Origin: Parcubacteria group bacterium ADurb.Bin115
Lineage (GTDB): Bacteria; Patescibacteriota; Patescibacteriia; Patescibacteriales; UBA12465
Assembly (NCBI GenBank): GCA_002070735.1
Contig: MWDX01000003.1
Span: 1 to 60,407 of the forward strand
Length of the DNA stretch: 60,407 nt
Direction of reading: 5' to 3'
Positions within the stretch are counted from its first letter, which is position 1. Each line of letters opens with the position of its first letter. Under the pieces are notes generated by a model. That model saw only the letters and a program-made list of their open reading frames with translations, ran no database searches and had not been told where the DNA came from. Positions 1 through 60,407 of the stretch are shown here, piece after piece. The position numbers were made by a program, and so were the translations under genes.

Positions 1-310
1 GACAATATTGTTAAAAAATATTGTTAAAGAATTTAGTGACGCCATAACCGAAGTCACCCTTGTTGCCACTAAAAAAGTACCGCGCTATCGACGATGGCCT
101 TGGCCTAAAAAAATAATTGGTGCCGAATTCAGCGCCGCCGTCCAAAGCATAATATTGCGCGGCGGAATCATTATTAAACCCCTTAATCCGCAAGCGGCCG
201 GGAAACTAAGATCACTGATAGTAAAAAGCTATGACAGCGACCATAAAGAAGTTTGGATTAACCCAATAATCACGGGGGTTGTGATTAATCTCACTAAAAT
301 TCAAAGATAA
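1..310 (+). CDS. hypothetical protein, probably the 3' end of a gene that starts left of the window
   Basis: The frame is open from nt 2, with no in-frame stop before the listed TTG at 8. No recognisable motif. A hairpin terminator follows directly. Confidence 0.45.
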   Translation, partial: TILLKNIVKEFSDAITEVTLVATKKVPRYRRWPWPKKIIGAEFSAAVQSIILRGGIIIKPLNPQAAGKLRSLIVKSYDSDHKEVWINPIITGVVINLTKIQR

Positions 311-316
311 TAAATG

Positions 317-357
317 TCCCCGGCAGATGCCTATGCGTTGCCGGGGATTATTTTATT
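317..357 (+). terminator. rho-independent terminator
   Basis: The stem CCCCGGCA (317-324) pairs with TGCCGGGG (339-346) and is followed by ATTATTTTATT. Confidence 0.6.
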
Positions 358-492
358 AAGGGAAGTAAGAAAGGTATAACAAAAAGCTTAATTAATCAGC
401 TTTTTCTGTATTACTATACTTCGCATAATGTATATTAATACACATATAAATAAACAGGCTTGCAAAGATAGCCTCAGAGCAGATATGTCTGA

Positions 493-633
493 TTAATAGA
501 TGGTTAACCCCAATAATTGTATCTGGGGGGTAAACATTAAAATTATTTTAAGAATCAGTAAAAACACGCCGATGCTAATTAGGGAAAATAAAAAAACGGC
601 AAAACCAAAAAGAAATTTAAAAGTTGTTTCCAT
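493..633 (-). CDS. small hydrophobic peptide (46 aa), possible membrane protein
   Basis: Manual translation gives METTFKFLFGFAVFLFSLISIGVFLLILKIILMFTPQIQLLGLTIY. It has an ATG start 11 nt after the ftsQ stop on the same strand and one predicted TM helix. It is below the ORF-track length cutoff and has no clear SD. Confidence 0.3.
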   Translation of the reverse strand: METTFKFLFGFAVFLFSLISIGVFLLILKIILMFTPQIQLLGLTIY

Positions 634-644
634 ATATTTTGAAA

Positions 645-1538
645 TTATTTAAAATAAGCGCGATCACCATAACGTAAATCTATATATTCCAAGCCTTTAA
701 AATATTCATCACCTTTATCTTGTTTAATAACTGACAACTTTTTCAACTGTTTATCTAAATCATCTTTAATGTTGAAAAAGATATTAGGGCCACCATTAAG
801 TTTTATCTGCAAGGTATTAAAAGCGCCATCCAAGACAAATTCTTGTAAATTTAATCCTGGGAACTCTTTTAATTTATCATACAAGGTAAAAACAGCCTGG
901 AGATAAGCAACCTCTAGTGACAAGCAATTGTTTTGACCAAGGTACTCCTTGGTGCCGGTAGCCGTTAATACGGGATAAGTTTTAAGGTCTTCATCTCTTA
1001 CTGACACCTCTTTTATTAAACAACCGTGACTATCGCTAAAACTACGCCCCTGACTATCCTGCCAGATAAAGGATAAACTTCGTTCGCCGACACTGATAAC
1101 CAGTGTCTGTGGCCATTGCTTATAAACACGAACGGAATCAAAGCTAAAGTTATTTAATAAAGTTTCACGCAAAGCGTCAACGTTAAAAAATAAAAGATTA
1201 TTTTGTTTAAAAATGGCACTCCGCTTCAACTGCGCCTGCTGCCAGGCGGCATCACTCAGCTGATTTTCAGCAATACGACTAACACCGCTGACTTTTATCT
1301 GTTTTAAAGTAAAAATACCAGAAGCAAAGAAAAGATACAACAAGAGGGACAAAGATAATAAGATGATAACCAGAAAAAACCAAAAACGACGTTTTCTCTT
1401 TTTTTTGCCAGTTGCTTTTTTCTCTGCGCGCTTATGAAAAAAGGGATTATGCAAATTTTTATGCTGATAATCTTTTTTTACGCAGTTAAACTTCTTTGCC
1501 CGGCGAGCAAGATATGGACTAGACTTCCCTGCCATCAT
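645..1538 (-). CDS. ftsQ: cell division protein FtsQ/DivIB-like (POTRA domain)
   Basis: It has a basic cytoplasmic tail, a single TM helix (FWFFLVIILLSLSLLLYLFF), then a POTRA-like segment (FTLKQIKVSGVSRI...). It is adjacent to alr. Confidence 0.7.
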   Translation of the reverse strand: MMAGKSSPYLARRAKKFNCVKKDYQHKNLHNPFFHKRAEKKATGKKKRKRRFWFFLVIILLSLSLLLYLFFASGIFTLKQIKVSGVSRIAENQLSDAAWQQAQLKRSAIFKQNNLLFFNVDALRETLLNNFSFDSVRVYKQWPQTLVISVGERSLSFIWQDSQGRSFSDSHGCLIKEVSVRDEDLKTYPVLTATGTKEYLGQNNCLSLEVAYLQAVFTLYDKLKEFPGLNLQEFVLDGAFNTLQIKLNGGPNIFFNIKDDLDKQLKKLSVIKQDKGDEYFKGLEYIDLRYGDRAYFK

Positions 1539-1553
1539 AAATTAAATTTATTA

Positions 1554-2702
1554 TCAAACTATTATTTTTCTAATATTAGCCTGAAATTTTACCAATAGTT
1601 CATAGGGGGTGCTTCCCTGTAGGCGCGCTAAATTTTCTAAAGAATTAAAATCATGACGATTGGGAGAAATTAAAACAACTTCGCTGCCCACACCCACTTC
1701 TTCCCCGTTGCCCACATCCAAGCAAGATAAATTCATACAGACTTGACCAACTAATTTAACGCTAATTTTTTTATTAGCGGATAAAAGCTGAAATGAAGCT
1801 AAATTAGATAAACGGCGATCAAGGCCCTCATAATAACCAAAAGGAATCACGGCAATTTTTGTATCTCTTTCCGCGCGATAACTGGCGTTATAAGAAACGG
1901 TTTCTCCGCTACTAAGGGACTGGATTGATACAATTGTAGTAACTAAACGCAAGGCCGGACGTAAATTTTGAGCACGCTGATAATGCGGACTCTCTGCGGT
2001 AAAAGGATTATAGCCATAAATAGCCAAACCTGGCCTAAAAGCGTTTAAGCGGTTATCTGATAAAGCCAATACTCCAGCGCTATTTCCTAAATGTACAAAA
2101 ACTGGATAGCAGGAATGCTGATGTAAAAACTCTAAATCTTGAAAAAATTTTTTCTCTTGCCGGCGATTAGATTCGCCATCTCCTTCGGCCGCCAACAAGT
2201 GTGAACACAAGCCAACAATTTTCACCCGGGAAAGATAATCCTTATATTCCTGCCAAAAAGCAGATAAATTTTTAATACCTTCGCGATTCATGCCAGAATT
2301 AACAAACAGATGGATACGTGCTTTAACCCCTAAAGAAGCTATTGCCTTTAAAGTCTCACCATTATAGACACAAACTTCCGTTCGCGACCAATTAAGATAG
2401 CGGTAAGCGGCAATAGGCATCTCTCCGATTAATAGAATTCTTCTCCGAAAATAGCGATAAGCTATCTGCGCCTCAGGGAAAGAATCGATGGCTATAGTTT
2501 CAACCGAAGATTGATTGAGAATAGAGCAAATTTCTTTCAAACCATGACCATAGGCATTAGATTTTAGAACAGGAATCATCACCGCTTGAGGCTGTTGCGC
2601 CTGCAAAAAATTGAGATTATACAAAATTGCCTCTGAATCTATCTCCAAGCGGTTCAGCGTTTGATATTTGGGCTTTAATAATTGTCTTAAATAATTAATC
2701 AT
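1554..2702 (-). CDS. alr: alanine racemase
   Basis: It carries the PLP-lysine motif VLKSNAYGHGL and shows full-length Alr-like collinearity. I chose the internal ATG (MINYLRQ...) because it is preceded by GGAGAATAAG and removes the overlap with the upstream gene. Confidence 0.9.
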   Translation of the reverse strand: MINYLRQLLKPKYQTLNRLEIDSEAILYNLNFLQAQQPQAVMIPVLKSNAYGHGLKEICSILNQSSVETIAIDSFPEAQIAYRYFRRRILLIGEMPIAAYRYLNWSRTEVCVYNGETLKAIASLGVKARIHLFVNSGMNREGIKNLSAFWQEYKDYLSRVKIVGLCSHLLAAEGDGESNRRQEKKFFQDLEFLHQHSCYPVFVHLGNSAGVLALSDNRLNAFRPGLAIYGYNPFTAESPHYQRAQNLRPALRLVTTIVSIQSLSSGETVSYNASYRAERDTKIAVIPFGYYEGLDRRLSNLASFQLLSANKKISVKLVGQVCMNLSCLDVGNGEEVGVGSEVVLISPNRHDFNSLENLARLQGSTPYELLVKFQANIRKIIV

Positions 2703-2703
2703 C

Positions 2704-3780
2704 TTATTCTCCAACTTTTCCCTGCCCGTGATTAATAGGATCATCAGGCAAAGAGGAATCTAAATCTGATAAAGAACCGGAAATTTCTACACCCGTCAAT
2801 AAATCTTTGGCACGATACTGAAGTTTAGTCAAGAGTGGAGCATTTTGCCCTATTTGATCGATAGTCGGCGTTAACACTAAAACGAAATTAGCAATATAAT
2901 CGCCGCCAGTGGCCGCTAAAGAATCTAACTGCCAAACCAAAAGTCTTGAATCAGGATTATAGCTTGATTTTCCGGCCAAAAGACTTTGTTCCTCACCTAA
3001 TTCGACGCCTCTGGGTAATTTAGCGCTGAAAACTAAATTTTCCAAATCATTGCCCTGGTTTAAAGCTTTAATAATCAACCAGTATTTAGTGGGCACCCCG
3101 ATGATTGGCGGCACCGGACCAATGCCCAGCTGATCGCCCTGAGGGCTATGAAAATAGACGGATGCTTTCAGTTTTAAGTCGCTTAAGATATTAATAGCGG
3201 GCCAAGATAATTCTTTAAAAGAAGACAGACCTCCAGCATATGCCTTGGTTATTAATTTACCTTTTAGAGTTCTGGGAAAATCTTTTTTTTCTGTTCGCCA
3301 AGATGCTTGAAGCAGTAAATCACCCTCTTCACCGATAGAAATTTCTTTCAGGCTAATTTTATCGCCGTCTAAAGACAGATTATGATTAAGACTATCTTCG
3401 GCCTTTATTATTTTTAAACTAAAAGCGGCACTGTCAAAATCTAAACTAAAATCCAAATTATCAATCTTCACGTTGCCGTTATTACGATAATGGATACGCC
3501 ATTCTAAATTATTACCGATTTCAATATAATTTTTTTCTTGGTAAATCTCTGTTTGAATATCGAGAATACGTCCGTCTTGGCCACCATTCAATTGATGAAG
3601 GCTAGTATTTAGAGAACTGATAACGCCCGGTTTATACAAAGCTAAACGCAAAGAGATGCCGATAAGCAACAAAATTAATATAACCAAAGAAATATCTAAA
3701 ACTAGATGCCAGCGATTTCGGCGATAAAATTTTTCTTGGCGGCGATACCACCAGCGGGAAATAAATTTAGAAAATTTCAT
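2704..3780 (-). CDS. membrane-anchored hypothetical protein with beta-rich repeat-type ectodomain
   Basis: It has an N-terminal TM helix (LVLDISLVILILLLIGISL). Its C-terminal ~150 aa are clearly similar to the C-terminus of the 667-aa protein at 39907..41910. Confidence 0.65.
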   Translation of the reverse strand: MKFSKFISRWWYRRQEKFYRRNRWHLVLDISLVILILLLIGISLRLALYKPGVISSLNTSLHQLNGGQDGRILDIQTEIYQEKNYIEIGNNLEWRIHYRNNGNVKIDNLDFSLDFDSAAFSLKIIKAEDSLNHNLSLDGDKISLKEISIGEEGDLLLQASWRTEKKDFPRTLKGKLITKAYAGGLSSFKELSWPAINILSDLKLKASVYFHSPQGDQLGIGPVPPIIGVPTKYWLIIKALNQGNDLENLVFSAKLPRGVELGEEQSLLAGKSSYNPDSRLLVWQLDSLAATGGDYIANFVLVLTPTIDQIGQNAPLLTKLQYRAKDLLTGVEISGSLSDLDSSLPDDPINHGQGKVGE

Positions 3781-3790
3781 ATATTTTATA

Positions 3791-5641
3791 TTAAAAACCC
3801 TTAATGCCCACAGCTATTTCCGGCTGTCCTGATTGCTCGGAAAAACCGACACTCACGCCGTCTTTAAAATCTTCACTGTAAGCAAAAAAACTAGATATCA
3901 CCTGGCCATCATGGTTAAAAATTCTGACATGAGGACCACCGCCCGGTCCGGCACCAGTGATTATTTCATCTTTGCCATCGCCATTAATATCGCCGGCCGC
4001 GACGTTAACGCCACCGCGAAAATTTTTATCATAAGCAAAAAAATTTAACAAAACTTTACCCTCAAAAGAAAAAACCATAACTTGAGGACCACCGCCTTTA
4101 CCGGCGCCAATAATAATCTCCATTTGACCATCGCCATTAATATCGCCAGCCGCTAATGATATCTTCCCCTTAAATCCAGGCGCGAAAGGCTGTAGCGACC
4201 AGATATTTTGGCCATGGCGCTGGCGGAAAAGTTTGCCATCACTGCTAAAAATATAGTCGTTATCGCCATCATTTAAAAAATCATCAACTAGAATTTCACT
4301 GCCGGAAGGCAAGGAACTTAAATAAGAAAAGAAGCCATGGCGCACCTGGGCGCCGTCCGAATTAAATATTCTCAAAAATCCTCCGTTGGTGAAGCCACTT
4401 CCCCGCCAAACCGCTAATTTTTTTAAAAGAATAACACCGTCTTTAGGATTAAGCCTTATAAAATTTATCTTCAAACCATTATTAATTTCCGGCGCCTGCG
4501 TCCCCTTAATTTTTTCAAACTCCTCTTTGGCAAAAGAAAAACTTTGCACCTTGTCTGTAGAATTAACGATGGTCAGCCCATTTTTAAAATCTCGCCGCCA
4601 CAGACCCGCTTGCCAATCGGTTTGGCCGCCATTTAAAAGATTGTAAGCACCAGACTGAGCGCTACCAAGATTCACATTATATTCGTCATACCACCAAGTT
4701 TGGCCGTGATTAGTCACATCATAATCAAAACTATAATAACCATTGCCTAAAAGAGCGCTGGAAAATCCATAACGAAAATTCTGGTAATCTTCTTGATTTT
4801 TATGATAAACGTTTATAACCGTCGTTTGTGGCTGGACATTTAAACGGCTAAGCTTTTCATAAGACTCCATTGAACCGGTCCAAGTGCCGCCATTTTCCCA
4901 AGAAGAAGGAAAACCTTCAAACATCATACCGTTGATTATATTTTGATACGGCCAATAAATACGGCCATTACCCATTATAATAAACTGACTGCCGCACAAT
5001 TCTCTGGTAAAGCGCAACATTTTAGCCACTCCTTCCGCCCACAAACTATTGGCCACTAAAGAAGTTTCGCGTTGGCCGTCATTATCAAAATCAAGATTAC
5101 CGCCATTGACCCAGGCGATGTCTCCCCAGAGGTTGTCATAAAAAACTCCATCCCAAAGACCGCTAGACTGCAAACGTTCATGAATAAACTTTGGCAATAA
5201 TTCATTGAATTTCCAGCCCTCTCCATTTTTGGAAGCGCGCTCGCTAAGATTAAGCATTGAAGTAAAAGGCCAATTAACCACCGCCCTTCCCTGCTCATCC
5301 TTCAGGTACCAATAACTTGGAATTTTTGAAGCTAATTCCTGGCGCAACCAAGCATTATTATAATCTTCAGGATTATCAATTATTTCCTGGGAAGTAATAT
5401 AGGCTAATATTTTAACATCAGGATTTAAAGTTCTTATCTGGCGAATTAACTCTGGATTATTTTCCTGATTTTCCATGTCAAGAATAAGCAAATCCCAGCG
5501 AGCTAATTCCTTGGCTTCCGTTTCCGTCATCTCCCACTTGAGAAAATAATTAGCCAGGCGAGGATAAGACTCGCTCGCCGCCGCCAGGCGAGGCCAACAA
5601 AACAGAAACGTCAAAACAATAAGAGAAATGCGTAAATACAT
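3791..5641 (-). CDS. secreted protein: glycoside-hydrolase-like TIM-barrel N-domain plus FG-GAP/VCBS repeats
   Basis: It has a signal peptide (LIVLTFLFCWPRLAAA). The C-terminal repeats carry AAGDINGDGxxEIIxGAGxGGGPxV, typical of FG-GAP. The N-terminal 400 aa resemble putative GHL-type hydrolases, which is a weak call. Confidence 0.7.
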   Translation of the reverse strand: MYLRISLIVLTFLFCWPRLAAASESYPRLANYFLKWEMTETEAKELARWDLLILDMENQENNPELIRQIRTLNPDVKILAYITSQEIIDNPEDYNNAWLRQELASKIPSYWYLKDEQGRAVVNWPFTSMLNLSERASKNGEGWKFNELLPKFIHERLQSSGLWDGVFYDNLWGDIAWVNGGNLDFDNDGQRETSLVANSLWAEGVAKMLRFTRELCGSQFIIMGNGRIYWPYQNIINGMMFEGFPSSWENGGTWTGSMESYEKLSRLNVQPQTTVINVYHKNQEDYQNFRYGFSSALLGNGYYSFDYDVTNHGQTWWYDEYNVNLGSAQSGAYNLLNGGQTDWQAGLWRRDFKNGLTIVNSTDKVQSFSFAKEEFEKIKGTQAPEINNGLKINFIRLNPKDGVILLKKLAVWRGSGFTNGGFLRIFNSDGAQVRHGFFSYLSSLPSGSEILVDDFLNDGDNDYIFSSDGKLFRQRHGQNIWSLQPFAPGFKGKISLAAGDINGDGQMEIIIGAGKGGGPQVMVFSFEGKVLLNFFAYDKNFRGGVNVAAGDINGDGKDEIITGAGPGGGPHVRIFNHDGQVISSFFAYSEDFKDGVSVGFSEQSGQPEIAVGIKGF

Positions 5642-5646
5642 GAATA

Positions 5647-6909
5647 TTAAATCTTAGAATCATCCGGAAAAATAAATTCAGGCGCTCCCGGTAAATAGGG
5701 ACGAAGAACCTCTGGAATCCGCACTGAGCCATCCAGTTGCTGATTTTGTTCTAAAATTGCTGGCAACAGACGACTAGTGGCTAGACCAGAAGCATTAAGG
5801 GTGTGCACAAAAATATTTTCCCCCTCCTTGTTTTTATAGCGAGTCTGACCGCGTCTAGCTTGATAATCTAAAGCATTGGAAATACTGCTCACCTCTTTAT
5901 ATATACCCATACTCGGCAACCAGACTTCTAAATCATAAGTTTTGGCCATCGCCGCGCTGCAGTCACCCGCCGCTAACTTTGATAACTGATAATGCAAACC
6001 CAGCCCCTCAACTAAGGCTTGAGCGTTTTTAACTAATTCATCAAACATTTTCCAAGAATCTGACGGTTCGCAGAAAATAAACATTTCAATTTTATTAAAC
6101 TGGTGCCCCCGGACCATACCCCTTTCCTCTTGGCGATAACTACCGGCTTCACGCCGGAAACAAGGAGAATAAGCAAAATAACGTAAGGGTAAATGACTTA
6201 AAGGCAAAATCTCTTCCCGATGATAATTACCGAGCATCATCTCGCTGGTTGCGTTTAAGCAAAGATTATCCTGAGTCCAGAACAAATCATCTCTAAATTT
6301 TGGCAAATGACCAGAAGTATAAGCGGATTTTTCGGTAAGCATAAATGGCGGAATTAAAAATTGATATCCGTTTTTGTTATGAAAGGCGATAAAGTATGAC
6401 AGCAAGGCCCATTCCAATAGAGCCCCCCAGCCGCGGTAACACCAAAAGCCGTTACCAGACATTTTAGCGGCTCGAGCATAATCAATAATGCCTAAACTCT
6501 CAGCCAAAGAAACGTGATCTTTAAAAGGAAAACTGAAATCAGGTTGTTGCCCAAAAGTGTAAATAACCTCATTATTTTCTTTGCCGCCCGCCAAAACATC
6601 ATCTGCCGGAATATTAGGCAAAGCGGCTAAACTTGCCTGAAGACGAGATTCTACTTCCCGCAAACTCGCTTCGACTGATTTGATCTTTTCCCCCAAAATC
6701 TTCATAGCGGCAATCGTGGCATCATCGGGCTTAGATTTTGAATTTTGATTACGCTCTGCCTTTAAGGCTTCGCTTGCCTGCAACAAATCACGCCGCTTAT
6801 CATCCAGGCTTAAAATTGACTCCAAATCAAGCTTATCCGCTTCCATCCTTTTTAAAAGCGCCTTTTGTACTTCTTCTAAATTCTCTCTGATATATTTAAC
6901 ATCCAGCAT
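5647..6909 (-). CDS. serS: seryl-tRNA synthetase
   Basis: It has an N-terminal coiled-coil arm (MLDVKYIRENLEEV...) and class II motifs (FRREAGS, GLATSR). Confidence 0.95.
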   Translation of the reverse strand: MLDVKYIRENLEEVQKALLKRMEADKLDLESILSLDDKRRDLLQASEALKAERNQNSKSKPDDATIAAMKILGEKIKSVEASLREVESRLQASLAALPNIPADDVLAGGKENNEVIYTFGQQPDFSFPFKDHVSLAESLGIIDYARAAKMSGNGFWCYRGWGALLEWALLSYFIAFHNKNGYQFLIPPFMLTEKSAYTSGHLPKFRDDLFWTQDNLCLNATSEMMLGNYHREEILPLSHLPLRYFAYSPCFRREAGSYRQEERGMVRGHQFNKIEMFIFCEPSDSWKMFDELVKNAQALVEGLGLHYQLSKLAAGDCSAAMAKTYDLEVWLPSMGIYKEVSSISNALDYQARRGQTRYKNKEGENIFVHTLNASGLATSRLLPAILEQNQQLDGSVRIPEVLRPYLPGAPEFIFPDDSKI

Positions 6910-6933
6910 ATTAACTGATTTTAAAATTATGAA

Positions 6934-8526
6934 TTATAAAACTTCCGCGCCAAAATTTTCCATTAATCCCCCTAAAACGCCGCCCGGTTTTTTTGTTTCC
7001 GTAATGGGCGCGGCGGCAACATCGGTCGGTCCGGCGGCAACAGGCATGTCTGTGCCCAACTCTAAATTTTCATCCAATAACGCTTCAATCGTCACCCTAC
7101 CCTGAAAAACCTCCGCTAAGGTTTCCTCCATTATCGCCTTAATTGAGGGATCGAGAAGGCGGTCACGATGAAATTTATATTTAAAGCGTAAAGAGATAAG
7201 ACCGGATTTTAAAGCTAAGGGTATACAATTCTGTAAAACAAAAAATAAAGAATGATTATGTTTTTTTATCTTAATCAATATTTCCGGCCACCGAGCCGCT
7301 ACCTCCGCTTCATTCAAATCAGCCGCTATTATTGGCGGTGCGTCCACCGCCCTCTCCTTGGGTGTTGAGGCCTCCTTGACTAAAGACGCCGTCGGGCGGT
7401 TGCTGGCGTTATTCACAGATGATTTATCATCCGACCCCGCCTTAAGACAGAGTTCAACCACGGCCATTTCAAAAGGAAGCTGAGGAATAGAGGCGGATTT
7501 TTCTTGAGATAATTCCAAAAAACGACGCAGGATGCGTAAGCAAGCGGCTAAAGGTAATTCCGCCGATAAGTGGCTTATGCGTAATTCCAGTGATTCTCCA
7601 AAATCCAAACCCAATTTTTCTGCTAATCCCGGCTGAACGGATTGCAACATGATTTTCCTTAAAATTAAAAGTATTTCCTCTAAAAAATTCTTAAAATTAA
7701 CACCATTATCAGCCAACTGATTAATTAAAGACACCGCCCCGCCTGGGTTTTTTTTAGCCAAAAAATCAAGCAAATCCAAGGCTTCCTGATTGTGATGTCG
7801 AGGCAAAATTAGCTCCACCTCTTCTACTCCTATCTTTTTTTCACCCAAAGCTAACACTTGTCCCAAAAGACTCTCGGCATCACGCAAATACCCTCCTGAT
7901 TGGCGAGCAATATCTTCTAAAACTTCGCGACTAATTTCTATTTTTTCTTGAGAAGCGATAAAACTTAATTTTTTTACGATTTCCGCCGGACTGATGCGCT
8001 TGAAATCAAAACGCTGGCACCGAGAAATAATTGTCGCCGGCACTTTATGAACCTCCGTGGTACAAAGAATGAAGAGTACCTGCTTCGGCGGCTCTTCAAT
8101 AATTTTTAATAAGGCATTAAAAGCCGACAAAGAGAGCATGTGCACTTCGTCGATAATAAAAACCCGCATTTTCCCGCTAGGTGCCAAACGGGCAGAAGCA
8201 ATAATATTTTCACGAACATTATCCACGCCGGTATTGGAAGCAGCGTCTATTTCCATGACATCCAGCGATTGCCCCCGCCTAATACTAAGACAGGCGGCGC
8301 ACTCTCCACAGGGTTCAGACTCCCCCGACTTTCGTCGCTCGCAATTTACCGCTTGAGCCAAAACACGAGCCATGCTTGTTTTGCCGACGGCCCGTGGACC
8401 GCAAAAAAGATAAGCTTGACCGAGCTTTGCGTCAGCTAATTCATTCTGAAGGGTAATTTTCAAATGATTCTGCCCTAAAATATCGGCAAATTTTTGGGGA
8501 CGATAATCACGATAAAGTGTCGGCAT
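6934..8526 (-). CDS. dnaX: DNA polymerase III subunit gamma/tau
   Basis: It starts YRPQKF..., has Walker A GPRAVGKTS, the zinc module CGECAAC, Walker B IIDEVHML and sensor SRCQRF. Confidence 0.93.
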   Translation of the reverse strand: MPTLYRDYRPQKFADILGQNHLKITLQNELADAKLGQAYLFCGPRAVGKTSMARVLAQAVNCERRKSGESEPCGECAACLSIRRGQSLDVMEIDAASNTGVDNVRENIIASARLAPSGKMRVFIIDEVHMLSLSAFNALLKIIEEPPKQVLFILCTTEVHKVPATIISRCQRFDFKRISPAEIVKKLSFIASQEKIEISREVLEDIARQSGGYLRDAESLLGQVLALGEKKIGVEEVELILPRHHNQEALDLLDFLAKKNPGGAVSLINQLADNGVNFKNFLEEILLILRKIMLQSVQPGLAEKLGLDFGESLELRISHLSAELPLAACLRILRRFLELSQEKSASIPQLPFEMAVVELCLKAGSDDKSSVNNASNRPTASLVKEASTPKERAVDAPPIIAADLNEAEVAARWPEILIKIKKHNHSLFFVLQNCIPLALKSGLISLRFKYKFHRDRLLDPSIKAIMEETLAEVFQGRVTIEALLDENLELGTDMPVAAGPTDVAAAPITETKKPGGVLGGLMENFGAEVL

Positions 8527-8546
8527 ATCTTAAAAATTAATATCAA

Positions 8547-11084
8547 TTAAACCTTGCGCAAATCAGACGCCAGAGCCTCTGTCCGTCTAATAATATCAGC
8601 CTCTACAATTGTTCGGTCTTGACCAAATTTCAAACTGCTCAAAGACCGAATTTTTGCGGAAATACCCTCGCGCTTTACTCCTAGAAGCGGCCAGATTGTT
8701 TTCATAGAAAAGGGCCGGCTAGGACTATTGTCTACCAATAATTTAATATATGCCGTGCCCTTGTCAATATTAATCAAATCATAGACATTAAAAACCGGGG
8801 CAAATTCTTTTACCAAAAACTCCGCATCTTCGGTCCCTATTTTGAAGGCAATTATCGTGCCGACATTACCAAACACGGCATCCTTAATTTCTGTATTATT
8901 ATTTTTAGTCAACTGACCTATATATTGGTGAGCGATAATCAAATTCAAAGCATATTTACGGGCTTCCGAAAGTATCTGACAAATAGAATTAGTGGTAAAA
9001 TTCTGAAACTCATCGATATATAAATAAAAATCTTTACGCGCCTCGGCCGGCATGTCGGTACGAGATAAAGCCGCCATCAAAATTTTACCGACAACAATCA
9101 TCCCTAAAAGATAAGCATTCATTTCCCCAACAACCCCTTTGGGTAAATCAATCAACAAAATCTTTTGCCTATCCATCAAATCGCGAAAATTAAAAGAGCT
9201 CTTCTGCTGACCAATAATCGGTCGCATCATATCGTTGGAAATAAAAGCAGTCAACTTGGAGGTGATATAGGGGACGATATTGGCCAAAGCAGCGTCGCCC
9301 CCCGCCTTTTCCGCTTCCTTTTTCCAAAAATCAATCACCGTGCGGTTATGACAACGAGATAATTTTAAACGGCGGAAATTTTCATCCGATAAAACTTTTG
9401 GTACTTCCATTAAAGTAGAACCGCTCTCCGGGTCATCCATGATTAATAAGAGAGCGTTACGCATATATTGCTCAAACATTGGTCCGCCTGTTTGTTTTAA
9501 ATCATACAATTTATCAAAAATTCCAATCATTTCATTAATCACAAAGCTTTTCTGCTCAGGGTAACGCGGATCATATTCCAATAAATTTAAAGCCAAGGGT
9601 CTCTCTAGGTTGGCTGGAGAAAAAATTACAACATCCTCTACTCTTTCCGGAGGCATGCGCTGTAAAATATCTTCAATTAAATCGCCATGAGGATCAAGGA
9701 CACAAACGCCCTCTCCGTTCTGAATATCCTGGATCGCCATATTGGCCAATAAAACCGATTTACCGACACCGGATTTACCAATGATGTAAGTATGCCGGCG
9801 TCGGTCTTGACGCTTTATCCTGATGTCTTTTTTGACGCCTCGATAAACATTCTGACCTAAAAGTAAGCCCTCACTGGGCAAATCGGCCGGCGCCGGTGCA
9901 TTTTTAGCGGTCAGCCATAAAATATTAGGCGTTTCCATGTGCTTTAAAGGTAGGTGAAAAACACTGGTTAATTCTTCAGTATTTAAGAGAAAAGAATAGT
10001 CTTCGCGGAAACGACGATAGATAAAATCCTTAATTTGCCTTTCTTGTCCGCTTTTAAGGGAGCGAGAAAAATGATTGCCATAACTATAATTATTATATTC
10101 AGTAAAAACACTGGCAACGTTTTCCAAATAGACATTAGCCCGTTCTTTACTTGAGGAAGAAACCACTATCCTAAGATTAACATCAAGTCCGGCGCGCAAA
10201 TTTTTTTCTTCAATAGACTTTACCGTCTCCTCTTCTAAGGCGGAAAGGCGTTTAGACACGGATTCATTCAAATTTTTTGTCTTATTTTTAATACCAGTAC
10301 CAGCTCCTAAAATATCTCTAAAGAATGAAAAAACTTTATATACTCCCCCACCGCTAATACCTTCACGGACAGAATTTTTTTCATGTATCCTTTTAACTAT
10401 ACTCCTAAGCTTTCGATGCCAGGCGCCGTTGGCGCTGCGCACGACATATTGGACGGCAACACTTTCATCCTTATCTAACTTAGACATGATGTTTATTAAA
10501 GAATTAAGCGGATCAACCTCTATTTTCTGATAAGTGCGTAGAGGCAGAGCGAAGTGCTTCTTGGTTTTTAAGGAAGCCGCCACCACCTGGCCGCTCATGC
10601 TAAAAATATTATAATCTTCAATTTCTTCAATTACCGCTTCCGGATAATGAGCCGTAATCTGCTGTTCCAAATACCGCGACAAAGCCCGTGGGGCCACCGC
10701 ATAAAAAGCAATTTTATGATGATTGGCCACGATTTCAAAGGCAAAATGGTCATTACGGCCAAGTAGCCAAGCAGTAAAGCCTCGCTGGGCTTTTAAGCCG
10801 CCGATACTGGCAAAAATTGTTTCTCCTCTGGCAATTTCCTCACGCATCTGCTGTAAGGAAAAATCCTTATTCTCATCTTGAGGCTTCTCTTTGGGCAACC
10901 TGATTAAAAAAACCTGATGATTAAAATAAGCGTTATCCGTGGCAAAACGGCGCACAAAAAAACGGAAAAGAAAAACAAGTCCTACAAGCAAGGCAATGAC
11001 CACCAATAAAAATAAAACAGAAAAAACAACAGCGCCACTATCGCTCTTAGAAAATATAATTAAATTATCTAAAAATGAAGCCAT
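8547..11084 (-). CDS. membrane-anchored VirD4/TraG/HerA-superfamily P-loop ATPase with a ~400-aa N-terminal domain of unknown function
   Basis: It has an N-terminal TM helix. Walker A is GKSGVGKS (nt 9756-9779) and Walker B-like is LYIDEFQNF. The C-terminal half resembles type IV coupling-protein or DUF87-type ATPases. The N-terminal half is paralogous to ORF 45688..47127. Confidence 0.8.
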   Translation of the reverse strand: MASFLDNLIIFSKSDSGAVVFSVLFLLVVIALLVGLVFLFRFFVRRFATDNAYFNHQVFLIRLPKEKPQDENKDFSLQQMREEIARGETIFASIGGLKAQRGFTAWLLGRNDHFAFEIVANHHKIAFYAVAPRALSRYLEQQITAHYPEAVIEEIEDYNIFSMSGQVVAASLKTKKHFALPLRTYQKIEVDPLNSLINIMSKLDKDESVAVQYVVRSANGAWHRKLRSIVKRIHEKNSVREGISGGGVYKVFSFFRDILGAGTGIKNKTKNLNESVSKRLSALEEETVKSIEEKNLRAGLDVNLRIVVSSSSKERANVYLENVASVFTEYNNYSYGNHFSRSLKSGQERQIKDFIYRRFREDYSFLLNTEELTSVFHLPLKHMETPNILWLTAKNAPAPADLPSEGLLLGQNVYRGVKKDIRIKRQDRRRHTYIIGKSGVGKSVLLANMAIQDIQNGEGVCVLDPHGDLIEDILQRMPPERVEDVVIFSPANLERPLALNLLEYDPRYPEQKSFVINEMIGIFDKLYDLKQTGGPMFEQYMRNALLLIMDDPESGSTLMEVPKVLSDENFRRLKLSRCHNRTVIDFWKKEAEKAGGDAALANIVPYITSKLTAFISNDMMRPIIGQQKSSFNFRDLMDRQKILLIDLPKGVVGEMNAYLLGMIVVGKILMAALSRTDMPAEARKDFYLYIDEFQNFTTNSICQILSEARKYALNLIIAHQYIGQLTKNNNTEIKDAVFGNVGTIIAFKIGTEDAEFLVKEFAPVFNVYDLINIDKGTAYIKLLVDNSPSRPFSMKTIWPLLGVKREGISAKIRSLSSLKFGQDRTIVEADIIRRTEALASDLRKV

Positions 11085-11087
11085 AGA

Positions 11088-11564
11088 CTAAAGGTTGCGT
11101 TTTATTTTTAAAATATTATCCGCTTTTATTTTAGCTTCTTGCTCTAAAAAAAATTTATTAACATGGGGAATGAGACCGAGCCAACGCTTGATTAAAGAAA
11201 TTATTTTATCTACCCTAACCTTCGCTTTGTTTAGCAAAAGACTAATTTTATTGGCAGTTTTTTCTCCCTCCTCTTTAAAACGTCGCTGTTCTTCCGGATT
11301 CATCTGCAAAAATACCTGATCCAAGCCAGATGACATAATATTTTCAATTACTTGTAATTGCTGAGATTGGGCGTCGCCACCGCCGGACTTAAGCGAAGTT
11401 GACGCCAAGGACGTAGGCGTGGGAAAAGTCGAAGGTAATTGCTCATTTTTTTTCTCCATCGGTCGAAGCAAAACTTTCTCTTGATTATTTTCAAAAGAAT
11501 TGCCTTCTAATGGCCGATCGGGCGCGCTCGGCGGAGTTTGTTCAATTTTATTCTCACCAGGCAT
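11088..11564 (-). CDS. hypothetical protein (low-complexity N-terminus, helical C-terminus)
   Basis: This 158-aa ORF is 3 nt upstream of the ATPase gene and 2 nt downstream of the ferredoxin ORF, which suggests operonic packing. No recognisable motif. Confidence 0.6.
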   Translation of the reverse strand: MPGENKIEQTPPSAPDRPLEGNSFENNQEKVLLRPMEKKNEQLPSTFPTPTSLASTSLKSGGGDAQSQQLQVIENIMSSGLDQVFLQMNPEEQRRFKEEGEKTANKISLLLNKAKVRVDKIISLIKRWLGLIPHVNKFFLEQEAKIKADNILKIKRNL

Positions 11565-11566
11565 AA

Positions 11567-11737
11567 TTAAAGACTAATAGCCTTAACTGGGCAGCTGGCC
11601 GCCGCGTTCTGGGCACAACCAGAAGTCTCTTGAGAAATAGGTTCAGATTTACCGTCGGCGTTCATCTGAAATGTTTTCGGACAAATTCCGGCGCATAAAC
11701 CGCAACCAATGCATTTTTCTTGATCAACTTTAATCAT
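11567..11737 (-). CDS. small single-cluster [4Fe-4S]/[3Fe-4S] ferredoxin (56 aa)
   Basis: Manual translation gives MIKVDQEKCIGCGLCAGICPKTFQMNADGKSEPISQETSGCAQNAAASCPVKAISL. It carries CxxCxxCxxxCP plus a distal CP motif. It is not in the ORF track because it is under 60 aa. Confidence 0.75.
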   Translation of the reverse strand: MIKVDQEKCIGCGLCAGICPKTFQMNADGKSEPISQETSGCAQNAAASCPVKAISL

Positions 11738-11740
11738 ATT
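11735..11740. repeat. target-site duplication, left copy (CATATT)
   Basis: The identical hexamer directly abuts the outer ends of both inverted repeats (11735-11740 and 12826-12831). Confidence 0.7.
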
Positions 11741-11768
11741 AGGGATGTGTGAATTAATTATGTGTAAA
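11741..11768. repeat. IS terminal inverted repeat (left)
   Basis: AGGGATGTGTGAATTAATTATGTGTAAA is the exact reverse complement of 12798-12825. Confidence 0.9.
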
Positions 11769-12734
11769 ATTTGTTATTTTTCTGTTATTGCAATTGACGC
11801 TGAATTTGGTTCTAGTTAGCGCTGTGGCACGCGATTGAAGCGATTTAGTTGTCCTCTGATATTTACATCTATCTCGGATGATATTATTGAAAGATTCCAT
11901 GCAGTTGGTGGTGTGGGGCAAATTTAATTCTGGATGATGAATGTAGTTTCTAAATTCAGTTAAACGGCGCAAAAGTTCATTTCCCAATCGTCGGTAATAA
12001 TATGGGCACCCAGGAGAGTTAATTAATTCATATAGTTCTAAAGAATATTCTGACTCATGATTAATTGTTTTTAGTAACTTACAAACAGTGGCATAGATTT
12101 CTTTCCGAATCGGATGATCGGGCATATTTTTCCAAAACCCCAATCTAATTTGCAGTTGCGCTAGGAGATGGAAATGGCATCGCTGGCAAATCCAGCCATA
12201 CTTTCTTCCCATGCCATCAACTCCTCTAAATCCATCGGAAACTAGGGCTAAAACACGATTTCTAATATCTTCTGGAATAGACGCAAAAGCCACTTTCCAA
12301 CTCCCGAGAGATTCTCTTCCGGGCAATAGTATTGGATCAAGCAGATAGGCTTTGCCGCCCGCTTTTGAGCGGATGGCGAATGAATATAAAGTCCAATATT
12401 TTTGCTCGAGAAAGAATCTGACGCCGTCGGCTAGAATAATTAACCAACCATCGGGATACTTGTTTGTTCTTTCTGTTTTTAATATTGATTTGTTTAAGCG
12501 ATGACATAATCCGGAACGGCTGATTGAATTTGAGTGCTTGGCAATATGAGTTGTTTTTTCTCCTTGACCAAGGACTCTGTCAATTAGGCTAGAGCTAATT
12601 CTCCTGTTCTTTCGGCCCCGCTTCTTTTTCCAGTTTGTCCACGTTTTTCCGCACTCCGAACACTTCCTTCTTTTGCCGCCAATTTTATATATTTTCGCCT
12701 GGCAGCAAGGCGATTTCTCGTGTAATTTATTCAT
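11754..12734 (-). CDS. DDE transposase with N-terminal zinc ribbon (IS256/Mutator-like signature; family tentative)
   Basis: It has the Zn ribbon CCQAKIYKIGGKRRKCSECGK. Candidate catalytic residues are ILADGV, LVSDGFRG...QRCHFHL and TTNCMESFNNIIR (D-~65-D-~113-E spacing). The stop codon lies inside the left IR. Confidence 0.85.
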   Translation of the reverse strand: MNKLHEKSPCCQAKIYKIGGKRRKCSECGKTWTNWKKKRGRKNRRISSSLIDRVLGQGEKTTHIAKHSNSISRSGLCHRLNKSILKTERTNKYPDGWLIILADGVRFFLEQKYWTLYSFAIRSKAGGKAYLLDPILLPGRESLGSWKVAFASIPEDIRNRVLALVSDGFRGVDGMGRKYGWICQRCHFHLLAQLQIRLGFWKNMPDHPIRKEIYATVCKLLKTINHESEYSLELYELINSPGCPYYYRRLGNELLRRLTEFRNYIHHPELNLPHTTNCMESFNNIIRDRCKYQRTTKSLQSRATALTRTKFSVNCNNRKITNFTHN

Positions 12735-12797
12735 ACACGAGAATTATCTCCAAAAACGTCAAAATTTACTATTACATTAGCTAATATTTTAAATATC

Positions 12798-12825
12798 TTT
12801 ACACATAATTAATTCACACATCCCT
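12798..12825. repeat. IS terminal inverted repeat (right)
   Basis: TTTACACATAATTAATTCACACATCCCT is the reverse complement of 11741-11768. Confidence 0.9.
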
Positions 12826-12831
12826 CATATT
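12826..12831. repeat. target-site duplication, right copy (CATATT)
   Basis: See the left copy. Confidence 0.7.
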
Positions 12832-12897
12832 ATTTAATATAGGAAAATCGACACGCTCCAGCCTGCCGTCTTTTCTTTATTTAAAATTAACATTAAA

Positions 12898-12906
12898 ATT
12901 ATAGCA
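12898..12906 (-). promoter_or_regulatory. candidate extended -10 promoter (TGcTATAAT) for the ferredoxin/ATPase operon, now separated from it by the IS
   Basis: The minus-strand sequence reads ATATGCTATAAT. The -35 is poor. It is about 60 nt upstream of the reconstructed pre-insertion start codon. Confidence 0.3.
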
Positions 12907-12994
12907 TATATTTAAAAAAATAACAGCCAAAATGAAGCTTTAAAAACCCTAATCTTTTCCCTTTTTATCAAGATAAAAGCCAATTTACCAGAAG

Positions 12995-13023
12995 TTGACA
13001 ATGATAAAATATTTTGTTATATT
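12995..13023 (+). promoter_or_regulatory. sigma-70-type promoter for rpmA
   Basis: TTGACA, a 17-nt spacer, then TATATT. It lies about 80 nt upstream of the rpmA ATG. Confidence 0.5.
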
Positions 13024-13104
13024 AGCTTTATTGTTTAAAAATATTTATGAAAAAGCGGCTGGCCGTTTTCTTTTTATTAAAACGACGCCAGTCCTGAAAC
13101 CTGT

Positions 13105-13377
13105 ATGGCCCATAAAAAAGCCGGCGGCTCAACTGCCTTAGGCCGCGATTCAGAAAGTAAACGCCTAGGCGTCAAGCTATCTGACGGCCAAATTGCTAAA
13201 GCTGGCAACATCATTATCCGCCAACGCGGAACTAAATACCATCCGGGAGAAAACGTCCGTCGCGGTAACGACGATACGCTCTTCGCCGTAGCCGATGGTA
13301 AGGTTAAATTTAGCACTAAAAAACTCAAAAAATTTAACGGAAAACTCAAAAGCACAAAAATTGTCAGCGTTAAATAA
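13105..13377 (+). CDS. rpmA: 50S ribosomal protein L27
   Basis: [10 protein letters not shown]...[18 protein letters not shown] is the canonical L27 sequence. Confidence 0.96.
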
Positions 13378-13404
13378 TTTAATTCGCAGATAAAAAAACC
13401 TATA

Positions 13405-13439
13405 CAAAAATACCCAGTTCATCAACGGGGTATTTTTTG
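13405..13439. terminator. bidirectional rho-independent terminator between convergent rpmA and pyrG
   Basis: CAAAAATACCC, loop, GGGGTATTTTTTG. There are A and T runs on both sides. Confidence 0.65.
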
Positions 13440-13449
13440 TAACTGAGCC

Positions 13450-15132
13450 TTATTTTTCTTTTAAACAGGCGCCCACAAAAGCGACAAATAAAGGATGGGG
13501 GGACAGGGGTCGAGAAATGTATTCAGGATGAAATTGAACGCCCACAAAAAATGGATGATTTTTTAATTCAATCGCCTCGACAATCTGGCCGTCAGGAGAA
13601 GTACCGGCGACAATTAAGCCTAATTTTTCAAAACGAGTGCGATAATCATTATTAAATTCGTAACGATGGCGATGACGCTCAGAAACAATTTTGTCTTTTG
13701 TATACTTAGCATAAGCAGATGACAAGCGTGTTCCTTCTCGCAAACGACACGGCCAACCGCCTAAGCGAATGGTGCCGCCATAGCCTTTCTCGGCAATTAA
13801 CTTTTCCTGACCAGGCATAATATGGATAACAGGGTTAGACGTCTTCGGATTAACTTCAGCTGAATTAGCATCTTTCAAACCGGCAACATTGCGGGCAAAT
13901 TCAATCACCGCCATTTGCATGCCGTAGCAAAGACCAAAATAGGGAATTTTCTTTTCTCGGCAATATTTAATAGCGGCAATTTTGCCTTCAGCTCCGCGCC
14001 CTCCCCAACCCTGAGGAATAATTAAACCATCCATCCCCTTTAATACGGAAACGCCTTTTTTCTCAACCTCCTCGGCGCTTAACCAGTGTAAATTAACCTT
14101 GCAGTGATTAGCGGCGGCGGCGTGTTTAACCGACTCGATGACGGAAATATAAGAATCTGTGAGATTAAAATTGCCAGTTGCAAAATATTTGCCAACAATT
14201 CCTATATCCACCGACCGCTTACCACTCTTAGAAGCGTTTACAAATTTTTTCCATGCTTCATTCTTAGGTTCGCGGTTGCGAACCGGCAAATTAAGCTTCT
14301 CCAAAATTCTGGAACCGAGATTTTCTTTTTCAAAATTCAGAGGAATATCATAGATAGAATCGGCGTCGGGAGCGGCAATAACATCGGCAATGGCAACATT
14401 GCAATGAATAGCCAATTTCTCCTTACGCTCGTTATCTATCGGCTGTTCGCTGCGAGCAATCAAAAAATCTGGCTGAATACCGGCGCTATTTAAACTTCTG
14501 ACAGCATGCTGAGTGGGCTTCGTTTTCATTTCCCCGATTTTTTTGGGAACCGGCAAATAAGAGACCATAACAAATAAAACATCCTTAGGATTATAGAGTT
14601 TCATTACCCTGGCAGCTTCTAAAAATAGTAAATTTTCATATTCTCCGACCGTACCGCCAATTTCAATAATCATTATTTCGGCGCCGCTTTTTTCTAAAGC
14701 CGCGTCTATTCGGCGACGGATTTCCATCGGGATATGCGGCACCACCTGCACACACTTTCCTTTATATTCCAAATTACGCTCGCGATTAATAACCGTCTGA
14801 TAAATACGACCGGTGGTCATGTAATTTTCCCGGTAGATATTTTTATTTAGAAAGCGCTCGTAATTACCCAAATCCTGATCGGTTTCATCGCCGTCTTCGG
14901 TCACAAAAACTTCACCGTGTTCAATGGGGTTCATTGTGCCGGCATCAACATTAATATAGGGATCCATTTTAATAGCGCTGACTTTATAGCCGCGCGCCTG
15001 GAGAATTTGACCAATAGAGGCCGTGCTGACGCCCTTGCCGACGCCAGACATCACGCCGCCGACTACGAAGATAAACTTAGGCGGCAACGCCTCTTTTTTG
15101 GAGCTGAGTCTGGATGTTTTGGCTTTTTTCAT
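13450..15132 (-). CDS. pyrG: CTP synthase
   Basis: It has the N-terminal synthetase motif GGVMSGVGKGV and a C-terminal class I glutamine amidotransferase (GLCYGMQ, HRHRYE). Confidence 0.96.
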   Translation of the reverse strand: MKKAKTSRLSSKKEALPPKFIFVVGGVMSGVGKGVSTASIGQILQARGYKVSAIKMDPYINVDAGTMNPIEHGEVFVTEDGDETDQDLGNYERFLNKNIYRENYMTTGRIYQTVINRERNLEYKGKCVQVVPHIPMEIRRRIDAALEKSGAEIMIIEIGGTVGEYENLLFLEAARVMKLYNPKDVLFVMVSYLPVPKKIGEMKTKPTQHAVRSLNSAGIQPDFLIARSEQPIDNERKEKLAIHCNVAIADVIAAPDADSIYDIPLNFEKENLGSRILEKLNLPVRNREPKNEAWKKFVNASKSGKRSVDIGIVGKYFATGNFNLTDSYISVIESVKHAAAANHCKVNLHWLSAEEVEKKGVSVLKGMDGLIIPQGWGGRGAEGKIAAIKYCREKKIPYFGLCYGMQMAVIEFARNVAGLKDANSAEVNPKTSNPVIHIMPGQEKLIAEKGYGGTIRLGGWPCRLREGTRLSSAYAKYTKDKIVSERHRHRYEFNNDYRTRFEKLGLIVAGTSPDGQIVEAIELKNHPFFVGVQFHPEYISRPLSPHPLFVAFVGACLKEK

Positions 15133-15177
15133 AAGAAAATATAGCAGCGCCTAAAACGCCTTATTGCCTGATTAATT

Positions 15178-16404
15178 TTATTTATTATTTTTTAAGATAA
15201 GTTCTAAAGCCTTATTCATCTGAGGATCAATATTCTTATTTAAATCATCTTTGCTTAATTTCACTTCAATATCAGGAGTGATACCCTTATCGTTAATAAA
15301 ATCTCCGCTCGGCGTGAGCCATTTGGCGACGGTGACTTTTAAAGCTGAACCATCGCTTAAATTACGCAAACTTTGAACAGAGCCTTTACCATAAGACTGT
15401 TCTCCCACTAGAGTAGCCTTCTTATAATCCCGCAAAGCCCCGGCCACTATTTCCGAAGCGGAAGCGCTGCCGCCATTGATTAAGACCACGGTTTTAAAAT
15501 TTCCCAAACGGTTATTGCCGGTAGCAAAATATTCCTGCCGCTTACCTTCACCAAATTGTTCAACCACTACCGGCCCTTCTTTCACCCAGGCGCTAGCCAT
15601 ATAAATAGCCGTATCCAGATAACCGCCAGGGTTATTGCGCAAATCTAAAATTAAACCCTTAGGATTTTTGGTTAAAGCCGTTTCTACCGCCTGATTGAAT
15701 AGGTCTAGAGTATCGTCATTAAAATTACTGACGGTAATAACCATCACGCCGTCTTTACGGATTTCAGTTTTAACGCTTTTTACAAAAATCTGATCGCGGA
15801 TAATTTTTATATCTATAGGCCCCTCTTCGTCTTGACGAATGATTGTTAGTACTACTTCTGTTCCTTTGGGACCGCGAATTTTTTTCACAGCCTCATCGAC
15901 GCCTAAGCCGATAGTGCTCTCACCATTAATAGCATAGATTTTATCACCCGCTCTAATACCGGCTTTTTCTGCCGGCATGCCCGCCAAAGGAGCAATCACG
16001 GTAATCAGGTCATTACGCATGCCTACTTCGGCGCCGATGCCCTCAAAAGTGCCCAATAGATCATCGGAAAATTCTTGAGCTTCTTTAGGGTCCATAAAAA
16101 TAGTGTAAGGATCATCCATAGAAGCGGCTAATCCGCGCAAAGATCCGTAAAACATGTCTTCATCCTTAATTTTATTCTTATCAACATAATCACTTTTCAA
16201 ACGATCCCAAACCTCCCAATAAAGATTAAAGTTGAAATTAGAACCGGTGTCAGTTTTCAGAGCTTCGGGGGAATAAGCAAGTTGTTTGACTGCGTCAGTT
16301 TGACGATTAGACCAGAAAAGACCGGCGGTAAAAGAGACCCCCATCAATAAAATGATAGCCAGCCAGCGCCAAGTTGGTTTTCCTGCTGAATAATTATTGT
16401 CCAT
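15178..16404 (-). CDS. S41-family C-terminal processing peptidase with PDZ domain
   Basis: It has an N-terminal TM anchor, a PDZ segment (AEKAGIRAGDKIYAING), the catalytic region NGGSASASEI and the lysine region GKGSVQ. Confidence 0.9.
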   Translation of the reverse strand: MDNNYSAGKPTWRWLAIILLMGVSFTAGLFWSNRQTDAVKQLAYSPEALKTDTGSNFNFNLYWEVWDRLKSDYVDKNKIKDEDMFYGSLRGLAASMDDPYTIFMDPKEAQEFSDDLLGTFEGIGAEVGMRNDLITVIAPLAGMPAEKAGIRAGDKIYAINGESTIGLGVDEAVKKIRGPKGTEVVLTIIRQDEEGPIDIKIIRDQIFVKSVKTEIRKDGVMVITVSNFNDDTLDLFNQAVETALTKNPKGLILDLRNNPGGYLDTAIYMASAWVKEGPVVVEQFGEGKRQEYFATGNNRLGNFKTVVLINGGSASASEIVAGALRDYKKATLVGEQSYGKGSVQSLRNLSDGSALKVTVAKWLTPSGDFINDKGITPDIEVKLSKDDLNKNIDPQMNKALELILKNNK

Positions 16405-16409
16405 ATAAT

Positions 16410-17003
16410 TTATTTTCTTAATATTTTTAAATTGCCATTTTTTTCTAAAAGTAATAAACGGGAAACAGCCCGCTTGTTCGACCCTCCCGTCACTATTAAA
16501 TCCAAGTCTTTACGTCCAGAAAATATTTTAGCCGCCTCTTCGGGCGCTAATATTTTTTGGCCGCTAAGATTGGCGCTAGTTGAAACTAAGGGAGAAGCAG
16601 AGGCTCTTACTATTTTACGCAAAAAAACACTTTTGGGCAAACGCACCGCCAAATAAGGGCTACCGGCCGTTAAACTTTTAGGCAATAAGCCCCGGTGAGG
16701 CAACAAAACTGAAGTCGGACGCACCTGTGACCATATTTTTTTTAATTTTTCATATTGAATCTTATTGATAAAACAAAATTTTTTAACCATTGACAAACTG
16801 GAGACTAAAACGAGTAAAGGTTTTTTCGCCTCTCTTGATTTTAAAGAAAAAATTTTGGCAATCGCCGCCGCGTTGTCAGCCCGGCAAGAAAATCCGTAAA
16901 CAGTATCGGTAGGCAACATTACCACTTTCCCCTTCTTTAAAAAAGCCGCCAAATCGCGCGAAAATACAGAATTATCGGCCGTCGGTAGGGAGATTATTTT
17001 CAT
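16410..17003 (-). CDS. tsaC: L-threonylcarbamoyladenylate synthase (YrdC/Sua5 domain)
   Basis: It carries LPTDTVYGF, the SxN motif (STSANLSG) and has YrdC-only length. Confidence 0.85.
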   Translation of the reverse strand: MKIISLPTADNSVFSRDLAAFLKKGKVVMLPTDTVYGFSCRADNAAAIAKIFSLKSREAKKPLLVLVSSLSMVKKFCFINKIQYEKLKKIWSQVRPTSVLLPHRGLLPKSLTAGSPYLAVRLPKSVFLRKIVRASASPLVSTSANLSGQKILAPEEAAKIFSGRKDLDLIVTGGSNKRAVSRLLLLEKNGNLKILRK

Positions 17004-17006
17004 AAG

Positions 17007-17522
17007 CTAAATCAAAGATTGCAGAGCCTTAAGAGCCGTCGGTAAAAAAGGCAGAGCAATATTAACAACAGTAAGAAAGAAGGGTGCCACTTGGGAAGAC
17101 AGCAAATAATCGCCAAAAAGACTACCTATCCAGGCATAACGAGAGATAACAAATAAAATCAAACCAATAAAAAGAGAACCCTCCAAGAAACCGAGCGCGC
17201 CGCCGAGCAAACGGTTAATCATTTTCGTAAAAGGAATAATGGAAATAAGATTAAAAATCTTTTCCAAAACGACAAATATCCAATCGATAATCAGGGTAGC
17301 GGCGATAAAAACAATAATAAAAGACAGCACCTTGCCTAGACTTTCGCGGCCGCCAAAAAGATACTGACCCCATTCATAAAACTGAAGATAAAAATGACCA
17401 GCAATAAAAGCTCCGAGAAGCAGACCGACAATATTGCCTAGAAGCCTAATTAAGCCCTTGGTCAAGCCGTTAAAAACAAAGCCAACCAAAATAACAATAA
17501 GCGCGATGTCAAAATAAGACAT
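17007..17522 (-). CDS. cvpA: CvpA-family membrane protein
   Basis: It has four predicted TM helices and the N-terminus FDIALIVILVGFVFNGLTKGLIR typical of CvpA. Confidence 0.75.
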   Translation of the reverse strand: MSYFDIALIVILVGFVFNGLTKGLIRLLGNIVGLLLGAFIAGHFYLQFYEWGQYLFGGRESLGKVLSFIIVFIAATLIIDWIFVVLEKIFNLISIIPFTKMINRLLGGALGFLEGSLFIGLILFVISRYAWIGSLFGDYLLSSQVAPFFLTVVNIALPFLPTALKALQSLI

Positions 17523-17527
17523 ATATT

Positions 17528-18982
17528 TTAAACGGTTTTGCTCTTCGCGTCTAAACGCGGAAATAAAACCTCTCCTTTAATAATTTGTGCTTGCGTAAAT
17601 TGAGCGATAAGGCGTTTTGCGGTCGTCGGCAAAAAGGGCTGGAGCCTGGTAGCAATAATTAAAATCCTCTCAGCTAGAGGGCGCAAAACCGCCGCTATCG
17701 CTTCCCTTTCCGTCAGCTTCCAAGGAGCGCGGGCGCTAAGCTCTTCGTTGCAAGCGGTAATATCCTGCCAAATTGACTGAAGCGTGCGGCTAAATTGATA
17801 AGAAGCGAGATTTTCCTCTTTTGATAAATATCTCGCAGCCGCTTCATTATCAGTCGATAAAGAAGTAATGATATTATTTTTTTCTAAAAGATTACTGACA
17901 CGCGCCACTAAATTACCAAGACCATTGGCTAAATCGGCATTATATTTTTGAATTAATCTTTCTTCGGAAAAATCTCCGTCTTCAAAAGGAGGAATTTCCG
18001 TTAACAGATAATAGCGTAAAGCGTCAGCGCCGTACTGGGAGACCAGAGTAAAGAGGTCAACGCCGTTGCCTAAACTTTTGCTTATTTTCTGGCCGTTAGC
18101 GGTTAAAAAGCCGAAAATTAAAACTTGACGCGACAAGGGTAGACCGGCAGATAAAAGCATCGCCGGCCACATTGCCGTCTGCTGGCGTAAATTATCCTTT
18201 CCACAAACCTGAACAGCCGGCCAAAAAGCTTGAAAATTTTCTTCATTATTGGGCCAGCCTAAAGTCGATATATAATTAACGAGAGCGTCGAACCAGACAT
18301 ACATTACCTGTTCATCGTCTCCGGGAACGGGTACACCGTTTGGCATCTTCGACTTTAAGCGAGAAACACTGAAATCCTGCAAACCGGCGGCGACAAAATT
18401 CTTAATTTCCGTAAAACGATGAGAGGGAATGATAAAATCCGGATGATTTTTATAAAAATCAAGGAGAGGCTGTTGATATTTAGAAAATCTAAAAAAATAA
18501 TTATCCTCTTCAATCAGTTCTAATTCCCTGTTGGGATGCAACGGACAGCGACCGTCAACTAATTCTGATTCAGTTTTTTCCAATTCACAACCGACACAAT
18601 ATTTAACGCTATAGGTTTTTTTATAGATATCGCCGTTTTCCGCGCAGCGCCGCCAAAATTCCTGGGCCGCCTTTTCATGGTAATCGTCAGAGGTGCGAAT
18701 AAAATTAGTAAAACTCAAATCTAAGACTTTTTTTAAAGAGGCAAAACGAGCGGCGTAATAGTCGCAATAAGCCCGCGGAGACAAACCGGCCGCCTTGGCT
18801 TGTTGGAAAATTTTCAAGCCGTGTTCATCGGTGCCGGTATTAAAAACGACCTGTTTCCCAGCAAGACTTTGCCAGCGGGCAATGACGTCAGCTTTAATCA
18901 ATTCAGCGGCAAAACCGAGGTGAGGATCGGAATTAGTATAAGCTAAAGTAGTGGTAATATAAAAATTATTTTCTTTAGACAT
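17528..18982 (-). CDS. metG: methionyl-tRNA synthetase (short form)
   Basis: It has a HIGH-type motif (SDPHLGFA), a Cys knuckle (CVGCELEK...GRCPLH) and a KMSKS-type motif (KISKSLGN). Confidence 0.93.
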   Translation of the reverse strand: MSKENNFYITTTLAYTNSDPHLGFAAELIKADVIARWQSLAGKQVVFNTGTDEHGLKIFQQAKAAGLSPRAYCDYYAARFASLKKVLDLSFTNFIRTSDDYHEKAAQEFWRRCAENGDIYKKTYSVKYCVGCELEKTESELVDGRCPLHPNRELELIEEDNYFFRFSKYQQPLLDFYKNHPDFIIPSHRFTEIKNFVAAGLQDFSVSRLKSKMPNGVPVPGDDEQVMYVWFDALVNYISTLGWPNNEENFQAFWPAVQVCGKDNLRQQTAMWPAMLLSAGLPLSRQVLIFGFLTANGQKISKSLGNGVDLFTLVSQYGADALRYYLLTEIPPFEDGDFSEERLIQKYNADLANGLGNLVARVSNLLEKNNIITSLSTDNEAAARYLSKEENLASYQFSRTLQSIWQDITACNEELSARAPWKLTEREAIAAVLRPLAERILIIATRLQPFLPTTAKRLIAQFTQAQIIKGEVLFPRLDAKSKTV

Positions 18983-18986
18983 AAAT

Positions 18987-19688
18987 CTATTTTATTTTTC
19001 TGATTAAAACTACAAATTCTCCTTTTTGCATATCAACATCTTTTTCCAGTAAACCTAATAATTCTTCGGGAGAACCACGATAAATACTTTCAAACATTTT
19101 GGTGAGCTCTCGGGCTAAAATCATGTCCACCCTCTTGCCAGTCTTAGCTTTAAGTATAATAATTTCTCGCAAGCACTTAGCGAGACGATGTTTTGATTCG
19201 TAGAAAACCGAGGGATAAGAGCTATCTAAAAGATCTTTTAACATCGTTTGTCTGCCCTTTTTGTGCGGCAAGAACCCGAAGAAAGTAAAACGATCAACCG
19301 GCCAGCCCGATATTGATAAAGCGCTGATAAGAGCACTGGGTCCGGGTAGAGGGGTAACTGTCAGTTTCCCGCCATATTCAGATAAAGCGGAGGCCACTAA
19401 GGCCGAACCGGGGTCAGATATTCCCGGAGTGCCAGCATCCGATACTAATACTAAATTCTTCCCCTCGCCCAAATAGCGCAGAAGTTGGGCAGTCTTGCCC
19501 GGTCCAGAGTGCTGATGATAGGAAATCGTCGGCGTTTTAACTTCATATTTATCAAGCAAAGCCTTGGTAGTGCGAGTGTCTTCACATAAAACATAATCGG
19601 CCTCACGCAGAATGCGCAAGGCTCTCAGACTGATGTCCTCTAAATTACCAATAGGCGTCGCCGCCACGAAAAGTGTGCCTAAGGCCAT
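18987..19688 (-). CDS. rsmI: 16S rRNA (cytidine1402-2'-O)-methyltransferase
   Basis: It carries TPIGNLEDISLRAL..ADYVLCEDTR and has a tetrapyrrole-methylase-fold length. Confidence 0.9.
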   Translation of the reverse strand: MALGTLFVAATPIGNLEDISLRALRILREADYVLCEDTRTTKALLDKYEVKTPTISYHQHSGPGKTAQLLRYLGEGKNLVLVSDAGTPGISDPGSALVASALSEYGGKLTVTPLPGPSALISALSISGWPVDRFTFFGFLPHKKGRQTMLKDLLDSSYPSVFYESKHRLAKCLREIIILKAKTGKRVDMILARELTKMFESIYRGSPEELLGLLEKDVDMQKGEFVVLIRKIK

Positions 19689-19690
19689 AA

Positions 19691-21433
19691 TTAAACCATA
19701 TTATCTTTTCTTTCTTTAACATATTTAGTCCATTCTTCTGCAATGTCGACCAAAATTTTAAAGGGAGCTTCAATAATAAAATCAAAGATAAAGATAAAAA
19801 TATTAATCCGCGAAACATTCCTAGAAAGCCATTTACCCGCCATAATAATCGGCATGTAAAAAAGGTCGAGTAAAAAGGAAAACAGGTTTTCTTTCTTTTC
19901 CACCACTAGTAATTCCTTAACGCCACGAGTGACAATAATGCTAAAAAAACTCACAAACGCCAAAAAGAATAGGAAAATAGTAATACTCACCCAATTAAAA
20001 TTAACCTTTGTCAGTGCCCAGATGATAAAATAAATAGAGACAAAGAAAGCAACGCCATAAATAAGGTTAAAAATAAAGTTCATTACCCCTCCCCTTTTCT
20101 TGGGGTTACGCAAAACAATTGGCTGTTGACGTTCCGAGCCGACAAAAGCAATTTCTTTAACACCCTCAACTATCCGGTCGGTGTTGTCGTCCCCGGGAAT
20201 ACGAGTAAAAGAAACAACAAAGAAAAGAAGTATGGCCGGAAAAGAGATGTTGATAGCTAGAGCCACCGGATTTAGGGGTTCGTTAAACCAATGGATGGCC
20301 GGGACTTCTATTAAAAAAACAAAAATAGATTTGGTTAAAAAAATATAAACAATACTGCGTAAAGCCGCTCGCCATAACCTGCTTTTCGCTTTCTTATATT
20401 TCTTATTACAAACTTTACGGACAGAACTAATAAAGGTATTAGGGTTCTGTTTAAATTCATTATAAACTTTAGCCGGATCACCGTCGATTGTTTCCTGCAA
20501 AACAGTAAAATAAAGAGAGTAACGTTGCACTAAACGGTCGAGTTGTTTCTGTAAAGGATGTTTTAATTGATAATCAATGCTCGCCCGAAGATTATTAATA
20601 TTAGAGGCTATCTCCTTAATTTTCTCATCGGCGGGAGCAAACATCGGGTCGATTTTATCTCCAATCCAGCCTTGATTGTAATATTTAAACAAAACAAAAG
20701 AAAGCATATCCGTGTCAAAGCGAGAATAAGTGCGGCTAATACTGAGATAGATCTGAATGTCTAAATCTTGACCATAGGGCAAATCTGGCGGCAACTTCAA
20801 AATACGGCTAAGCGTGTCAAACATAACGTTAACCATCGCTTGCTTGGTTTGATTGCGGATAAGATTTTCTTCTATTTCGCAAGCAGCCAAATTTAAAATC
20901 CAAACGACCAGACGATTTTTTTCCTGGATATCATTTTTAGCCTTATTTAAATCAGTCTTAAGGCCGAAGTCTGAATCGAAGGCCCTTAAACACTCCTGTC
21001 TGAGACGTAAATATTTATTTAAAATATGAGACACCTCCGCCACTTTAGTCTCAGGCAAAGAATTGTTGGGCAGATAGCTGGCTTGTATTAATTCGGATAA
21101 TAGATGCCGAGATAAGTCTTCGGTACTCGGCATTTTTAATAAGCCTTCAATTACTATCTGGCGCTTTAAAATACGCGCGATAGCATTTTTTCTAAGAAGA
21201 TGATCCTCCTTATAATCAACAGTGTTTCTTATTTTTTCATAAAAGAAGGCCATTTTGGAAATCAACTCAGAAACCTGCAAACGAGGCGATTCGTCGTCAT
21301 CATCAACTTTACGGTTTAAATCATTATAAATCGCCTGAAAAAGTTTTTTGGCATTATCGTTTAACTCTTCACTACTGCTTTCAATTTTTTTAGTGACTAA
21401 ATTAGGGCTAACCATATAGATTTTTTCATTCAC
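19691..21433 (-). CDS. large hypothetical membrane protein (soluble helical N-domain plus about 5 C-terminal TM helices)
   Basis: This 580-aa ORF is 2 nt upstream of rsmI. It has hydrophobic segments from about residue 350. I cannot name a family with confidence. Confidence 0.6.
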   Translation of the reverse strand: MNEKIYMVSPNLVTKKIESSSEELNDNAKKLFQAIYNDLNRKVDDDDESPRLQVSELISKMAFFYEKIRNTVDYKEDHLLRKNAIARILKRQIVIEGLLKMPSTEDLSRHLLSELIQASYLPNNSLPETKVAEVSHILNKYLRLRQECLRAFDSDFGLKTDLNKAKNDIQEKNRLVVWILNLAACEIEENLIRNQTKQAMVNVMFDTLSRILKLPPDLPYGQDLDIQIYLSISRTYSRFDTDMLSFVLFKYYNQGWIGDKIDPMFAPADEKIKEIASNINNLRASIDYQLKHPLQKQLDRLVQRYSLYFTVLQETIDGDPAKVYNEFKQNPNTFISSVRKVCNKKYKKAKSRLWRAALRSIVYIFLTKSIFVFLIEVPAIHWFNEPLNPVALAINISFPAILLFFVVSFTRIPGDDNTDRIVEGVKEIAFVGSERQQPIVLRNPKKRGGVMNFIFNLIYGVAFFVSIYFIIWALTKVNFNWVSITIFLFFLAFVSFFSIIVTRGVKELLVVEKKENLFSFLLDLFYMPIIMAGKWLSRNVSRINIFIFIFDFIIEAPFKILVDIAEEWTKYVKERKDNMV

Positions 21434-21486
21434 TATTTATTTTATCTTGTTTACCCCGAAAAAGCAACGTCCAAAAATTCAGGATC

Positions 21487-21515
21487 TTGACAGTAACAAG
21501 CGATTTCGCTAATAT
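21487..21515 (+). promoter_or_regulatory. sigma-70-type promoter for secE-nusG
   Basis: TTGACA, a 17-nt spacer, then TAATAT. It lies about 60 nt upstream of secE. Confidence 0.5.
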
Positions 21516-21575
21516 ATAAACAGATACAAAAAGCAGCCTTGAAGGCTCTTTTTAATATTACAAATTTTATTTAAT

Positions 21576-21761
21576 ATGAGCAAAATTAGCCGCTACTTCC
21601 AAGAGTCTCTGGAAGAAATGAAAAAAGTCACTTGGCCAACAAAAAAAGAAACCTATAATTATACTGTCTTGGTAATCGTCATTTCTTTGGCGGTGGCCGC
21701 CTTTTTAGGCATCCTGGACTATGGCTTCAATCTTGGCCTTAAAGAACTTATTATTCAATAA
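21576..21761 (+). CDS. secE: preprotein translocase subunit SecE
   Basis: It has 61 aa, EMKKVTWPTKKET followed by one TM helix, and lies immediately upstream of nusG. Confidence 0.9.
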   Translation: MSKISRYFQESLEEMKKVTWPTKKETYNYTVLVIVISLAVAAFLGILDYGFNLGLKELIIQ

Positions 21762-21821
21762 ATTTCTTCGACAAACAAGCGCCTGAGCACATCAAAAAAG
21801 CTCGGCCTATATTTTAAATTT

Positions 21822-22367
21822 ATGGCTAAACAACTTTTAAATCAAGGACGGCGATGGTACGTTCTTCACACTTATTCTGGATATGAAGAGAATGTCGCCC
21901 AGAATCTGAAACAGAGAGTTGAATCGCTGGATATGGAGGATAAAATTTTTAATATTCTCATTCCGACAGAAAAAAAAATTAAGATTAAAAATGGTAAGCG
22001 CAAGGTCGTAGAAGAAAAGATCTTTCCTGGATATATTTTGGTGGAAATGGAAGTAACCGACGATTCTTGGTACGTCGTGCGCAACACGCCTAATGTCACC
22101 GGTTTTATCGGTACCGGCACCATTCCTACTCCGATTAGCGAAACTGAAGTAAAAGCCCTACAAAAACGCATGGGCGTTGAAGACCCCAAGTTCACAATTG
22201 ATGTGGTTGTCGGTTCTCCAGTTAAAATCAACGAAGGCCCCTTTAAAAACATGGAAGGCAAAGTTACCAGCATCGATGAAGCCAAGGGTAAAGTTAAAGT
22301 TTCGGTTTCCATGTTCGGACGCGAAACTCCTATTGAACTCGATTTTCTCCAAGTTAAAAAATCTTAA
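21822..22367 (+). CDS. nusG: transcription termination/antitermination factor NusG
   Basis: It has the NGN domain (WYVLHTYSGYE) and a KOW motif (GSPVKINEGPFKNMEGKV). Confidence 0.95.
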   Translation: MAKQLLNQGRRWYVLHTYSGYEENVAQNLKQRVESLDMEDKIFNILIPTEKKIKIKNGKRKVVEEKIFPGYILVEMEVTDDSWYVVRNTPNVTGFIGTGTIPTPISETEVKALQKRMGVEDPKFTIDVVVGSPVKINEGPFKNMEGKVTSIDEAKGKVKVSVSMFGRETPIELDFLQVKKS

Positions 22368-22432
22368 TTAATCAAGCCGCCGCGCCCGCTTCTAGCGCTA
22401 AAGCTTAATCATTTAAAGACTGAATTAAAGAT

Positions 22433-22858
22433 ATGGCTAAAAAAATAAAAACAAAAATTAAATTACAAATTGCCGGCGGCCAAGCCAATCCAGCGCCACC
22501 AGTCGGTCCGGCTTTAGGCCAGCACGGCTTAAACATTGCCGAGTTCTGTCAAAAATTCAATGAAGCTACCCGCGATAAAATGGGCGATATCATTCCGGTA
22601 GAAATTACTGTTTATGAAGATAGAACTTATAACTTCATCCTTAAAACTCCGCCCGCTTCCGAATTATTAAAAAAAGCCGCCGGTATCAAGAAAGGCTCCG
22701 GCCAGCCCCGCTTAGACAAAGTTGGTCAAATCACTAAAGCACAATTAGCCGAAATCGCTAAAGTTAAGATGCCCGACCTCAACGCTCGCGATTTGGACGC
22801 CGCGATGAATATCATTGCCGGCACCGCCAGACAAATGGGCGTAGAAATTAAAGATTAA
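22433..22858 (+). CDS. rplK: 50S ribosomal protein L11
   Basis: [26 protein letters not shown] is the canonical L11 sequence. Confidence 0.97.
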
Positions 22859-22871
22859 TTATTTAATAATT

Positions 22872-22912
22872 GTGGGAGTCCTGGCAATTAAAGCCGGACG
22901 TTAACTCACCAC
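22872..22912 (+). promoter_or_regulatory. candidate L1-binding stem-loop upstream of rplA
   Basis: GTGGGAGT (22872-79) pairs with ACTCACCAC (22904-12), leaving a bulged A. An inner helix pairs CUGGC with GCCGG. This gives an asymmetric-loop helix with a GGGAG element 10 nt before the rplA start. Confidence 0.3.
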
Positions 22913-22922
22913 GACAAAAAAT

Positions 22923-23639
22923 ATGTCAAAAAAAGAAGAAAAAAAAGTGGCTGCGCCCGTAACTAAAAAAAAGGCTAAAGATTTTTCCGCTATTTATGAT
23001 CACCTTAAAGCCTATCCCTTAGAAGAAGCGATTAGCCTCGTAAAAAAATTAAATAAGACTAAATTCGACCCCTCTTTGGAAGTGCATATTCGCTTGGGCA
23101 TCAACCCGAAAAAAAGCGAACAGCAAGTACGCGGCGCCGTCAGTCTGCCCCACGGTACTGGCAAAAGCGTCAGAGTGGCCGCCTTCGTTTCTCCGGCCAA
23201 TGAAGCTGCTTGTAAGGCGGCCGGAGCGGAATTTGTCGGCGGCGATGAACTCATCGCTGAAATCAAGAAAACAGAAAAAACTGAATTCGAGGTAGCGATT
23301 GCCGAACCTTTAATGATGAAAAATTTGGCTGCTATCGCTAAAATTTTAGGTACTCGCGGCCTAATGCCCTCCCCTAAGAATGACACCGTCTCCCCCACTC
23401 CGGCAAAAGCGGTAGAGGAATTAAAAAAAGGAAAAATAAGCTTTAAAAATGACGATACCGGCAACCTCCACACTGTTATCGGTAAGCTCAGTTTTGATGA
23501 CAAGAAATTGGCGGAAAATTTTCAAACCTTAATGGAAACTATCCGCAAGGCCAAACCGGCCACCGCTAAAGGCTCATATATTAAGAATATTGCCATTTGC
23601 TCTTCAATGAGTCCCAGCGTGAAAGTCGTTATCTCCTAA
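22923..23639 (+). CDS. rplA: 50S ribosomal protein L1
   Basis: It carries RLGINPKKSEQQVRG.VSLPHGTGK, has typical L1 length and lies downstream of rplK. Confidence 0.96.
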   Translation: MSKKEEKKVAAPVTKKKAKDFSAIYDHLKAYPLEEAISLVKKLNKTKFDPSLEVHIRLGINPKKSEQQVRGAVSLPHGTGKSVRVAAFVSPANEAACKAAGAEFVGGDELIAEIKKTEKTEFEVAIAEPLMMKNLAAIAKILGTRGLMPSPKNDTVSPTPAKAVEELKKGKISFKNDDTGNLHTVIGKLSFDDKKLAENFQTLMETIRKAKPATAKGSYIKNIAICSSMSPSVKVVIS

Positions 23640-23641
23640 TC

Positions 23642-23670
23642 TTGACTTTTTATTTAAAAAAAGTTAAAAT
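23642..23670 (+). promoter_or_regulatory. sigma-70-type promoter for the RRM gene
   Basis: TTGACT, a 17-nt spacer, then TAAAAT, starting 3 nt after the rplA stop. Confidence 0.45.
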
Positions 23671-23675
23671 TCAAG

Positions 23676-23778
23676 CGTAAGTTTTGTTAGAAACAGGAGC
23701 GGCTAGTCCGTATTGCTTCAATCGAAACGATACAGACTGGCCACTTTCTGTTTATAGGCAACAAAAGGTCGCCTTACG
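23676..23778 (+). promoter_or_regulatory. ~103-nt extended imperfect hairpin in the 5' leader of the RRM gene
   Basis: Nested pairings read by eye are CGTAAG/CTTACG, TTTTGTT/AACAAAA, AAACAG/CTGTTT, GGCTAGTC/GACTGGCC (one G-U) and GTATTG/CGATAC (one G-U). That is about 35 bp in total. Confidence 0.55.
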
Positions 23779-23839
23779 AATTTGTAAATACAAATATCTG
23801 ATTAAGCCTTAACCGGGCGAAACAGATAAAAGCAAACAC

Positions 23840-24097
23840 ATGAAAAAGTTATTTGTCGGCGGTTTGTCTTTCCAGACTACCGAAGATGTATTAGCGGACG
23901 CCTTTGCCAAGGCTGGCACTGTCGTTTCTGCTGTTATCATTAAGGACCGCATGACTCAGCGCTCCAAGGGCTTTGGCTTCGTGGAGATGGAAACTGAGAA
24001 AGAAGCACAAGCCGCGATTGCTATGTGGAATGGCCAGGAATTAGATGGTCGCCGCGTCGCTGTCAATGAGGCTCGCCCCTTGGAAAAGCGCTTCTAA
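23840..24097 (+). CDS. RRM-type RNA-binding protein
   Basis: It has RNP-2 (LFVGGL) and RNP-1 (KGFGFVEM) and is an 85-aa single-RRM protein. Confidence 0.92.
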   Translation: MKKLFVGGLSFQTTEDVLADAFAKAGTVVSAVIIKDRMTQRSKGFGFVEMETEKEAQAAIAMWNGQELDGRRVAVNEARPLEKRF

Positions 24098-24132
24098 GCA
24101 AAACAATCAATTTAATTGAAATAGCTAGAACA

Positions 24133-24163
24133 AAAAATCGCCCTTTATTCAGGGGCGATTTTT
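24133..24163. terminator. bidirectional rho-independent terminator (convergent RRM gene and PPIase gene)
   Basis: AAAAATCGCCC, a 9-nt loop, then GGGCGATTTTT. Confidence 0.7.
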
Positions 24164-24182
24164 AAATGCCGGCAAATAATAG

Positions 24183-24968
24183 TTATTTAACCAGAGAAAT
24201 ACTTTCTATCACCATATCAGTGGTCGGATGATCATTCTCATTAACAGCGGCAGCTTCAATCTTACGCACCACCTCCATGCCAGAAACAACCTCACCAAAA
24301 TTAGTATGAGCACCGTCAAGCCAAGGCGTAGCCTCAGCGGTAACGATAAAGAATTGGGAGCCGTTGGTGCCTGTACCGGCGCCGCTATTAGCCATCGCTA
24401 AAGAACCGGCTACTAACTTATGGGAATTAATTTCATCTTTAAAATAATAGCCAGGGCCGCCAAAACCATCATTAGACCAATCGTCATCCTTACTGTTAGG
24501 GTCGCCTCCTTGAATCATAAAACCCTTGATAACACGATGGAACTTGCTGTTGTTATAAAATCCAGCCTGAGCCAGATACATAAAATTATTGACCGTCACC
24601 GGAGAATCATTCTTATAGAATTTTACCGTGATATCGCCCTGGTTTGTCTTAATGATAGCGCCACTATATTTAGATAATAAATCAGGCTGATAATCAGGGG
24701 CCTGCACTTTAGAAGAAGATAAATCTACTTGAGAGCCTGCAACCGCGGTTGACGCTTCGCTCGGATTAGTATCAGCGAAAAATTCTCCTAATTCAGGCTT
24801 TTTTTCGGGAATCTTCGCCTTGTCTTTACTAACTGTATTAACAACAACCTCTTCGTCTTGGATGTCCATATTATCATTAACGTTAGGAGTCTCAGTGGTA
24901 CAAGCGGACAATAATAAAATAAATGATGCCAAACCTGCCACCAAGAACAATTTATAAAATGTTTTCAT
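24183..24968 (-). CDS. cyclophilin-type peptidyl-prolyl cis-trans isomerase, lipoprotein
   Basis: It has a lipobox (LLLSAC) after MKTFYKLFLVAGLAS and a cyclophilin core (FHRVIKGFMIQGGDP...GSQFFI). I preferred the ATG at 24968 over the upstream TTG listed in the ORF track. Confidence 0.88.
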   Translation of the reverse strand: MKTFYKLFLVAGLASFILLLSACTTETPNVNDNMDIQDEEVVVNTVSKDKAKIPEKKPELGEFFADTNPSEASTAVAGSQVDLSSSKVQAPDYQPDLLSKYSGAIIKTNQGDITVKFYKNDSPVTVNNFMYLAQAGFYNNSKFHRVIKGFMIQGGDPNSKDDDWSNDGFGGPGYYFKDEINSHKLVAGSLAMANSGAGTGTNGSQFFIVTAEATPWLDGAHTNFGEVVSGMEVVRKIEAAAVNENDHPTTDMVIESISLVK

Positions 24969-25009
24969 AAAATTATATTTTAACGCTTTTAAAAGCGAAT
25001 TAATAAAAA

Positions 25010-26476
25010 TCAAACTTTAAAGCGCCGCTGAAGAGACTGGTCGTCGTCATCACGCTTTTCCTCAATCAATTTACGAGCTTGCTCGCGAATTTCGTCAAGA
25101 TTCTGCTCCTTTATTTTCTCCGCCCGCGCTAAAAGATAGGAACGTTCATTACGAGCTGGGTCTTCCAAAACTTCCCCTAAAAGCACATCAAGAATAGCTC
25201 CAAATTTCGGTCCAGGCGTCAGTTTTAACACTGATATTAAATCATCGCCATTGATAGCGAGCATTTTGACGGAGACTGGATCATTCTGAACCTTTTCCAG
25301 CATATACTGTAAGTGCCTTAAATTATAGGGCATAGCCTTTGGCGTACCAGAGCCAAGTCTATCGGCAACCCGCAAATAAATTAAGTCCTGTAAATTTTCC
25401 CTTCCCACCTTACTAATTAAACGTCTAACGGAAGCGGCGCTTACCTCACCGACGTTATAATAGAACATATGATTTTTAACCAGGTTCACCACTTTTTCTC
25501 GGTCTTCATTCTTGAACTTCAAGCGCGTCATTATCCTATCTACCATTTTTGCACCAACATATTCATGATTATAAAAAGTAACCTGACCGTTAATTAAGCG
25601 CCTAGTTTTTGGTTTGGCGATATCATGAAAAAGAGCGGCTAAACGTACGGTCCATTCCTGACTGGGACAATATTTTAATGACAGCAAATTATGTTTGAAA
25701 ACTGGGTAGATGTGGTGATGATTTTGGCGCACACCCACTCCCTGTTCCAATTCAGGGATGATATATTGCAAGAGTTTAGCCTCATGTAAAGCCGCGATAC
25801 CTTCCGCCGGCTGATTAGAAGCGATAATCTTGATTAATTCGTCGCGAATGCGCTCTTTGGCTACAAACTTAAGACTACCGGCTAATTTAACGACCCCACG
25901 CTGAGTCTTTGGTTCTAAAGAAAAACCTAATTGAGCAGAAAAACGAATCGCTCTCATCATCCTTAAGGCATCTTCCTTAAAACGGTCAGATGGCTCGCCC
26001 ACGGCTCTTATCACTTTTTTATGAATATCCTTTAAGCCACCAAACAAATCAACTAAACGAAAATGCCGACCGCTCCACTCATATTCGCCGGCTTTATCCA
26101 AAATTAAAGCCATAGCGTTAATCGTAAAATCGCGTCTTTCTAAATCTTTTTCCAAAGAATTTTCAAATTTAATCTCATCCGGATGGCGCCGATCAGAATA
26201 AGCCTGTTCACTACGATAGGTGGTAACTTCTACTACGTCAGATAAAGAACCATCACTAGTACGACAAGGAATAATGACGGTGCCGAAATCATTCTCATAC
26301 TTTGCTTCGGGAAATAGTGATAATATTTCTGGCGGCTTAGCTTGAGTAGTTAAATCCCAATCTTTTGGCTGTTTATTCATTAAAAGATTACGCACGGCAC
26401 CGCCGACTATCTCTACGCTAAAACCGGCCGACATCAGCCTCTCCATTATTTCTAAAATATAATCAGGAATCATCAT
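25010..26476 (-). CDS. cca: CCA-adding tRNA nucleotidyltransferase with HD domain
   Basis: It carries GGAVRNLL..KDWDLTT, RDFTINA and an HD region (LFHDIAKP). Confidence 0.9.
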   Translation of the reverse strand: MMIPDYILEIMERLMSAGFSVEIVGGAVRNLLMNKQPKDWDLTTQAKPPEILSLFPEAKYENDFGTVIIPCRTSDGSLSDVVEVTTYRSEQAYSDRRHPDEIKFENSLEKDLERRDFTINAMALILDKAGEYEWSGRHFRLVDLFGGLKDIHKKVIRAVGEPSDRFKEDALRMMRAIRFSAQLGFSLEPKTQRGVVKLAGSLKFVAKERIRDELIKIIASNQPAEGIAALHEAKLLQYIIPELEQGVGVRQNHHHIYPVFKHNLLSLKYCPSQEWTVRLAALFHDIAKPKTRRLINGQVTFYNHEYVGAKMVDRIMTRLKFKNEDREKVVNLVKNHMFYYNVGEVSAASVRRLISKVGRENLQDLIYLRVADRLGSGTPKAMPYNLRHLQYMLEKVQNDPVSVKMLAINGDDLISVLKLTPGPKFGAILDVLLGEVLEDPARNERSYLLARAEKIKEQNLDEIREQARKLIEEKRDDDDQSLQRRFKV

Positions 26477-26500
26477 GCGTAATTAAGGGATAAAAATCAG

Positions 26501-27274
26501 CTATTTCTTAGAAAGCAAATCTTTATACAACAAATAAGTGTAAGTAACAAATAAGGGACTAAGTAATGCCCAAAAAATATTAACCACGAAAGAGTAGGCC
26601 TGCTTGCCGATTTCCGATAAATAGTTCATAGGAATATTCATGATTAAAGCAACTATTGTTGCTAAAACTCCAATAATGAGAAAACGGCCAAAAACGGGCC
26701 ACCAATAACCTTTAATTAGTTCGCAGCTTCTCTTAGTCGCCGTTTTAAATGTGAGCTTATCTTCGAAAACAATCAATATTACAACCAAAGACCAGAATAC
26801 TGATAAAATTATTCCGGGAATGATAAAAAGCAAAAAAGCTAAAAAAATCAAAACTCCGGTCGCTAAACTGATAAAGAAATAGGGGAAAAATAAACTTTTA
26901 CTAGCCTGAAAGTTCTCTCTGACCTTAGCTTTCTCATTCTTCAATATTAACAATAAACCAATCTTTGCCCGAGTCCCGTAATATATTGCCCAAGCCAAAG
27001 CGGCTAGGCCTAAAACTCCAAACAAAAGATAAATAGTCCAAGAGTTTAGATGCATCCAAGCAAAAAATACTAAGGCTAAAATACCTAAAAGCAAAAGTGG
27101 CAACAAACCGAAAAGACCTAAAACATACATTTCGATAAAATCAACTAGCTTGTACGCATACAAATTCCAGGCATCTGTCAACAAGCGCGTCGCTGGCAAT
27201 AGGGGCGAATTTACTTTTGAGCTGATCTTGTTAGTCATAAAAATGAAGATAATGGCCAAAAATAATGGCATCAA
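26501..27274 (-). CDS. hypothetical polytopic membrane protein
   Basis: It has about 6 hydrophobic helices and no recognisable catalytic motif. Confidence 0.55.
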   Translation of the reverse strand: MMPLFLAIIFIFMTNKISSKVNSPLLPATRLLTDAWNLYAYKLVDFIEMYVLGLFGLLPLLLLGILALVFFAWMHLNSWTIYLLFGVLGLAALAWAIYYGTRAKIGLLLILKNEKAKVRENFQASKSLFFPYFFISLATGVLIFLAFLLFIIPGIILSVFWSLVVILIVFEDKLTFKTATKRSCELIKGYWWPVFGRFLIIGVLATIVALIMNIPMNYLSEIGKQAYSFVVNIFWALLSPLFVTYTYLLYKDLLSKK

Positions 27275-27282
27275 TCTATTAT

Positions 27283-28293
27283 TTATTTAACAAATTTTTT
27301 TAATTTTACCGCTAAGTCCACTAAACGATTAGCATAACCCCACTCATTATCATACCAAGCGACCACCTTTAGTAAATCACCAGCTATTACTTTAGTATTT
27401 TTCAAATCAATAATCGAGCTATGAGCGTTTCCCACAATATCAGTTGACACTATCTCCTCATTAGAAGCTTCTAAGATGCCTTTAAGTTTGCCTTTGGCAG
27501 CCGCTAAAAATGCTTTGTTGACAGTGGTAACGTCGGTCTTTTTCTTCAAAACGCAGACGATATCACAAAGAGAGCCGACCGGTGTGGGCACACGCACCGC
27601 CAAACCATCGAATTTATCTTTTAAAGAAGGCAAGGTTTCGGTGACAGCCACAGCAGCCCCGGTGGTGGTGGGTATAATATTAAGGGCGGCGGCACGAGCT
27701 CGGCGAGGATCTTTATGGGGCCCGTCAACCAAATTTTGATCAGCCGTATATGAGTGGACCGTGGTCATTAAAGCTTTTAAAACACCAAATTTCTCTTGAA
27801 GCACCGACATGGCTGGCGCCAAACAATTAGTAGTACAAGAGGCATTGGAAATAATGTGGTCACTAGCACGTAAATCTTTATCATTTACACCTAAAACGAT
27901 AGTTTTTACCCCACCCTTCTTGGCCGGGGCGGAAATAATAACTTTTTTAGCCCCTGCCTGTAAATGCATACCGGCTCCTTCCTTATCGCAAAAATGTCCG
28001 GTACATTCGAGCACGACATCAACTTGCATTTTTTTCCACGGAAGAGCGGCTGGATCTTTTTCGGCAAACACAGTATAGCGCTGGCCGTCAACCAGTAAAC
28101 CCTGATCATCACCGCTCACGCGATGACCATATAAACCATAGCAAGAATCATACCGCAGAAGACGAGCTAAAGTTTGATTATCGGTCAAATCATTAATGGC
28201 CACAACTTTAAGCTCTGGGTATTTATCGAGAATAATCTTAAAAGCGGCTCTGCCGATGCGGCCAAAACCATTAATAGCGAGATTTAAAGGCAT
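27283..28293 (-). CDS. gap: glyceraldehyde-3-phosphate dehydrogenase
   Basis: It carries INGFGRIGR, the active site SNASCTTNCLAP and WYDNEWGY. The start is set at MPLNLAINGFG; the longer ORF-track start adds a non-homologous extension. Confidence 0.95.
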   Translation of the reverse strand: MPLNLAINGFGRIGRAAFKIILDKYPELKVVAINDLTDNQTLARLLRYDSCYGLYGHRVSGDDQGLLVDGQRYTVFAEKDPAALPWKKMQVDVVLECTGHFCDKEGAGMHLQAGAKKVIISAPAKKGGVKTIVLGVNDKDLRASDHIISNASCTTNCLAPAMSVLQEKFGVLKALMTTVHSYTADQNLVDGPHKDPRRARAAALNIIPTTTGAAVAVTETLPSLKDKFDGLAVRVPTPVGSLCDIVCVLKKKTDVTTVNKAFLAAAKGKLKGILEASNEEIVSTDIVGNAHSSIIDLKNTKVIAGDLLKVVAWYDNEWGYANRLVDLAVKLKKFVK

Positions 28294-28389
28294 ATTTATG
28301 AAATTAAATAAATAAAAGCTAATCCCATTATACCACATTTCGGGCACAAAAAAAGCCCCCTGGACAAGAGCTTCTTCTTTAAAAAATGA

Positions 28390-29268
28390 TTAACGGCGGG
28401 GTCTCGGTCGAGTATTACCGTTGGCGCGAAATTTAGCGAAATGACCAATGCGAGGCTTTAATTCTTTTTCTTTGTTCTGATTTGGGTCAACCTGAATAAC
28501 AAAAGCTCTCTCCCCTTCATTTTCCGCTTCGAATTGGACATCAACGGTCTTTTTTAAAAGATGATGCCCAACAACTATACCCGTGCGCCCCTGCACCCTT
28601 ATCTTTGTTCCCAGTGGCGGCAATTCCTTTGCCAACTGCTTATAACCTTCATATTCGAAACTAAGGCAACACATCAAACGCCCACACATACCGGAAAGAC
28701 GATCACTACCGCGGTGGACTACCTGCTGAGCCTCCGCCATTTCTGAAGTAATCGAGGCAAAATTATGGACGAAAGTCCGGCAACATAAGCTTAATCCGCA
28801 AGGACCGCAATCACCACAGTAACGAGCCTCATCACGGGAGCCAATTTGCAATAAACGGACATTTGCATTAAAAGCTGCATTTAAATCTTTAACCAAATCA
28901 CGAAAATCTATCCTACCCTCGGCCACGAAAGCAAAAGTCATACGATTACCGGAAAAAGAAAAGCGAACATCGATTAATTTCATGTTCAGGCCATGCCTCT
29001 CAATAAAACCCTGACAAGTGACAAGTGCTTGGCGACGACGGTCTTCATCAAAAACTAAACGAGCGTCATCAACAGTCGCTAAACGTAAAACCAGCTTTAA
29101 ATCCTGCTCGGGAGAAGATTCCTTGCTTACAGAAATAATTTTGCCCAACTCACGCCCTAATTCCGTATCGACAATTACAAAATCACCGACAAGAACACCT
29201 AAACTAGAATCAACATAAAAACTGTAAGCCTTATCCCATGGAGAAAATTGTACTTGGGCAATCTGCAT
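28390..29268 (-). CDS. PSP1-domain protein (YaaT/RicT-like)
   Basis: It has Cys-rich PSP1 signatures (CGPCGLSLCCRTF, GMCGRLMCCLSFE). The ATG at 29268 is preferred over the TTG at 29277. Confidence 0.85.
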   Translation of the reverse strand: MQIAQVQFSPWDKAYSFYVDSSLGVLVGDFVIVDTELGRELGKIISVSKESSPEQDLKLVLRLATVDDARLVFDEDRRRQALVTCQGFIERHGLNMKLIDVRFSFSGNRMTFAFVAEGRIDFRDLVKDLNAAFNANVRLLQIGSRDEARYCGDCGPCGLSLCCRTFVHNFASITSEMAEAQQVVHRGSDRLSGMCGRLMCCLSFEYEGYKQLAKELPPLGTKIRVQGRTGIVVGHHLLKKTVDVQFEAENEGERAFVIQVDPNQNKEKELKPRIGHFAKFRANGNTRPRPRR

Positions 29269-29335
29269 AAAAAGCAAAGACTCGCCAATAGAATTAATAA
29301 TCGCGGGGCTTTAAAATACTAAATAAAAATATCAA

Positions 29336-30130
29336 TTACAGACTGAAACGGACAAAACCCAGAATCTTGGCACCGCCCAGGATATCTTTAACTTTCTTCT
29401 TGTCGTCCTTAATAAATTCCTGTTCAACCAAACAAACTTCACTATAATACTTAGTTACTTTTCCTTCTAATATTTTTTCAATCATGGCCTCCGGCTTACC
29501 TTCCTTAAGTAACTGTTCACGATAAATTTCTTTTTCTTTTTCTAATTCCCCAGCCTCCACTTCTGAGGGTTCTATATATTTAGGATTGGCGGCCGCCACC
29601 TGCATCGCCACCGTCATGGCCAATTCTTCCTTACCAGCTTGGTCAAGCGCCACTAAAACCCCCAGCTTACCCCCTAGGTGAGAATAAGCGGCTAAACTAG
29701 CGCCGTGAAGACGGGCAAAGCGTCTAATTTCCATCTTTTCGCCAATAGTACCGCTTAATACAGCCAAATTATCCTTAACATTACTTTCTGCCATGGGCAA
29801 GGACAAGAGCGCCTCTAAATTTTCCGGGCGCAAACTTAAAACTAAGTCCATGACCTCATCGGCAAATTTCTGGAATTTATCATTACGGGAAACAAAATCA
29901 GTTTCAGAAGTAAGTTCAAAGATATAAGCCTCGCCAGCAGCGGCCGCAACCGCTACCTTAACCACGCCTTCGTTAGTTTCGCGATCAATACGCTTAGCGG
30001 CTTTAGCAATTCCCTTCTTGCGCAAAATCTCCACCGCCACCCGTAAATCATTATTAGCCTCATCTAAGGCTTTTTTGCAATCAACTATGCCCGCGCCAGT
30101 CATCTCTCTTAATTGTTTAATAATTTCCAT
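29336..30130 (-). CDS. tsf: translation elongation factor Ts
   Basis: It has the UBA-like N-terminus LREMTGAGIVDCKKAL and lies downstream of rpsB. Confidence 0.94.
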   Translation of the reverse strand: MEIIKQLREMTGAGIVDCKKALDEANNDLRVAVEILRKKGIAKAAKRIDRETNEGVVKVAVAAAAGEAYIFELTSETDFVSRNDKFQKFADEVMDLVLSLRPENLEALLSLPMAESNVKDNLAVLSGTIGEKMEIRRFARLHGASLAAYSHLGGKLGVLVALDQAGKEELAMTVAMQVAAANPKYIEPSEVEAGELEKEKEIYREQLLKEGKPEAMIEKILEGKVTKYYSEVCLVEQEFIKDDKKKVKDILGGAKILGFVRFSL

Positions 30131-30140
30131 ATAATTATTT

Positions 30141-30175
30141 AAAACCGCAGGAAACAGATTCCTCCTGTCCGGCGG
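30141..30175 (-). terminator. weak hairpin or attenuator between rpsB and tsf
   Basis: On the minus strand, CCG(GA)CAGGA, loop, TCCTGCGG is followed by TTTTAAAT. The T-run is short, so this is more likely a partial terminator. Confidence 0.35.
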
Positions 30176-30181
30176 ATCAAT

Positions 30182-30877
30182 TTAATTTTTTAAATCCTTC
30201 TTCGCCTCAATAATGGCTGATTGAATCACTTCTAAAATCAACTTGACGGTTTTAGTGGCATCATCGTTGGCCGGAATCGGATAATTAACTAATTCTGGAT
30301 TAACGTTGGTATCACAGATAGCAATCACGGGGATACGACGTTTGCGGGCTTCCGCTACCGCCGTTTCTTCTTCTTTTATATCCCAGACAAAAATGGCATC
30401 AGGCATCTTGTTTAAAGAAGTTAAGCCGCCAACGCGCTCAGCCAAACGTTTAATTTCTCTATCAAAATTTAAACGCTCTTTTTTTGTATACTTCTCTAAT
30501 TTTCCAGCATCGCGCTTTTCAATTAAATCTTGGTATTTCTTAACTGATTTTTTTACGACAGCAAAATTAGTGAGATAGCCGCCAAGCCATTTGCCGACGA
30601 TATAAGGTTGACCAATCATTTCCGCCATTTTCTTCATCGGTGCTTTCACCTGGCTTTTGGTACCTACAAATAAAATAGACTTACCCTCCCTCACCAACTG
30701 CGACATAAAATTTAAAGCCTCTTCCAACATCTGCCGGCTTTTCTCTAAATCAATCACATAAATACCGTTCTTAGCTGTAAAAATATAAGGTTTCATCTTC
30801 GGGTGCCAACGATGAGTACGATGACCGAAATGCATACCCGCTTTTAGCATTTCTTCTAAACTTGGTAATTTTACCAT
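30182..30877 (-). CDS. rpsB: 30S ribosomal protein S2
   Basis: LLKAGMHFGHRTHRWHPKM is the canonical S2 sequence. Confidence 0.97.
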   Translation of the reverse strand: MVKLPSLEEMLKAGMHFGHRTHRWHPKMKPYIFTAKNGIYVIDLEKSRQMLEEALNFMSQLVREGKSILFVGTKSQVKAPMKKMAEMIGQPYIVGKWLGGYLTNFAVVKKSVKKYQDLIEKRDAGKLEKYTKKERLNFDREIKRLAERVGGLTSLNKMPDAIFVWDIKEEETAVAEARKRRIPVIAICDTNVNPELVNYPIPANDDATKTVKLILEVIQSAIIEAKKDLKN

Positions 30878-31040
30878 AGATTTTCTTTGTCCCTTGCTTT
30901 TAAAAAAACAAGGCTTCCGCCCGCTAATCTATATCTTTTGTTTGATATAAACCAAGAAAAATTATGCGAACGTGACGTTTAATTAATAATAATTTTAATA
31001 TAAAAAGAGGTATACCCAGAGGAAAACCTCAACTGTTCTA

Positions 31041-31069
31041 ATAATAGCCTAAAAAAATCAAGGTGTCAA
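31041..31069 (-). promoter_or_regulatory. sigma-70-type promoter for rpsB-tsf
   Basis: The minus strand reads TTGACA, a 17-nt spacer, then TATTAT. This predicts a ~155-nt leader. Confidence 0.45.
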
Positions 31070-31107
31070 GCCTCTTTTAAGAATAATATTTACTAATAAT
31101 CAACAAA

Positions 31108-32580
31108 TTACTGCTGATAAAATTGCCGATAGCGATCATTAAAAGCATTAACGGCTTGATTATAACTAACAACGCTTTGATTATAGGATTCGGTCTGGTC
31201 TCGATAAGCAGCCACGGCTTGATTATATATCGGAACCAATTGATTATAGGCGCTAATATTGCCAGCGGCTTGATAGGCTAACAACTGGCTTTCCTGCTGT
31301 TTTAAAGACTGATAAGCCGCGTCAAGGCTCAACTTATTAGCATTTAATAAATTTTGGGAAGCATCCAAATCTGTTTTGGCTTGCTCTATCGCCCTTGCTT
31401 CTCTCTTTACCGCCGCCACCCCTTGATAAATTTTACCTTGACTCTTTTGTTTGATTTCCAAATAACCGAGATGGTCAGAGTTAAATAAATCCTCAAAAGA
31501 AGAGGTATCATTCTGTGCCTGACCGCCCGTAATCAGGGGTGGGACTACGCCTATCGGAAAATAATTAGTAGTTTCCACATAACAATAACCGGAACCAGCC
31601 AAAGAATCAGCTACCGGACAAGCGATGCCAGCTGCCGAATGATTACTCTCAGGAAAATCCAAAATAGCGGCACCATAACCCAATGAACGCAACCAAAGCA
31701 CCGCTAAAAATGTCTTGTCAGCACACACTCCTTTATGTAAATACAAAGTCTCAAAAGGATAGTAGGGAGTATTGTCGCCAGACTCAAGTTTGGCGTGGTC
31801 ATAGGGGATATACTGAATAAAAGCTAAAATAAAAGCGGCGGTCTGATCACTATTTAAACCCAAGCTAGCGGCCTGTGCGCGCAAAGAATTCAAAAGGCCC
31901 AAAGTCTGATTATCGTTGCTTTTTACTTTTAAAAATAAAGCGTAAAAAGCCTCCTTGATATCAGCCGGTTCTTGCCCAACGTAATACGTATAGACCTTAG
32001 GGCTACTAGCGTAAGATTGGTATAAAGCTGAATCTAAATTAAAGCTTAACTGATATTTTGTGTTTTGGTACTGCCAAGAATATGTACCGGTATTAGCCTT
32101 GAGATCATTAACAGCTGAAGATAAATCAGCGACGACAATTTGATTTAAATTCTGATTGCTGATGCCTAGACCGAAACGGCGCATCAAATTGAAGGCGTCG
32201 GTCGGACGACCGAGATAATATAGACGACTGTCGTCGGGATTAACGTAATAAGCCTCTCCGGACGCTTGCGCGCGTAACAATATTCGACCCCGCAAATTAT
32301 GCGCTCCCGTCTCTTTAAATAATTGATAATTCTGCTCGGAGATGCCCAAACCTAAACGCTTCATTAAGACAAAAGCATCGGCTGGACGACCGAGATAATA
32401 ACGCCGGCCATCAAGCGGATTAACATACCAAGCCTCCCCAGCCGACTCTACTTGCAAAAGAATTTTACCAGACAAACGACTGGCCAAAGTCTCCGCTTTT
32501 ACAGGTAAGGCATTATAATAAAGAAAAAATGCCGAGAGCAAAGGAATGGTTATAAATTTTAATAACCGAAAAAAATACAT
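31108..32580 (-). CDS. secreted protein: two ~55-aa N-terminal repeats, transglutaminase-like cysteine-protease core, C-terminal coiled coil
   Basis: It has a signal or anchor helix and the repeat GxILLxxxxxGEAxYVNPxDxRxYYLGRPxDAFxLMxRxGLGIS twice. The core resembles GVCADKTFLAVLWLRSLGYGAA. The tail is rich in Q, A and Y. Confidence 0.7.
   Translation of the reverse strand: MYFFRLLKFITIPLLSAFFLYYNALPVKAETLASRLSGKILLQVESAGEAWYVNPLDGRRYYLGRPADAFVLMKRLGLGISEQNYQLFKETGAHNLRGRILLRAQASGEAYYVNPDDSRLYYLGRPTDAFNLMRRFGLGISNQNLNQIVVADLSSAVNDLKANTGTYSWQYQNTKYQLSFNLDSALYQSYASSPKVYTYYVGQEPADIKEAFYALFLKVKSNDNQTLGLLNSLRAQAASLGLNSDQTAAFILAFIQYIPYDHAKLESGDNTPYYPFETLYLHKGVCADKTFLAVLWLRSLGYGAAILDFPESNHSAAGIACPVADSLAGSGYCYVETTNYFPIGVVPPLITGGQAQNDTSSFEDLFNSDHLGYLEIKQKSQGKIYQGVAAVKREARAIEQAKTDLDASQNLLNANKLSLDAAYQSLKQQESQLLAYQAAGNISAYNQLVPIYNQAVAAYRDQTESYNQSVVSYNQAVNAFNDRYRQFYQQ
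32140..32478 (-). repeat. tandem in-frame duplication (2 x ~180 bp) encoding the repeat module
   Basis: Residues 35-87 and 95-147 align at a 60-residue offset. DNA identity is visibly high around GGACGACCGAGATAATA. Confidence 0.75.
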
Positions 32581-32584
32581 GCCT

Positions 32585-33262
32585 TTAAGAAACTAAAGTG
32601 ATAAAAATATCTTCAAGCGGAGGATTCGGTAAATGATTGATGTCATTAATATAAGCGATTTTTACATAACCGTCACCGTCGATGACTAACTTACTGATGG
32701 ACGCCTGATATATCTCCAAAGATAAAAAACCAAGAACATCAGCATTCATAATACCGGTTAAAAATGTCTTAATAATATTGCCATGACAAAATAAAGCCAC
32801 TCTCTGCCCACGATGTTCAGCCAAGACTTCAGCTAAAAAGCGCCTCGTCCGGGCTTGCATCTTATCAAGCTGTTTATCTAAGACGTGATAATTGGGCAAA
32901 TATTGCTTACGGCGCTCCTCTGAGGTGCGAAAATATTTGACACGATGCCAATTCTTCCAATCAATCTCATCCAAGCGCTCATCAATTATAATTGGCCGCT
33001 TCTTACGACGATTGGCAAAAATGGAAGCAGTTTCTTGTGCCCTAGCCAACGAACTCGCATAGACTGTATCTAAATCTAATTTCAGTAAACGCTTAGCCAA
33101 AAAAGAAGCTTGAAGTTTGCCCTCTTTTGATAAAGGCATTAGTCTGTCGCCCAATTTCTTTTCTAGACGATAATCAGGGTTAGCGTGGCGCACTAGATAA
33201 ATTACAGTATAGGGCTCTCGAGTCTTGGGCTGGAGACGGGCGTAAGGATTTTTCTTCATCAT
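32585..33262 (-). CDS. histidine phosphatase family protein (phosphoglycerate-mutase-like)
   Basis: It has an RHG-type motif (IYLVRHANPD) and a later CHGN motif. The start is set at MMKKNPY so that it does not overlap the sod stop. Confidence 0.8.
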   Translation of the reverse strand: MMKKNPYARLQPKTREPYTVIYLVRHANPDYRLEKKLGDRLMPLSKEGKLQASFLAKRLLKLDLDTVYASSLARAQETASIFANRRKKRPIIIDERLDEIDWKNWHRVKYFRTSEERRKQYLPNYHVLDKQLDKMQARTRRFLAEVLAEHRGQRVALFCHGNIIKTFLTGIMNADVLGFLSLEIYQASISKLVIDGDGYVKIAYINDINHLPNPPLEDIFITLVS

Positions 33263-33264
33263 AT

Positions 33265-33861
33265 TTATAAACCAGCCTGATTGGCAACAAAGTCCCAATT
33301 CACCAGATTATTTAAGACTGCATCAATAAAATCGCCACGACGATTTTGATAATCTAAATAATAAGAATGCTCCCAAACATCTAGAGTAAATAAAGGGTTA
33401 ACATCATGCAGAAAAGCGGTGTCAGCATTAGCTGTCTTAATAATTTGTAAAGATTCTCCAGCCAACACCAGCCAAGCCCAGCCACTACCGAATTGACTTA
33501 AGGCAATTGTCTTAAATTCAACCATCATTTGCTCCAAAGAACCAAAATCATGATTTATTTTTTCCAGCAAAGCGGCGGGAATAGCCATCACTTGATCAGC
33601 CGGACGTAAACAATCCCAAAAAAAATCATGATTATAGACCTGGCCGGCATTATTAAAAATACCGGCTTTATTCGCCTGACCAGCGCTGACTTTAATAACA
33701 TCAACTAAAGACATGGCCGCCAAAGAGGTGCCCTCTGTCAGCTTATTTAAATTATCAACATAAGTCTGATGATGCTTGTCATGATGCAAACGCATAGTCT
33801 GTTCAGAAATATGCGGCGCCAAAGCATTATAAGCATAAGGCAAAGATTTTAGAGTAAACAT
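33265..33861 (-). CDS. Fe/Mn superoxide dismutase
   Basis: It carries LPYAYNALAPHIS..MRLHHDKHH, and DVWEHSYYLDYQNRR gives the metal ligands. The start is set at MFTLKSLPY. Confidence 0.94.
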   Translation of the reverse strand: MFTLKSLPYAYNALAPHISEQTMRLHHDKHHQTYVDNLNKLTEGTSLAAMSLVDVIKVSAGQANKAGIFNNAGQVYNHDFFWDCLRPADQVMAIPAALLEKINHDFGSLEQMMVEFKTIALSQFGSGWAWLVLAGESLQIIKTANADTAFLHDVNPLFTLDVWEHSYYLDYQNRRGDFIDAVLNNLVNWDFVANQAGL

Positions 33862-34076
33862 ATGATTAAAAATTAATTTATTAGTGATTTTATTATAGCA
33901 AAAAAGCATAAAAGGGGCTAATTCATCGCATTAAATAATATAACAAAATAATAAAAATGGTTAATTACCATTAAAAACCTTAAAAATCCTCAAAAGATGC
34001 CGGGCTATTCAATATCGGTGTTAACATAGATAGTGATAAAAAACAACCGGACTTAATGACATTTTAAAGAGGAAAT

Positions 34077-34120
34077 TCAAAAAGCGCCTTTCTAACCGAA
34101 CAAGCAGGCGCTTATTTTTT
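34077..34120 (-). terminator. rho-independent terminator after rlmN
   Basis: The stem AAGCGCC/GGCGCTT is flanked by A and T runs, 9 nt beyond the rlmN stop. Confidence 0.65.
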
Positions 34121-34128
34121 AGTCAAAT

Positions 34129-35136
34129 CTATTTTTTCTTCCCGGCTAGCTGGCCGCAAGCGGCGCTAATTCCCCGCCCTTGGCTGTGACGCTCGGTAAC
34201 AGCCACGCCTAAAGATTCAAGCTTTTTCTTAAATTCTTTAATTCTGGCGGGAGACGAAGCCTGAAATTTACCGGTCGGATTGTAAGGAATAAGATTAACC
34301 AAATAAAGAGGCTTTTTCATTAATTGCGCCAGAGCCAGCGCATCGTCTTCGCCATCATTCACGTTCTTAATCATAATATACTCGAACATCACCCGCCGCC
34401 CAGTCTTACGGATATACTCGTCTACTGCCTTTAAAATACTAGTAATCGAATATTTTTTGGCAATAGGCATCAGCTGTTCACGCAAAGAATCAACGGCGGC
34501 GTGCAGAGAAATCGCCAAATTAACCTGTAATTTCTCCGTCGATAATTTTTTAATACCTTCAATGATGCCGACGGTAGAAACCGACATCCGGCGGGAACCA
34601 AGGTTAAATTTTTCTGGATCATTTAAAATTTTCACCGCTTTAATAAATTGCTCATAATTTAAAAAAGGTTCGCCCATACCCATGAACACCACATTATTTA
34701 TACTTTCGCCTTTATTTTCCTGTTTTAAAAAGCGCGCCCAAAAAATAAATTGCTGGACAATCTCATCGGCGCTTAAATTTCTAAAAAAACCTCCTTGGCC
34801 GGTAGCGCAAAAAGCACAACCCAGAGGACAGCCCGCCTGTGAAGATAGACAAATCGTGTGGCGACCGTCACGATGTCGCATTAAAACTGTTTCCACGGAA
34901 ACGCCGTCAGCCCAAGTCAATAAAGCTTTTAAACTAGACTTATCGCCGGGATCAACTGAAATTTCGGCCGTAATATCCAAGGGGCAATCTTGATTCAAAC
35001 GTTCTCTTAAATTTAAAGGCAGGACACTAGCTTGAGCCCAATCAGAAATCAACTCTCCATAAAGAGCTTGATAAACTTGTCGAAAACGAAATTTTGGTTC
35101 CGTCTGTAAAATTCCGGATAATTTAGATAAATCCAT
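34129..35136 (-). CDS. rlmN: 23S rRNA/tRNA adenine-C2 methyltransferase RlmN (radical SAM)
   Basis: It has the CxxxCxxC motif SSQAGCPLGCAFCATG and the C-terminal catalytic Cys region (ISAACGQL). Confidence 0.93.
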   Translation of the reverse strand: MDLSKLSGILQTEPKFRFRQVYQALYGELISDWAQASVLPLNLRERLNQDCPLDITAEISVDPGDKSSLKALLTWADGVSVETVLMRHRDGRHTICLSSQAGCPLGCAFCATGQGGFFRNLSADEIVQQFIFWARFLKQENKGESINNVVFMGMGEPFLNYEQFIKAVKILNDPEKFNLGSRRMSVSTVGIIEGIKKLSTEKLQVNLAISLHAAVDSLREQLMPIAKKYSITSILKAVDEYIRKTGRRVMFEYIMIKNVNDGEDDALALAQLMKKPLYLVNLIPYNPTGKFQASSPARIKEFKKKLESLGVAVTERHSQGRGISAACGQLAGKKK

Positions 35137-35157
35137 AATATAAATATCAAGGACTAG

Positions 35158-36258
35158 TTAAGCTTTCAATAATTTAATCAGGGTTATTTCCGAACGGCTA
35201 CCGAGGCGCAGCGGCGGTCCCCAAGTACCGACGCCAAAACTGACTGATAAAGAAAAATTTTTTAAGTGATAGAGGCCACCACTGAAACCGCGATATAAAA
35301 TTTTAGCCACGAGATTGAAAGGAAACATCTGGCCACCATGAGTATGGCCTGATAACTGTAAATCGATGCCAGCCTCCCGAGCGGCTTCCAAATCCTTGGG
35401 CTCATGATAAAGAAGAATGCTGGGCTTATCCGACTCATAACCTAATTGGGAAAGAATTTTACCTTTTACATCCAAACGGCCTTCATAATAGCAATTTAAG
35501 CCCACTATCTGCAAATTATCCACTGTCACGATTTCATTGCTTAAAATCTGGATATTTGAATTTGCCAATAAAGTTCGGAGTCTAGCTTCGCCTAGAATTA
35601 AATCGTGATTACCAAGAGCATAAAAAACTCCTTTTCGGGCGACAAATTGACGTTGATGAAACCAGGAAAAATCAGTATCCATCCCGTCAAATAAATCACC
35701 AGTTATAAAAACAGCTTCCGCCTCTAAAGAGTTGACTCGGTGCACTAATTTATCAAAAAATCTCTGCCGCCAAACCGGCCCGAGATGGACGTCGGTAATA
35801 TGCGCTATTTCCTTTCCCTGCCAAGAATCAGGCAGGTTAATAATATTTACCGATACTCGCCTTATTCTGGTAGCTTGCGCCAACCAGGCCTCCGGCGCCA
35901 ATAAAAGCAAAGGCAAGGCCCCCAGCCACCACCACCTCACCCCAGGAGACCAAGAGCTAATTTCATAAACCCCAAAGAAATCAAAGACAATAAAAATGAG
36001 CGCTAATAAAACCGAATTCAGCATTAATCCCTCCCACAAACCAACGACTAAATACAAAGAACGGCTCCAAATGTTATCACGCCAATAAACAAGCAAGGGG
36101 GCTAAAACAGTTAAAAAAATAGCGCCCAGCAAGATCACGCCAACCGTTACTTGTAAATATAATTCAGAAAAACCGAAAAAATGCCGCCAAATCAAAAACA
36201 TCAAGAAATGGCCGGCTAAATCAATAATGACATTCAGAGTGAAGAAAATGGATTTCAT
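35158..36258 (-). CDS. membrane-anchored calcineurin-like metallophosphoesterase
   Basis: Four N-terminal TM helices are followed by ITDVHLG, GDLFD, GNHD and GHTHGGQ. Confidence 0.88.
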   Translation of the reverse strand: MKSIFFTLNVIIDLAGHFLMFLIWRHFFGFSELYLQVTVGVILLGAIFLTVLAPLLVYWRDNIWSRSLYLVVGLWEGLMLNSVLLALIFIVFDFFGVYEISSWSPGVRWWWLGALPLLLLAPEAWLAQATRIRRVSVNIINLPDSWQGKEIAHITDVHLGPVWRQRFFDKLVHRVNSLEAEAVFITGDLFDGMDTDFSWFHQRQFVARKGVFYALGNHDLILGEARLRTLLANSNIQILSNEIVTVDNLQIVGLNCYYEGRLDVKGKILSQLGYESDKPSILLYHEPKDLEAAREAGIDLQLSGHTHGGQMFPFNLVAKILYRGFSGGLYHLKNFSLSVSFGVGTWGPPLRLGSRSEITLIKLLKA

Positions 36259-36287
36259 AAAAAAGGCCGCGCTTGCAATACAAGCAA

Positions 36288-37577
36288 CTACTTGCCGGCA
36301 AAAGGAAAAAAAGCGTAAACGGCCTTGTCTCCCAATTCCGCGGCAATTGCCAAAAGACGATTATACTTAGCTGTGCGTTCACTGCGACAAGGAGCCCCTG
36401 TCTTAATTTGCCCCATACCCATAGCCACAACAAAGTCAGCAATAAAGGCATCTTCGGTTTCACCGCTACGATGAGAGACGACGGTCGTCAAACCATTTTT
36501 ACGAGCCAAATTGATAGCCGCCACCGTTTCTGTTAAGGTGCCAATCTGATTTAATTTAATTAAAATTGAATTACTGCTCTTTTCCGCAATTCCTCTCTCC
36601 AAACGCTTAACGTTAGTAACATAAAGATCATCGCCGACTATTTGGCATAAAGGCGCAAACATTTCCGTAAAAGCACGGAAACCATCCCAATCATCTTCGG
36701 CTAAGACATCCTCAAAAGACACTAAGGGATAGCGGGCGGACAATTCTTGATAAAAGAAAATTAACTCCTGAGCAGACAATTTCTTACCCTCCTTTTTGAG
36801 ACTATAAACACCGTCAGTATAAAATTCAGTGGCGGCGGCATCTATACCAAAAACAACCTCTTCGCCTAAAGAATAGCCGGTCGCGACCACTGCCTCTGTT
36901 AGAACCTGAAAAGGCTCTTCATTATCCTTAAAGGCGGGAGCAAAACCGCCCTCATCGCCGACACTGATAGCATAACCTTTATTCTTTAAAATTTTCTTTA
37001 AAGACTGATATATTTCCGCCCCCATCCTAATCGCGCCGGCGACATTTTTCGCTCCCACCGGTAAAATCATATATTCCTGAATATCTGTCGCCCAATTAGC
37101 ATGCTTGCCACCATTTAATACGTTCATCATCGGTACCGGCAAAATATATTGACCGTTAAATTCAGGATTAAACTTAGATAAATATTGATACAAAGGCTGA
37201 CCGGAAGATACGGCCGCTGCCCGAGCACAGGCCAAAGAAACTGAAAGAATGGCATTAGCCCCTAATTTAGCTTTATTAGTCGTACCGTCCAAGGCAATCA
37301 TTTTTTCGTCTAAACCGACCTGATTATCCGCTTCGAAGCCGATTAAAGCCGGAGCGATTATTTCCTCAACATTTTTTACAGCCGTTAACACCCCCGCTCC
37401 TTGATAACGATTAATGTCACCGTCGCGCAATTCTACAGCCTCGTAAGACCCGGTAGAGGCTCCCGAGGGCACAGCCGCTTCCCCGACGGAACCGTCTTCA
37501 AGTGTTACTTTTGCCGAAATTGTGGGATTACCGCGAGAATCCAAAATTTCTAAAGCGGAAATTGATTTTATTTTCAT
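36288..37577 (-). CDS. eno: enolase
   Basis: It carries [18 protein letters not shown] and [11 protein letters not shown]. Confidence 0.97.
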
Positions 37578-37601
37578 AAAAAAATAATTAATATCTAAAT
37601 T

Positions 37602-38633
37602 TTAGTTATCAACGTTACCCTTATAAATATACTTCTCTGTACGTTCAATCACTTTCTTTAAAATCTTCACCGCTTCGACTGGATAATCGCCAATAGTCGT
37701 CTCATCAGACAACATTATCATATCCGCGCCATCAAGAACGGCGTTAGCAATATCGGAAATTTCCGCTCGAGTCGGATGGGCATTTTTAATCATGGAAGTC
37801 ATCACTTGAGTGGCAATAATAGCCGGACGATCATGCCAATGAGCATGACGGACAAGATTTTTTTGGATAATAGGCAAATCTTCAATCGGAACCTCAATGC
37901 CCAAGTCTCCTCGCGCCACCATAATAGCGTCAGAAGAGGTAATAATTTTATCAATATGCTTCAAAGCGAGGCCACGTTCAATTTTAGAAATAATCTTGAT
38001 TCCACTTTTCTTGCCTAATAACCTGCGCAAACGCAAAACATCATTAGCGGTCTGCACAAAAGATAAGGCAATATAATCTACCCCCACCTTTAAGCCGAAA
38101 GCGGCGTCTTTCAAATCTTTGGCTGTCATTCCGCCTTTGCGAATATGGGTATCAGGGACATTAATAGCCTTCCGAGAACTGAGAACACCGCCATTAATAA
38201 CCTCAGCCGTAATAATCTTATTCTTAATCGCCTTTACCTGCAACTCAATGGCACCATTACATAAAAACAAAGCCTCCCCCTTCTTAATGTCTTGATACAA
38301 ATCATGACTGTCAATAGGGATAACATCGCCGGCCTTTACATAAGGTTTGTTTGAGAAAGCGAAACGATAAGACTCGCCGTCGACCATAAAAATGCCGCCT
38401 TCCGGCATGCGGCCGACACGAATTCTTGGGCCCTGTAAATCAAGCATTATTTTTATCTGACGCTCTGATTCGGCGTTAAAATCTTTTATTATCTTTTGAA
38501 TGCGCAAATACTGGCTATGACTGGCATGAGAGAAATTAACCCTCACCATATCAACGCCAGCTTTCAATAGAGCCAAAAGTTTTTCCTTGGATTCACTCTT
38601 TGGTCCAATTGTGGCAATAATTTTTGTAGGCAT
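37602..38633 (-). CDS. pyk: pyruvate kinase, A/B domains only (no C-terminal domain)
   Basis: It carries TKIIATIGP, NFSHA, MVARGDLGIE and MLSDETTIG. The protein ends about 15 aa after the last barrel helix (343 aa). Confidence 0.9.
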   Translation of the reverse strand: MPTKIIATIGPKSESKEKLLALLKAGVDMVRVNFSHASHSQYLRIQKIIKDFNAESERQIKIMLDLQGPRIRVGRMPEGGIFMVDGESYRFAFSNKPYVKAGDVIPIDSHDLYQDIKKGEALFLCNGAIELQVKAIKNKIITAEVINGGVLSSRKAINVPDTHIRKGGMTAKDLKDAAFGLKVGVDYIALSFVQTANDVLRLRRLLGKKSGIKIISKIERGLALKHIDKIITSSDAIMVARGDLGIEVPIEDLPIIQKNLVRHAHWHDRPAIIATQVMTSMIKNAHPTRAEISDIANAVLDGADMIMLSDETTIGDYPVEAVKILKKVIERTEKYIYKGNVDN

Positions 38634-38749
38634 AAATCGAGGAAAAAATAAAAATAGCGAGCCAAGCCACCCTCTTTATTTATATAAATATAATTTGTTT
38701 AGCAACAGCATTATAAAACAAAAAAAGAAAAAATAAAAGATGACGATTA

Positions 38750-39904
38750 TTACAAGCGACGCAGTTCTCTTAACAGGCGATTATAAAATTCCAAATTATT
38801 AAGACTAGCTAATTTTTGTCCTAAAGGTTCATCCAAACGGAAAAGATGATGCAAAAAAGCCTTACTGTAGCGGCGCAGTTCCGGCAGATCGCTGTCAGCA
38901 TTAATCGGGGAAAAATCTTGAGCAAAGGCGGCATTGTTGATATTCTTTGTCCGATAGAAATCAGGATAAGACACGATTGGTCCCGGCTTCGCCTTTCTTT
39001 TTGTAAACCCCCGGAATCCAGGCTTGAAAAAAAATAATTTGCCGTGCCTACCTTCACGAGTAGGAATAACACAATCAAACATATCCCAGCCCATCAGATA
39101 GCAACGATAAATATCCTCGGGCATGCCAACGCCGAGAGCGAAGCGCAAAGAATCTTTAGGTAAAAATGAAGCAGTTTTAAAAATAGTTTCGGCTAAAAAA
39201 TTACCATCTTTATCAACCGGTCTGGCGCCAAAACCATAGCCGTCAAAACCAATAGCAAGCAACTGACGTGCGCTTTCTCGGCGTAAATCTTCATAATCTC
39301 CGCCCTGAACCACGGCAAACAGCAAAGGTCTATTATCTTCAGTTATTTTCCGCCTTTTTATCTGTTTAAGGTATTCCTGCTTACAGCGCGCCGCCCAAGC
39401 CAAACTACGCTTAACAGCTTTTTCTAAATCGGCCCTCGGCCAATCATTGGGCGGACAGTCGTCCAGACAAACCATCATATCAACACCTAAATCAAATTGA
39501 ATTTGGATAGACTTTTCCGGACTAAATTCGTGCCGAGAACCGTCGATAGGCGATTTGAAAATAACTTTATCGTCATTAATTTTTCCCAGATTTTTTCCTT
39601 GATGAATCAAAGAAAAAACCTGAAAACCGCCGGAATCAGATAAAAGCGGCCCTTGCCAATCCATAAAATTATGGACGCCGCCGGCGCGCTTAATTATCTT
39701 TTGTCCGGGCTGAAGATAGAGGTGAAAAGTGTTGACCACCATCACCTCGGTACCCGCCCTCTTAGCGTCCGCACTGGTATTAGCTTTCACAAAGGCTCTA
39801 GTAGCGTCCGGCATAAAAAAAGGCGTTGATAAAGAACCATGAATATTAGTTACACGCCCGCGACGAAGACCGTCTTTAAATAGCTTTAATTTAAATCCGC
39901 TCAT
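38750..39904 (-). CDS. tgt: tRNA-guanine transglycosylase
   Basis: It carries TPFFMP, LSDSGGFQV, GLAVGE-like GVGMPE and CVIPTR. Confidence 0.9.
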   Translation of the reverse strand: MSGFKLKLFKDGLRRGRVTNIHGSLSTPFFMPDATRAFVKANTSADAKRAGTEVMVVNTFHLYLQPGQKIIKRAGGVHNFMDWQGPLLSDSGGFQVFSLIHQGKNLGKINDDKVIFKSPIDGSRHEFSPEKSIQIQFDLGVDMMVCLDDCPPNDWPRADLEKAVKRSLAWAARCKQEYLKQIKRRKITEDNRPLLFAVVQGGDYEDLRRESARQLLAIGFDGYGFGARPVDKDGNFLAETIFKTASFLPKDSLRFALGVGMPEDIYRCYLMGWDMFDCVIPTREGRHGKLFFFKPGFRGFTKRKAKPGPIVSYPDFYRTKNINNAAFAQDFSPINADSDLPELRRYSKAFLHHLFRLDEPLGQKLASLNNLEFYNRLLRELRRL

Positions 39905-39906
39905 AA

Positions 39907-41910
39907 TTATTCTACTCGTCCATTATTAGAAAAACCGGCAATTTCATCGTCTTCAAGCTTACTGGTCTTAGCTTTGGTCTTATAACTTATCCTGCCGCCA
40001 GTCAAAGAATCAAGCGCTGTGACCGTGCTACCGGGAGAAATTACTAAAATTTTATCGCGATCACTATCTTTAGGGATAAAACTGATATTAAACTCGGCAT
40101 CAGCGCGATACACAGAAATAGGCAAAAAACCCAAACGCCAAGTAACTTGATTACTCTCGGCATCATAGGTGATACTACCGACATTAGTATTTTCCCCGCC
40201 TGACCATTCCAGCCCTTGAGGTAAATCTAAAACTACTTGGACATCGCTCAAATCATGTAAATTATTTTTTAGAGTCCAAAAAACTCTCACACTAGTCTTT
40301 TCGCCGACTCGAGGCGGCAATGGACCAGAACCCACCGGGATATTATCTTCGTTAAAATACAAAATCTTTTCACTCAATGACAAATCACTATTTATTTGCC
40401 CCTTGATGGTATTACTCCGATTATCTTCAGAAGCGCCCTCTTGGTTATTATTTAAACCATATTGAGCATAACTCGTGATACTAGTGTCAACGCCTAAATC
40501 GGAAACGGAAAAATTACGTAATTTTAAAGAAAAATCTATTTTACCGCTGGCGCCAGGAGTCAATTCAGACAATGATGGCAACTGCTCTTTAGTCCAGACA
40601 ATCGCGTCGCCGGCAACACTGCCGCCCAGAGGGTCGCGCAAAGAAGACCAATCAACAAAATCACCTTTAATAACAGCCATTAAAGCGACGTCATCAAGAG
40701 TAGCCTCACCATTATTAGCATACTCTAATTGATAAGATAAGGTGTCACCAAAATTTAAAGTCTGATCTGTCTTAGAACCGTTTAAAGTAAGGCTTAAATT
40801 TAAATCGCTCTTAATAGCCTCAAAAGATATAGTCTTTTCCCATAAAGACATCTCCCGGCCGTCGGCCTCTCTTTTTATCAAGCGCAAACTTAAATCTTCT
40901 TTATCCTGATTCTTGGTCTTTAATGTAAAATCGATAGCTATCGTTATCTTCTCCTCAGAATCTGCCGGCAAACCGGACAAAAACCAAGAGTTCTCACCGG
41001 TATTCTGAATTTTAAAAACATCAGCAGCCGCGCCCTCTGACTGATTATTTTCGGACACGAGTTCGCCCTTCTCTGAAGAGACTTGATTGACGATAAAATT
41101 ATCTGAGCCGGAAATTTTTAGATAAAGATCGGATAGCTTATTATTTTTAAAGGCGTTCAAAAACAACTTCATTTCATTGTTTTGACCAATAATAGCTGTA
41201 TTAAGATAATCGGCGCTGACGATAAAGCCCAAACCGGAGACTACCGTATTCGCGCTGGCCTCCTTCTTAAACTCACTGGAAAAATTGGCCGGCACATAAG
41301 ACAAGCGGGCGCTAACCACATTAGCGGAATCAACTGGCGAGTTTAAATAACCGCTAATGACAACTAGTCCGCTACCGCCAATAGCGATATCGCCAAAACT
41401 CCAGGTATTAATGCCGGAAGGAGCGGGCACGCTTTCAGTAATTATAAAATTTGACGGCAAAAGCACCTCTAACTTAGCGTTACTTAGGGCTAAACCGCTA
41501 TCATTACTGTAGGTAATATTATAAGATATTGGTTCTCCGGCCAAAGCTTTCTCTGGGGCTTGTACTGTTAAAATAATGGCACTAGTACCGGCGGGACGCT
41601 GAAAATAGTAATAATATCCCGCATAGAGTCCGCAAGCTAAAAGAGTGAGAATAAAAACTTGTTTAAATAAAACTAACAAACGCAAACGGTGTCTTTTCTG
41701 GACTCGGCTAACATCAACTAGACGTCCCTGCTTGTCGTGATAAATAGCAGAAAGATTATTTTCCACCTCTTCAGCGGCTGCTTCTTTTTTTACCGCCTCT
41801 TCAAAGCGGGAAACTTCTTCAACGGCCGGTAAAGGTCTTTCTAAAAAAGTCTTTAAACCAGAATCCTTATCTGCGGAAGATGTTTTTTTCTTTTTTTTCA
41901 AGACTGTCAT
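39907..41910 (-). CDS. large membrane-anchored surface protein with beta-rich repeat (DUF11-like) domains
   Basis: It has one TM helix (FILTLLACGLYAGYYYYF) after a charged N-terminus, and repeated segments such as Y.I.Y.N.G...L.N. Its C-terminal module is shared with ORF 2704..3780. Confidence 0.7.
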   Translation of the reverse strand: MTVLKKKKKTSSADKDSGLKTFLERPLPAVEEVSRFEEAVKKEAAAEEVENNLSAIYHDKQGRLVDVSRVQKRHRLRLLVLFKQVFILTLLACGLYAGYYYYFQRPAGTSAIILTVQAPEKALAGEPISYNITYSNDSGLALSNAKLEVLLPSNFIITESVPAPSGINTWSFGDIAIGGSGLVVISGYLNSPVDSANVVSARLSYVPANFSSEFKKEASANTVVSGLGFIVSADYLNTAIIGQNNEMKLFLNAFKNNKLSDLYLKISGSDNFIVNQVSSEKGELVSENNQSEGAAADVFKIQNTGENSWFLSGLPADSEEKITIAIDFTLKTKNQDKEDLSLRLIKREADGREMSLWEKTISFEAIKSDLNLSLTLNGSKTDQTLNFGDTLSYQLEYANNGEATLDDVALMAVIKGDFVDWSSLRDPLGGSVAGDAIVWTKEQLPSLSELTPGASGKIDFSLKLRNFSVSDLGVDTSITSYAQYGLNNNQEGASEDNRSNTIKGQINSDLSLSEKILYFNEDNIPVGSGPLPPRVGEKTSVRVFWTLKNNLHDLSDVQVVLDLPQGLEWSGGENTNVGSITYDAESNQVTWRLGFLPISVYRADAEFNISFIPKDSDRDKILVISPGSTVTALDSLTGGRISYKTKAKTSKLEDDEIAGFSNNGRVE

Positions 41911-41999
41911 GTAATTAAGAACGATGCGACGATAGTCGCAACTACCGAAGCCCGTTAAAAAATTATAATTCTTAAAAATCGCTAAAAATAAACTTGATA

Positions 42000-44489
42000 T
42001 TATTTCTCCAATAAAACGGCCCGCATTACGTCTCTATCTAGGGATAGGTTGCCATTCCAAGAAGATTGATTAGGATAGTTCCAGATCTGCCGCCAGCCGG
42101 ATGGAGCCGTAATTTCCAAGTCAACACTAGTAGCCTTAGCGCCTGGCTGTTTTTGCAACAATAAAGAGAAGGGGAAACGTTCGCCGGGAGCTTTATCCAA
42201 TAAAGAGCCAAGTCGGGTGAGCCAATCGCCGCCACTGACGTCGGCCTCCGCCTCCAAGCGAAAAGGCAAACGATAGCGTAATTTTATCTCCACTGTTTCC
42301 CCCGGATCAACCATTACCCAATTAGCAAAAACGGTTTTTCCATTTTCTTTATAAATCTTAGTGCCGCTTACTAAATCGGTCAAAGCGAGTTCTTCGGTTT
42401 CAGCGATTAAAGGAAATTTTTCCCAACCCTCCTCCGGCTTTTCAAAATAAGAAGCGTCGGGAGCGCGAAAACCGCGGGCTTCTAATAATTGGCTACCAGC
42501 GGGTACATATACCCTTAACCAATCAACATTCCGGACACCGCTCAAAATTTCATTTTTCAAGCCAGTATGAGTACGAGTAATGGTAAGGGTGTCGATTAAG
42601 CTGCGGTCACTAAGAATCTGAACGGAATGTTTAACCTCATCAAGCATCTTGCGATCACTTTTCTGGCCGGCAATATTGGTGTGGGCAATAAGAAGATAAT
42701 CATGCTGACTCGGCAACATCGCTCCGTCAAAACCATAACGCGCGGCTTTTGCCTGTAACAAAGGATCGGAAAAATACAGCATGATATTTTTAGAACTGAG
42801 ATTCTTTTCCAAGGCGGTTATAAGTAAAGGAAGATTTTCAAAAGTTAATATTCTGGGTAGGCGGTCTATAATCTCCGCCATTAAATCGCCAATAATTTTC
42901 TTGGGTTGATTCTTGGGGCTATCAGGTAAATTAGCCACTTCTTCTGGATGGGTTTTTATTAAATTTTCTTTTTCCACTGTCGCTTGAATCAAATCCCAAA
43001 AATTATCAGCATCAATAGTTAGACCATATTCGGCTTGCATATCAATCGGTCCGGTAATTTTTAGTAAATCAGATAAAACATCGGGAGTGAAACTAATCAC
43101 CCCATCAACGGTTGGACCGCCGCTTTTTTCATAAAACCACATCAAGGAACGAGCGCTGGTGGGCCAATCCGGCCACCAATTGGCATCCCAAAAATACCAG
43201 CGCGGACTCACTAACCATAAAGGTTGGGGGGATTGGATAAAATTTTTCATACCCGCCTCAGTGTCGTAGGATCCGCCAGCTGGCACTTCCAAACGACGAA
43301 TCCGGCCCTCACGGATATCGACCAGTGCATAACTACCCAAAAATCCACCAGACCCCCTCATTTCCGCATTATTTTGAAACACCAATAAATAGCGCTTATC
43401 TCGACTCACTCCTAAAAAATCTTTAATTTCTTGAGCTGAGCCCAGTAAAGAGCGCAGTGAAGAAACCGCGATTTCGGCTTGATCGCGAAAATCGATAAAT
43501 TGACTCCGATATTCCTCTGGTAAAGTATCGACATCAATATTATCAAGTTGACGTTGTAGCTCCTCGGCATCAATTAAAGCCTGCTGTCCAGGTTCAATAA
43601 AAGAATCAATCAAGCTTCCCCAATTCTTATCAGCGCTTGTTTGTAATAAGATATTTCCCGCTTCACTTAAATGCTCACCCATCGCAGCGGCCGCCTGACC
43701 GGCCGCTAAAAATTTATTTCCAGAAGAAGCCAATTTGATTTTAGGATCACCAGAAAAAGAAGCGAACGACAACAACCAGTCGTCAATCCTACTTAATTCC
43801 GCCTGAGCCGAGATAAAATCACTCTCCGCTTTAGCAAAATTAGAGGCGGCAGCGCTAAAATCTAATTGCGCCGCCCCGTCGGAAGCGGCCGCTAAATTAT
43901 TTAAAGCGGATAAAGAACGGTCAATCACACCAGCCTGTAAACTTTTGATGTCCAAAATTTTTAGATAAGACAAAATTTTAAAAGGCAAAATGATAATTAT
44001 TAAAACGGACACAAAAACAAAGAGAGACCGGTACCAAGAAACAAGATGCTCCGCTTGGGATAAGCGGGCGTTTGTTTTTGATTTCTCTTTTTTGAGGCGA
44101 CGCCAACGCACACCAGCGGCGGCGGCAAACAAGCGACGCTCTCTCTTATTAAAACGAGAACCGCGGAGATAATGTGAGCGCGAAATACGGAAATGACGGC
44201 GCTTCTTTGCCTGAAAATTAAAAAAATGACGTAGAGAAAAAGAAGAATTTTTACTGGGCGAGACTAAGTTCGAATTAGATTTGAAAAAAGATAGAGTAGC
44301 CGCATACGGCGGTCGACGAAAAGAAAATATTCTTTTAAATTTTTGCCAATTAATAAAAGCAATATTAACCGGCTTTTGGCTCTCTGAAAGTTTTTTCTGA
44401 CCAGAGGGGCGCAAATCCACGATAAAAGAGTCGACTGCCGACAAATTACGCTTTATATTAGATTTTTTTATATTTTCCCGATTCATCAA
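42000..44489 (-). CDS. DUF4012-like membrane-anchored protein
   Basis: It has a basic N-terminus, one TM helix, a helical region, then LLVFQNNAEMRGSGGFLGSYALVD, which I recognise as characteristic of DUF4012. It is 8 nt downstream of the GT4 gene. Confidence 0.75.
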   Translation of the reverse strand: MMNRENIKKSNIKRNLSAVDSFIVDLRPSGQKKLSESQKPVNIAFINWQKFKRIFSFRRPPYAATLSFFKSNSNLVSPSKNSSFSLRHFFNFQAKKRRHFRISRSHYLRGSRFNKRERRLFAAAAGVRWRRLKKEKSKTNARLSQAEHLVSWYRSLFVFVSVLIIIILPFKILSYLKILDIKSLQAGVIDRSLSALNNLAAASDGAAQLDFSAAASNFAKAESDFISAQAELSRIDDWLLSFASFSGDPKIKLASSGNKFLAAGQAAAAMGEHLSEAGNILLQTSADKNWGSLIDSFIEPGQQALIDAEELQRQLDNIDVDTLPEEYRSQFIDFRDQAEIAVSSLRSLLGSAQEIKDFLGVSRDKRYLLVFQNNAEMRGSGGFLGSYALVDIREGRIRRLEVPAGGSYDTEAGMKNFIQSPQPLWLVSPRWYFWDANWWPDWPTSARSLMWFYEKSGGPTVDGVISFTPDVLSDLLKITGPIDMQAEYGLTIDADNFWDLIQATVEKENLIKTHPEEVANLPDSPKNQPKKIIGDLMAEIIDRLPRILTFENLPLLITALEKNLSSKNIMLYFSDPLLQAKAARYGFDGAMLPSQHDYLLIAHTNIAGQKSDRKMLDEVKHSVQILSDRSLIDTLTITRTHTGLKNEILSGVRNVDWLRVYVPAGSQLLEARGFRAPDASYFEKPEEGWEKFPLIAETEELALTDLVSGTKIYKENGKTVFANWVMVDPGETVEIKLRYRLPFRLEAEADVSGGDWLTRLGSLLDKAPGERFPFSLLLQKQPGAKATSVDLEITAPSGWRQIWNYPNQSSWNGNLSLDRDVMRAVLLEK

Positions 44490-44497
44490 TTTTAAAA

Positions 44498-45688
44498 TTA
44501 TTCTACTAATATCTTACGATATATTTCTAAAGTTTGGCGCGCACATTTCTGCCAGCTAAAAACATTAACTCTTTTTAAACCGCGCGCTATCAATTGTTGG
44601 CGGTAATCTTCATTTTCAAATAAAAATTCTAATTTAGATAACATATCCGCTTGGTTATAGGGATCAAAATAAAGAGCGGCATCACCAATAACTTCCGGCA
44701 AACTAGCCTGATTAGAAGAAACAACCGGACAAGAATGACTCATTGCTTCTAAAGGCGGCAAACCAAAACCTTCATATAAAGAAGGAAAAACATAAAATAA
44801 AGCCCGGCGATACAACACGGCTAAATCGGCATCAGGAACATATCCCGGAAAAATAACTTTATTATTATCACCACCTTCGCTTTGCCAAAGCGATAGGGCG
44901 GACGCCTTTTCCTTAACACGATGATAAAAATAATCGTCTTTACCCACCATTACCAACTTGAGATGATGATGGCGGGAAAGCAAATTATTAAAGACAGTCA
45001 GCAAAACTTCTAAATTTTTATGAGGATAAGCGTTGCCCACATATAACAAAAAGGGTTCGCTAATCCGATAACGTTGTAAAACTTGTTTCTCCTCTATTTC
45101 GCCAATAATTTCTTTTTTGTCTAAGTCCGCTACCCCTTCGTAAGTAACAAATAATTTTTTAGGATTAGCCTTAAACTTTTTGATAATATCTCTACGGGTA
45201 AATTCAGAAACGGTAATTATGGCTCGGGCTCGCCTTATAGCCGTTCTAATGACCAAGCGATAGGCGGCTTGCTTAAACCAATAAAAAGCTGCTGGGAGCA
45301 TTGAGGCGCGGCGACTGGAGAAACGGGTTAGTATTAAATCATGAATAGTGACGACAAAGGGCACCGGGGTCAATATGGGGACATTGAAATGGGGAAAGTG
45401 GACCAAATCTAACTTTTCTTTTTTTAAAATCAAAGGAAAAAATAATTGCTCCCGCCATGAATACCAACGCCAAGGAACTTCTATTTTGCGAACATTGGGA
45501 TGGCTAGACTTAAAATCTTTAAAATTATCCGGACTCAAAAAAATAACATATTCAAATTCACTGCTAGTGACGGTCATCGATACGATATTATCAACCACTT
45601 CTTGAACATAACGCCCCAAGCCCTTACCTAGAGGACCATAAAAACGAGCATCAATACCGATTCTTTTTTTTGTTTTCTTATTAAACAT
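44498..45688 (-). CDS. GT4-family (GT-B fold) glycosyltransferase
   Basis: It has the EX7E-type motif region FPSLYEGFGLPPLEAM. Its start overlaps the upstream stop (TAATG). Confidence 0.9.
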   Translation of the reverse strand: MFNKKTKKRIGIDARFYGPLGKGLGRYVQEVVDNIVSMTVTSSEFEYVIFLSPDNFKDFKSSHPNVRKIEVPWRWYSWREQLFFPLILKKEKLDLVHFPHFNVPILTPVPFVVTIHDLILTRFSSRRASMLPAAFYWFKQAAYRLVIRTAIRRARAIITVSEFTRRDIIKKFKANPKKLFVTYEGVADLDKKEIIGEIEEKQVLQRYRISEPFLLYVGNAYPHKNLEVLLTVFNNLLSRHHHLKLVMVGKDDYFYHRVKEKASALSLWQSEGGDNNKVIFPGYVPDADLAVLYRRALFYVFPSLYEGFGLPPLEAMSHSCPVVSSNQASLPEVIGDAALYFDPYNQADMLSKLEFLFENEDYRQQLIARGLKRVNVFSWQKCARQTLEIYRKILVE

Positions 45689-47127
45689 TAAACAAATGGT
45701 AAATTATCAGGCACATTCTGTTTTTCTTCTTCCTTTATATGATTTTTACTCTCGCTCTGTGATTGACTAGTCGCGCTATGCAAAATTTCCACACTGAATG
45801 GTTCCAATAAGGGAGCGGCCATATCATTAACTATCGGCAAAGTAGAAGGGGCATCCGCTTTTCTGCCAGGAGCTTTCTGAATTAACGGCGCCTTGACATT
45901 AGCTTCTATCGGGAAATGCCATAGAGTTGCCAATTCCTCAATATTATATAAACCAGGATTGCGCCCCGCCGTATCTTCTCTGGCGATATAATTAGCCATA
46001 ATCGCATTCTTTTTGCGTAGCAGGCGCTTATCTTTATTAAAATAAGCAGTTTTAGTCATTGTCAATTTAACATCCGGCTTTAGATTGTTTAAATCAAGAG
46101 AAGCAAACTGTTTCATATAGCCAATTACACCGTTTACCACCTTATTCTTGTTCATTAAATCTTTACGAGCCACATAAACTACGCGAATTTTTGCCTCGAA
46201 AGATAGTTTTGCGGCTTTTAAATGGATGGCCTCTATCTGCCTCTTCTGCTTAGGTGTAAGTTCTTGCATTGATAAGCCCTTATCTTCGGTGGACTTGCTT
46301 TCAATATCGCCCCAGATACTATAAATAGCTTCGCTGATATTGCCCAGCCATTCCACAAATTTAGAAGCGGCACTTGATTGTTTTTTCTTCTTGCCTAAAA
46401 TTTTATCAACCACCTTATCCGTTTCTGCCACCCAATCAAAACCTATGGGAATAATCACCAGTTGCATCCATAACTGCTCGCCTTCCCGCAAAGAACTGCA
46501 CAAATCCATTAAAGATGCCATCGGATCTTTAAACTGCGTTTCCGATTCGCCAAAATTATGTTCAAATTCCTGATAAAGCTTAATGGGAAAGGCCCAATTG
46601 TTAGACTGTATGAATTCTGCCCCCCAAACATCATAATCCTCATCCGGAAAATGATGAGGAACAGTATCAACATAATCATCAACCTCGGAAATCTCGGCAT
46701 CAGGATATTGGGAATAGACAGACGTTTCAATTAAATCACGAAATTCAACGGGCGTCCTAATTAAAAATTGAGTATAACCCTCAATGCTAACAATTTCGTA
46801 ACTGAAGGAGACCTGAAATTTACCCTCAAACCATTTTTCAAAAAAATTAGTAGAACCATGAGCGCCGGCTAAATAGCTAAACATGTTCTCGGCGGCTTTA
46901 GGCGATTGTTCATTACCCTTCGGAATATCGATTGCCAGAAGGATAAATTGCAAATTCTTGGCCGCCCACTGAGATCTGATTTTTTGAAGATAAATTAAAG
47001 AGATGCCATATAACAAAACAGCGGCAATAACCATCCAGCCGATATTAATAAAAAATACCCACAGCATCTGATCAGCTGGCAAAGCGAAAAAGGCGTCCAA
47101 TCTGGAAGTATTAATCGTAATTTCCAT
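45688..47127 (-). CDS. membrane protein paralogous to the N-terminal domain of the 845-aa ATPase (no NTPase domain)
   Basis: It has one TM helix near the N-terminus. Collinear similarity to ORF 8547..11084 includes QYPDAEISEVDDY vs HYPEAVIEEIEDY and YNIEELATLWHFP vs LNTEELTSVFHLP. Confidence 0.7.
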   Translation of the reverse strand: MEITINTSRLDAFFALPADQMLWVFFINIGWMVIAAVLLYGISLIYLQKIRSQWAAKNLQFILLAIDIPKGNEQSPKAAENMFSYLAGAHGSTNFFEKWFEGKFQVSFSYEIVSIEGYTQFLIRTPVEFRDLIETSVYSQYPDAEISEVDDYVDTVPHHFPDEDYDVWGAEFIQSNNWAFPIKLYQEFEHNFGESETQFKDPMASLMDLCSSLREGEQLWMQLVIIPIGFDWVAETDKVVDKILGKKKKQSSAASKFVEWLGNISEAIYSIWGDIESKSTEDKGLSMQELTPKQKRQIEAIHLKAAKLSFEAKIRVVYVARKDLMNKNKVVNGVIGYMKQFASLDLNNLKPDVKLTMTKTAYFNKDKRLLRKKNAIMANYIAREDTAGRNPGLYNIEELATLWHFPIEANVKAPLIQKAPGRKADAPSTLPIVNDMAAPLLEPFSVEILHSATSQSQSESKNHIKEEEKQNVPDNLPFV

Positions 47128-47196
47128 AACAAAAGGCTAAACAACGACGTCATCTAAGGCGCCGGTAATTATATCAATATTTTAGCATAAATTTAA

Positions 47197-47230
47197 GAAA
47201 ACAAAAACCGCTGCAGCGAGCGCAACGGTT
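47197..47230 (-). terminator. rho-independent terminator after the sigma-region-4 protein gene
   Basis: On the minus strand, AACCG, loop, CGGTT is followed by TTTGTTTTCTT. Confidence 0.5.
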
Positions 47231-47268
47231 ATGAAATATTCTACAATTAATTCGCAATAATAAAGTCT

Positions 47269-48312
47269 TTAAGCATTTTGCCATTCTCTTAAACCATACA
47301 TTCCTCGACCGGTTAAGACATAGCGTTCATCAAGAATTAATTCATTATGAACAGTCGCTGGATTGGCATTCTTATGGTCAAATTTTATCTCATTAATTTT
47401 AGAAGCAATTTCTGTAAAATGAAGTGGCTTACCAGCATTCTTTAAGACTAAATAAATCTTATCATTAATGGTTTTCGGTTTAATTTCCTGCCAATCAGCC
47501 TTACCCCAATAACCAAATTTATTGCGCTCCAAATCTTTCAGCGCCTGCATTAAGGAGTATAAAGTCTTATTACTGTTGATAATCTCGGCCTTATCAGGAA
47601 AAATCTGACTTTTAAAAATCGGGGTGATGTCAGCGCTATTATTTGCCTCCAGCTTATCCTGATACTGGGAATAGGAATCCAGGCTCTTAAGCAATGACAG
47701 AACGCCTTCAGTATCAAACGTCTTATTCAAAGATTCAAGTTTTGATAATAAATCCTTAGATAATTTTTCAAAATGCTCTAAAGACTCTTCCTTAAGCTTA
47801 ACCGACGCATTAAAATTACTGGAGTCGGGCATTAAATCAAAATCATCATCAAGAAGTTTGGATAAGATAAAATTAAAACGATTTTTGTAAACCTGCCTAT
47901 TCTTTTCATATTCAGCGCTATTAATGTCGACATCATTGTTCATTTCTAAACTCATCACGGTTAAAATATCAAGTAAAAAATCGCGTCTCAATAAACCACC
48001 ATGCTCCTTTAATAACTCCTCAACTACACTCTTTAAAGTCACTAGATAATTACTTAAATTATCCAAACGTTTGATTTTTTTGATGCTTGCGTTTTCAATC
48101 TGGCGAACCCTTTCCCGAGTCAGTTTATGAAGCTGACCAATCTTCTCCAATGTTTCATTTTTATCACCATTTAAACCAAAACGCCTAGTCAAAATATCAC
48201 GCTCTCTGTCCATTAAGTCGGAGAACAAACTATTGACTATTTGAATCGCATTCAATTTAGATAATTCCTCACTACGCTTATCGCGCACAATGCTTTCTAA
48301 AAAATTATCCAT
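47269..48312 (-). CDS. DNA-binding protein with sigma-70 region 4 HTH (N-terminal) and HARE-HTH-like domain (C-terminal)
   Basis: ETLEKIGQLHKLTRERVRQIENASIKKIK matches the sigma region 4.2 signature. The C-terminus (IYLVLKNAGKPLHFTEIA...DERYVLTGRGMYGLREW) resembles the RNAP delta/HARE-HTH fold. Regions 2 and 3 are absent. Confidence 0.75.
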   Translation of the reverse strand: MDNFLESIVRDKRSEELSKLNAIQIVNSLFSDLMDRERDILTRRFGLNGDKNETLEKIGQLHKLTRERVRQIENASIKKIKRLDNLSNYLVTLKSVVEELLKEHGGLLRRDFLLDILTVMSLEMNNDVDINSAEYEKNRQVYKNRFNFILSKLLDDDFDLMPDSSNFNASVKLKEESLEHFEKLSKDLLSKLESLNKTFDTEGVLSLLKSLDSYSQYQDKLEANNSADITPIFKSQIFPDKAEIINSNKTLYSLMQALKDLERNKFGYWGKADWQEIKPKTINDKIYLVLKNAGKPLHFTEIASKINEIKFDHKNANPATVHNELILDERYVLTGRGMYGLREWQNA

Positions 48313-48389
48313 ATAAACAAAAATATAGACTCGCTATACTATTTTAATCTTAATAATTTTATAAAATTAATCTATCATAATATTTTATA

Positions 48390-49358
48390 TTAGTCAATGC
48401 TTCGATTTATACTGCGATTTACACCCCAAAACTTAAAATAGGTTTTTAAGAGAAATGGGGCGAATATTAAAGAAAATAACCCCATAAAGATAACCTTTAC
48501 AACAATTAAAAAACGGGAAAAATAACTTTCAAAATGAAAATATTTAACAAAAATTAGATTCTGATTAGCAAAAGACCAGGAACGAGTCAGCCGGCTCCTT
48601 TTTTGCCAATGCCGCCAAGTCTGCCATAAATTTTCCTGACCAGCACTACTCCGATCATGATAAGCGATGGCGTCTGGCACCAACACTGTCTTCTGACCAG
48701 CTCGAAACAAGCGATAAGCAAGGTCGCAATCCTCCTTATACATAAAAAAACGCTCATCAAAATATTTACCGTCCACTGTCACTTTTTCCAAAGAACTGAT
48801 GCGAAAAAGAGCCGCTGCTCCCGATGGACCAATAATTTCAGTTCTATCATATTGCCCCTTATCTTCTTTCCCTTGCCCGAGATCATAAAAACGCAAACCC
48901 GGCGCCAAGCCTATACCGCAAGAATCAATGATCTTAGTTAAACGTTTACCCCTAAAATCCCAACGATATATTTTAGGACAAACTGCGGCTAAATCTGTTC
49001 GCTTCGCCAAAACAGATAATAAGCGCGCAATCATATTCTCGGTCAGCAACATGTCGGGATTAATCATTAAAAAATAATCTGCCCCCACCCCTTTAGCAGC
49101 GATAATTAAACGATTATAAGCGGCGGCAAAACCTAAATTTTTATCAAAAGCCAATAGTTTAATAGGAAAAGAAGCCTTTAAATTATGACGAAATAATAAT
49201 TCTTGATTGACAAAAGGCGCGCGGTCGCTATTATCGCCAGCAAAAACAAAAATTTCAGCGTCAAGACGTATTAAAGCCGCCTCTAAACTCTTTAAAAACT
49301 CCGGCAAGTAAGGAGCGGAACTGTCATTGTAACATAAAAAGGCAACGGCTAATTTCAT
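48390..49358 (-). CDS. GT2-family glycosyltransferase (rhamnosyltransferase-like)
   Basis: It has a GT-A N-domain with DNSD and a DxD-like EDCD motif, plus a C-terminal hydrophobic tail. Confidence 0.85.
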   Translation of the reverse strand: MKLAVAFLCYNDSSAPYLPEFLKSLEAALIRLDAEIFVFAGDNSDRAPFVNQELLFRHNLKASFPIKLLAFDKNLGFAAAYNRLIIAAKGVGADYFLMINPDMLLTENMIARLLSVLAKRTDLAAVCPKIYRWDFRGKRLTKIIDSCGIGLAPGLRFYDLGQGKEDKGQYDRTEIIGPSGAAALFRISSLEKVTVDGKYFDERFFMYKEDCDLAYRLFRAGQKTVLVPDAIAYHDRSSAGQENLWQTWRHWQKRSRLTRSWSFANQNLIFVKYFHFESYFSRFLIVVKVIFMGLFSLIFAPFLLKTYFKFWGVNRSINRSID

Positions 49359-49382
49359 ATAAATACAAGGTGACTGGAAAAT

Positions 49383-50108
49383 TTAAATGGACATCTTAGC
49401 GTCCAACTTTTCCTTGGCAAATAATTGCGCCTTGAGTAAGCTGTCAAAAGTACCGGCGTCCAACCATTCTCCCTCCACCATTGCCACCTCCAGCTCGCCT
49501 TTGGCTAGGTACCAATTATTTAAATCTGTAATCTCTAATTCGCCGCGAGCACTTGGTTTTAAATTTTTAGCCACCTCGACCACACGATGGTCATAAACAT
49601 AAAGACCGGTAACCGCGTAATTACTTAAGTAATTAGTCGGTTTTTCAATAATTTTTTCCGCCTTCATTTTGTCGTCGAATTTAACGACGCCAAAACGCTC
49701 CGGGTCAGGTACATATTTAGCAAATACTTTAGCGCCACTCTTAAAATTAGAAATATCATCGGCAAAATTATCTTCAAAAATATTATCGCCCAAAATCATC
49801 ACCACGTTCTCCCCTTGAATAAATTTTTCACCAATAATAAAAGCTTGAGCTAATCCTTCGGGCTTATCTTGAATTTCATAGGTAAATTTTACACCAAATT
49901 CCCGGCCACTACCTAGTAAATTAAGATAATCGCCCGCTCTTTCCGGAGAAACAATAATAAGAATTTCTTTAATACCGGCTTTAATTAAAGTGTCCAAAGG
50001 ATAATAAATCATTGGCCGATTATAAATCGGTAACAACTGCTTACTGGTAATTTTGGTTAATGGGCGTAAGCGGGTGCCACTGCCTCCCGATAAAATAATT
50101 CCACGCAT
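49383..50108 (-). CDS. rfbA: sugar-1-phosphate nucleotidyltransferase (glucose-1-phosphate thymidylyltransferase-like, short form)
   Basis: It carries MRGIILSGGSGTRLRPLT and lies adjacent to rfbD. Confidence 0.85.
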   Translation of the reverse strand: MRGIILSGGSGTRLRPLTKITSKQLLPIYNRPMIYYPLDTLIKAGIKEILIIVSPERAGDYLNLLGSGREFGVKFTYEIQDKPEGLAQAFIIGEKFIQGENVVMILGDNIFEDNFADDISNFKSGAKVFAKYVPDPERFGVVKFDDKMKAEKIIEKPTNYLSNYAVTGLYVYDHRVVEVAKNLKPSARGELEITDLNNWYLAKGELEVAMVEGEWLDAGTFDSLLKAQLFAKEKLDAKMSI

Positions 50109-50125
50109 AAATATATTTGACTTAA

Positions 50126-51001
50126 TTATTTCTTCAAACCTAAATAAAATAAATATTCGTCTAAAGCTTCAGTCCAAGGGCGCAAAGACGGACGGCGATG
50201 ATTAGCTAAAGCTGAATATTGAGGGCGAACAGCCGGACGAGGCCAGTCTGCCGACGCCAATGCCTGCAAATTAACGGTAGCGCCGATAGCCTGAAAAAGA
50301 TAATTAGCGCCATCATACCAAGTCGCCTCGCCTGAATTACACAAGTGATATATTCCCCGCGCTGGTCGATCTGTTACTAAACTCTTGGTGGCAATCGCTA
50401 AATCGGGAGTATAGGTAAAACAACTCCTCTCCCCATCAATCGCTTTGATTGTTTCCTTTTCCAAGGATAAAGTAATCATGATATCAAAAAAACTGGGCTT
50501 TACTTGCGGACTTTCTCCTTTTGGTCCGAATAATTTAGAAGTGCGAATTAAATAATAATCTAAACCGTTTAGCGCCCTTCTGGCGATTTCTTGTTCGCCA
50601 GCAAATTTGGTACGTCCATAAACATTTAAGGGTGAAGGCTTATCTGTTTCCTGATAAGGACCGCTTAAGCGTCCGTCTCCACCAAAAACATAATCGGTTG
50701 AATAATGGATGAGTAGAGTTTGACTACTCAAGCAATAATCAGACAAAACCCCTGGAAGTTCAGTATTTAAACGCCTAGCCAGCATCGCCTCAGCTTCGTT
50801 CTCTTCGCATTTATCAACGGCATTATAGGCGGCGGCATTAATAATAACGCTTGGAGATAGAGTATGTAAACGCTTGGATAATTCTTCAAAATTTAAAAAA
50901 TCAAAATCAAGCCTGTCCCAAGCTTGACAATCTTGGTTGGAAAAAACCTTTTTTAGCTGACCGCCGAGATTGCCGGCGGCGCCAAGAATAAGAATAGACA
51001 T
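50126..51001 (-). CDS. rfbD: dTDP-4-dehydrorhamnose reductase
   Basis: It has the Rossmann motif ILILGAAGNLG and YGRTK (YxxxK), with RmlD-like length. Confidence 0.88.
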   Translation of the reverse strand: MSILILGAAGNLGGQLKKVFSNQDCQAWDRLDFDFLNFEELSKRLHTLSPSVIINAAAYNAVDKCEENEAEAMLARRLNTELPGVLSDYCLSSQTLLIHYSTDYVFGGDGRLSGPYQETDKPSPLNVYGRTKFAGEQEIARRALNGLDYYLIRTSKLFGPKGESPQVKPSFFDIMITLSLEKETIKAIDGERSCFTYTPDLAIATKSLVTDRPARGIYHLCNSGEATWYDGANYLFQAIGATVNLQALASADWPRPAVRPQYSALANHRRPSLRPWTEALDEYLFYLGLKK

Positions 51002-51030
51002 AATTTGAGTATAGCCTAGTAGTCCGAAAA

Positions 51031-51059
51031 ATCAAGCAAAAAGCGCCGTCATGGCGCTT
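51031..51059 (-). terminator. rho-independent terminator after murF
   Basis: On the minus strand, AAGCGCC, a 5-nt loop, GGCGCTT is followed by TTTGCTTGATTTTT. Confidence 0.6.
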
Positions 51060-51072
51060 AATTAAGAAAAAA

Positions 51073-52359
51073 CTAATTCTGCCAGCCTGGTCCCTGCCGG
51101 ACAAGTAATTCCTCCGCTTTATCCGGTTCGGCCATTAATTCTTTAGTCACCCTTTCCATTCTTGTCCCCTGAGAGCCTTTAATCAACACGACATCGCCTT
51201 CATGCAAGCGTTCCTGAACAAATCGCCCCGCCGTGGCCGAATCATCAAAATGAAAAATAAAGTCACTACTCATTCCCGCTTCTTTGGCCCCGCGATCAAT
51301 ATCGCGAGAACGTTCACCTACGCTCACCAGATAGTTAATCCCCTGCTCAAATAAAGTACGACCGACCAAAGCATGACCCTCTTCGCTATAAGCGCCGATT
51401 TCCAACATGTCTCCTAAAACTGCGTATTTACTGGCAGCGCCGTCTATCTTGATCTGGCCTAAAACCTTTAAGGCGGATAGGCACGCTTCAGGGGAAGAAT
51501 TATAACTGTCATCAATCAAAAAAGTATGTTTAATGCCTGGTAGAAGCTGCATCCTCCCGGCCGGTAAGCGTAAATTGCGCAAAGCCGAAGCAATTTCCAT
51601 CAAATTTAAACCGAAATGCAGTGCCACCGCGGTGGCAGCCAAAGCGGCATAAACACCCCCTTCCCCTATAATATTAGGCATTTCCACAGGAACAATATTG
51701 CCTTCATAATTGAGTTTAAAATTTAAACCAGCAATATCATAAGACGCTCCTTGGTAACGATAGTGTAAATCTTGAGCAACGATATCGGCGCCAGGTAAAA
51801 GACCGAAAGAAAGAACCCGCGCCGGACTGACCTCGGCCATTGAACGGGCAGCTTCATTATCATAATTAAGAATACTTAAACCCTTGCGAGCGACTCTTTC
51901 TATTAAAATCTGCTTCTCCTTCTTGATATTTTGGAAACTACCAAAATATTCTAAATGAGAATAACTGACAGCAGTAATGACGCCGACTGTCGGCGGAGCC
52001 AAGCGCGTCAGATAATCCATATCGCCAGGCCGGTCAATACCCATTTCTAAAATGAGAATTTTAGGATAAGACAAATCGCGCCGGAAATACAAAAGCCAAG
52101 CGCGCCCAAATACCCGTAACCAGCCAACGAAAGATGAACCAGGGGACTCCGCTCCGATTATAGTCAAAGGCACGCCAATTTCGTTATTATAATTTTTAAT
52201 ACTCGTTCGCACCGCTAACCGACCCGACAAAACCTGAAAAATAGCTTCTTTGGCGCTAGTCTTGCCGATAGACCCGGAAATGGCGACTATTTCCGGACGA
52301 TATTTTTTTAAAATTAGTCGGCTTAAAAATCTTAATTTTAACTGCAAAAGCTTCTTCAT
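51073..52359 (-). CDS. murF: UDP-N-acetylmuramoyl-tripeptide--D-alanyl-D-alanine ligase
   Basis: It has a Mur ligase P-loop (ISGSIGKTSAKE), a central domain and a DDSYNSSPEA motif. Confidence 0.92.
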   Translation of the reverse strand: MKKLLQLKLRFLSRLILKKYRPEIVAISGSIGKTSAKEAIFQVLSGRLAVRTSIKNYNNEIGVPLTIIGAESPGSSFVGWLRVFGRAWLLYFRRDLSYPKILILEMGIDRPGDMDYLTRLAPPTVGVITAVSYSHLEYFGSFQNIKKEKQILIERVARKGLSILNYDNEAARSMAEVSPARVLSFGLLPGADIVAQDLHYRYQGASYDIAGLNFKLNYEGNIVPVEMPNIIGEGGVYAALAATAVALHFGLNLMEIASALRNLRLPAGRMQLLPGIKHTFLIDDSYNSSPEACLSALKVLGQIKIDGAASKYAVLGDMLEIGAYSEEGHALVGRTLFEQGINYLVSVGERSRDIDRGAKEAGMSSDFIFHFDDSATAGRFVQERLHEGDVVLIKGSQGTRMERVTKELMAEPDKAEELLVRQGPGWQN

Positions 52360-52377
52360 ATATTTTAAGAGGATATT

Positions 52378-54453
52378 TTACTTTCTCGTCTTCGGTATTT
52401 GATAATACTTCAAAAGAAAATCGGCAATATCATGCCACAGAGGCACAGCGGTACTCTCCGCATAAGCCGCCCCCTTGGGCGCGTCAATCTTCGTGAGCAT
52501 GACAATTTGAGGATTATCTATCGGCACGATACCGATAAAGGTATGAATAAATTTATCCGTACTATAACCCCCGGAAGTGGCAACCTGAGCGGTACCGGTT
52601 TTTCCGCCAATATAGTAACCAGGAATTTTCGCCCCTTTAGCATGCCCGCTTTCAACAACATTGACTAACATTGCCAAAATAGTATTAGCGGTCTGTTCGG
52701 AAACCACTTGACGAAGAGGATGCGGTTTAAATTCATCGACTTGTCCGTTGCTATGCCTTATTTCTTGAACTATATAAGGCTTCATTAATTCTCCCTGATT
52801 AGCTAAAGCTTGATAGGACATGAGCATCTGTAAAGGGGTTACGGCAATACCCTGACCGAAAGAAGCGGTAGCCGCGTCTATTTCCCTAATGTTATTTTTC
52901 AGTAGATTATCAATATTGCCAGCGCTTTCGGAACCAAGTTCAATGCCGCTTTTCTCGCCGAAACCGAAATTTTTGACATAATCAGCAAAAGTCTTAGCTC
53001 CAATCTGACGCATCGCAAAAATAGCCCCTGTGTTTAAAGAGTTTTCTAAAACCGCATTCATATCAACAACGCCATGAGCGCCTTTCGTGCTAAAATCAGA
53101 ATTACTAATCGGTTTTGGCCAACCCTTAATCATAATTTGTCCTTCATCCTTATAGGTGGTACTGGGCTTAACCTTGCCTTGATCAATGGCGGCGGCCATA
53201 GTGATGACTTTAAAAACGGAGCCAGGCTCATATTGATAAATAATAGCCGGATTGTTGTAAACCTTAATATCGCTGACGTCTTTATAATTGTTTGGGTTAA
53301 AATTGGGCACGGAGCACATCGCCAAAATAGCGCCAGTCTTAGCATTAACAGCAATCACACTGCCGCCTTCAGCTTTAAATTTAGCTACGGCCTCCTCTAA
53401 ATAAGAACAAGCCTGAAATTGAACGCTTCTATCCATGGTTAAAATTAAATCACTGCCATCTTCCGGTCGAGTATATTCGCGATCATTAACAATAATAGTA
53501 TTACTGACACCGCGCTCCCCTTTAAGATAGCCAGCTCTGCCTGCCAATTCGTCATTAAAAAACTCTTCCAAGCCATAACGACCAGAGACCTTATCATTAG
53601 CCATACCGACAAAACCGACGATATGGGACGCCATATTATTTTCTGGATAGAAACGATAGCTCTGCAGATTAAACGCGATACCTTCTATTTTTAACTCCTC
53701 CCCGCTCTCTTTGAATACAACTTTATCCAGCCGCCTCTCCAAATCAGAAGCCGCTACCGGGCGCTCTGTCGAACTGCTTAAAAAAGCATATAAAGACAAA
53801 AGTGTGTTGTCATCTAATTTCTCGCGCAAAGGCTCATAAGGATCACCCGGCTTATCGAGTTTTTTTAAATAAGCAGCGATAGCTTCTTCCCGCTTCTCTT
53901 TAATTAATCTTTCTAAAAGTATTTCCTGCATCTCCTGCCAATCGGCCTTATCTTTTTTAGCCAACGCTAAATCTTGAGCGGCCTTAATTCTAGCAGCTTT
54001 ATCTTCAGCGCTATATTCGGAAGCATTAATAAAATCTATTTCTTTTTGTAAATTATTTTTTAACTCCGCTTCTAGTTCCCTCTTAGCCTTGGCTTCCAAT
54101 TCTGGTTTATCAAAAAAATCGAACAGCTTATCCGCTAAATCCTGAGGATTTTTAATATCTTTCGGCACGGCATAAAGAAAAGAAAAATCTTTATTGGTCG
54201 CCAAAGGATATAGCTGATCCTGCCCGTTTAATTTTTCATGAAGCATAATTTTCCCTCTTACCGGCTGAAGTAAGCTGGAAATCTGATGCTGTCCGGACGC
54301 CAGCGCGGCATACCAGTCGCCCTGAGAAACTTGTAAAAAATATAAACGATAAACAATCGCTGCCAACAATAAAAAAATAAGCGCCGCAAAGAGGCGCAAA
54401 CGCGGATTAATACTACTTATAGTCGGGCTTTTCTGACGATAATCCCTCCACAT
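52378..54453 (-). CDS. ftsI: penicillin-binding protein (class B transpeptidase, FtsI/PBP2-type)
   Basis: It has a TM anchor and the motifs SVFK (SxxK), SNS (SxN) and KTGT. Confidence 0.92.
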   Translation of the reverse strand: MWRDYRQKSPTISSINPRLRLFAALIFLLLAAIVYRLYFLQVSQGDWYAALASGQHQISSLLQPVRGKIMLHEKLNGQDQLYPLATNKDFSFLYAVPKDIKNPQDLADKLFDFFDKPELEAKAKRELEAELKNNLQKEIDFINASEYSAEDKAARIKAAQDLALAKKDKADWQEMQEILLERLIKEKREEAIAAYLKKLDKPGDPYEPLREKLDDNTLLSLYAFLSSSTERPVAASDLERRLDKVVFKESGEELKIEGIAFNLQSYRFYPENNMASHIVGFVGMANDKVSGRYGLEEFFNDELAGRAGYLKGERGVSNTIIVNDREYTRPEDGSDLILTMDRSVQFQACSYLEEAVAKFKAEGGSVIAVNAKTGAILAMCSVPNFNPNNYKDVSDIKVYNNPAIIYQYEPGSVFKVITMAAAIDQGKVKPSTTYKDEGQIMIKGWPKPISNSDFSTKGAHGVVDMNAVLENSLNTGAIFAMRQIGAKTFADYVKNFGFGEKSGIELGSESAGNIDNLLKNNIREIDAATASFGQGIAVTPLQMLMSYQALANQGELMKPYIVQEIRHSNGQVDEFKPHPLRQVVSEQTANTILAMLVNVVESGHAKGAKIPGYYIGGKTGTAQVATSGGYSTDKFIHTFIGIVPIDNPQIVMLTKIDAPKGAAYAESTAVPLWHDIADFLLKYYQIPKTRK

Positions 54454-54467
54454 AAGAAAGATGAGAA

Positions 54468-54803
54468 TTATTTTTTAGCTACCGCTGGCGCTTTTGAGGA
54501 AAGATAGACCACATCTTCAACCGCCACCATATTCAATCCTTGCAGGCGGGGAGAGATGGAAGCATATGATTGTAATCCTAAAACTTTTGTCTGCAAATCC
54601 TGATTAGCCTCCATCAACATCTGTTGTTGGTTTTTTAAATCCTTAAGAACGAAGCCTTTAACCGTCAAATCATTAATGCCGACTAAATAAACCACCCCCA
54701 AGACGACACAAGCGATACTTAAAAAAATATTAAGCGTCCGCCAAGAAAAATTTTTCTTGGCTGTCTGCTGGCGTTTTGGATTATTAACTGAGCGAATAAT
54801 CAT
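54468..54803 (-). CDS. ftsL: FtsL-like small bitopic cell-division protein
   Basis: It has 111 aa and one TM helix followed by a coiled coil. It sits between rsmH and ftsI. Confidence 0.65.
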   Translation of the reverse strand: MIIRSVNNPKRQQTAKKNFSWRTLNIFLSIACVVLGVVYLVGINDLTVKGFVLKDLKNQQQMLMEANQDLQTKVLGLQSYASISPRLQGLNMVAVEDVVYLSSKAPAVAKK

Positions 54804-54857
54804 ACTGATAGTTGCTTAAAATTAAAGCCAAAGGCTATAAATATATAAATTTGAAAA

Positions 54858-55799
54858 TTATCGTATTTTTTCTGCCGCCCTCAATTTGGCACTCCGCGCC
54901 CTGGGATTAAAATTAATTTCCTCGGCACTGGGCAATAACGGTTTCTTTAATAAAGAGAGAAAAGAAGCTTTGTGTCCGCAAACACAAACGGGAGCGCGCG
55001 GCGGACAAAGACAATCAGTACTTTCCTCTTTTAACCATTGTTTCACTATCCTGTCTTCACCGCTATGGAAAGAAACCACCGCCAAATGTCCCCCCTTTTT
55101 TAACACCGTCGGCACCGCCGTTAAAGCTGAACGCAAACTGCCAAATTCATCATTGGTCGCTAAGCGCAAAGCTTGGAAAACGCGTGTAGCCGGATGAATC
55201 TTGCCGGAGCGCAATCTCGGCGGAGTAACCTTTAAAATAATATCGACCAAAGGCTTAGTACTGGTAAAAGATTTATTTTGACGAGCAATTACTATTTCTT
55301 TAGCTAAACGATATGCCTGCGGTTCTTCCCCTAATTCTCTAAAAATACGAGTTAACTCCGATAAGGACGCGCGGTTGAGTAAAGCCGCAGTTTCAATATC
55401 GGCGCCAGCGCCAAAAGCCATGTCAAGAGGACGGTCTCCCTGGAAAGAAAAGCCGCGATTCTCATCATCTAGCTGGGCGGAAGATAAGCCAAGATCAAAG
55501 ACGATGCCGTCGGCAGAAGACTTGAGATAAGCATTACTGATAGCGGCTAAATTTTTAAAATTATCATGAACTAAAACGATGTTTTCTATCTTTTTTTCTT
55601 TAATGATACGTTCGGCGTTAGCGATAGCTAAAGGATCAGCATCAATAGCCAACACCTTACCCTTTTTGCCAACGGCGGCGGCCAAGGCTAAAGTATAGCC
55701 AGCACCACCCAAAGTACAATCGATGTAAATCTGCCCGGGACGAGGCGATAAAACAGACAGAACCTCTGACAGCATTACAGGCTGGTGACGATACGTCAT
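54858..55799 (-). CDS. rsmH: 16S rRNA (cytosine1402-N4)-methyltransferase
   Basis: It carries HQPVML.EV, DCTLGGAGY and SFHSGEDRIVK. Confidence 0.95.
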   Translation of the reverse strand: MTYRHQPVMLSEVLSVLSPRPGQIYIDCTLGGAGYTLALAAAVGKKGKVLAIDADPLAIANAERIIKEKKIENIVLVHDNFKNLAAISNAYLKSSADGIVFDLGLSSAQLDDENRGFSFQGDRPLDMAFGAGADIETAALLNRASLSELTRIFRELGEEPQAYRLAKEIVIARQNKSFTSTKPLVDIILKVTPPRLRSGKIHPATRVFQALRLATNDEFGSLRSALTAVPTVLKKGGHLAVVSFHSGEDRIVKQWLKEESTDCLCPPRAPVCVCGHKASFLSLLKKPLLPSAEEINFNPRARSAKLRAAEKIR

Positions 55800-55800
55800 A

Positions 55801-56232
55801 CTAAATACCTAAATCTCCTAATTCTTCAGCAATACTATTACTATTCTGTTCAGCTGTCTGCTTGTAGCGACGCCAAGCGGTCTCATCCCAAATTTCCAAA
55901 TGATTATATAAGCCGGCGATAATAACGCCTTTTTTTAAAGCAGAAAATTTACGCAAATACTCTGGCAAAGTAATGCGTCCTTGGTTATCAAAATCAACCT
56001 CCATGGCACCGGCTAACATATGACGAGAAAAGGCCCTAGCCTTAGCTTGGCTAATGGGCAATGAAGCGAACTTCTGGGCAATTTTTTCAAACTGCTCCTT
56101 TGAATACAAAAATAAGCAGTTATCCAAACCCTTGGTAACGACTGCTCCCTTTTTTAAGATGGCACGAAACTTAGCGGGAATAGCTAAGCGCCCCTTATCA
56201 TCCAAGTTATGATTGTATTCGCCGATAAACAT
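55801..56232 (-). CDS. mraZ: transcriptional regulator MraZ
   Basis: It has two DxxxR motifs (LDDKGRLAIP and FDNQGRITLP) and is the first gene of the dcw cluster. Confidence 0.95.
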   Translation of the reverse strand: MFIGEYNHNLDDKGRLAIPAKFRAILKKGAVVTKGLDNCLFLYSKEQFEKIAQKFASLPISQAKARAFSRHMLAGAMEVDFDNQGRITLPEYLRKFSALKKGVIIAGLYNHLEIWDETAWRRYKQTAEQNSNSIAEELGDLGI

Positions 56233-56265
56233 AGGACGTGGCGGTGGATAAAGTGTCTATAAAGG

Positions 56266-56293
56266 TTTTCACCTCTCTTCCCCACTTTTCACC
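56266..56293 (-). promoter_or_regulatory. direct repeats in the mraZ leader (GGTGAAAA x2, 20 nt apart, with GTGGGG between): candidate MraZ operator
   Basis: On the minus strand the sequence reads GGTGAAAAGTGGGGAAGAGAGGTGAAAA, immediately downstream of the predicted -10. Confidence 0.35.
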
Positions 56294-56304
56294 TTAATGA
56301 TTTA

Positions 56305-56333
56305 ATTATACACCACTAACCCCCTAAGGTCAA
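56305..56333 (-). promoter_or_regulatory. sigma-70-type promoter for the mraZ operon
   Basis: The minus strand reads TTGACC, a 17-nt spacer, then TATAAT. Confidence 0.6.
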
Positions 56334-56360
56334 CCCCCAAAAACCACAAAAATAAAGGGA

Positions 56361-56396
56361 AAAATAAAAAAAAGACGGCTTTTTCCACAAGCCGCT
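56361..56396 (-). terminator. rho-independent terminator after tsaB
   Basis: On the minus strand, CGGCTT, loop, AAGCCG is followed by TCTTTTTTTTATTTTT. Confidence 0.5.
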
Positions 56397-56426
56397 TTAC
56401 AAGCTGCCAAAAAAATAAAAAAGTTA

Positions 56427-56801
56427 TCAACAGGCTAACATCACTTTCTTACCGATATTAGGCTCACTCTGATATTTAGGTCTTACCGCCTGCCCACCGA
56501 CAAACTTAAAAGATTTACCGCCATTAAGAGGAGTAACCGGTATTCCCAAAGCGTAAGCTAAAGCATTAGCGGTTAAAACGCCAATACGCAAAGAAGTAAA
56601 GCTACCGCCTTCATTTTGAACGCGAATCTCTTTAATCGACCGCCAAGAGAGATGATGTTTAAATAAAAGTTTTTCAATTAAGGGTAAAAGTTTTTCTGAC
56701 TGCTGTCTTGGCGCTTTAATTTTAGAGTTAATTGTTTTGTTTCCCGTTAATAAAGAAACCGCAATCTCGTCGCCTAAACTAGTATTAATCGTTAAGACCA
56801 T
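56427..56801 (-). CDS. tsaB: TsaB (YeaZ)-like protein, N-terminal half only
   Basis: It carries LTINTS...GGGSFTSLRIGVLTANALAYALGIPV, the N-terminal ASKHA lobe of TsaB. It has 124 aa, whereas the usual length is about 220-230. Confidence 0.75.
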   Translation of the reverse strand: MVLTINTSLGDEIAVSLLTGNKTINSKIKAPRQQSEKLLPLIEKLLFKHHLSWRSIKEIRVQNEGGSFTSLRIGVLTANALAYALGIPVTPLNGGKSFKFVGGQAVRPKYQSEPNIGKKVMLAC

Positions 56802-57765
56802 AATCTTTTAAAATATTTTCTAAATTTGTTAAAGTAGAAACTTGCACCAAGCGGCGACGCCAATGGCTAGCGCCGGCTAATCCTTGAATATACCAACAGG
56901 CTTGCTTGCGCCATTCAACTAAGGCCGATTCTCCTCTTCGCTCAACTAAACTGAGGGCATGACGATAAAGCAGGCGACTAATAGCACTGCGATCATATAT
57001 AATTTCTCTGCCTTCTTTTATTTCTTGAAATAACCAAGGACGGGCGAGAGCGCCTCGAGCCAAAGCCAGACCATCCGCCCCGCTGAGAGTCAGGGCCTCT
57101 TGCGCGGTTTTTAAATCGACCACTCCCCCGTTAATTAAAATAGTTCCTTGAAAATAAGGACGAATCGCCGCCACTAAACTAAAATCGACTGCCCCCATAA
57201 ATCCTTGATTTAAGCTACGACCATGAATCATTAGGGCTGAAACCGGCAAATCGCTTATATTCTTCATAAACTCAAGTGCAGAAACATCTCCTGACTTAGC
57301 TCTTATTTTGATTGATACCGGTGATTTAGAATTATCCAAAACCGCCTCAATCACCGCCCTGGCTTGCTTTAAATTTCTCATCAAATCCGCCCCTGCTCCC
57401 TGTTTTAAAACCTTGCCTACCGGACAGCCAAAATTAATGTCTAGACCGTGAGGCTTTATTTTTTCATTGACTAAACGCGCCGCCAGGGCGAAATGTTCTG
57501 GATTTGAACCGAAAAGCTGAACAACATAATGACTTTCTTTCTCCCTATCCCAACGCAATAAACGCAAAGTTTCATTATCATCATTTTCCTGATTATAAAA
57601 CAAAGCGGTGGCAGACGCCATTTCGCTATACACCACATCCGCCCCGTAGGCCGAACATATCTGCCGAAAAGTGCTGTCCGTAAAACCGGCCATTGGCGCC
57701 AAAACCAAAATCGGCTGACTCTGGTTTTTTAAATCCTGCCAAAAATTTTTTTCCTTCTTCTTCAT
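56785..57765 (-). CDS. tRNA-dihydrouridine synthase
   Basis: It carries LAPMAGFTDSTFRQI, the catalytic Cys region (DINFGCP) and a TIM-barrel FMN fold length. Confidence 0.9.
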   Translation of the reverse strand: MKKKEKNFWQDLKNQSQPILVLAPMAGFTDSTFRQICSAYGADVVYSEMASATALFYNQENDDNETLRLLRWDREKESHYVVQLFGSNPEHFALAARLVNEKIKPHGLDINFGCPVGKVLKQGAGADLMRNLKQARAVIEAVLDNSKSPVSIKIRAKSGDVSALEFMKNISDLPVSALMIHGRSLNQGFMGAVDFSLVAAIRPYFQGTILINGGVVDLKTAQEALTLSGADGLALARGALARPWLFQEIKEGREIIYDRSAISRLLYRHALSLVERRGESALVEWRKQACWYIQGLAGASHWRRRLVQVSTLTNLENILKDYGLND

Positions 57766-59150
57766 TTGGCTTTTAAAGATTGTCCCTCTGGGCCGTCTTC
57801 GACTAAATAGCCGGCATCATAAATCGCTTGACGTAAAACATCAGACTTTGACCAATCTTTATTGGTTCTCGCTTGCTGACGTTCGGATAACAGGGCGGCA
57901 ATATTTTCTGGGATATCTGTAATTTTTTCCGCCAAGGGACGGAATAAATCAAGACCAAGAACCTTATCAAAATCTTGAGCAGTCGCCCTCTTATCATCAG
58001 CTGGTAAATCAGACTTTAACAGCTTAAATAGGGTGGCGAGAGCTTGAGGCATATTCAAGTCATCATTAATAGCTTGATGAAATTCCCAGCGAACAGCTTC
58101 ATTAACCTTACCGAAACTATCACCAAGTAAAGCAAGCTGACGACGTAAAGACTGCCAGCCTTGCTCCGCTTGGCGTAAATTATCTTCACTATATTCCATT
58201 GGCTTGCGGTAATGCACCTGGAGAGCGGCAAAACGATAGGCTAGAGGACTAATGCCTTTTTGTAATAAAGCCTTATCTAACGTTAAAAAATTATCTTCAC
58301 TCTTCGCCATTTTTTTACCCCCGTAAATATTAAGGAAAGCACCATGAAGCCAATAATTAAAAAACTTTTCACCGGTCGCCGCCTCACTTTGAGCAATTTC
58401 ATTGGTATGATGAACATTAATATGGTCAACGCCGCCACAATGGATATCCAGCTGCTTACCTAAATATTTAAGGCTCATCGCCGAACATTCTAAGTGCCAA
58501 CCAGGAAAACCTATGCCCCAAGGAGAATCCCACTCCATCTGGCGCTTTGTATTGGATGGAGAAAATTTCCAGACTGCAAAATCAGTCGGATTTTTCTTGT
58601 TGGGATTTTTTTCGATTCTCGCGCCTTCTTTTAATTCCTCTAAGGGTAAGTGGCTTAAACAATTATACTTGGGAAATTTGGAGGTATCAAAATAAAGACC
58701 GTCCGTAGTGCGATAAATAAAACCCTTTTCTTCCAAAGTCTTAATTAAAGCAATCTGCTCGGCAATATTATCGGTAGCCTTACACCAAATATCCGGAGCC
58801 ACAATATTTAAAGCCTGTAAGTCTTCGCGAAAAGAATCGGTATAATAAGCAGCGATTTCCCAGGCAGTCCGACCTTCCCTAGCCGCCCCTTGCTCCATCT
58901 TATCCTCGCCCATGTCCATGTCCCCAGTTAAATGACCGACATCGGTAATATTCATCACCCGCTTTACCTGATAACCGTTATAGGCAAAGGTGCGGACCAA
59001 AAAATCTTCAAATAAATAGGTGCGTAAATTACCGAGATGGGCAAAATTATAGACAGTCGGACCGCATGTATAAATTCCCACCTTGCCGGGAATTATCGGC
59101 TCGAACTTCTCCTTGACGTTATGTAAAGTATTGTAAAGATATAAATCCAT
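57762..59150 (-). CDS. cysS: cysteinyl-tRNA synthetase
   Basis: It carries YTCGPTVYNFAHLGNLR (HIGH), WHLEC and KMAKSEDN (KMSKS). The start is set at MDLYLYNT, downstream of the neighbouring stop. Confidence 0.94.
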   Translation of the reverse strand: MDLYLYNTLHNVKEKFEPIIPGKVGIYTCGPTVYNFAHLGNLRTYLFEDFLVRTFAYNGYQVKRVMNITDVGHLTGDMDMGEDKMEQGAAREGRTAWEIAAYYTDSFREDLQALNIVAPDIWCKATDNIAEQIALIKTLEEKGFIYRTTDGLYFDTSKFPKYNCLSHLPLEELKEGARIEKNPNKKNPTDFAVWKFSPSNTKRQMEWDSPWGIGFPGWHLECSAMSLKYLGKQLDIHCGGVDHINVHHTNEIAQSEAATGEKFFNYWLHGAFLNIYGGKKMAKSEDNFLTLDKALLQKGISPLAYRFAALQVHYRKPMEYSEDNLRQAEQGWQSLRRQLALLGDSFGKVNEAVRWEFHQAINDDLNMPQALATLFKLLKSDLPADDKRATAQDFDKVLGLDLFRPLAEKITDIPENIAALLSERQQARTNKDWSKSDVLRQAIYDAGYLVEDGPEGQSLKAK

Positions 59151-59155
59151 AAAAA

Positions 59156-59974
59156 TTAAAGCCATTTTTCTAAAGATTTAAAAAAATCTTCAAGTTTTAT
59201 TTTTAAATCTTGATTCAAATCAAGATGAGAATAGCTAGCTAATTGCTCAGATAAAGAAGAATGAAGACGTTTTAGCAAATCGCGCTCATAGACAGAAACT
59301 TCATTTTCCTGTAGGTTTTCGGCAAGAATTTCTAATTCTTTCGGGCTTAAAGACAAATAGAAAGCGGGGATATTCTTGAGACTGTCCAATACTAATTTTT
59401 TTCCCTCTACCCGAGCCCCATATTTTACTTTGGCGCCGCCGCGCATCATTTTTTGCCTAATCTTTTCTTCTTTCTTACTCGGACCAACATTATCTTGACG
59501 ATCGATAACTTCGTCGATACCACAAATAACCGCTCCGCTCTCGCGGTCGATTATTAATTGATCAACGCCATTATTATAATCATCATAAACGGAAGAACGC
59601 ACCACGATAAAATTATCAGGCAAAACTCTCTGCAACATTAAGGTTAAAGCCGCTTCAGTCAATGATGCCGGACTTTTCTCTTTATCTTGGCGCCATTGCT
59701 CTACACTTTTGCCACTTTCCTGCGCCCAGGTTTGCTCTTGAATATCTATTAATAATTGGTCCGATTCTTTATCTGGTTGTGTTTCGGGTATACGCAAACG
59801 CGCTTTTTCATCCAGCCAATCTTGACCATAAATTTTATTGTAATAGTCAGCTTTAATCGCTAACTGTTCATTCAAGAAAGATGATAATTTTTCCAGATTA
59901 AACTGGTTTTTTTTCTCTTGTTCTAATTTAATCTTGCTGCCCACATTAATATTGGGCAAATATTCAATCGGCAT
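59156..59974 (-). CDS. hypothetical protein
   Basis: This is a 272-aa soluble, charged protein, tightly packed between neighbours. No motif recognised. Confidence 0.55.
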   Translation of the reverse strand: MPIEYLPNINVGSKIKLEQEKKNQFNLEKLSSFLNEQLAIKADYYNKIYGQDWLDEKARLRIPETQPDKESDQLLIDIQEQTWAQESGKSVEQWRQDKEKSPASLTEAALTLMLQRVLPDNFIVVRSSVYDDYNNGVDQLIIDRESGAVICGIDEVIDRQDNVGPSKKEEKIRQKMMRGGAKVKYGARVEGKKLVLDSLKNIPAFYLSLSPKELEILAENLQENEVSVYERDLLKRLHSSLSEQLASYSHLDLNQDLKIKLEDFFKSLEKWL

Positions 59975-59978
59975 ATAA

Positions 59979-60407
59979 TTATGGCTCCAGCCTTACCGGA
60001 TAAGAGACTTGTATCTTCTGCTCCGGCAAACCGGAAGGATTATCTTTCCTAAATAATAGTTCCCCCGCAATCGGCTCTAAAATTGAAAAATTCAATTCTG
60101 CCTGAAAATCAACCCAACCCCCTCCTTCCTCTACGTCTTCCCGGGTTTGAGCCAGACTGCCAGCGATAACCTTGCCTTGGGCATCAACTAAAACAACAGA
60201 TAAATAGCCATTAACAAAAAAATCGCCCTTGGCTCTGCCTATAATTAAATAGGGGGAGCGCATTACCCCTCCCGGTTGAGGGGAAATCAATTCTATCATC
60301 TTTTCTGGTTTTATTTCTAGGGATGATGATACTTCATCTGATTGCACACTTTCTTCCGGCAAAACAACCGCGGACGCTGGGGATGAGCCTTCCTTTTTAA
60401 AAAAAGA
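59979..60407 (-). CDS. hypothetical protein with Gmad2-like Ig-fold C-terminus; 5' end lies outside the window
   Basis: The frame stays open upstream of the listed TTG to the window edge. The segment SPYLIIGRAKGDFFVNGYLSVVLVD.QGKVIA resembles Gmad2-type domains. Confidence 0.5.
   Translation of the reverse strand, partial: SFFKKEGSSPASAVVLPEESVQSDEVSSSLEIKPEKMIELISPQPGGVMRSPYLIIGRAKGDFFVNGYLSVVLVDAQGKVIAGSLAQTREDVEEGGGWVDFQAELNFSILEPIAGELLFRKDNPSGLPEQKIQVSYPVRLEP

What the first reader, a model, noticed from the sequence alone, without database searches (positions are those of the whole stretch)
8547..11737. Ferredoxin, a 158-aa protein and a VirD4/TraG-like ATPase packed as one operon
Three minus-strand genes are separated by only 2 and 3 nt. 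They are a 56-aa CxxCxxCxxxCP ferredoxin (missed by the ORF track), a 158-aa protein with a disordered N-terminus and helical C-terminus, and an 845-aa membrane-anchored P-loop ATPase. The ATPase has Walker A GKSGVGKS and Walker B-like DEFQNF, and its C-terminal half looks like a type IV coupling protein or HerA/FtsK-type translocase. No other type IV secretion or conjugation genes (VirB4, relaxase, pilins) are present in the window. I know of no described system that pairs an iron-sulfur electron carrier with this ATPase class. It may be a stand-alone membrane translocation or assembly machine.
Basis: partly seen in the sequence, partly recalled or inferred. Interest (0 to 1): 0.7.

Follow-up and report, generated by a model that had tools for sequence, protein, structure and literature searches.

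The report
Domesticated coupling-protein ATPase with small partner
The three genes are real and probably co-transcribed, but the conserved unit is a Patescibacteria (CPR) chromosomal copy of a conjugation-type "coupling protein" ATPase and a small unnamed partner protein, while the ferredoxin is a neighbour found in only one clade.

Summary
Three minus-strand ORFs (ferredoxin 11567-11737, a 158-aa protein I call p158 at 11088-11564, ATPase 8547-11084) are separated by 2 and 3 nt, and all three are conserved in related genomes.

The ATPase is a VirD4/TraG-superfamily type IV coupling protein (T4CP). It has a single N-terminal membrane helix and a ~350-aa N-domain (DUF8128). It is homologous over its full length to the coupling proteins of monoderm conjugative plasmids, which sit next to a relaxase, and to proteins of Bacillus phages. 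Here it lies in a housekeeping block (L27 | fdx-p158-ATPase-dnaX-serS). It is as conserved as serS (median 72% identity), and the window has no T4SS, relaxase or integrase genes. Orphan T4CPs of this kind were already counted in Patescibacteria (PMC12102498).

Across 80 related loci, p158 sits directly upstream of the ATPase in 72 of 75 evaluable cases. The ferredoxin is confined to one clade, with one loss. Outgroup clades have p158-ATPase without it and carry a different extra gene downstream. Gaps of 5 nt or less are ordinary in this genome, and the ATPase and p158 show no redox signature.

Best reading: a domesticated T4CP motor plus its adaptor p158, with an ordinary monocluster ferredoxin sharing the transcript. 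This is a new variant of a known kind, of moderate interest.

The parts
8547..11084 (-). 845-aa membrane-anchored coupling-protein-type (VirD4/TraG superfamily) P-loop ATPase
   Evidence: ORF. Pfam PF10412, PF02534, PF01935 and PF12696 score above their cut-offs. TrwB is the best solved-structure match by sequence. hhalign gives probability 99.9 to a plasmid coupling protein over aa 88-799. More than 2,500 homologs were found, and the top 120 are 69% identical or more.
10953..11033 (-). Single N-terminal transmembrane helix (aa 18-44). The positive charges after it predict N-terminus out, C-terminus in
   Evidence: Hydropathy is 2.3 or more in all 46 homologs, and no second membrane segment is present. 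AlphaFold2 gives a helix at aa 15-51.
9885..10922 (-). Cytoplasmic N-domain (aa ~55-400), Pfam DUF8128 in the precomputed annotations of homologs
   Evidence: PF26449 is listed for every homolog. AlphaFold2 pLDDT is 70-90. The domain is shared with the plasmid coupling protein and with phrog_5156. It has no sequence match in PDB or the local Pfam copy. All 12 significant Foldseek hits of the whole model are VirB4/TrwK.
9756..9779 (-). Walker A, GKSGVGKS (aa 436-443)
   Evidence: Invariant in 46 homologs. Coordinates.
8997..9026 (-). Walker B region, YLYIDEFQNF (aa 687-696)
   Evidence: Invariant in 46 homologs. It aligns to the Walker B of TrwB. Coordinates.
11088..11564 (-). p158, a small cytoplasmic partner protein. 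Residues 1-61 are acidic and disordered. Residues 62-158 form a helical bundle with the motif WLxLIPGVNKFFLEQEAKIKADKI
   Evidence: It lies directly upstream of the ATPase in 72 of 75 evaluable loci, with a median gap of 4 nt. The family has 1,794 clusters at 50% identity and no Pfam entry. AlphaFold2 model. No Foldseek match.
11567..11737 (-). 56-aa single-[4Fe-4S] ferredoxin, the first gene of the transcription unit in this clade only
   Evidence: Pfam Fer4_13 at E 1e-14. The cluster ligands C9, C12, C15 and C49 are invariant across the 50 orthologs aligned, out of 51 loci with an ortholog. Its presence is confined to one clade of the ATPase tree.
12898..12906 (-). Conserved extended -10-like element TGCTATAAT in the L27-ferredoxin spacer, the probable native promoter of the unit
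   Evidence: It is conserved in the alignment of the window, with the insertion sequence removed, against L001 and L006. Coordinates. Promoter function is inferred, not shown.
11741..12825 (.). 1,085-bp insertion sequence between that promoter and the ferredoxin start codon. It has a transposase at 11754-12734 (minus strand), perfect 24-bp terminal inverted repeats, and a 6-bp target duplication CATATT at 11735-11740 and 12826-12831 that contains the ferredoxin ATG
   Evidence: The empty site aligns with L001 and L006. No transposase hit in any of the 80 related loci. Weak ISH6 and IS256 matches.
6934..8526 (-). dnaX (DNA polymerase III tau/gamma), 20 nt downstream of the ATPase, a deeply conserved neighbour
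   Evidence: dnaX follows the ATPase directly in 44 of 73 evaluable loci and after one gene in 17 more. Uhrbacteria contigs show the same arrangement.

Best explanation
The conserved unit is a two-gene module, p158 plus a chromosomally fixed (domesticated) type IV coupling protein.

The ATPase belongs to the long-N-domain branch of the VirD4/TraG family. That branch serves as the coupling protein next to the relaxase in monoderm conjugative plasmids, and it also occurs in Bacillus phages.

Inferred mechanism:
- One N-terminal helix tethers the protein to the membrane.
- The DUF8128 N-domain and the P-loop motor face the cytoplasm.
- As in other coupling proteins, it probably forms a ring that uses ATP to recruit a substrate and push it at the membrane.
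- The substrate is most likely DNA or a nucleoprotein.
- p158 would act as its dedicated cytoplasmic adaptor or regulator.

Whether the motor docks on the chromosomal type IV secretion channel, which these bacteria encode elsewhere, or acts alone is unresolved. I slightly favour docking.

The ferredoxin is an ordinary single-cluster electron carrier. In one clade a rearrangement placed it at the head of the same transcript. It is co-transcribed but is not a component of the machine.

Shown here: the gene calls, the homologies, the synteny statistics and the clade restriction. Inferred: ring formation, the substrate, the adaptor role and co-transcription.
For: Family assignment:
- Pfam T4CP families score above their cut-offs.
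- TrwB is the best solved-structure relative by sequence.
- hhalign gives probability 99.9 and E 1.4e-32 over aa 88-799 to the 886-aa protein that lies directly upstream of the relaxase in a B. subtilis conjugation cluster. The VirB4-like ATPase of the same plasmid matches only at the P-loop.
- The homolog in an Embleya plasmid lies between a VirB4-like ATPase and a relaxase.
- Phage relatives: phrog_5156 matches at E 2e-86. The homologs in phages D6E and vB_BceS-M2 lie among partition, integrase and DNA-replication genes.

Domestication:
- The context is housekeeping genes and GC content is uniform.
- Median identity is 72%, equal to serS (73%) and above dnaX (53%).
- The position is syntenic in 80 genomes.

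p158 partnership:
- It is adjacent in 72 of 75 evaluable loci, with a median gap of 4 nt.
- The pair is also present in Uhrbacteria and Kuenenbacteria contigs.

Ferredoxin as a passenger:
- It is restricted to one clade, with one loss.
- Short gaps are typical of this genome.
- There is no redox signature in the ATPase or p158.
- Distant homologs of the ferredoxin lie in unrelated contexts.

Against: - No experiment or expression data were available.
- The AlphaFold2 model of the motor domain is poor (pLDDT below 50).
- p158 has no recognisable fold relative, so its adaptor role rests on synteny alone.
- Within its clade the ferredoxin is never separated from p158 (maximum gap 54 nt in 46 loci), whereas insertions do occur between L27 and the ferredoxin. 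A functional link within that clade is therefore not excluded. Polarity on the downstream genes could equally explain this pattern.
- Scores against curated conjugative TraD and VirD4 models are far below their cut-offs.
- The T4CP homologue of a cultured Saccharibacterium was reported as non-essential while its T4SS was essential (PMC12102498). This argues against obligatory coupling to the channel.
Confidence: 0.55

Rival explanations
1. A true three-component machine. The ferredoxin delivers electrons to, or senses redox state for, the p158-ATPase translocase, so translocation depends on the cell's redox state.
For: The ferredoxin-p158 gap has a median of 7 nt and never exceeds 54 nt in 46 loci, while the spacer upstream of the ferredoxin tolerates insertions. 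The triad is kept in about 51 species. The ferredoxin's cluster ligands are under strong constraint.
Against: The ferredoxin is absent from all outgroup clades, which keep p158-ATPase, and it was lost once within its own clade (L031). The ATPase shows no cysteine or fixed-residue difference between loci with and without the ferredoxin, and p158 has no cysteine. Short gaps are the rule in this genome. No paper in the library links T4CPs to a ferredoxin as parts of one system.
Confidence: 0.12
2. A stand-alone DNA pump that does not depend on any type IV secretion channel. It might support chromosome or plasmid DNA handling at the membrane, linked to replication, or DNA uptake or export. p158 would be its DNA- or substrate-binding accessory.
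For: The ATPase is adjacent to dnaX in 61 of 73 evaluable loci, across all clades. Phage homologs must work without a T4SS and lie among partition and replication genes. Only 148 of 5,713 Patescibacteria T4CP genes are near virB4, and the T4CP homologue was non-essential in an organism whose T4SS is essential (PMC12102498).
Against: Coupling proteins are often encoded away from the channel genes in bona fide conjugation systems (PMC12102498). The dnaX adjacency may be inherited gene order only. FtsK, the usual septal DNA pump, is discussed in work on the Saccharibacterium TM7x, so a replacement role may not be needed; I did not open those papers. No DNA-binding domain was recognised in p158.
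Confidence: 0.25
3. An ordinary conjugative coupling protein that belongs to an integrated mobile element.
For: The closest annotated relatives are plasmid coupling proteins next to relaxases. An insertion sequence lies 4 nt upstream of the ferredoxin.
Against: None of the 53 ORFs I scanned in the 60-kb window is a relaxase, VirB4, integrase or pilin. The locus is in the same position between L27 and dnaX-serS in dozens of species. Its 72% median identity equals that of serS. GC content is uniform. The insertion sequence is a private insertion that is absent from all 80 relatives.
Confidence: 0.02

Closest known systems
Coupling proteins (T4CP) of monoderm conjugative plasmids with a long N-domain, for example WP_121549396.1 ('DUF87 domain-containing protein', 886 aa) of B. 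subtilis plasmid NZ_CP032854.1 and WP_331738717.1 of Embleya plasmid NZ_CP108778.1
   Same: They share the whole architecture, N-domain plus P-loop motor. hhalign gives probability 99.9 over 649 columns at 26% identity. tblastn E-values reach 1e-50.
   Different: The plasmid proteins sit next to a relaxase, a VirB4-like ATPase and TcpE- or PrgI-family genes. The window protein has none of these nearby. It is chromosomal, syntenic across species, evolves slowly, and is paired with p158, which has no counterpart in the two plasmid loci examined.
TrwB of plasmid R388 (PDB 1E9R/1GKI), the structural prototype of VirD4-type coupling proteins
   Same: It is the best solved-structure match by sequence. 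The Walker A and Walker B regions align (E 4e-6).
   Different: By established knowledge, TrwB has two N-terminal membrane helices and no ~350-aa N-domain. Similarity here is limited to the motor core. Scores against curated TraD and VirD4 models are far below their cut-offs.
Orphan VirD4-type T4CP homologues of Patescibacteria (Quinonero-Coronel et al. 2025, PMC12102498)
   Same: Same phylum and same situation: a T4CP gene encoded away from virB4 with no relaxase. This locus very probably belongs to the set counted in that paper.
   Different: In the passages I read, the paper does not describe the N-domain, the p158 partner, the dnaX linkage or any ferredoxin neighbour. I did not check its supplementary tables.
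VirB4/TrwK ATPase of R388 (PDB 7O41, 7O43, 8RTB, 8RTD)
   Same: All 12 significant Foldseek hits of the AlphaFold2 model are VirB4/TrwK chains (E 7e-7 to 2.5e-5). The overall layout also matches: an N-domain of about 400 aa followed by a C-terminal motor.
   Different: No sequence-level similarity was found to a VirB4-like protein beyond the P-loop or to any PDB chain for the N-domain alone. TM-scores are only about 0.2, and the motor part of the model is unreliable. The resemblance is a lead, not a membership.
Single-[4Fe-4S] ferredoxins of the Fer4_13/Fer4_15 type (the Pyrococcus and Thermotoga type, from my own knowledge)
   Same: About 56-60 aa, with CxxCxxC...CP ligands and an optional extra cysteine pair.
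   Different: Nothing unusual in the protein itself. Only its position at the head of the p158-ATPase transcript in one clade is unusual.

Membership tests
VirD4/TraG-type type IV coupling protein (T4CP) | P-loop NTPase with Walker A and Walker B motifs of the TrwB/VirD4 type | tested here: met
   GKSGVGKS and YLYIDE are invariant in 46 homologs and align to TrwB.
VirD4/TraG-type type IV coupling protein (T4CP) | Scores above the curated Pfam cut-offs of the T4CP families | tested here: met
   PF10412 scores 32.1 against a cut-off of 20.5, PF02534 25.9 against 20.1, and PF12696 24.8 against 22. The margins are small.
VirD4/TraG-type type IV coupling protein (T4CP) | Reaches the NCBIfam cut-off of a named conjugative T4CP model (TraD, CD1115 VirD4-like) | tested here: not met
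   TIGR03743 scores 53 bits against a cut-off of 366. NF045973 scores 38 against 250.
VirD4/TraG-type type IV coupling protein (T4CP) | N-terminal membrane anchor | tested here: met
   One hydrophobic helix at aa 18-44 is present in all 46 homologs. Classical T4CPs have two such helices (my own knowledge).
VirD4/TraG-type type IV coupling protein (T4CP) | Genetic association with a relaxase and/or mating-channel genes (VirB4 and others) | tested here: not met
   None is present in the 60-kb window. The neighbours identified within ±7 kb in the 80 related loci are housekeeping genes, though I did not scan every flanking ORF against a profile library. The rest of the genome could not be examined.
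VirD4/TraG-type type IV coupling protein (T4CP) | Hexameric ring, DNA-stimulated ATPase activity, binding of a secretion substrate | not testable with these tools
   This needs biochemistry or a reliable multimer model. The monomer model of the motor has pLDDT below 50.
Long-N-domain T4CP branch (DUF8128 + motor) of monoderm plasmids and phages | Homology that spans both the N-domain and the motor | tested here: met
   hhalign aligns aa 88-799 at probability 99.9. phrog_5156 matches aa 110-837 at E 2e-86. PF26449 is listed for all homologs.
VirB4-type ATPase | Sequence membership (VirB4/CagE/TrbE models) and a VirB4 N-domain | tested here: inconclusive
   The top 12 Foldseek hits are VirB4/TrwK. 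VirB4 NCBIfam models match only at the P-loop. hhalign to a plasmid VirB4-like protein gives probability 1.3. The N-domain profile finds nothing in PDB.
Integrated conjugative or mobile element | Integrase, relaxase or T4SS genes, foreign base composition, patchy presence among relatives | tested here: not met
   Housekeeping context, uniform GC content, and the same position in dozens of species.
Single-cluster [4Fe-4S] ferredoxin (Fer4_13/Fer4_15) | Four conserved cysteine ligands (CxxCxxC...CP) in a protein of about 55-60 aa, scoring above the Pfam cut-off | tested here: met
   55.4 bits against a cut-off of 24.5. C9, C12, C15 and C49 are invariant across the 50 orthologs aligned.
Operon (single transcription unit fdx-p158-ATPase) | Same strand, minimal spacers, no internal terminator, shared upstream promoter | tested here: inconclusive
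   The gaps are 2 and 3 nt. No terminator-like site lies between the genes on the minus strand. A conserved TGCTATAAT lies upstream. No transcript data were available, and here an insertion sequence separates that element from the ferredoxin gene.
Anti-phage defence system (PADLOC) | Match to a defence-system protein model, with its partner genes present | tested here: not met
   The ATPase gives only generic ATPase matches (mad8 at E 1e-14, HerA at the P-loop). p158 and the ferredoxin give none.

The most novel reading that the evidence does not exclude
The p158-T4CP pair is a formerly mobile DNA-translocation motor that ABY1-class Patescibacteria have turned into a core cellular machine. It might move DNA or nucleoprotein between the epibiont and its host, or at the membrane during replication. 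In the window's clade its expression or activity has become tied to a ferredoxin, which would make it a redox-gated translocase.
Probability: 0.1. Interest if true: 0.7.

Novelty: new variant of a known kind. Interest (0 to 1): 0.35.

Why it matters
Patescibacteria are tiny bacteria that depend on a host, and most of their genes have no known function. Their type IV secretion genes have been shown to be essential for epibiotic growth in one cultured species.

This locus shows that one class of these bacteria keeps a coupling-protein motor as a core gene that evolves as slowly as a tRNA synthetase. The motor is always paired with an unnamed small protein family of about 1,800 clusters at 50% identity, and it usually lies next to dnaX.

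This gives a concrete, testable two-protein module for asking what the many orphan coupling proteins of Patescibacteria do. It also removes a false lead: the ferredoxin does not define a new kind of redox-driven secretion system.

Tried and rejected
- Integrated conjugative element. Rejected on context, synteny, conservation and base composition.
- Defence system. PADLOC gave only generic ATPase matches.
- VirB4 identity. The Foldseek hits are all VirB4, but profile comparisons do not support membership. I keep this as a lead.
- FtsK or HerA identity. There is no FtsK_SpoIIIE Pfam hit. DUF87 is only marginal, and no NurA-like partner is present.
- p158 fold. The model is confident, but no PDB neighbour has E below 0.4. 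Pfam, NCBIfam and PHROGs gave nothing for p158. There is no p158-like ORF in the two plasmid loci.
- Natural fusion as proof of interaction. L068 has an in-frame p158-ATPase ORF of 1,010 aa. It is a single case, and none of the top 150 p158 representatives is a fusion. A fusion would also place p158 on the predicted outside of the membrane, so I do not rely on it.
- AlphaFold2 of the full ATPase with a 46-sequence alignment. The motor domain came out below pLDDT 50, so no conclusions were drawn from that part.
- R388 record for a TrwK sequence. It is not in the plasmid collection.
- Literature. 'DUF8128' returns no papers. The three papers that mention both T4CP and ferredoxin do not, by title and abstract, describe them as one system; I did not open them.


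Full report
**Observation**

The gaps are 3 and 2 nt.

The small ORF is a genuine ferredoxin. It matches Pfam Fer4_13 at E 1e-14, and an ortholog lies at the same place in 51 of the 80 related loci. In the alignment of 50 of these orthologs, C9, C12, C15 and C49 are invariant. C19 and C41 vary and are often lost together. The protein is therefore a single-[4Fe-4S] ferredoxin with an optional disulfide, not a two-cluster type.

AlphaFold2 confirms that the 158-aa protein, here called p158, is disordered over residues 1-61 and forms a confident five-helix bundle over residues 62-158.

The ATPase has one conserved N-terminal membrane helix at aa 18-44. Its Walker A (GKSGVGKS) and Walker B (YLYIDE) motifs are invariant. 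Its Pfam matches to TrwB_AAD_bind, T4SS-DNA_transf, DUF87 and TraG-D_C score just above the cut-offs.

**Context**

The window is a Patescibacteria (CPR) chromosome segment filled with housekeeping genes, nearly all on the minus strand. They include serS, dnaX, rpmA (L27), pyrG, metG, glycolysis genes, ribosomal proteins and the mraZ-mur cell-wall genes.

I scanned 53 ORFs of 100 aa or more. None is a VirB4, relaxase, pilin or integrase. GC content is uniform.

Short gaps are ordinary here. 19 of 49 same-strand gaps are 5 nt or less, and the median is 16 nt. Unrelated genes such as metG, Sua5, CvpA and a methylase are also 2-5 nt apart.

**What the ATPase is**

More than 2,500 homologs exist. 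The best 120 are all 69% identical or more and come from Patescibacteria or Falkowbacteria. All carry Pfam DUF8128 before the coupling-protein domains. TrwB of plasmid R388 is the best solved-structure relative by sequence.

In annotated plasmids, full-length relatives at 23-27% identity occur in Bacillus, Streptomyces, Staphylococcus, Clostridium, haloarchaea and Sulfolobus.
- In a 24.7-kb B. subtilis plasmid, the homolog lies directly upstream of a relaxase. A TcpE-family protein, a VirB4-like ATPase and other conjugal transfer proteins follow.
- In an Embleya plasmid, the homolog lies between a VirB4-like ATPase and a relaxase.

A profile of the window family aligns to the Bacillus protein over aa 88-799, N-domain included, at probability 99.9. 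The same profile matches the VirB4-like ATPase of that plasmid only at the P-loop.

The same architecture occurs in Bacillus phages. phrog_5156 matches at E 2e-86, and phage G gp156 and D6E ORF23 are homologs. In phages D6E and vB_BceS-M2 these genes lie near partition, integrase and DNA-replication genes.

The protein is therefore a member of a long-N-domain branch of the VirD4/TraG coupling-protein family that works on the DNA of mobile elements.

The AlphaFold2 model is confident only for the N-domain. All 12 of its significant Foldseek hits are VirB4/TrwK. Sequence profiles do not confirm this, so I treat the VirB4 resemblance as a lead about deep ancestry.

**Domestication**

In 19 loci that carry all the neighbouring genes, the ATPase has a median identity of 72% to the window protein. 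The comparable values are serS 73%, L27 78%, pyrG 80% and dnaX 53%.

The gene occupies the same position in dozens of species. This is not how a gene of an integrated element behaves.

**Which neighbours are conserved**

I fetched 80 related loci and searched them with tblastn and with profiles built from the orthologs.
- p158 lies directly upstream of the ATPase in 72 of 75 evaluable loci, with a median gap of 4 nt. The pair is also present in Uhrbacteria and Kuenenbacteria contigs.
- A profile of p158 finds 1,794 clusters at 50% identity. The best 150 are all stand-alone proteins of 116-210 aa, and the family has no Pfam entry.
- dnaX follows the ATPase directly in 44 of 73 evaluable loci and after one gene in 17 more.
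- The ferredoxin is found in 51 loci, plus one where it is cut by a contig end. On a neighbour-joining tree of the ATPase these loci form a single clade with one loss (L031). Every outgroup clade lacks the ferredoxin.
- In the outgroups the genes upstream of p158 are cysS, dusB or a CorA-like gene. In the window, cysS and dusB lie 45 kb away. The ferredoxin adjacency therefore looks like the product of one rearrangement.
- The ferredoxin-less clades carry another conserved gene directly downstream of the ATPase, which I call pX. It contains the motif NYASKSKLVEGD. It is absent from the window and from all loci that have the ferredoxin. It has no Pfam or PDB match.

**Is the ferredoxin functionally tied to the ATPase?**

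In favour: within its clade the ferredoxin is never separated from p158 (maximum gap 54 nt). The spacer between L27 and the ferredoxin has grown to 466-1,196 bp in five loci, and L27 is missing upstream in L042.

Against:
- The restriction to one clade described above.
- No fixed residue or cysteine difference in the ATPase between 51 ferredoxin-positive and 19 ferredoxin-negative loci, and no cysteine in p158.
- Distant homologs of the ferredoxin lie in unrelated contexts.
- No paper in the library describes the two as one system.

The fact that nothing has inserted between the ferredoxin and p158 is also what polarity would produce. The only conserved promoter-like element (TGCTATAAT, 12898-12906) lies upstream of the ferredoxin, so an insertion inside the unit would cut off p158 and the ATPase.

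I conclude that the ferredoxin shares the transcript and is probably not part of the machine. I put the probability that it is part of the machine at about 0.12.

**Mechanism**

Shown: a membrane-tethered coupling-protein-type P-loop ATPase with a cytoplasmic N-domain, constantly paired with p158.

Inferred from what is known about coupling proteins such as TrwB and VirD4: a ring-shaped motor that recruits a substrate and drives it at the membrane.

The relatives on plasmids and phages, and the dnaX neighbourhood, point to DNA or a nucleoprotein as the substrate. p158, with its acidic disordered arm and conserved helical bundle, is the likely adaptor or regulator.

Whether the motor feeds the chromosomal type IV secretion system of these bacteria or acts alone is open. 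A published survey found 5,713 T4CP homologues in 2,918 Patescibacteria genomes, only 148 of them near virB4. It noted that the homologue of Southlakia epibionticum was not essential while the T4SS genes were, and that exaptation could not be ruled out (PMC12102498; see also PMC12857230).

**Novelty and verdict**

The ATPase class and its orphan status in Patescibacteria are known. The following were not described in what I could read: the constant p158 partner, the long N-domain shared with monoderm plasmid and phage proteins, housekeeping-level conservation, the dnaX linkage, and the alternation between clades of a ferredoxin upstream and pX downstream.

I rate this a new variant of a known kind, with interest 0.35.

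**An additional finding**

A 1,085-bp insertion sequence (11741-12825) has perfect 24-bp inverted repeats and a 6-bp target duplication that contains the ferredoxin start codon. It has inserted between the conserved promoter-like element and the ferredoxin gene in this genome only.

Noticed in passing
window 11741-12825 (transposase CDS 11754-12734, minus strand; target duplications at 11735-11740 and 12826-12831): A 1,085-bp insertion sequence with perfect 24-bp terminal inverted repeats (AGGGATGTGTGAATTAATTATGTG) and a 6-bp target duplication CATATT that contains the ferredoxin ATG. It separates the ferredoxin-p158-ATPase unit from the conserved TGCTATAAT element. It is absent from all 80 related loci. 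The transposase has only weak ISH6 and IS256 matches, and this is the only copy in the window.
   Followed up: yes
L047, L048, L050, L052-L054, L057, L060, L062, L064-L070, L074, L075, L077, L079 (for example L064 10158-10736); absent from the window: In the clades that lack the ferredoxin, another conserved gene ('pX', 190-300 aa) lies directly downstream of the ATPase, and where dnaX was found nearby pX lies ahead of it. It has a disordered N-terminus and a ~130-aa C-domain with the motif EGVFDGEKMIGxDGKxYxVPxNYASKSKLVEGD. It has no Pfam or PDB match. Its presence is mutually exclusive with the ferredoxin in this sample.
   Followed up: partly
L068 3694-6726: A single in-frame p158-ATPase fusion ORF of 1,010 aa. 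The neighbouring lineage L067 has two separate ORFs. A fusion would place p158 on the predicted extracytoplasmic side of the membrane helix, so it may be an assembly or stop-codon artefact.
   Followed up: partly
phage records NC_023719 (phage G gp156), NC_019544 (D6E ORF23; L091 5785-8043), OR096218 (L092 5887-8049): Full-length relatives of the ATPase, N-domain included, occur in Bacillus and Geobacillus phages (phrog_5156, function unknown). Some are annotated misleadingly as 'lipid A export ATP-binding/permease protein'. What a coupling-protein-like ATPase does in a phage is unexplained.
   Followed up: partly
record titles of L005, L013-L017 and many others: Many of the related metagenome-assembled genomes are titled 'uncultured Gammaproteobacteria bacterium', 'Bacillota', 'Planctomycetota', 'Nanoarchaeia' or 'Saccharimonadales'. 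Yet they carry the same Patescibacteria gene order at 60-80% identity, so these taxonomic labels look wrong.
   Followed up: no
L010, L023, L025, L027, L031, L032, L035, L036, L038, L073 (serS position downstream of dnaX): In these loci the serS gene after dnaX is only 37-40% identical to the window's serS, against 65-84% in the other loci. This suggests a different serS type has replaced it at the same position.
   Followed up: no
window 19691-21433, 45688-47127, 2704-3780, 59156-59974 (all minus strand): Four sizeable ORFs (580, 479, 358 and 272 aa) have no Pfam match at E 0.01 or below (0.001 for the 272-aa ORF). The 829-aa ORF at 42000-44489 matches only DUF4012.
   Followed up: no
window 34129-35136 (minus strand): A radical-SAM protein lies 22 kb from the ferredoxin. 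It is the only obvious ferredoxin-dependent enzyme class I saw in the window, and a reminder that the ferredoxin has plausible ordinary clients.
   Followed up: no

Follow-up and report, generated by a model that had tools for sequence, protein, structure and literature searches.

What holds a tightly packed row of five genes together in a patescibacterial genome, and do the products of these genes serve a single purpose? The question is raised by a gene block in the window, that is, the whole 60,407-nucleotide stretch of contig MWDX01000003.1 of Parcubacteria group bacterium ADurb.Bin115. The preliminary description had presented this block as a coupled operon of envelope proteins around a GT4-family glycosyltransferase, and had taken the packing as an argument for co-expression and for a shared role, plausibly in the assembly or display of a glycosylated surface layer or polymer. 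The block itself was confirmed: it is composed of five co-directional ORFs on the minus strand, which encode a DUF8128 protein (479 aa), the GT4 enzyme (396 aa), a DUF4012 protein (829 aa), a DUF11-type surface protein (667 aa) and the tRNA-guanine transglycosylase Tgt, with junction gaps in this order of -1, 8 (or 11), 89 and 2 nt. The GT4 start overlaps the DUF8128 stop by one base, and the second gap takes two values because the DUF4012 gene starts with TTG while an ATG lies one codon on, at 44486, from which an 828-aa product is called in public data (P0121).

The five genes are predicted to form, probably, one transcription unit, since a terminator-like hairpin and a promoter-like site are located just upstream, and a scan of positions 38000-49500 revealed no strong terminator inside the gene block. 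The hairpin (47206..47230, minus strand) is of the intrinsic-terminator type, with a GC-rich 10-bp stem that includes 5 GC pairs and is followed by a T-run (TTTGTTTTCT); it is the sole strong terminator-like site within the scanned interval, ends the upstream sigma-like gene and delimits the unit on its 5' side. The promoter-like site (47168..47196, minus strand) consists of TTAAAT at 47196-47191, a 17-nt spacer and an extended -10 element, TGATATAAT, at 47176-47168, and is positioned about 40 nt 5' of the DUF8128 ATG at 47127. It was read straight from the letters; the automatic scan missed it since the -35 element has no more than 3 of 6 matching positions. Every gene of the block is covered by contigs from RNA-type libraries, some of which span the DUF8128/GT4, GT4/DUF4012 and DUF4012/667-aa junctions, the spanning ones coming only from low-depth 'METAGENOMIC RNA-Seq' libraries in which DNA carry-over is possible; true metatranscriptomes gave scattered fragments over the block, a sparse RNA signal. 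The short gaps, which are retained in about 70 related species genomes, also speak for a single unit. The step from packing to a shared role fails, because tight gaps are genome-wide and tgt is coupled equally tightly: the median gap among the 44 adjacent same-strand gene pairs of the window is 20.5 nt, 18 of these pairs are separated by 10 nt or less, and nearly all window genes share one strand.

How far is this arrangement conserved? A close relative of the DUF8128 protein is encoded in 401 species-level genomes. The order DUF8128-GT4-DUF4012-DUF11-like-Tgt is present in at least 68 species genomes of a Falkowbacteria-like clade (Patescibacteria) and, preceded by SigL, is kept in every sufficiently long locus of the 80 that were fetched. 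The median gaps in the clade are 9 nt (DUF8128-GT4), 2 nt (GT4-DUF4012), 10 nt (DUF4012-DUF11-like) and 5 nt (DUF11-like-Tgt), and the first of them does not exceed 30 nt in 67 of 79 clade loci; the SigL-DUF8128 gap is 74-215 nt in every clade locus (about 70 related species genomes). Synteny with relatives extends over approximately 20 kb around the block, at 62-77% identity. On the far side of Tgt, and upstream of RmlD, the gene content varies across clade loci. In one subclade a UppP/BacA gene is inserted between DUF8128 and GT4.

The GT4 gene (44498..45688, minus strand) was assigned by Pfam, NCBIfam and its EX7E motif, and its product is, judged from sequence, a cytoplasmic enzyme of the GT-B fold. 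Both GT-B halves score above the cut-off: Glycos_transf_1 (PF00534; E-value 1.4e-32, 113.1 bits against 26.4) at residues 210-372 and Glyco_transf_4 (PF13439; 2.7e-14, 54 bits against 28.5) at residues 69-186, and the motif (E306-x7-E314, EGFGLPPLE) is kept in a 78-member clade alignment. Among proteins of solved structure, MshA, GlgM and PimA-type GT4 enzymes come closest in sequence; none of 29 NCBIfam matches reaches the cut-off of a characterised GT4 subfamily, the best being the MSMEG_0565 family (103.6 against 259.85 bits).

The DUF4012 protein (42000..44489, minus strand), characterised by Pfam, an AlphaFold2 (AF2) model and a cross-phylum alignment, matches PF13196 at residues 364-504 (1.8e-30, 106.8 bits against a cut-off of 28), as do all 39 aligned homologues. 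A basic tail of some 154 aa lies in the cytoplasm; it is followed by a transmembrane helix at residues 155-173 and then by roughly 650 aa of ectodomain, in which the model shows a helical bundle, beta-sandwich domains and the DUF4012 core of alpha/beta type (pLDDT 79, pTM 0.73). E376, R378, G381, G382, G385, W425, P440, D462 and G463 are invariant across phyla. Sequence comparison with the PDB gave no match, and Foldseek returned only partial matches with TM of at most 0.37, which assigned no enzymatic fold; one of these (TMt 0.37) is 3pe5, which we take to be an LCP-family protein, and no Pfam LCP match at E<=1 was found among the 39 members. DUF4012 is listed as a family enriched in CPR and shared with Gram-positives (PMC6744442).

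The 667-aa protein (39907..41910, minus strand), placed by Pfam, family search and topology, matches DUF11 (PF01345) over the whole protein (5e-8, 33.7 bits against 24.6), and 17 of 18 members of its family do so as well, the best at 2.9e-21. It is anchored N-terminally, with a conserved 77-aa cytoplasmic tail, a transmembrane helix at residues 78-96 and an ectodomain of about 570 aa whose sequence suggests tandem Ig-like beta-sandwich domains of the DUF11/CARDB type. Several Ig-like beta-sandwich family matches are shared with repeat surface proteins such as the 'conserved repeat domain' wall proteins of archaea and Bacillus, which differ from the 667-aa protein in that the latter has an N-terminal helix and tail instead of a signal peptide combined with an LPXTG or S-layer-homology anchor. 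No LPXTG-like motif was found in the last 60 residues of the 667-, 829- and 479-aa proteins; a sortase-anchored surface protein was rejected on this ground and on that of anchoring through the N-terminal helix.

The first gene of the unit (45688..47127, minus strand) was described as encoding a third large single-pass envelope protein with no assigned function. One hydrophobic segment is indeed present in each of the three proteins, but 'envelope' is wrong for this one. Its family is now named DUF8128 (PF26449), by the precomputed Pfam assignment of the identical protein P0001 and of nearly all listed homologues (the model is not in the local Pfam copy, hence no local match), and by its topology it is not a surface protein: a transmembrane helix at about residues 21-39 leaves a short N-terminus outside and a body of about 430 aa in the cytoplasm. 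The body is alpha/beta; behind it come a disordered tail and, at the C-terminus, a P-x-N-L-P-F motif that is conserved. The mean column identity in an alignment of the protein is 65%. Elsewhere in the window (8547..11084, minus strand) domain search and BLASTP revealed an 845-aa fusion of a DUF8128-like N-terminal domain with a P-loop ATPase of the VirD4/TrwB type. The DUF8128 protein matches residues 60-403 of this fusion (BLASTP, 1e-14) and, on that alignment, is an ATPase-less paralogue of its N-terminal half; the P-loop (Walker A/B) domain is found by Pfam and NCBIfam in the 845-aa paralogue and not in the 479-aa protein. In three other loci (L084, L089 and L090) a stand-alone DUF8128 gene has a separate gene for a TrwB-type ATPase immediately downstream, and in L090 the 596-aa ATPase matches residues 414-833 of the fusion (47% identity, 9e-129).

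Among VirB4/VirD4 ATPases, including the orphan T4CPs of Patescibacteria, the likeness of DUF8128 accordingly lies in its forming the N-terminal half of the VirD4-type fusion. A survey of such proteins (PMC12102498) reports thousands of T4CP homologues encoded far from virB4, possibly exapted, and a term search of it gave no description of the DUF8128 domain. A likeness in fold may exist as well: the 14 top Foldseek matches are all TrwK/VirB4 (E 3e-5 to 8e-3, probability 0.93-1.0), at TM of about 0.3 and from a model of modest quality (AF2, pLDDT 61). On the side of difference, hhalign gave no match to R388 TrwK (probability 0.3), the sequence has no match in the PDB, and the protein was rejected as a VirB4 ATPase since it is without the C-terminal P-loop domain. 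The block was likewise rejected as a type IV secretion locus: neither VirB3/B6/B8-type components nor a relaxase were found near it by Pfam and NCBIfam, the neighbouring genes matching GT2, RmlA, RmlD, MurF, PBP, Tgt, PK and Eno. The suggested check for co-occurrence with the VirD4-like ATPase did reveal a link, by homology and by neighbourhood in other lineages, but the ATPase gene is 35 kb away in the window. In other Patescibacteria DUF8128 adjoins a VirD4-type ATPase, a sigma-region-4 protein or SecDF. The gene upstream of it in the window (47269..48312, minus strand; 347 aa; Pfam, NCBIfam) encodes such a protein, with Sigma70-region-4 and HARE-HTH domains, which stands upstream of DUF8128 in all 78 clade loci and also in L086 and L090, and is therefore a recurrent neighbour across several Patescibacteria lineages.

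Which of the genes belong together in more distant relatives? For an answer, 120 metagenomic loci with a DUF4012 gene were sorted by similarity. A DUF11-like gene comes after DUF4012 in 10 of 10 same-clade loci, and at mid-distance GT4 is adjacent in 16 of 21 loci, the DUF11-like gene in 12 of 19 and DUF8128 in 2 of 15. Thus the five-gene order holds within the clade, but only GT4, DUF4012 and the DUF11-like gene stay together beyond it. The supposed partnership of DUF8128 with GT4 and DUF4012 is lost outside the Falkowbacteria-like clade; neither gene was detected beside DUF8128 in 7 distant loci. Tgt (38750..39904, minus strand; Pfam TGT, 6.9e-101) is downstream in 8 of 8 same-clade, 3 of 13 mid-distance and 0 of 17 distant DUF4012 loci, and is a housekeeping passenger, functionally unrelated though tightly coupled, whose linkage is confined to the clade.

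The other mid-distance neighbours of DUF4012 are Bac_transf priming transferases, Wzz, Wzy_C, MurJ and PMT_2. Of these, Bac_transf, Wzz, Wzy_C and the MurJ/MOP flippase genes are a point of likeness to Wzx/Wzy-dependent pathways, as is UppP within the operon of one subclade; the difference is that DUF4012 is not a recognised component of such pathways. The block was rejected as a Wzx/Wzy-dependent polysaccharide locus, since Pfam and NCBIfam revealed none of the hallmark genes (for a priming transferase, a flippase, a Wzy polymerase or a Wzz co-polymerase) in 38750-51001; the glycan pathway is to that extent incomplete in the window's operon. Further likeness is provided by exopolysaccharide and capsule loci of Gram-positives. 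On plasmids of Rhodococcus and Streptomyces, DUF4012 comes directly after a priming sugar transferase, among GT4 genes, and the B. longum 105-A eps locus (BL105A_0405-0407) has the same arrangement of a single-pass DUF4012 protein (PMC5412050). The Gram-positive proteins share with that of the window the core motif R-Y-L-x-x-Q-N-x-A-E-x-R-G-x-G-G; they are of 570-610 aa and encoded right after the priming phosphoglycosyl transferase, whereas the window unit is without such a transferase and its 829-aa protein has the long basic tail and extra C-terminal beta-sandwich domains, with a DUF11-like gene coming next. The Rhodococcus DUF4012 gene is flanked by rfbA, rfbB and a 3,5-epimerase-family gene, and these dTDP-rhamnose genes recall RmlA and RmlD, two genes of the same pathway that with a GT2 glycosyltransferase lie upstream of the unit (48390..51001, minus strand; Pfam, NCBIfam). 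The three genes are kept there in most clade loci and could supply sugar precursors to a glycan module.

The reading favoured here, which we place just on the probable side, is that of a composite unit: a surface-glycan module of GT4, DUF4012 and the DUF11-like protein joined to DUF8128 and tgt, genes of differing histories within one conserved transcription unit. The trio is read as a module for a polyprenyl-phosphate-linked cell-surface glycan, and as the functional core, because of the glycan-pathway neighbours in distant relatives and the position of DUF4012 after priming transferases in Actinobacteria. The soluble GT4 would add sugar(s) to a lipid-linked intermediate at the cytoplasmic face, and the alpha/beta core of DUF4012, with its E, R and D residues, may act on or scaffold the flipped glycan outside the membrane, in export, polymerisation control or ligation. 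The DUF11-type protein would be a surface scaffold or acceptor. DUF8128 would be a membrane-tethered cytoplasmic protein with a VirD4-type ATPase, the sigma-region-4/HARE-HTH protein and SecDF as ancestral partners, which may have become the first gene of the operon only in the Falkowbacteria-like clade, and tgt would be carried along as a passenger. The surface-layer or polymer role suggested in the preliminary description agrees with the surroundings of GT4 and DUF4012 in other lineages, while DUF8128 and tgt belong elsewhere.

One may ask whether, as the preliminary description has it, every gene but tgt contributes to one dedicated machine. DUF8128 might then serve, for instance, as a platform in the membrane that brings in GT4 or powers the export of the glycan or of the DUF11-like protein. 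Such a part in export is conceivable because relatives of DUF8128 are tied to translocation-type ATPases and SecDF, and the overlap with GT4, the retention of the arrangement despite variable outer flanks and the insertion of UppP inside rather than outside the unit all speak for it; the tight coupling, seen in 67 of 79 loci, might reflect a genuine functional connection, one that is undervalued when DUF8128 is treated as a lineage-specific neighbour. Yet none of the seven out-of-clade DUF8128 loci adjoins GT4 or DUF4012, the trio occurs without DUF8128 in 13 of 15 mid-distance loci, and unrelated tgt is just as tightly coupled where tight gaps are the genome norm, which leaves the single machine unlikely. 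A bolder version takes DUF8128 for what is left of a T4S-type ATPase machine, or for an adaptor of one, that was recruited with the trio into a new envelope apparatus in the Falkowbacteria-like clade. It would be a platform whose NLPF tail docks the 845-aa ATPase or GT4, and this platform would link the making of the glycan to the export or display of a surface layer that is glycosylated, with DUF4012 as an unrecognised extracytoplasmic enzyme of monoderm glycopolymer pathways; this is speculative and quite improbable.

Protein glycosylation, with a GT4-built lipid-linked oligosaccharide moved extracellularly onto the DUF11-like protein to give an S-layer-like glycoprotein and with DUF4012 as transferase or helper, would account for the frequent DUF11-like gene after DUF4012. 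PMT_2 and Wzy_C genes directly upstream of the trio in three loci (L191, L210 and L186) agree with it: PMT_2 is a protein O-mannosyltransferase-type GT-C, and the Wzy_C family also holds O-oligosaccharyltransferases. Of the ten N-x-S/T sites in the 667-aa protein, nine lie in its ectodomain, but sequon counts are not evidence of glycosylation; moreover, the window contains no oligosaccharyltransferase, DUF4012 of Actinobacteria sits in polysaccharide-type loci without a DUF11-like gene, and none was detected in the 34 most distant DUF4012 loci, where divergence may hide it. This possibility is held to be more unlikely still than a dedicated machine. Least probable is the absence of any shared function, with five unrelated genes held together by a low rearrangement rate and the extreme compaction of Patescibacteria genomes. 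The short gaps, the common strand and the 20-kb synteny would be expected from it, but GT4-DUF4012 adjacency persists in mid-distance lineages with completely different flanks and is echoed in Actinobacteria amid glycan-pathway genes, and the present locus sample already points to an over-represented GT4-DUF4012(-DUF11-like) adjacency across Patescibacteria.

Patescibacteria make up a large share of bacterial diversity, are ultra-small and live attached to other cells; to our knowledge, their envelopes are almost uncharacterised. On the composite reading, the GT4/DUF4012/DUF11-like core is a concrete candidate for the building of a surface glycan or glycoprotein layer in one large clade. Since DUF4012 is present in polysaccharide loci of the genetically tractable Bifidobacterium, Rhodococcus and Streptomyces, the function of this CPR-enriched family is testable in culturable hosts. 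DUF8128, in turn, appears from sequence to make up the N-terminal domain in the thousands of 'orphan' VirD4-type ATPases that Patescibacteria encode, or sometimes to be encoded as a separate adjoining gene, and its assignment gives a handle on a widespread, unexplained ATPase system.

The block belongs to a Patescibacteria (CPR) chromosome segment in which almost all genes lie on the minus strand, apart from a short plus-strand island at about 21822-23639 that includes ribosomal protein L1; ARAGORN found no tRNA genes in the whole 60-kb window (1-60407). The closest public proteins carry the labels Patescibacteria or Falkowbacteria, and the same DNA is also present in anaerobic-digester, wastewater and activated-sludge metagenomes. 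Five open reading frames, all on the minus strand, were found where the preliminary description had placed them: the gene of a 479-aa protein of the family PF26449/DUF8128 (45688-47127), a GT4 glycosyltransferase gene (396 aa; 44498-45688), which overlaps the upstream gene by one base, a DUF4012 gene (829 aa; 42000-44489), the gene of a 667-aa DUF11-like protein (39907-41910) and tgt (38750-39904), which follows 2 nt after the latter. The TTG that starts the DUF4012 gene is immediately followed by an ATG (44486), in agreement with the 828-aa public gene call P0121. The Pfam matches are GT4, DUF4012, DUF11 (in the 667-aa protein) and TGT.

It had been argued that the packing of these genes implies a shared role, which packing alone does not bear out. 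The median gap between adjacent same-strand genes of the window is 20.5 nt (n=44) and 18 of the 44 pairs are separated by 10 nt or less. Unrelated housekeeping genes are packed as tightly, and tgt, a tRNA-modification gene, is itself tightly coupled, so that packing is not meaningful by itself. The unit has a clear 5′ boundary, composed of a strong terminator-like hairpin (47230-47206, minus strand; 10-bp stem and T-run), the sole strong one in 38000-49500, and then, 3′ of the hairpin, a promoter-like site (47196-47168, minus strand; TTAAAT, 17-nt spacer, TGATATAAT). No strong terminator was found inside the unit in that scan. The internal promoter- and terminator-like sites of a consensus scan did not exceed shuffled expectation by more than about 2 SD (39 vs. 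27±6; 20 vs. 13±4) and were set aside, unused as evidence. Since Rfam models had no match in 37000-49500 (E≤0.1), there is no sign of a riboswitch or leader in the 89-nt and 141-nt gaps.

Co-expression of the block was also followed in RNA data. All its genes are covered by contigs of wastewater libraries labelled 'METAGENOMIC RNA-Seq', and some of these contigs bridge the DUF8128/GT4, GT4/DUF4012 and DUF4012/667-aa junctions, DNA carry-over being possible. True metatranscriptomes contain scattered fragments only. A piece of the DUF8128 gene of about 350 nt (~46195-46554) recurs, each time as a contig, in four metatranscriptome runs that are independent of one another (X29, X31, X32, and X35), and coverage outside it is very sparse in metatranscriptomes. 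Thus all genes of the block occur in RNA libraries, with the possibility of DNA carry-over, and these data do not map the operon.

The arrangement of the block was compared across related genomes. When GTDB species were scanned with one genome each, 401 genomes proved to encode a protein closely related to that of 479 aa, and the best 80 of these 401 loci (56-89% identical) were fetched. Every fetched locus of this Falkowbacteria-like clade that reaches far enough has the order SigL-DUF8128-GT4-DUF4012-DUF11-like-Tgt, as the claim of a cooperating operon called for, and the loci differ beyond Tgt and upstream of RmlD. The gaps are short within the unit, with medians of 9 nt from DUF8128 to GT4 (≤30 nt in 67/79 loci), 2 nt from GT4 to DUF4012 (69/73), 10 nt from DUF4012 to the DUF11-like gene (54/69) and 5 nt from the latter to Tgt (55/68); the gap between SigL and DUF8128 has a median of 114 nt (range 74-215) and is ≤30 nt in none of 78 loci. 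The fixed order and short gaps across the clade make the operon architecture a conserved feature of it. SigL denotes the 347-aa protein encoded upstream (47269-48312, minus strand), whose only domains are sigma-70 region 4 (residues 31-81) and, at the C-terminus, HARE-HTH. Such a gene stands directly 5′ of DUF8128 in the window, in 78/78 clade loci and in the distant loci L086 and L090, and its product may be a dedicated regulator or an RNA-polymerase-associated factor. One subclade (L050, L052, L055, L057, L070, and L072) has one more gene, placed between DUF8128 and GT4, the identity of which was verified in L052 (L052:11638-12435) as a 265-aa undecaprenyl-diphosphatase (BacA/UppP, 1.7e-54); its presence inside the operon points to polyprenyl-phosphate chemistry.

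At greater distance these links are not equally durable. With a degenerate DNA pattern that encodes the core motif Q-N-N-A-E-x-R-x-x-G-G-F, 120 metagenomic loci were retrieved, which were annotated with HMMs built from the proteins of the clade and grouped by DUF4012 bit score as a proxy of distance. At ≥1000 bits (same clade) all links are complete: GT4 is adjacent in 6/6 loci, DUF8128 lies upstream in 5/5, and the DUF11-like gene and Tgt lie downstream in 10/10 and 8/8, respectively. At 500-999 bits the corresponding counts are 16/21, 2/15, 12/19, and 3/13. At 150-499 bits GT4 is adjacent in 2/20 loci (within 1 kb in 7/20) and DUF8128, the DUF11-like gene and Tgt are found in 0/14, 0/20, and 0/10; below 150 bits GT4 is adjacent in 1/17 (within 1 kb in 3/17), the other three being found in 0/10, 0/14, and 0/7. 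From these graded counts it follows that GT4-DUF4012(-DUF11-like) is an evolutionarily stable core, and DUF8128 and tgt are clade-specific additions. The open reading frames that flank GT4/DUF4012 in more distant loci encode Bac_transf priming transferases (L193, L211), a Wzz-like protein (L119), PMT_2-type GT-C proteins (L191, L210), MurJ (L102) and Wzy_C (L186). Directly 5′ of GT4-DUF4012 in three mid-distance loci (L191:4971-6722, L112:4387-6123, and L210:864-2726) are genes of polytopic proteins of 580-620 aa, all with the motif 'SPDETANY' in their first loop; those of L191 and L210 match PMT_2 (GT-C), and that of L112 has no Pfam match. The core thus resides in polyprenyl-phosphate glycan neighbourhoods.

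The DUF8128 family comprises 2067 representatives of 50%-identity clusters (E≤1e-3), and no mention of the family was found in the papers searched. It is very conserved in the clade (mean column identity 65%), and its C-terminal P-x-N-L-P-F tail (45688-45720, minus strand), which follows a variable disordered linker and is retained in distant members only ~30-40% identical, looks like a short docking motif. The protein has one TM helix (residues 21-39), and the positive charges after it place the body in the cytoplasm. The suspected link to a VirD4-like ATPase proved to be one of homology: by BLASTP, residues 44-431 align with residues 60-403 of the 845-aa protein of the window (22% identity, E=1e-14), the C-terminal half of which is a TrwB/VirD4-type P-loop ATPase. 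The gene of this fusion (8547-11084, minus strand) adjoins dnaX (6934-8526), with no other T4SS gene nearby, and the same fusion (854 aa) adjoins dnaX in the Magasanikbacteria locus L085. Seven loci with distant stand-alone DUF8128 were examined, from lineages including Uhrbacteria, Magasanikbacteria and a Portnoybacteria-like genome. A separate TrwB-type ATPase is the next gene in three of them (L084, L089, and L090), that of L090 being 47% identical to residues 414-833 of the 845-aa protein (9e-129), so that split and fused forms of one two-part protein both exist. SecD/SecF recur nearby (L084-L087), and neither GT4 nor DUF4012 stands beside DUF8128 in any of the seven. In a 2025 survey, 2,918 genomes of Patescibacteria yielded 5,713 VirD4-type T4CP homologues; just 148 of these lie near virB4, and the authors propose possible exaptation (PMC12102498). 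Judging from its Pfam matches, the 845-aa protein probably belongs to this set, and DUF8128 appears to be an uncharacterised N-terminal module of the surveyed system. The AF2 model of DUF8128 is of modest quality (pLDDT 61, pTM 0.58); its 14 best Foldseek matches in the PDB are all R388 TrwK/VirB4 (E 3e-5 to 8e-3, probability 0.93-1.0, TM ~0.3). A PDB sequence search with the family profile gave nothing meaningful, and hhalign of a diverse profile against R388 TrwK gave a probability of 0.3, which lends VirB4 homology no sequence-level support. With the low TM and this negative comparison, DUF8128 can be termed 'VirB4-N-domain-like' only tentatively.

The 829-aa DUF4012 protein consists of a very basic 154-aa cytoplasmic tail with a conserved FVVDLR motif (44420-44489, minus strand), a single TM helix and a ~650-aa ectodomain. 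In the AF2 model, which spans residues 151-829 (pLDDT 79, pTM 0.73), the alpha/beta core that corresponds to DUF4012 in Pfam is accompanied by a helical bundle of ~180 aa, a further helical segment and beta-sandwich domains at the C-terminus. No solved relative was found by PDB profile search, weak Pfam matches of family members (E≤1) were not consistent, and Foldseek gave nothing among viral structures and only partial matches in the PDB (TM ≤0.37), namely beta-sandwich domains of M1 aminopeptidases, an oligosaccharyltransferase-complex subunit and the uncharacterised 3pe5. The last may be an LCP-family protein; no support for this was found in the literature searched, and a motif scan of all fetched loci for LCP genes gave nothing. 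Residues invariant in an alignment with Rhodococcus, Streptomyces and Lachnospira homologues (E376, R378, G381, G382, G385, W425, P440, D462, and G463) could mark an extracytoplasmic site of catalysis or ligand binding. Plasmids of Rhodococcus and Streptomyces carry DUF4012 immediately after a priming 'sugar transferase', in the midst of GT4 genes, and in Rhodococcus an ABC transporter, rfbA, rfbB and a gene of the 3,5-epimerase family are part of the locus as well. The company of DUF4012 and glycosyltransferases is already known from published Gram-positive EPS loci, as in B. longum 105-A, where the DUF4012 gene BL105A_0406 lies between the priming transferase and Wzz (PMC5412050), and DUF4012 was listed among CPR-enriched families common to Gram-positives (Méheust et al.; PMC6744442).

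The GT4 protein, a soluble GT-B enzyme, carries an EX7E motif (E306/E314). The solved proteins nearest to it in sequence are MshA, GlgM and PimA-type GT4 enzymes, and it stays below every NCBIfam equivalog cut-off. DUF11 matches 17 of 18 members of the 667-aa family (best 2.9e-21), as do other Ig-like beta-sandwich families, and a PDB search with the family profile gave nothing meaningful. The 667-aa protein has a conserved 77-aa cytoplasmic tail and one TM helix; LPXTG, as the sortase signal looked for, is absent. Its tail motif (FxERPxP…IYxDxxGxxVDV; 41700-41910, minus strand) differs from that of DUF4012, and nothing convincing common to both tails was found; their conservation suggests recognition by cytoplasmic partners. 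Elsewhere in the window (3791-5641, minus strand) a 616-aa protein with a GHL15 putative glycosyl-hydrolase domain and FG-GAP repeats is another candidate envelope or surface protein.

Best supported, and in our judgement somewhat better than an even bet, is a three-part reading of the block: a surface-glycan trio, a captured DUF8128 and a passenger tgt. We infer the biochemical roles of all block proteins, building on what was observed of their gene structure, domain identity and topology and of the neighbourhoods in other genomes. Inside the cell GT4 would act on a lipid-linked intermediate, outside it DUF4012 would handle the glycan, and the DUF11-like protein would serve as scaffold or acceptor, with RmlA, RmlD and GT2, encoded upstream, as possible sugar suppliers. 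DUF8128, cytoplasmic and tethered to the membrane, would be a paralogue of the N-domain of the VirD4-type ATPase of Patescibacteria and would have been captured at the operon head in the clade; tgt would be carried along. A true four-gene machine that includes DUF8128, favoured by the invariant order within the clade and opposed by the distant loci where DUF8128 stands apart from GT4 and DUF4012, seems unlikely. Still less likely is a protein-glycosylation system with the DUF11-like protein as its target. Pure genomic inertia, favoured by the general tightness of the window and opposed by the persistence of the GT4-DUF4012 pair outside the clade, is the least probable.

With respect to the literature searched, three aspects are new: the conservation of a GT4-DUF4012-DUF11-like trio in Patescibacteria, the operon being a composite, and DUF8128 as a detachable N-terminal module of orphan VirD4-type ATPases.

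What the first reader, a model, noticed from the sequence alone, without database searches (positions are those of the whole stretch)
45688..47127. Standalone paralog of the ATPase N-terminal domain, lacking the NTPase module
The 479-aa protein aligns collinearly with residues ~1-400 of the 845-aa ATPase (nt ~9870-11084). Both have a TM helix near the N-terminus, and three motif pairs match. LLAIDIPKGNEQSP aligns with FLIRLPKEKPQDE. SQYPDAEISEVDDY aligns with AHYPEAVIEEIEDY. YNIEELATLWHFPIEANVKAP aligns with LNTEELTSVFHLPLKHMETP. The paralog stops exactly where the P-loop domain begins in the longer protein. A domain of unknown function that occurs both fused to a translocase-type ATPase and free in a glycosyltransferase operon suggests a modular membrane adaptor. 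This links the two loci functionally.
Basis: seen in the sequence. Interest (0 to 1): 0.7.

Follow-up and report, generated by a model that had tools for sequence, protein, structure and literature searches.

The report
Orphaned membrane anchor of split ATPase
The 479-residue protein really is a free-standing copy of the N-terminal domain of the 845-residue secretion-type ATPase, but in most related bacteria this free form sits directly in front of its own separate ATPase gene, so here it looks like the membrane-anchor half of a two-part motor that has lost its neighbouring ATPase gene.

Summary
ORF A (45688-47127, minus strand, 479 aa) is homologous to residues ~18-403 of ORF B (8547-11084, 845 aa): BLASTP E=1e-14, profile-profile E=1.2e-30. 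The match survives removal of the TM helix. Both proteins carry Pfam PF26449 (DUF8128), so databases already record the homology; no paper I searched mentions the family.

- A is not derived from B. Trees of the DUF8128 domain and of the ATPase domain agree: B-type fused proteins form one clade. A-type free proteins nest inside a second fused lineage ("C-type", 930-1133 aa).
- In 55 of 75 informative metagenomic loci, A-type genes are followed within a few bases by a TM-less ATPase ("S") that is 44% identical to B's ATPase.
- A and C share a conserved upstream sigma-region-4/HARE-HTH gene. B has a different conserved partner, a 158-aa protein.
- The GT4-DUF4012-DUF11 neighbourhood is confined to one derived clade (Falkowbacteria-like, class ABY1).

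The fold resembles the VirB4 N-terminal domain. Best reading: A is the membrane anchor and docking half of a fissioned coupling-protein-like ATPase. Which ATPase it serves in this genome is unresolved.

The parts
45688..47127 (-). ORF A, 479 aa: free-standing DUF8128 (PF26449) protein of the A-type subfamily
   Evidence: (P0001, 100% identical, carries PF26449)
46978..47070 (-). A residues 20-50: single N-terminal TM helix. Basic residues follow it (QKIRSQWAAK), so N-out/C-in topology is inferred and the domain is cytoplasmic.
   Evidence: long helix 18-58; hydropathy
45835..46956 (-). A residues ~58-431: DUF8128 core homologous to B ~55-403. It is an alpha/beta fold whose best solved-structure matches are full-length VirB4 chains. 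It ends with ADAPSTLP, the counterpart of the EPPxNLP junction motif of fused proteins.
45712..45834 (-). A residues 432-472: variable, acidic linker predicted with low confidence
   Evidence: pLDDT below 50 for 412-473
45691..45711 (-). A residues 473-479, PDNLPFV: C-terminal PPxNLP-type motif and a second copy of the junction motif. It is invariant in the window's clade (60/60) and present in 47/52 ATPase-adjacent and 13/13 GT4-adjacent A-types.
47269..48312 (-). Upstream partner gene, 347 aa: sigma-70 region 4 HTH (31-81) plus a C-terminal HARE-HTH like that of the RNAP delta subunit. It is conserved directly upstream of A-type genes and of C-type fused genes.
   Evidence: (48 of 67 loci)
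47206..47230 (-). Terminator-like hairpin (10-bp stem followed by a T-run) between the sigma-r4/HARE-HTH gene and A
   Evidence: consensus scan only
44498..45688 (-). GT4 glycosyltransferase. Its ATG overlaps A's stop codon (TAATG). It occupies the position held by the ATPase gene in most other lineages.
   Evidence: (79 of 80 related genomes)
42000..44489 (-). DUF4012 protein, 829 aa, part of the clade-specific downstream block
39907..41910 (-). DUF11-repeat protein, 667 aa, part of the clade-specific downstream block
9867..11084 (-). ORF B residues 1-406: TM helix (8-49) plus a B-type DUF8128 domain, predicted with high confidence (pLDDT ~85-95). It ends in the PAPADLP junction motif (residues 397-403).
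8547..9866 (-). ORF B residues 407-845: coupling-protein/HerA-type P-loop ATPase. Walker A is GKSGVGKS at 436-443 and Walker B is YLYIDEFQ at 687-694.
11088..11564 (-). 158-aa gene directly upstream of B. It is conserved in front of B-type genes in close and distant genomes and is B's own partner, distinct from A's.
   Evidence: (48% identity, E=5e-29)

Best explanation
ORF A is the membrane-anchor and docking half of a gene-fissioned, coupling-protein-like (T4CP-like) ATPase system that is widespread in Patescibacteria.

The ancestral form is a single fused protein (C-type): TM helix, DUF8128 domain, EPPxNLP junction, then a FtsK/HerA-superfamily ATPase. It is encoded behind a sigma-region-4/HARE-HTH DNA-binding gene. 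In many lineages this gene split into an A-type protein (TM + DUF8128 + linker + C-terminal PPxNLP motif) and a soluble, TM-less 'S' ATPase that usually carries a C-terminal CxxC zinc ribbon.

Inferred mechanism. A sits in the membrane with its DUF8128 domain in the cytoplasm. That domain has a fold like the VirB4 N-terminal domain. A tethers or assembles the ATPase ring at the membrane through the domain and the flexible PPxNLP tail. The sigma-r4/HARE-HTH partner would supply DNA recognition.

In the window's clade the ATPase gene next to A has been replaced by GT4-DUF4012-DUF11, but A and its tail motif remain under strong purifying selection. My estimates for this genome: A still serves an S-type ATPase encoded elsewhere (~0.4), it serves B (~0.25), or it serves no ATPase (~0.2).

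Shown: the homology, the fission, the two arrangements, the conserved partners, the topology logic and the conservation. Inferred: physical docking, the role of the tail, and DNA as the substrate.
For: Family and homology:
- Homology to B and membership of PF26449.
- The family is large: 6502 clusters at 50% identity with E<=1e-3. Of the top 150, 109 are free A-type with no ATPase, 34 are fused B-type, and a fused group of 930-1133 aa scores between the A and B profiles.

Gene arrangement:
- In L087 a distant A-type (33% identical to A) is followed 12 bp later by a 643-aa ATPase. It is 44% identical to B residues 408-831 and starts exactly where B's DUF8128 domain ends.
- 55 of 80 diverse loci show A followed by the ATPase on the same strand with a median gap of ~6 bp.
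- 41 of 44 complete S ATPases lack any TM-like segment and 34 of 44 have a CxxC...CxxC motif. 65 of 74 A-types have an N-terminal TM segment.

Phylogeny and partners:
- NJ trees of the two domains are congruent: B clade, then a C-type grade, then split A/S. The GT4-adjacent A-types, including the window's, form one nested clade.
- C-type fused genes have the same sigma-r4/HARE-HTH gene directly upstream. That gene lies upstream of A in 48 of 67 loci.
- The junction motif EPPxNLP is conserved in all fused forms and occurs twice in A.

Structure:
- The top 10 Foldseek PDB hits for A are all TrwK/VirB4 (best E=1.4e-4, probability 1.0).
- B matches full-length VirB4 over ~750-960 alignment columns (E=2.8e-9). 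It matches coupling proteins only over ~340 columns.

Conservation: 401 species-level genomes carry close relatives, and the tail motif is invariant in 60 of 60.
Against: - No S-type ATPase was found in the window or in the 10 kb beyond each end of it in related contigs. None lies within +/-10 kb of A in 80 related genomes. In this clade the proposed partner is therefore unobserved.
- Foldseek TM-scores are low (0.2-0.3) and the residue ranges aligned to VirB4 are not reported. The VirB4 N-domain resemblance is fold-level only, and no sequence-level match exists.
- The trees are NJ without bootstrap support.
- A's stop codon overlaps the GT4 start codon (TAATG). This is compatible with a new, envelope-related role.
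Confidence: 0.6

Rival explanations
1. In this genome A works in trans with B. It would form mixed DUF8128 assemblies with B's own N-domain or dock its PPxNLP tail on B's ATPase, coupling the envelope/glycosylation locus to the B motor.
For: - A and B lie on the same contig in the window, and nine further contigs are inferred (matching contig lengths) to carry both.
- B's ATPase is 44% identical to the cognate S ATPases.
- A keeps its tail motif although no S gene is nearby.
- The B ortholog KKT13178.1 is the only high-coverage t4cp1 hit listed for the Falkowbacteria genome GW2011_GWF2_43_32, which has the window's arrangement.
- Solved VirB4 entries include a dimer and a trimer of dimers (entry titles). 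From my own recollection, not tested here, those contacts involve the N-domains.
Against: - B already has its own TM anchor and DUF8128 domain and its own conserved 158-aa partner.
- The A and B domains are only ~22% identical and belong to different deep clades.
- The two genes are ~35 kb apart with unrelated housekeeping genes between them.
- The same genome has a second T4CP-like hit, KKT12989.1 (t4cp2), of unknown type. It could be a relocated S.
Confidence: 0.2
2. Repurposing. In this clade A lost its ATPase and was co-opted as a membrane scaffold for the downstream GT4, DUF4012 and DUF11 envelope or surface-glycosylation genes, independent of any ATPase.
For: - A's stop codon overlaps the GT4 start codon (TAATG), which suggests translational coupling.
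- The order GT2, sigma-like gene, A, GT4, DUF4012, DUF11 is kept in 79 of 80 genomes for GT4 and 73 of 80 for DUF4012, and in all 13 metagenomic loci of the clade.
- rmlA/rmlD, mur and PBP genes lie upstream.
Against: - These genomes are broadly syntenic over more than 20 kb, so adjacency says little.
- Two clade members have ~1 kb inserted between A and GT4 (L119, L135).
- The features shared with ATPase-linked A-types, namely the tail motif and the sigma-r4/HARE-HTH partner, are fully retained.
- GT4/DUF4012 adjacency is absent from every other A-type lineage.
Confidence: 0.13
3. A is the TrsD-type accessory of the Patescibacteria type IV secretion system, that is, a standalone homologue of the VirB4 N-terminal region that works with VirB4.
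For: - A's best solved-structure matches are VirB4.
- TrsD is described as remotely homologous to the VirB4 N-terminus and is abundant in Patescibacteria (PMC12102498).
Against: - hhalign of the DUF8128 profile against pGO1 TrsD finds nothing (probability 0.1%).
- tblastn with pGO1 TrsD/TrsE and a Bacillus VirB4-like protein found no match in the window or in any A-type locus held at the time (L001-L080, L083-L170).
- In GW2011_GWF2_43_32, which has the window's arrangement, the paper's TrsD is gene 573, next to VirB4 (gene 572). By my own estimate from gene counts, A lies roughly 30 genes from B (gene 190) on that contig, far from VirB4.
- A has no Pfam hit to TraC_F_IV or CagE_TrbE_VirB.
Confidence: 0.04
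4. A is a decaying remnant of a fused gene and has no function.
For: The ATPase gene normally paired with A is absent from the locus.
Against: - The ORF is intact and 56-89% identical across the 80 retained loci from 401 matching species genomes, with more than 100 invariant residues including the C-terminal motif.
- No ATPase remnant lies downstream.
Confidence: 0.03

Closest known systems
Pfam PF26449 (DUF8128)
   Same: A, B and their homologues all carry precomputed PF26449 hits. UniRef names a B ortholog 'DUF8128 domain-containing protein'.
   Different: The family has no assigned function and no paper in the searched library mentions it. The split versus fused subfamilies, the partner genes and the VirB4-like fold were worked out here.
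Orphan VirD4-like coupling proteins (T4CP) of Patescibacteria (Quinonero-Coronel et al. 2025, PMC12102498)
   Same: B's ortholog KKT13178.1 is listed there as a T4CP (profile t4cp1, 90.9% coverage) not encoded near virB4. B passes the Pfam cut-offs for TrwB_AAD_bind, T4SS-DNA_transf and TraG-D_C.
   Different: None of the passages of that paper I read or keyword-searched mentions the N-terminal domain, the free A-type proteins or the sigma-r4/HARE-HTH partner. A has no ATPase and such profiles would not detect it.
VirB4 (TrwK of R388) N-terminal domain
   Same: VirB4 gives the best solved-structure matches for A. B matches it over its full length, giving the same two-domain layout of N-domain plus ATPase.
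   Different: There is no sequence-level similarity. TM-scores are low. B's ATPase matches coupling-protein families rather than VirB4 families by sequence. No VirB3/6/8 genes are nearby.
TrsD/TraD of pGO1 (standalone homologue of the VirB4 N-terminal region in MPF-FATA systems)
   Same: The concept is the same: an ATPase-less protein related to the N-terminal part of a secretion ATPase and encoded beside that ATPase, as A-type proteins are beside S in most lineages.
   Different: No profile similarity. TrsD pairs with VirB4, whereas A-type proteins pair with a T4CP-like ATPase. TrsD is 227 aa and A is ~480 aa.
DUF8128-like domain plus ATPase proteins of Bacillus plasmids and phages (for example the 885-aa 'DUF87 domain-containing protein' of B. 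subtilis plasmid NZ_CP154917.1, and phage G gp156)
   Same: They align with B end to end: E=4e-44 for the plasmid protein and E=7e-42 for phage G gp156. On the plasmid the gene sits beside Replic_Relax, TcpC, TcpE and VirB4-like genes, that is, in the coupling-protein position.
   Different: They are encoded on mobile elements and the plasmid protein has no N-terminal TM helix. The Patescibacteria genes are chromosomal, sit among housekeeping genes and are membrane-anchored.

Membership tests
Pfam PF26449 / DUF8128 | Significant match to the family HMM | tested here: met
   Precomputed PF26449 hits on P0001 (100% identical to A) and P0192 (100% identical to B), and on genes in L083, L087, L169 and L170. 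The local Pfam copy lacks this model, so A has 0 hits there.
A-type (split) DUF8128 subfamily | No NTPase module, N-terminal TM helix, C-terminal PPxNLP motif | tested here: met
   A has no P-loop, a TM segment at 20-50 and ends in PDNLPFV.
A-type (split) DUF8128 subfamily | sigma-region-4/HARE-HTH gene directly upstream | tested here: met
   Window gene 47269-48312. The same pairing is seen in 48 of 67 loci and with C-type fused genes.
A-type (split) DUF8128 subfamily | Stand-alone S-type ATPase gene immediately downstream | tested here: not met
   The downstream gene is GT4. No S-type ATPase lies in the window or within 10 kb of either end of it. 55 of 75 informative loci elsewhere have it.
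Type IV coupling protein (VirD4/TrwB/TraD) | P-loop NTPase domain with Walker A and B motifs matching T4CP family models | tested here: not met
   Not met for A, which has no NTPase domain. Met for B: PF10412 32.1 bits vs cut-off 20.5, PF02534 25.9 vs 20.1, PF12696 24.8 vs 22, and TrwB in the PDB at E=1e-6.
Type IV coupling protein (VirD4/TrwB/TraD) | Encoded with a relaxase and/or mating-pair-formation genes | tested here: not met
   tblastn with Gram-positive VirB4 and TrsD queries found nothing in the window, and no relaxase family was found among the window ORFs scanned. B lies between dnaX and CTP synthase.
VirB4 N-terminal domain / TrsD | Sequence match to VirB4 N-terminal families (CagE_TrbE_VirB, TraC_F_IV) or to TrsD | tested here: not met
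   No Pfam hit at E<=1. PDB profile search found no VirB4. hhalign against pGO1 TrsD gave probability 0.1%.
VirB4 N-terminal domain / TrsD | Same fold as the VirB4 N-domain | tested here: inconclusive
   The top 10 Foldseek hits are all VirB4 (E 1.4e-4 to 2.5e-2, probability 0.63-1.0). TMq is only 0.27-0.32, rmsd is above 10 A and the aligned ranges are not reported. B gives E=2.8e-9 over its full length.
VirB4 N-terminal domain / TrsD | Adjacent to virB4 | tested here: not met
   tblastn with two Gram-positive VirB4 queries found no match in the window or in any A-type locus held at the time (L001-L080, L083-L170). In GW2011_GWF2_43_32 the listed TrsD is next to VirB4, at a different place from A.
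Known anti-phage defence systems (PADLOC) | Match to a defence-system component model | tested here: not met
   A has 0 hits. B and S give only generic ATPase hits (mad8 ~1e-14, HerA).

The most novel reading that the evidence does not exclude
Patescibacteria carry two ancient, chromosomal, membrane-anchored motors related to coupling proteins, and both operate independently of the type IV secretion system. One is B with its 158-aa partner. The other is the sigma-r4/HARE-HTH gene with DUF8128 and its ATPase, either fused or split. Each is built on a VirB4-like N-domain.

In the Falkowbacteria-like clade the split system's ATPase was lost. The orphaned anchor A was retained and rewired. It would either recruit B in trans through its PPxNLP tail or couple a DNA- or substrate-handling ATPase to an envelope glycosylation operon. 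That would be an ATPase-less adaptor linking two otherwise separate machines.
Probability: 0.15. Interest if true: 0.7.

Novelty: new variant of a known kind. Interest (0 to 1): 0.45.

Why it matters
Nearly every Patescibacteria genome encodes about two 'orphan' coupling-protein-like ATPases whose role is unknown (5,713 in 2,918 of 3,035 genomes; PMC12102498).

This work shows that at least one of the two listed types (B-type, profile t4cp1), together with the related C/S-type ATPases, belongs to DUF8128-linked systems. These systems have defined partner genes, a VirB4-like N-domain and a clear fusion/fission history. That gives concrete and testable pairs: A with S, the sigma-r4/HARE-HTH protein with A, and the 158-aa protein with B. 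It also gives a natural 'experiment', the clade in which the anchor survives without its adjacent ATPase gene.

For annotation, A-type proteins should be read as the N-terminal half of a split ATPase, not as a glycosyltransferase-operon protein. The Bacillus phage homologues labelled 'lipid A export/MsbA' appear to be misannotated.

Tried and rejected
- **TM or low-complexity artefact.** Rejected by the TM-less shuffle control.
- **A derived from B by truncation.** Rejected by congruent domain trees and by different partner genes.
- **A = TrsD.** hhalign is negative, there is no VirB4 neighbour, and the literature table places TrsD elsewhere.
- **Defence system.** PADLOC finds nothing for A.
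- **RNA features.** No tRNA and no Rfam hit in the window.
- **Solved-structure relatives by sequence.** None for A.
- **Literature on DUF8128/PF26449.** Zero papers.
- **Does the window's clade encode an S-type ATPase elsewhere?** Not settled. I extended the context 10 kb beyond both window ends and found none. I mapped B's ortholog to accession KKT13178.1, which is the 't4cp1' hit in the paper's Table S3. The second T4CP-like hit in that genome (KKT12989.1, t4cp2, 61% coverage) could be a relocated S, FtsK or something else. Looking up ten C-type clusters for accessions present in the stored part of Table S3 found none. Profile counts (349 t4cp1, 166 t4cp2) and one page of the table did not settle it.
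- **Short contigs.** Three look-ups of distant A-types landed on contigs too short for full context: L085 and L086 showed no neighbours, and L088 showed only the start of the downstream ATPase.
Full report
**1. The observation**

ORF A (45688..47127, minus strand, 479 aa) and ORF B (8547..11084, minus strand, 845 aa) are as described.
- BLASTP gives one collinear alignment, A44-431 to B60-403, at 22% identity and E=1e-14.
- Profiles built from 60 A-family and 55 B-family sequences align with probability 99.85% and E=1.2e-30 over 366 columns.
200 shuffles give 16.1 +/- 2.3 bits.
- Each protein has one N-terminal hydrophobic helix followed by basic residues. B has no TM-spanning helix between that helix and its cytoplasmic ATPase (the only other hydrophobic stretch, 655-675, lies inside the ATPase), so the shared domain must be cytoplasmic.

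One refinement is needed. A's homologous region ends at about residue 431. A ~40-residue low-confidence linker and an invariant C-terminal PDNLPFV follow.

**2. What the domain is**

The local Pfam copy finds nothing in A. The precomputed annotations of the big protein collection place PF26449 on every A homologue and on the N-terminus of every B homologue. UniRef names it DUF8128. No paper in the library mentions DUF8128 or PF26449.

B's C-terminal half passes the Pfam cut-offs for TrwB_AAD_bind, T4SS-DNA_transf, DUF87 and TraG-D_C, and matches TrwB in the PDB.

AlphaFold models (A: pLDDT 68; B N-domain: pLDDT ~85-95) show the same order of strands and helices.
- Against solved structures, A's ten best hits are all TrwK/VirB4 of plasmid R388 (best E=1.4e-4).
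- B matches full-length VirB4 over ~750-960 columns (E=2.8e-9). It matches coupling proteins (Cag-beta, DotL) only over ~340 columns.
- TM-scores are low (0.2-0.3) and there is no sequence-level link.

I call the fold 'VirB4-N-domain-like' and treat it as a lead, not as membership.

Against predicted viral structures, A matches large Bacillus phage proteins far better (E=6e-15). B aligns end to end with phage G gp156 (E=7e-42) and with an 885-aa protein of a B. subtilis plasmid (E=4e-44). On the plasmid that gene sits beside Replic_Relax, TcpC, TcpE and a VirB4-like ATPase, which is the coupling-protein position of a Gram-positive conjugation module.

**3. Family structure**

A profile search of 1.84 billion representatives finds 6502 clusters with E<=1e-3 and 1639 with E<=1e-30. 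I scored the top 150 against separate A-domain, B-domain and ATPase HMMs.

| Group | Count in top 150 | Features |
|---|---|---|
| A-type | 109 | Free, ~420-600 aa, no ATPase; nearly all end in PPxNLP[FIVT] |
| B-type | 34 fused, plus 6 ATPase-less proteins that look like fragments | ~820-860 aa |
| 'C-type' | about a dozen | Fused, 930-1133 aa; domain 28-29% identical to A, whereas B-type is 22-25% |
| A-like domain fused to an ATPase | 1 (P0448) | 862 aa |

**4. The decisive context result**

A distant A-type (P0429, 33% identical to A) sits between a sigma-70-region-4/HARE-HTH gene and a separate 643-aa ATPase. That ATPase is 44% identical to B residues 408-831 and begins where B's DUF8128 domain ends.

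A metagenome scan with a diverse A-type alignment returned 80 loci, 32-51% identical to the lead sequence:

| Downstream of A | Loci |
|---|---|
| ATPase gene, same strand, median gap ~6 bp | 55 |
| Window-like GT4-DUF4012-DUF11 block | 13 |
| Something else | 7 |
| Contig too short to tell | 5 |

Other results from these loci:
- 41 of 44 complete 'S' ATPases have no TM-like segment and 34 of 44 carry a CxxC...CxxC motif. 65 of 74 A-types have the N-terminal TM segment.
- The sigma-r4/HARE-HTH gene lies directly upstream of A in 48 of 67 loci. It also lies directly upstream of both C-type fused genes I looked up.
- NJ trees of the ATPase domain and of the DUF8128 domain agree: a B-type clade, then a C-type fused grade, then P0448, then split A/S. 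All GT4-adjacent A-types, including the window's, form one clade nested among ATPase-adjacent ones.

A is therefore the N-terminal half of a fissioned C-type protein, not an offshoot of B. The glycosyltransferase neighbourhood is a single derived rearrangement.

**5. Junction and tail**

All fused proteins read ...K..EPPxNLP..(8-12 aa)..h.hG.TNFR..DRRRH.Y.IGkTGxGKS. A keeps the junction motif (ADAPSTLP, residues 425-431) and has a second copy at its extreme C-terminus after the flexible linker.

That tail motif is present in 47 of 52 ATPase-adjacent A-types, in 13 of 13 GT4-adjacent ones, and in 60 of 60 members of the window's clade. I infer that it is a tether for the ATPase. This was not tested.

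**6. B is a separate system**

B-type genes are preceded by a conserved ~158-aa gene (48% identity between distant genomes, E=5e-29) and lie near dnaX. They are not preceded by the sigma-like gene.
- A and B co-occur on the same contig in the window. Nine further contigs are inferred (matching contig lengths) to carry both.
- 401 species genomes carry close A relatives, and the 80 loci kept from them show GT4 adjacency in 79.
- These genomes are syntenic over more than 20 kb, so adjacency within the clade is weak evidence of function.

**7. Link to the literature**

Quinonero-Coronel et al. 2025 (PMC12102498) report 5,713 VirD4-like coupling-protein homologues in 2,918 of 3,035 Patescibacteria genomes. 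Most are far from virB4, and the authors consider them possibly exapted. They also report TrsD, a standalone VirB4-N-terminus-like protein that usually sits next to VirB4.

B's ortholog P0226 is accession KKT13178.1, which is the 't4cp1' hit (90.9% coverage) of Falkowbacteria GW2011_GWF2_43_32 in their Table S3. That genome has the window's arrangement around A. Its TrsD is next to VirB4, so A is not their TrsD. It also has a second T4CP-like hit (KKT12989.1, t4cp2, 61% coverage) whose type I could not establish.

**8. What remains open**

No S-type ATPase is in the window or within 10 kb of either end of it. I cannot decide whether A here serves a relocated S, serves B, or has been repurposed with the GT4/DUF4012/DUF11 genes, whose first member overlaps A's stop codon (TAATG). 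A's strong conservation, including the tail, argues that it is functional and that its binding partner persists.

**9. Verdict**

The homology is already captured by a Pfam DUF. The interpretation needs revision: A is the anchor half of a split coupling-protein-like ATPase system with its own partners, orphaned in this clade. Interest is moderate. It is not a new kind of system, but it clarifies a ubiquitous and unexplained Patescibacteria gene set and yields sharp tests.

Noticed in passing
window 11088-11564 (-): A 158-aa protein with no family hit is encoded 3 bp upstream of B. It is conserved in front of B-type genes in distant genomes (48% identity over the C-terminal 84 residues) and is probably B's dedicated partner.
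   Followed up: partly
window 11754-12734 (-): A 326-aa Cys-rich ORF (CCQ...CSECGK at the N-terminus) with no Pfam hit lies between the B operon and CTP synthase. The syntenic locus L083 has ribosomal protein L27 and a small ferredoxin at this position instead, so this may be an insertion or a mobile gene.
   Followed up: partly
window 47206-47230 (-): A terminator-like hairpin (10-bp stem followed by TTTGTTTTCT) lies in the 141-bp gap between the sigma-r4/HARE-HTH gene and A. It could separate or attenuate their transcription.
   Followed up: no
window 45686-45690: A's stop codon and the GT4 start codon overlap (TAATG), which suggests translational coupling in this clade.
   Followed up: yes
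L134, L145, L159, L167 (metagenome loci): A small A-type subclade lacks the C-terminal PPxNLP motif and also lacks an adjacent ATPase. In L167 the ATPase lies 6.7 kb downstream. This may be a second, independent uncoupling.
   Followed up: partly
L087:4162-6093 and 34 of 44 complete S-type ATPases: The stand-alone ATPases paired with A-type genes carry a long, basic, probably disordered C-terminal region with a CxxC-x17-CxxC zinc ribbon (TIGR04272). B lacks it.
   Followed up: partly
phage records GU568037.1, OR096218.1, KT070868.1; BFVD S5MSQ0: Bacillus and Geobacillus phage homologues of B (DUF8128-like domain plus ATPase) are annotated 'lipid A export ATP-binding/permease protein MsbA'. This looks like a misannotation.
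   Followed up: partly
window 1-60407: Almost every gene in the 60 kb lies on the minus strand; only 21822-23639 is on the plus strand. The content is housekeeping (dcw cluster genes, tRNA synthetases, enolase, pyruvate kinase), so both loci are chromosomal and not on a mobile element.
   Followed up: partly
window 19691-21433 (-): A 580-aa ORF has no Pfam hit. A 574-aa gene with no Pfam hit occupies the same position in L083.
   Followed up: no
L172:1984-9115 (just beyond the window's right end in a related contig): A cluster of HTH, RadC, NYN, N6_N4 methyltransferase, DUF3644 and DEAD/ResIII/SWI2_SNF2 genes looks like a restriction-modification or defence island next to the cysS-dus-mraZ region.
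   Followed up: no
window 8547-11084 and L087:4162-6093: Both B and the S ATPase hit the PADLOC model mad8 (mads_8) at about 1e-14 to 1e-15. This is probably generic ATPase similarity.
   Followed up: no
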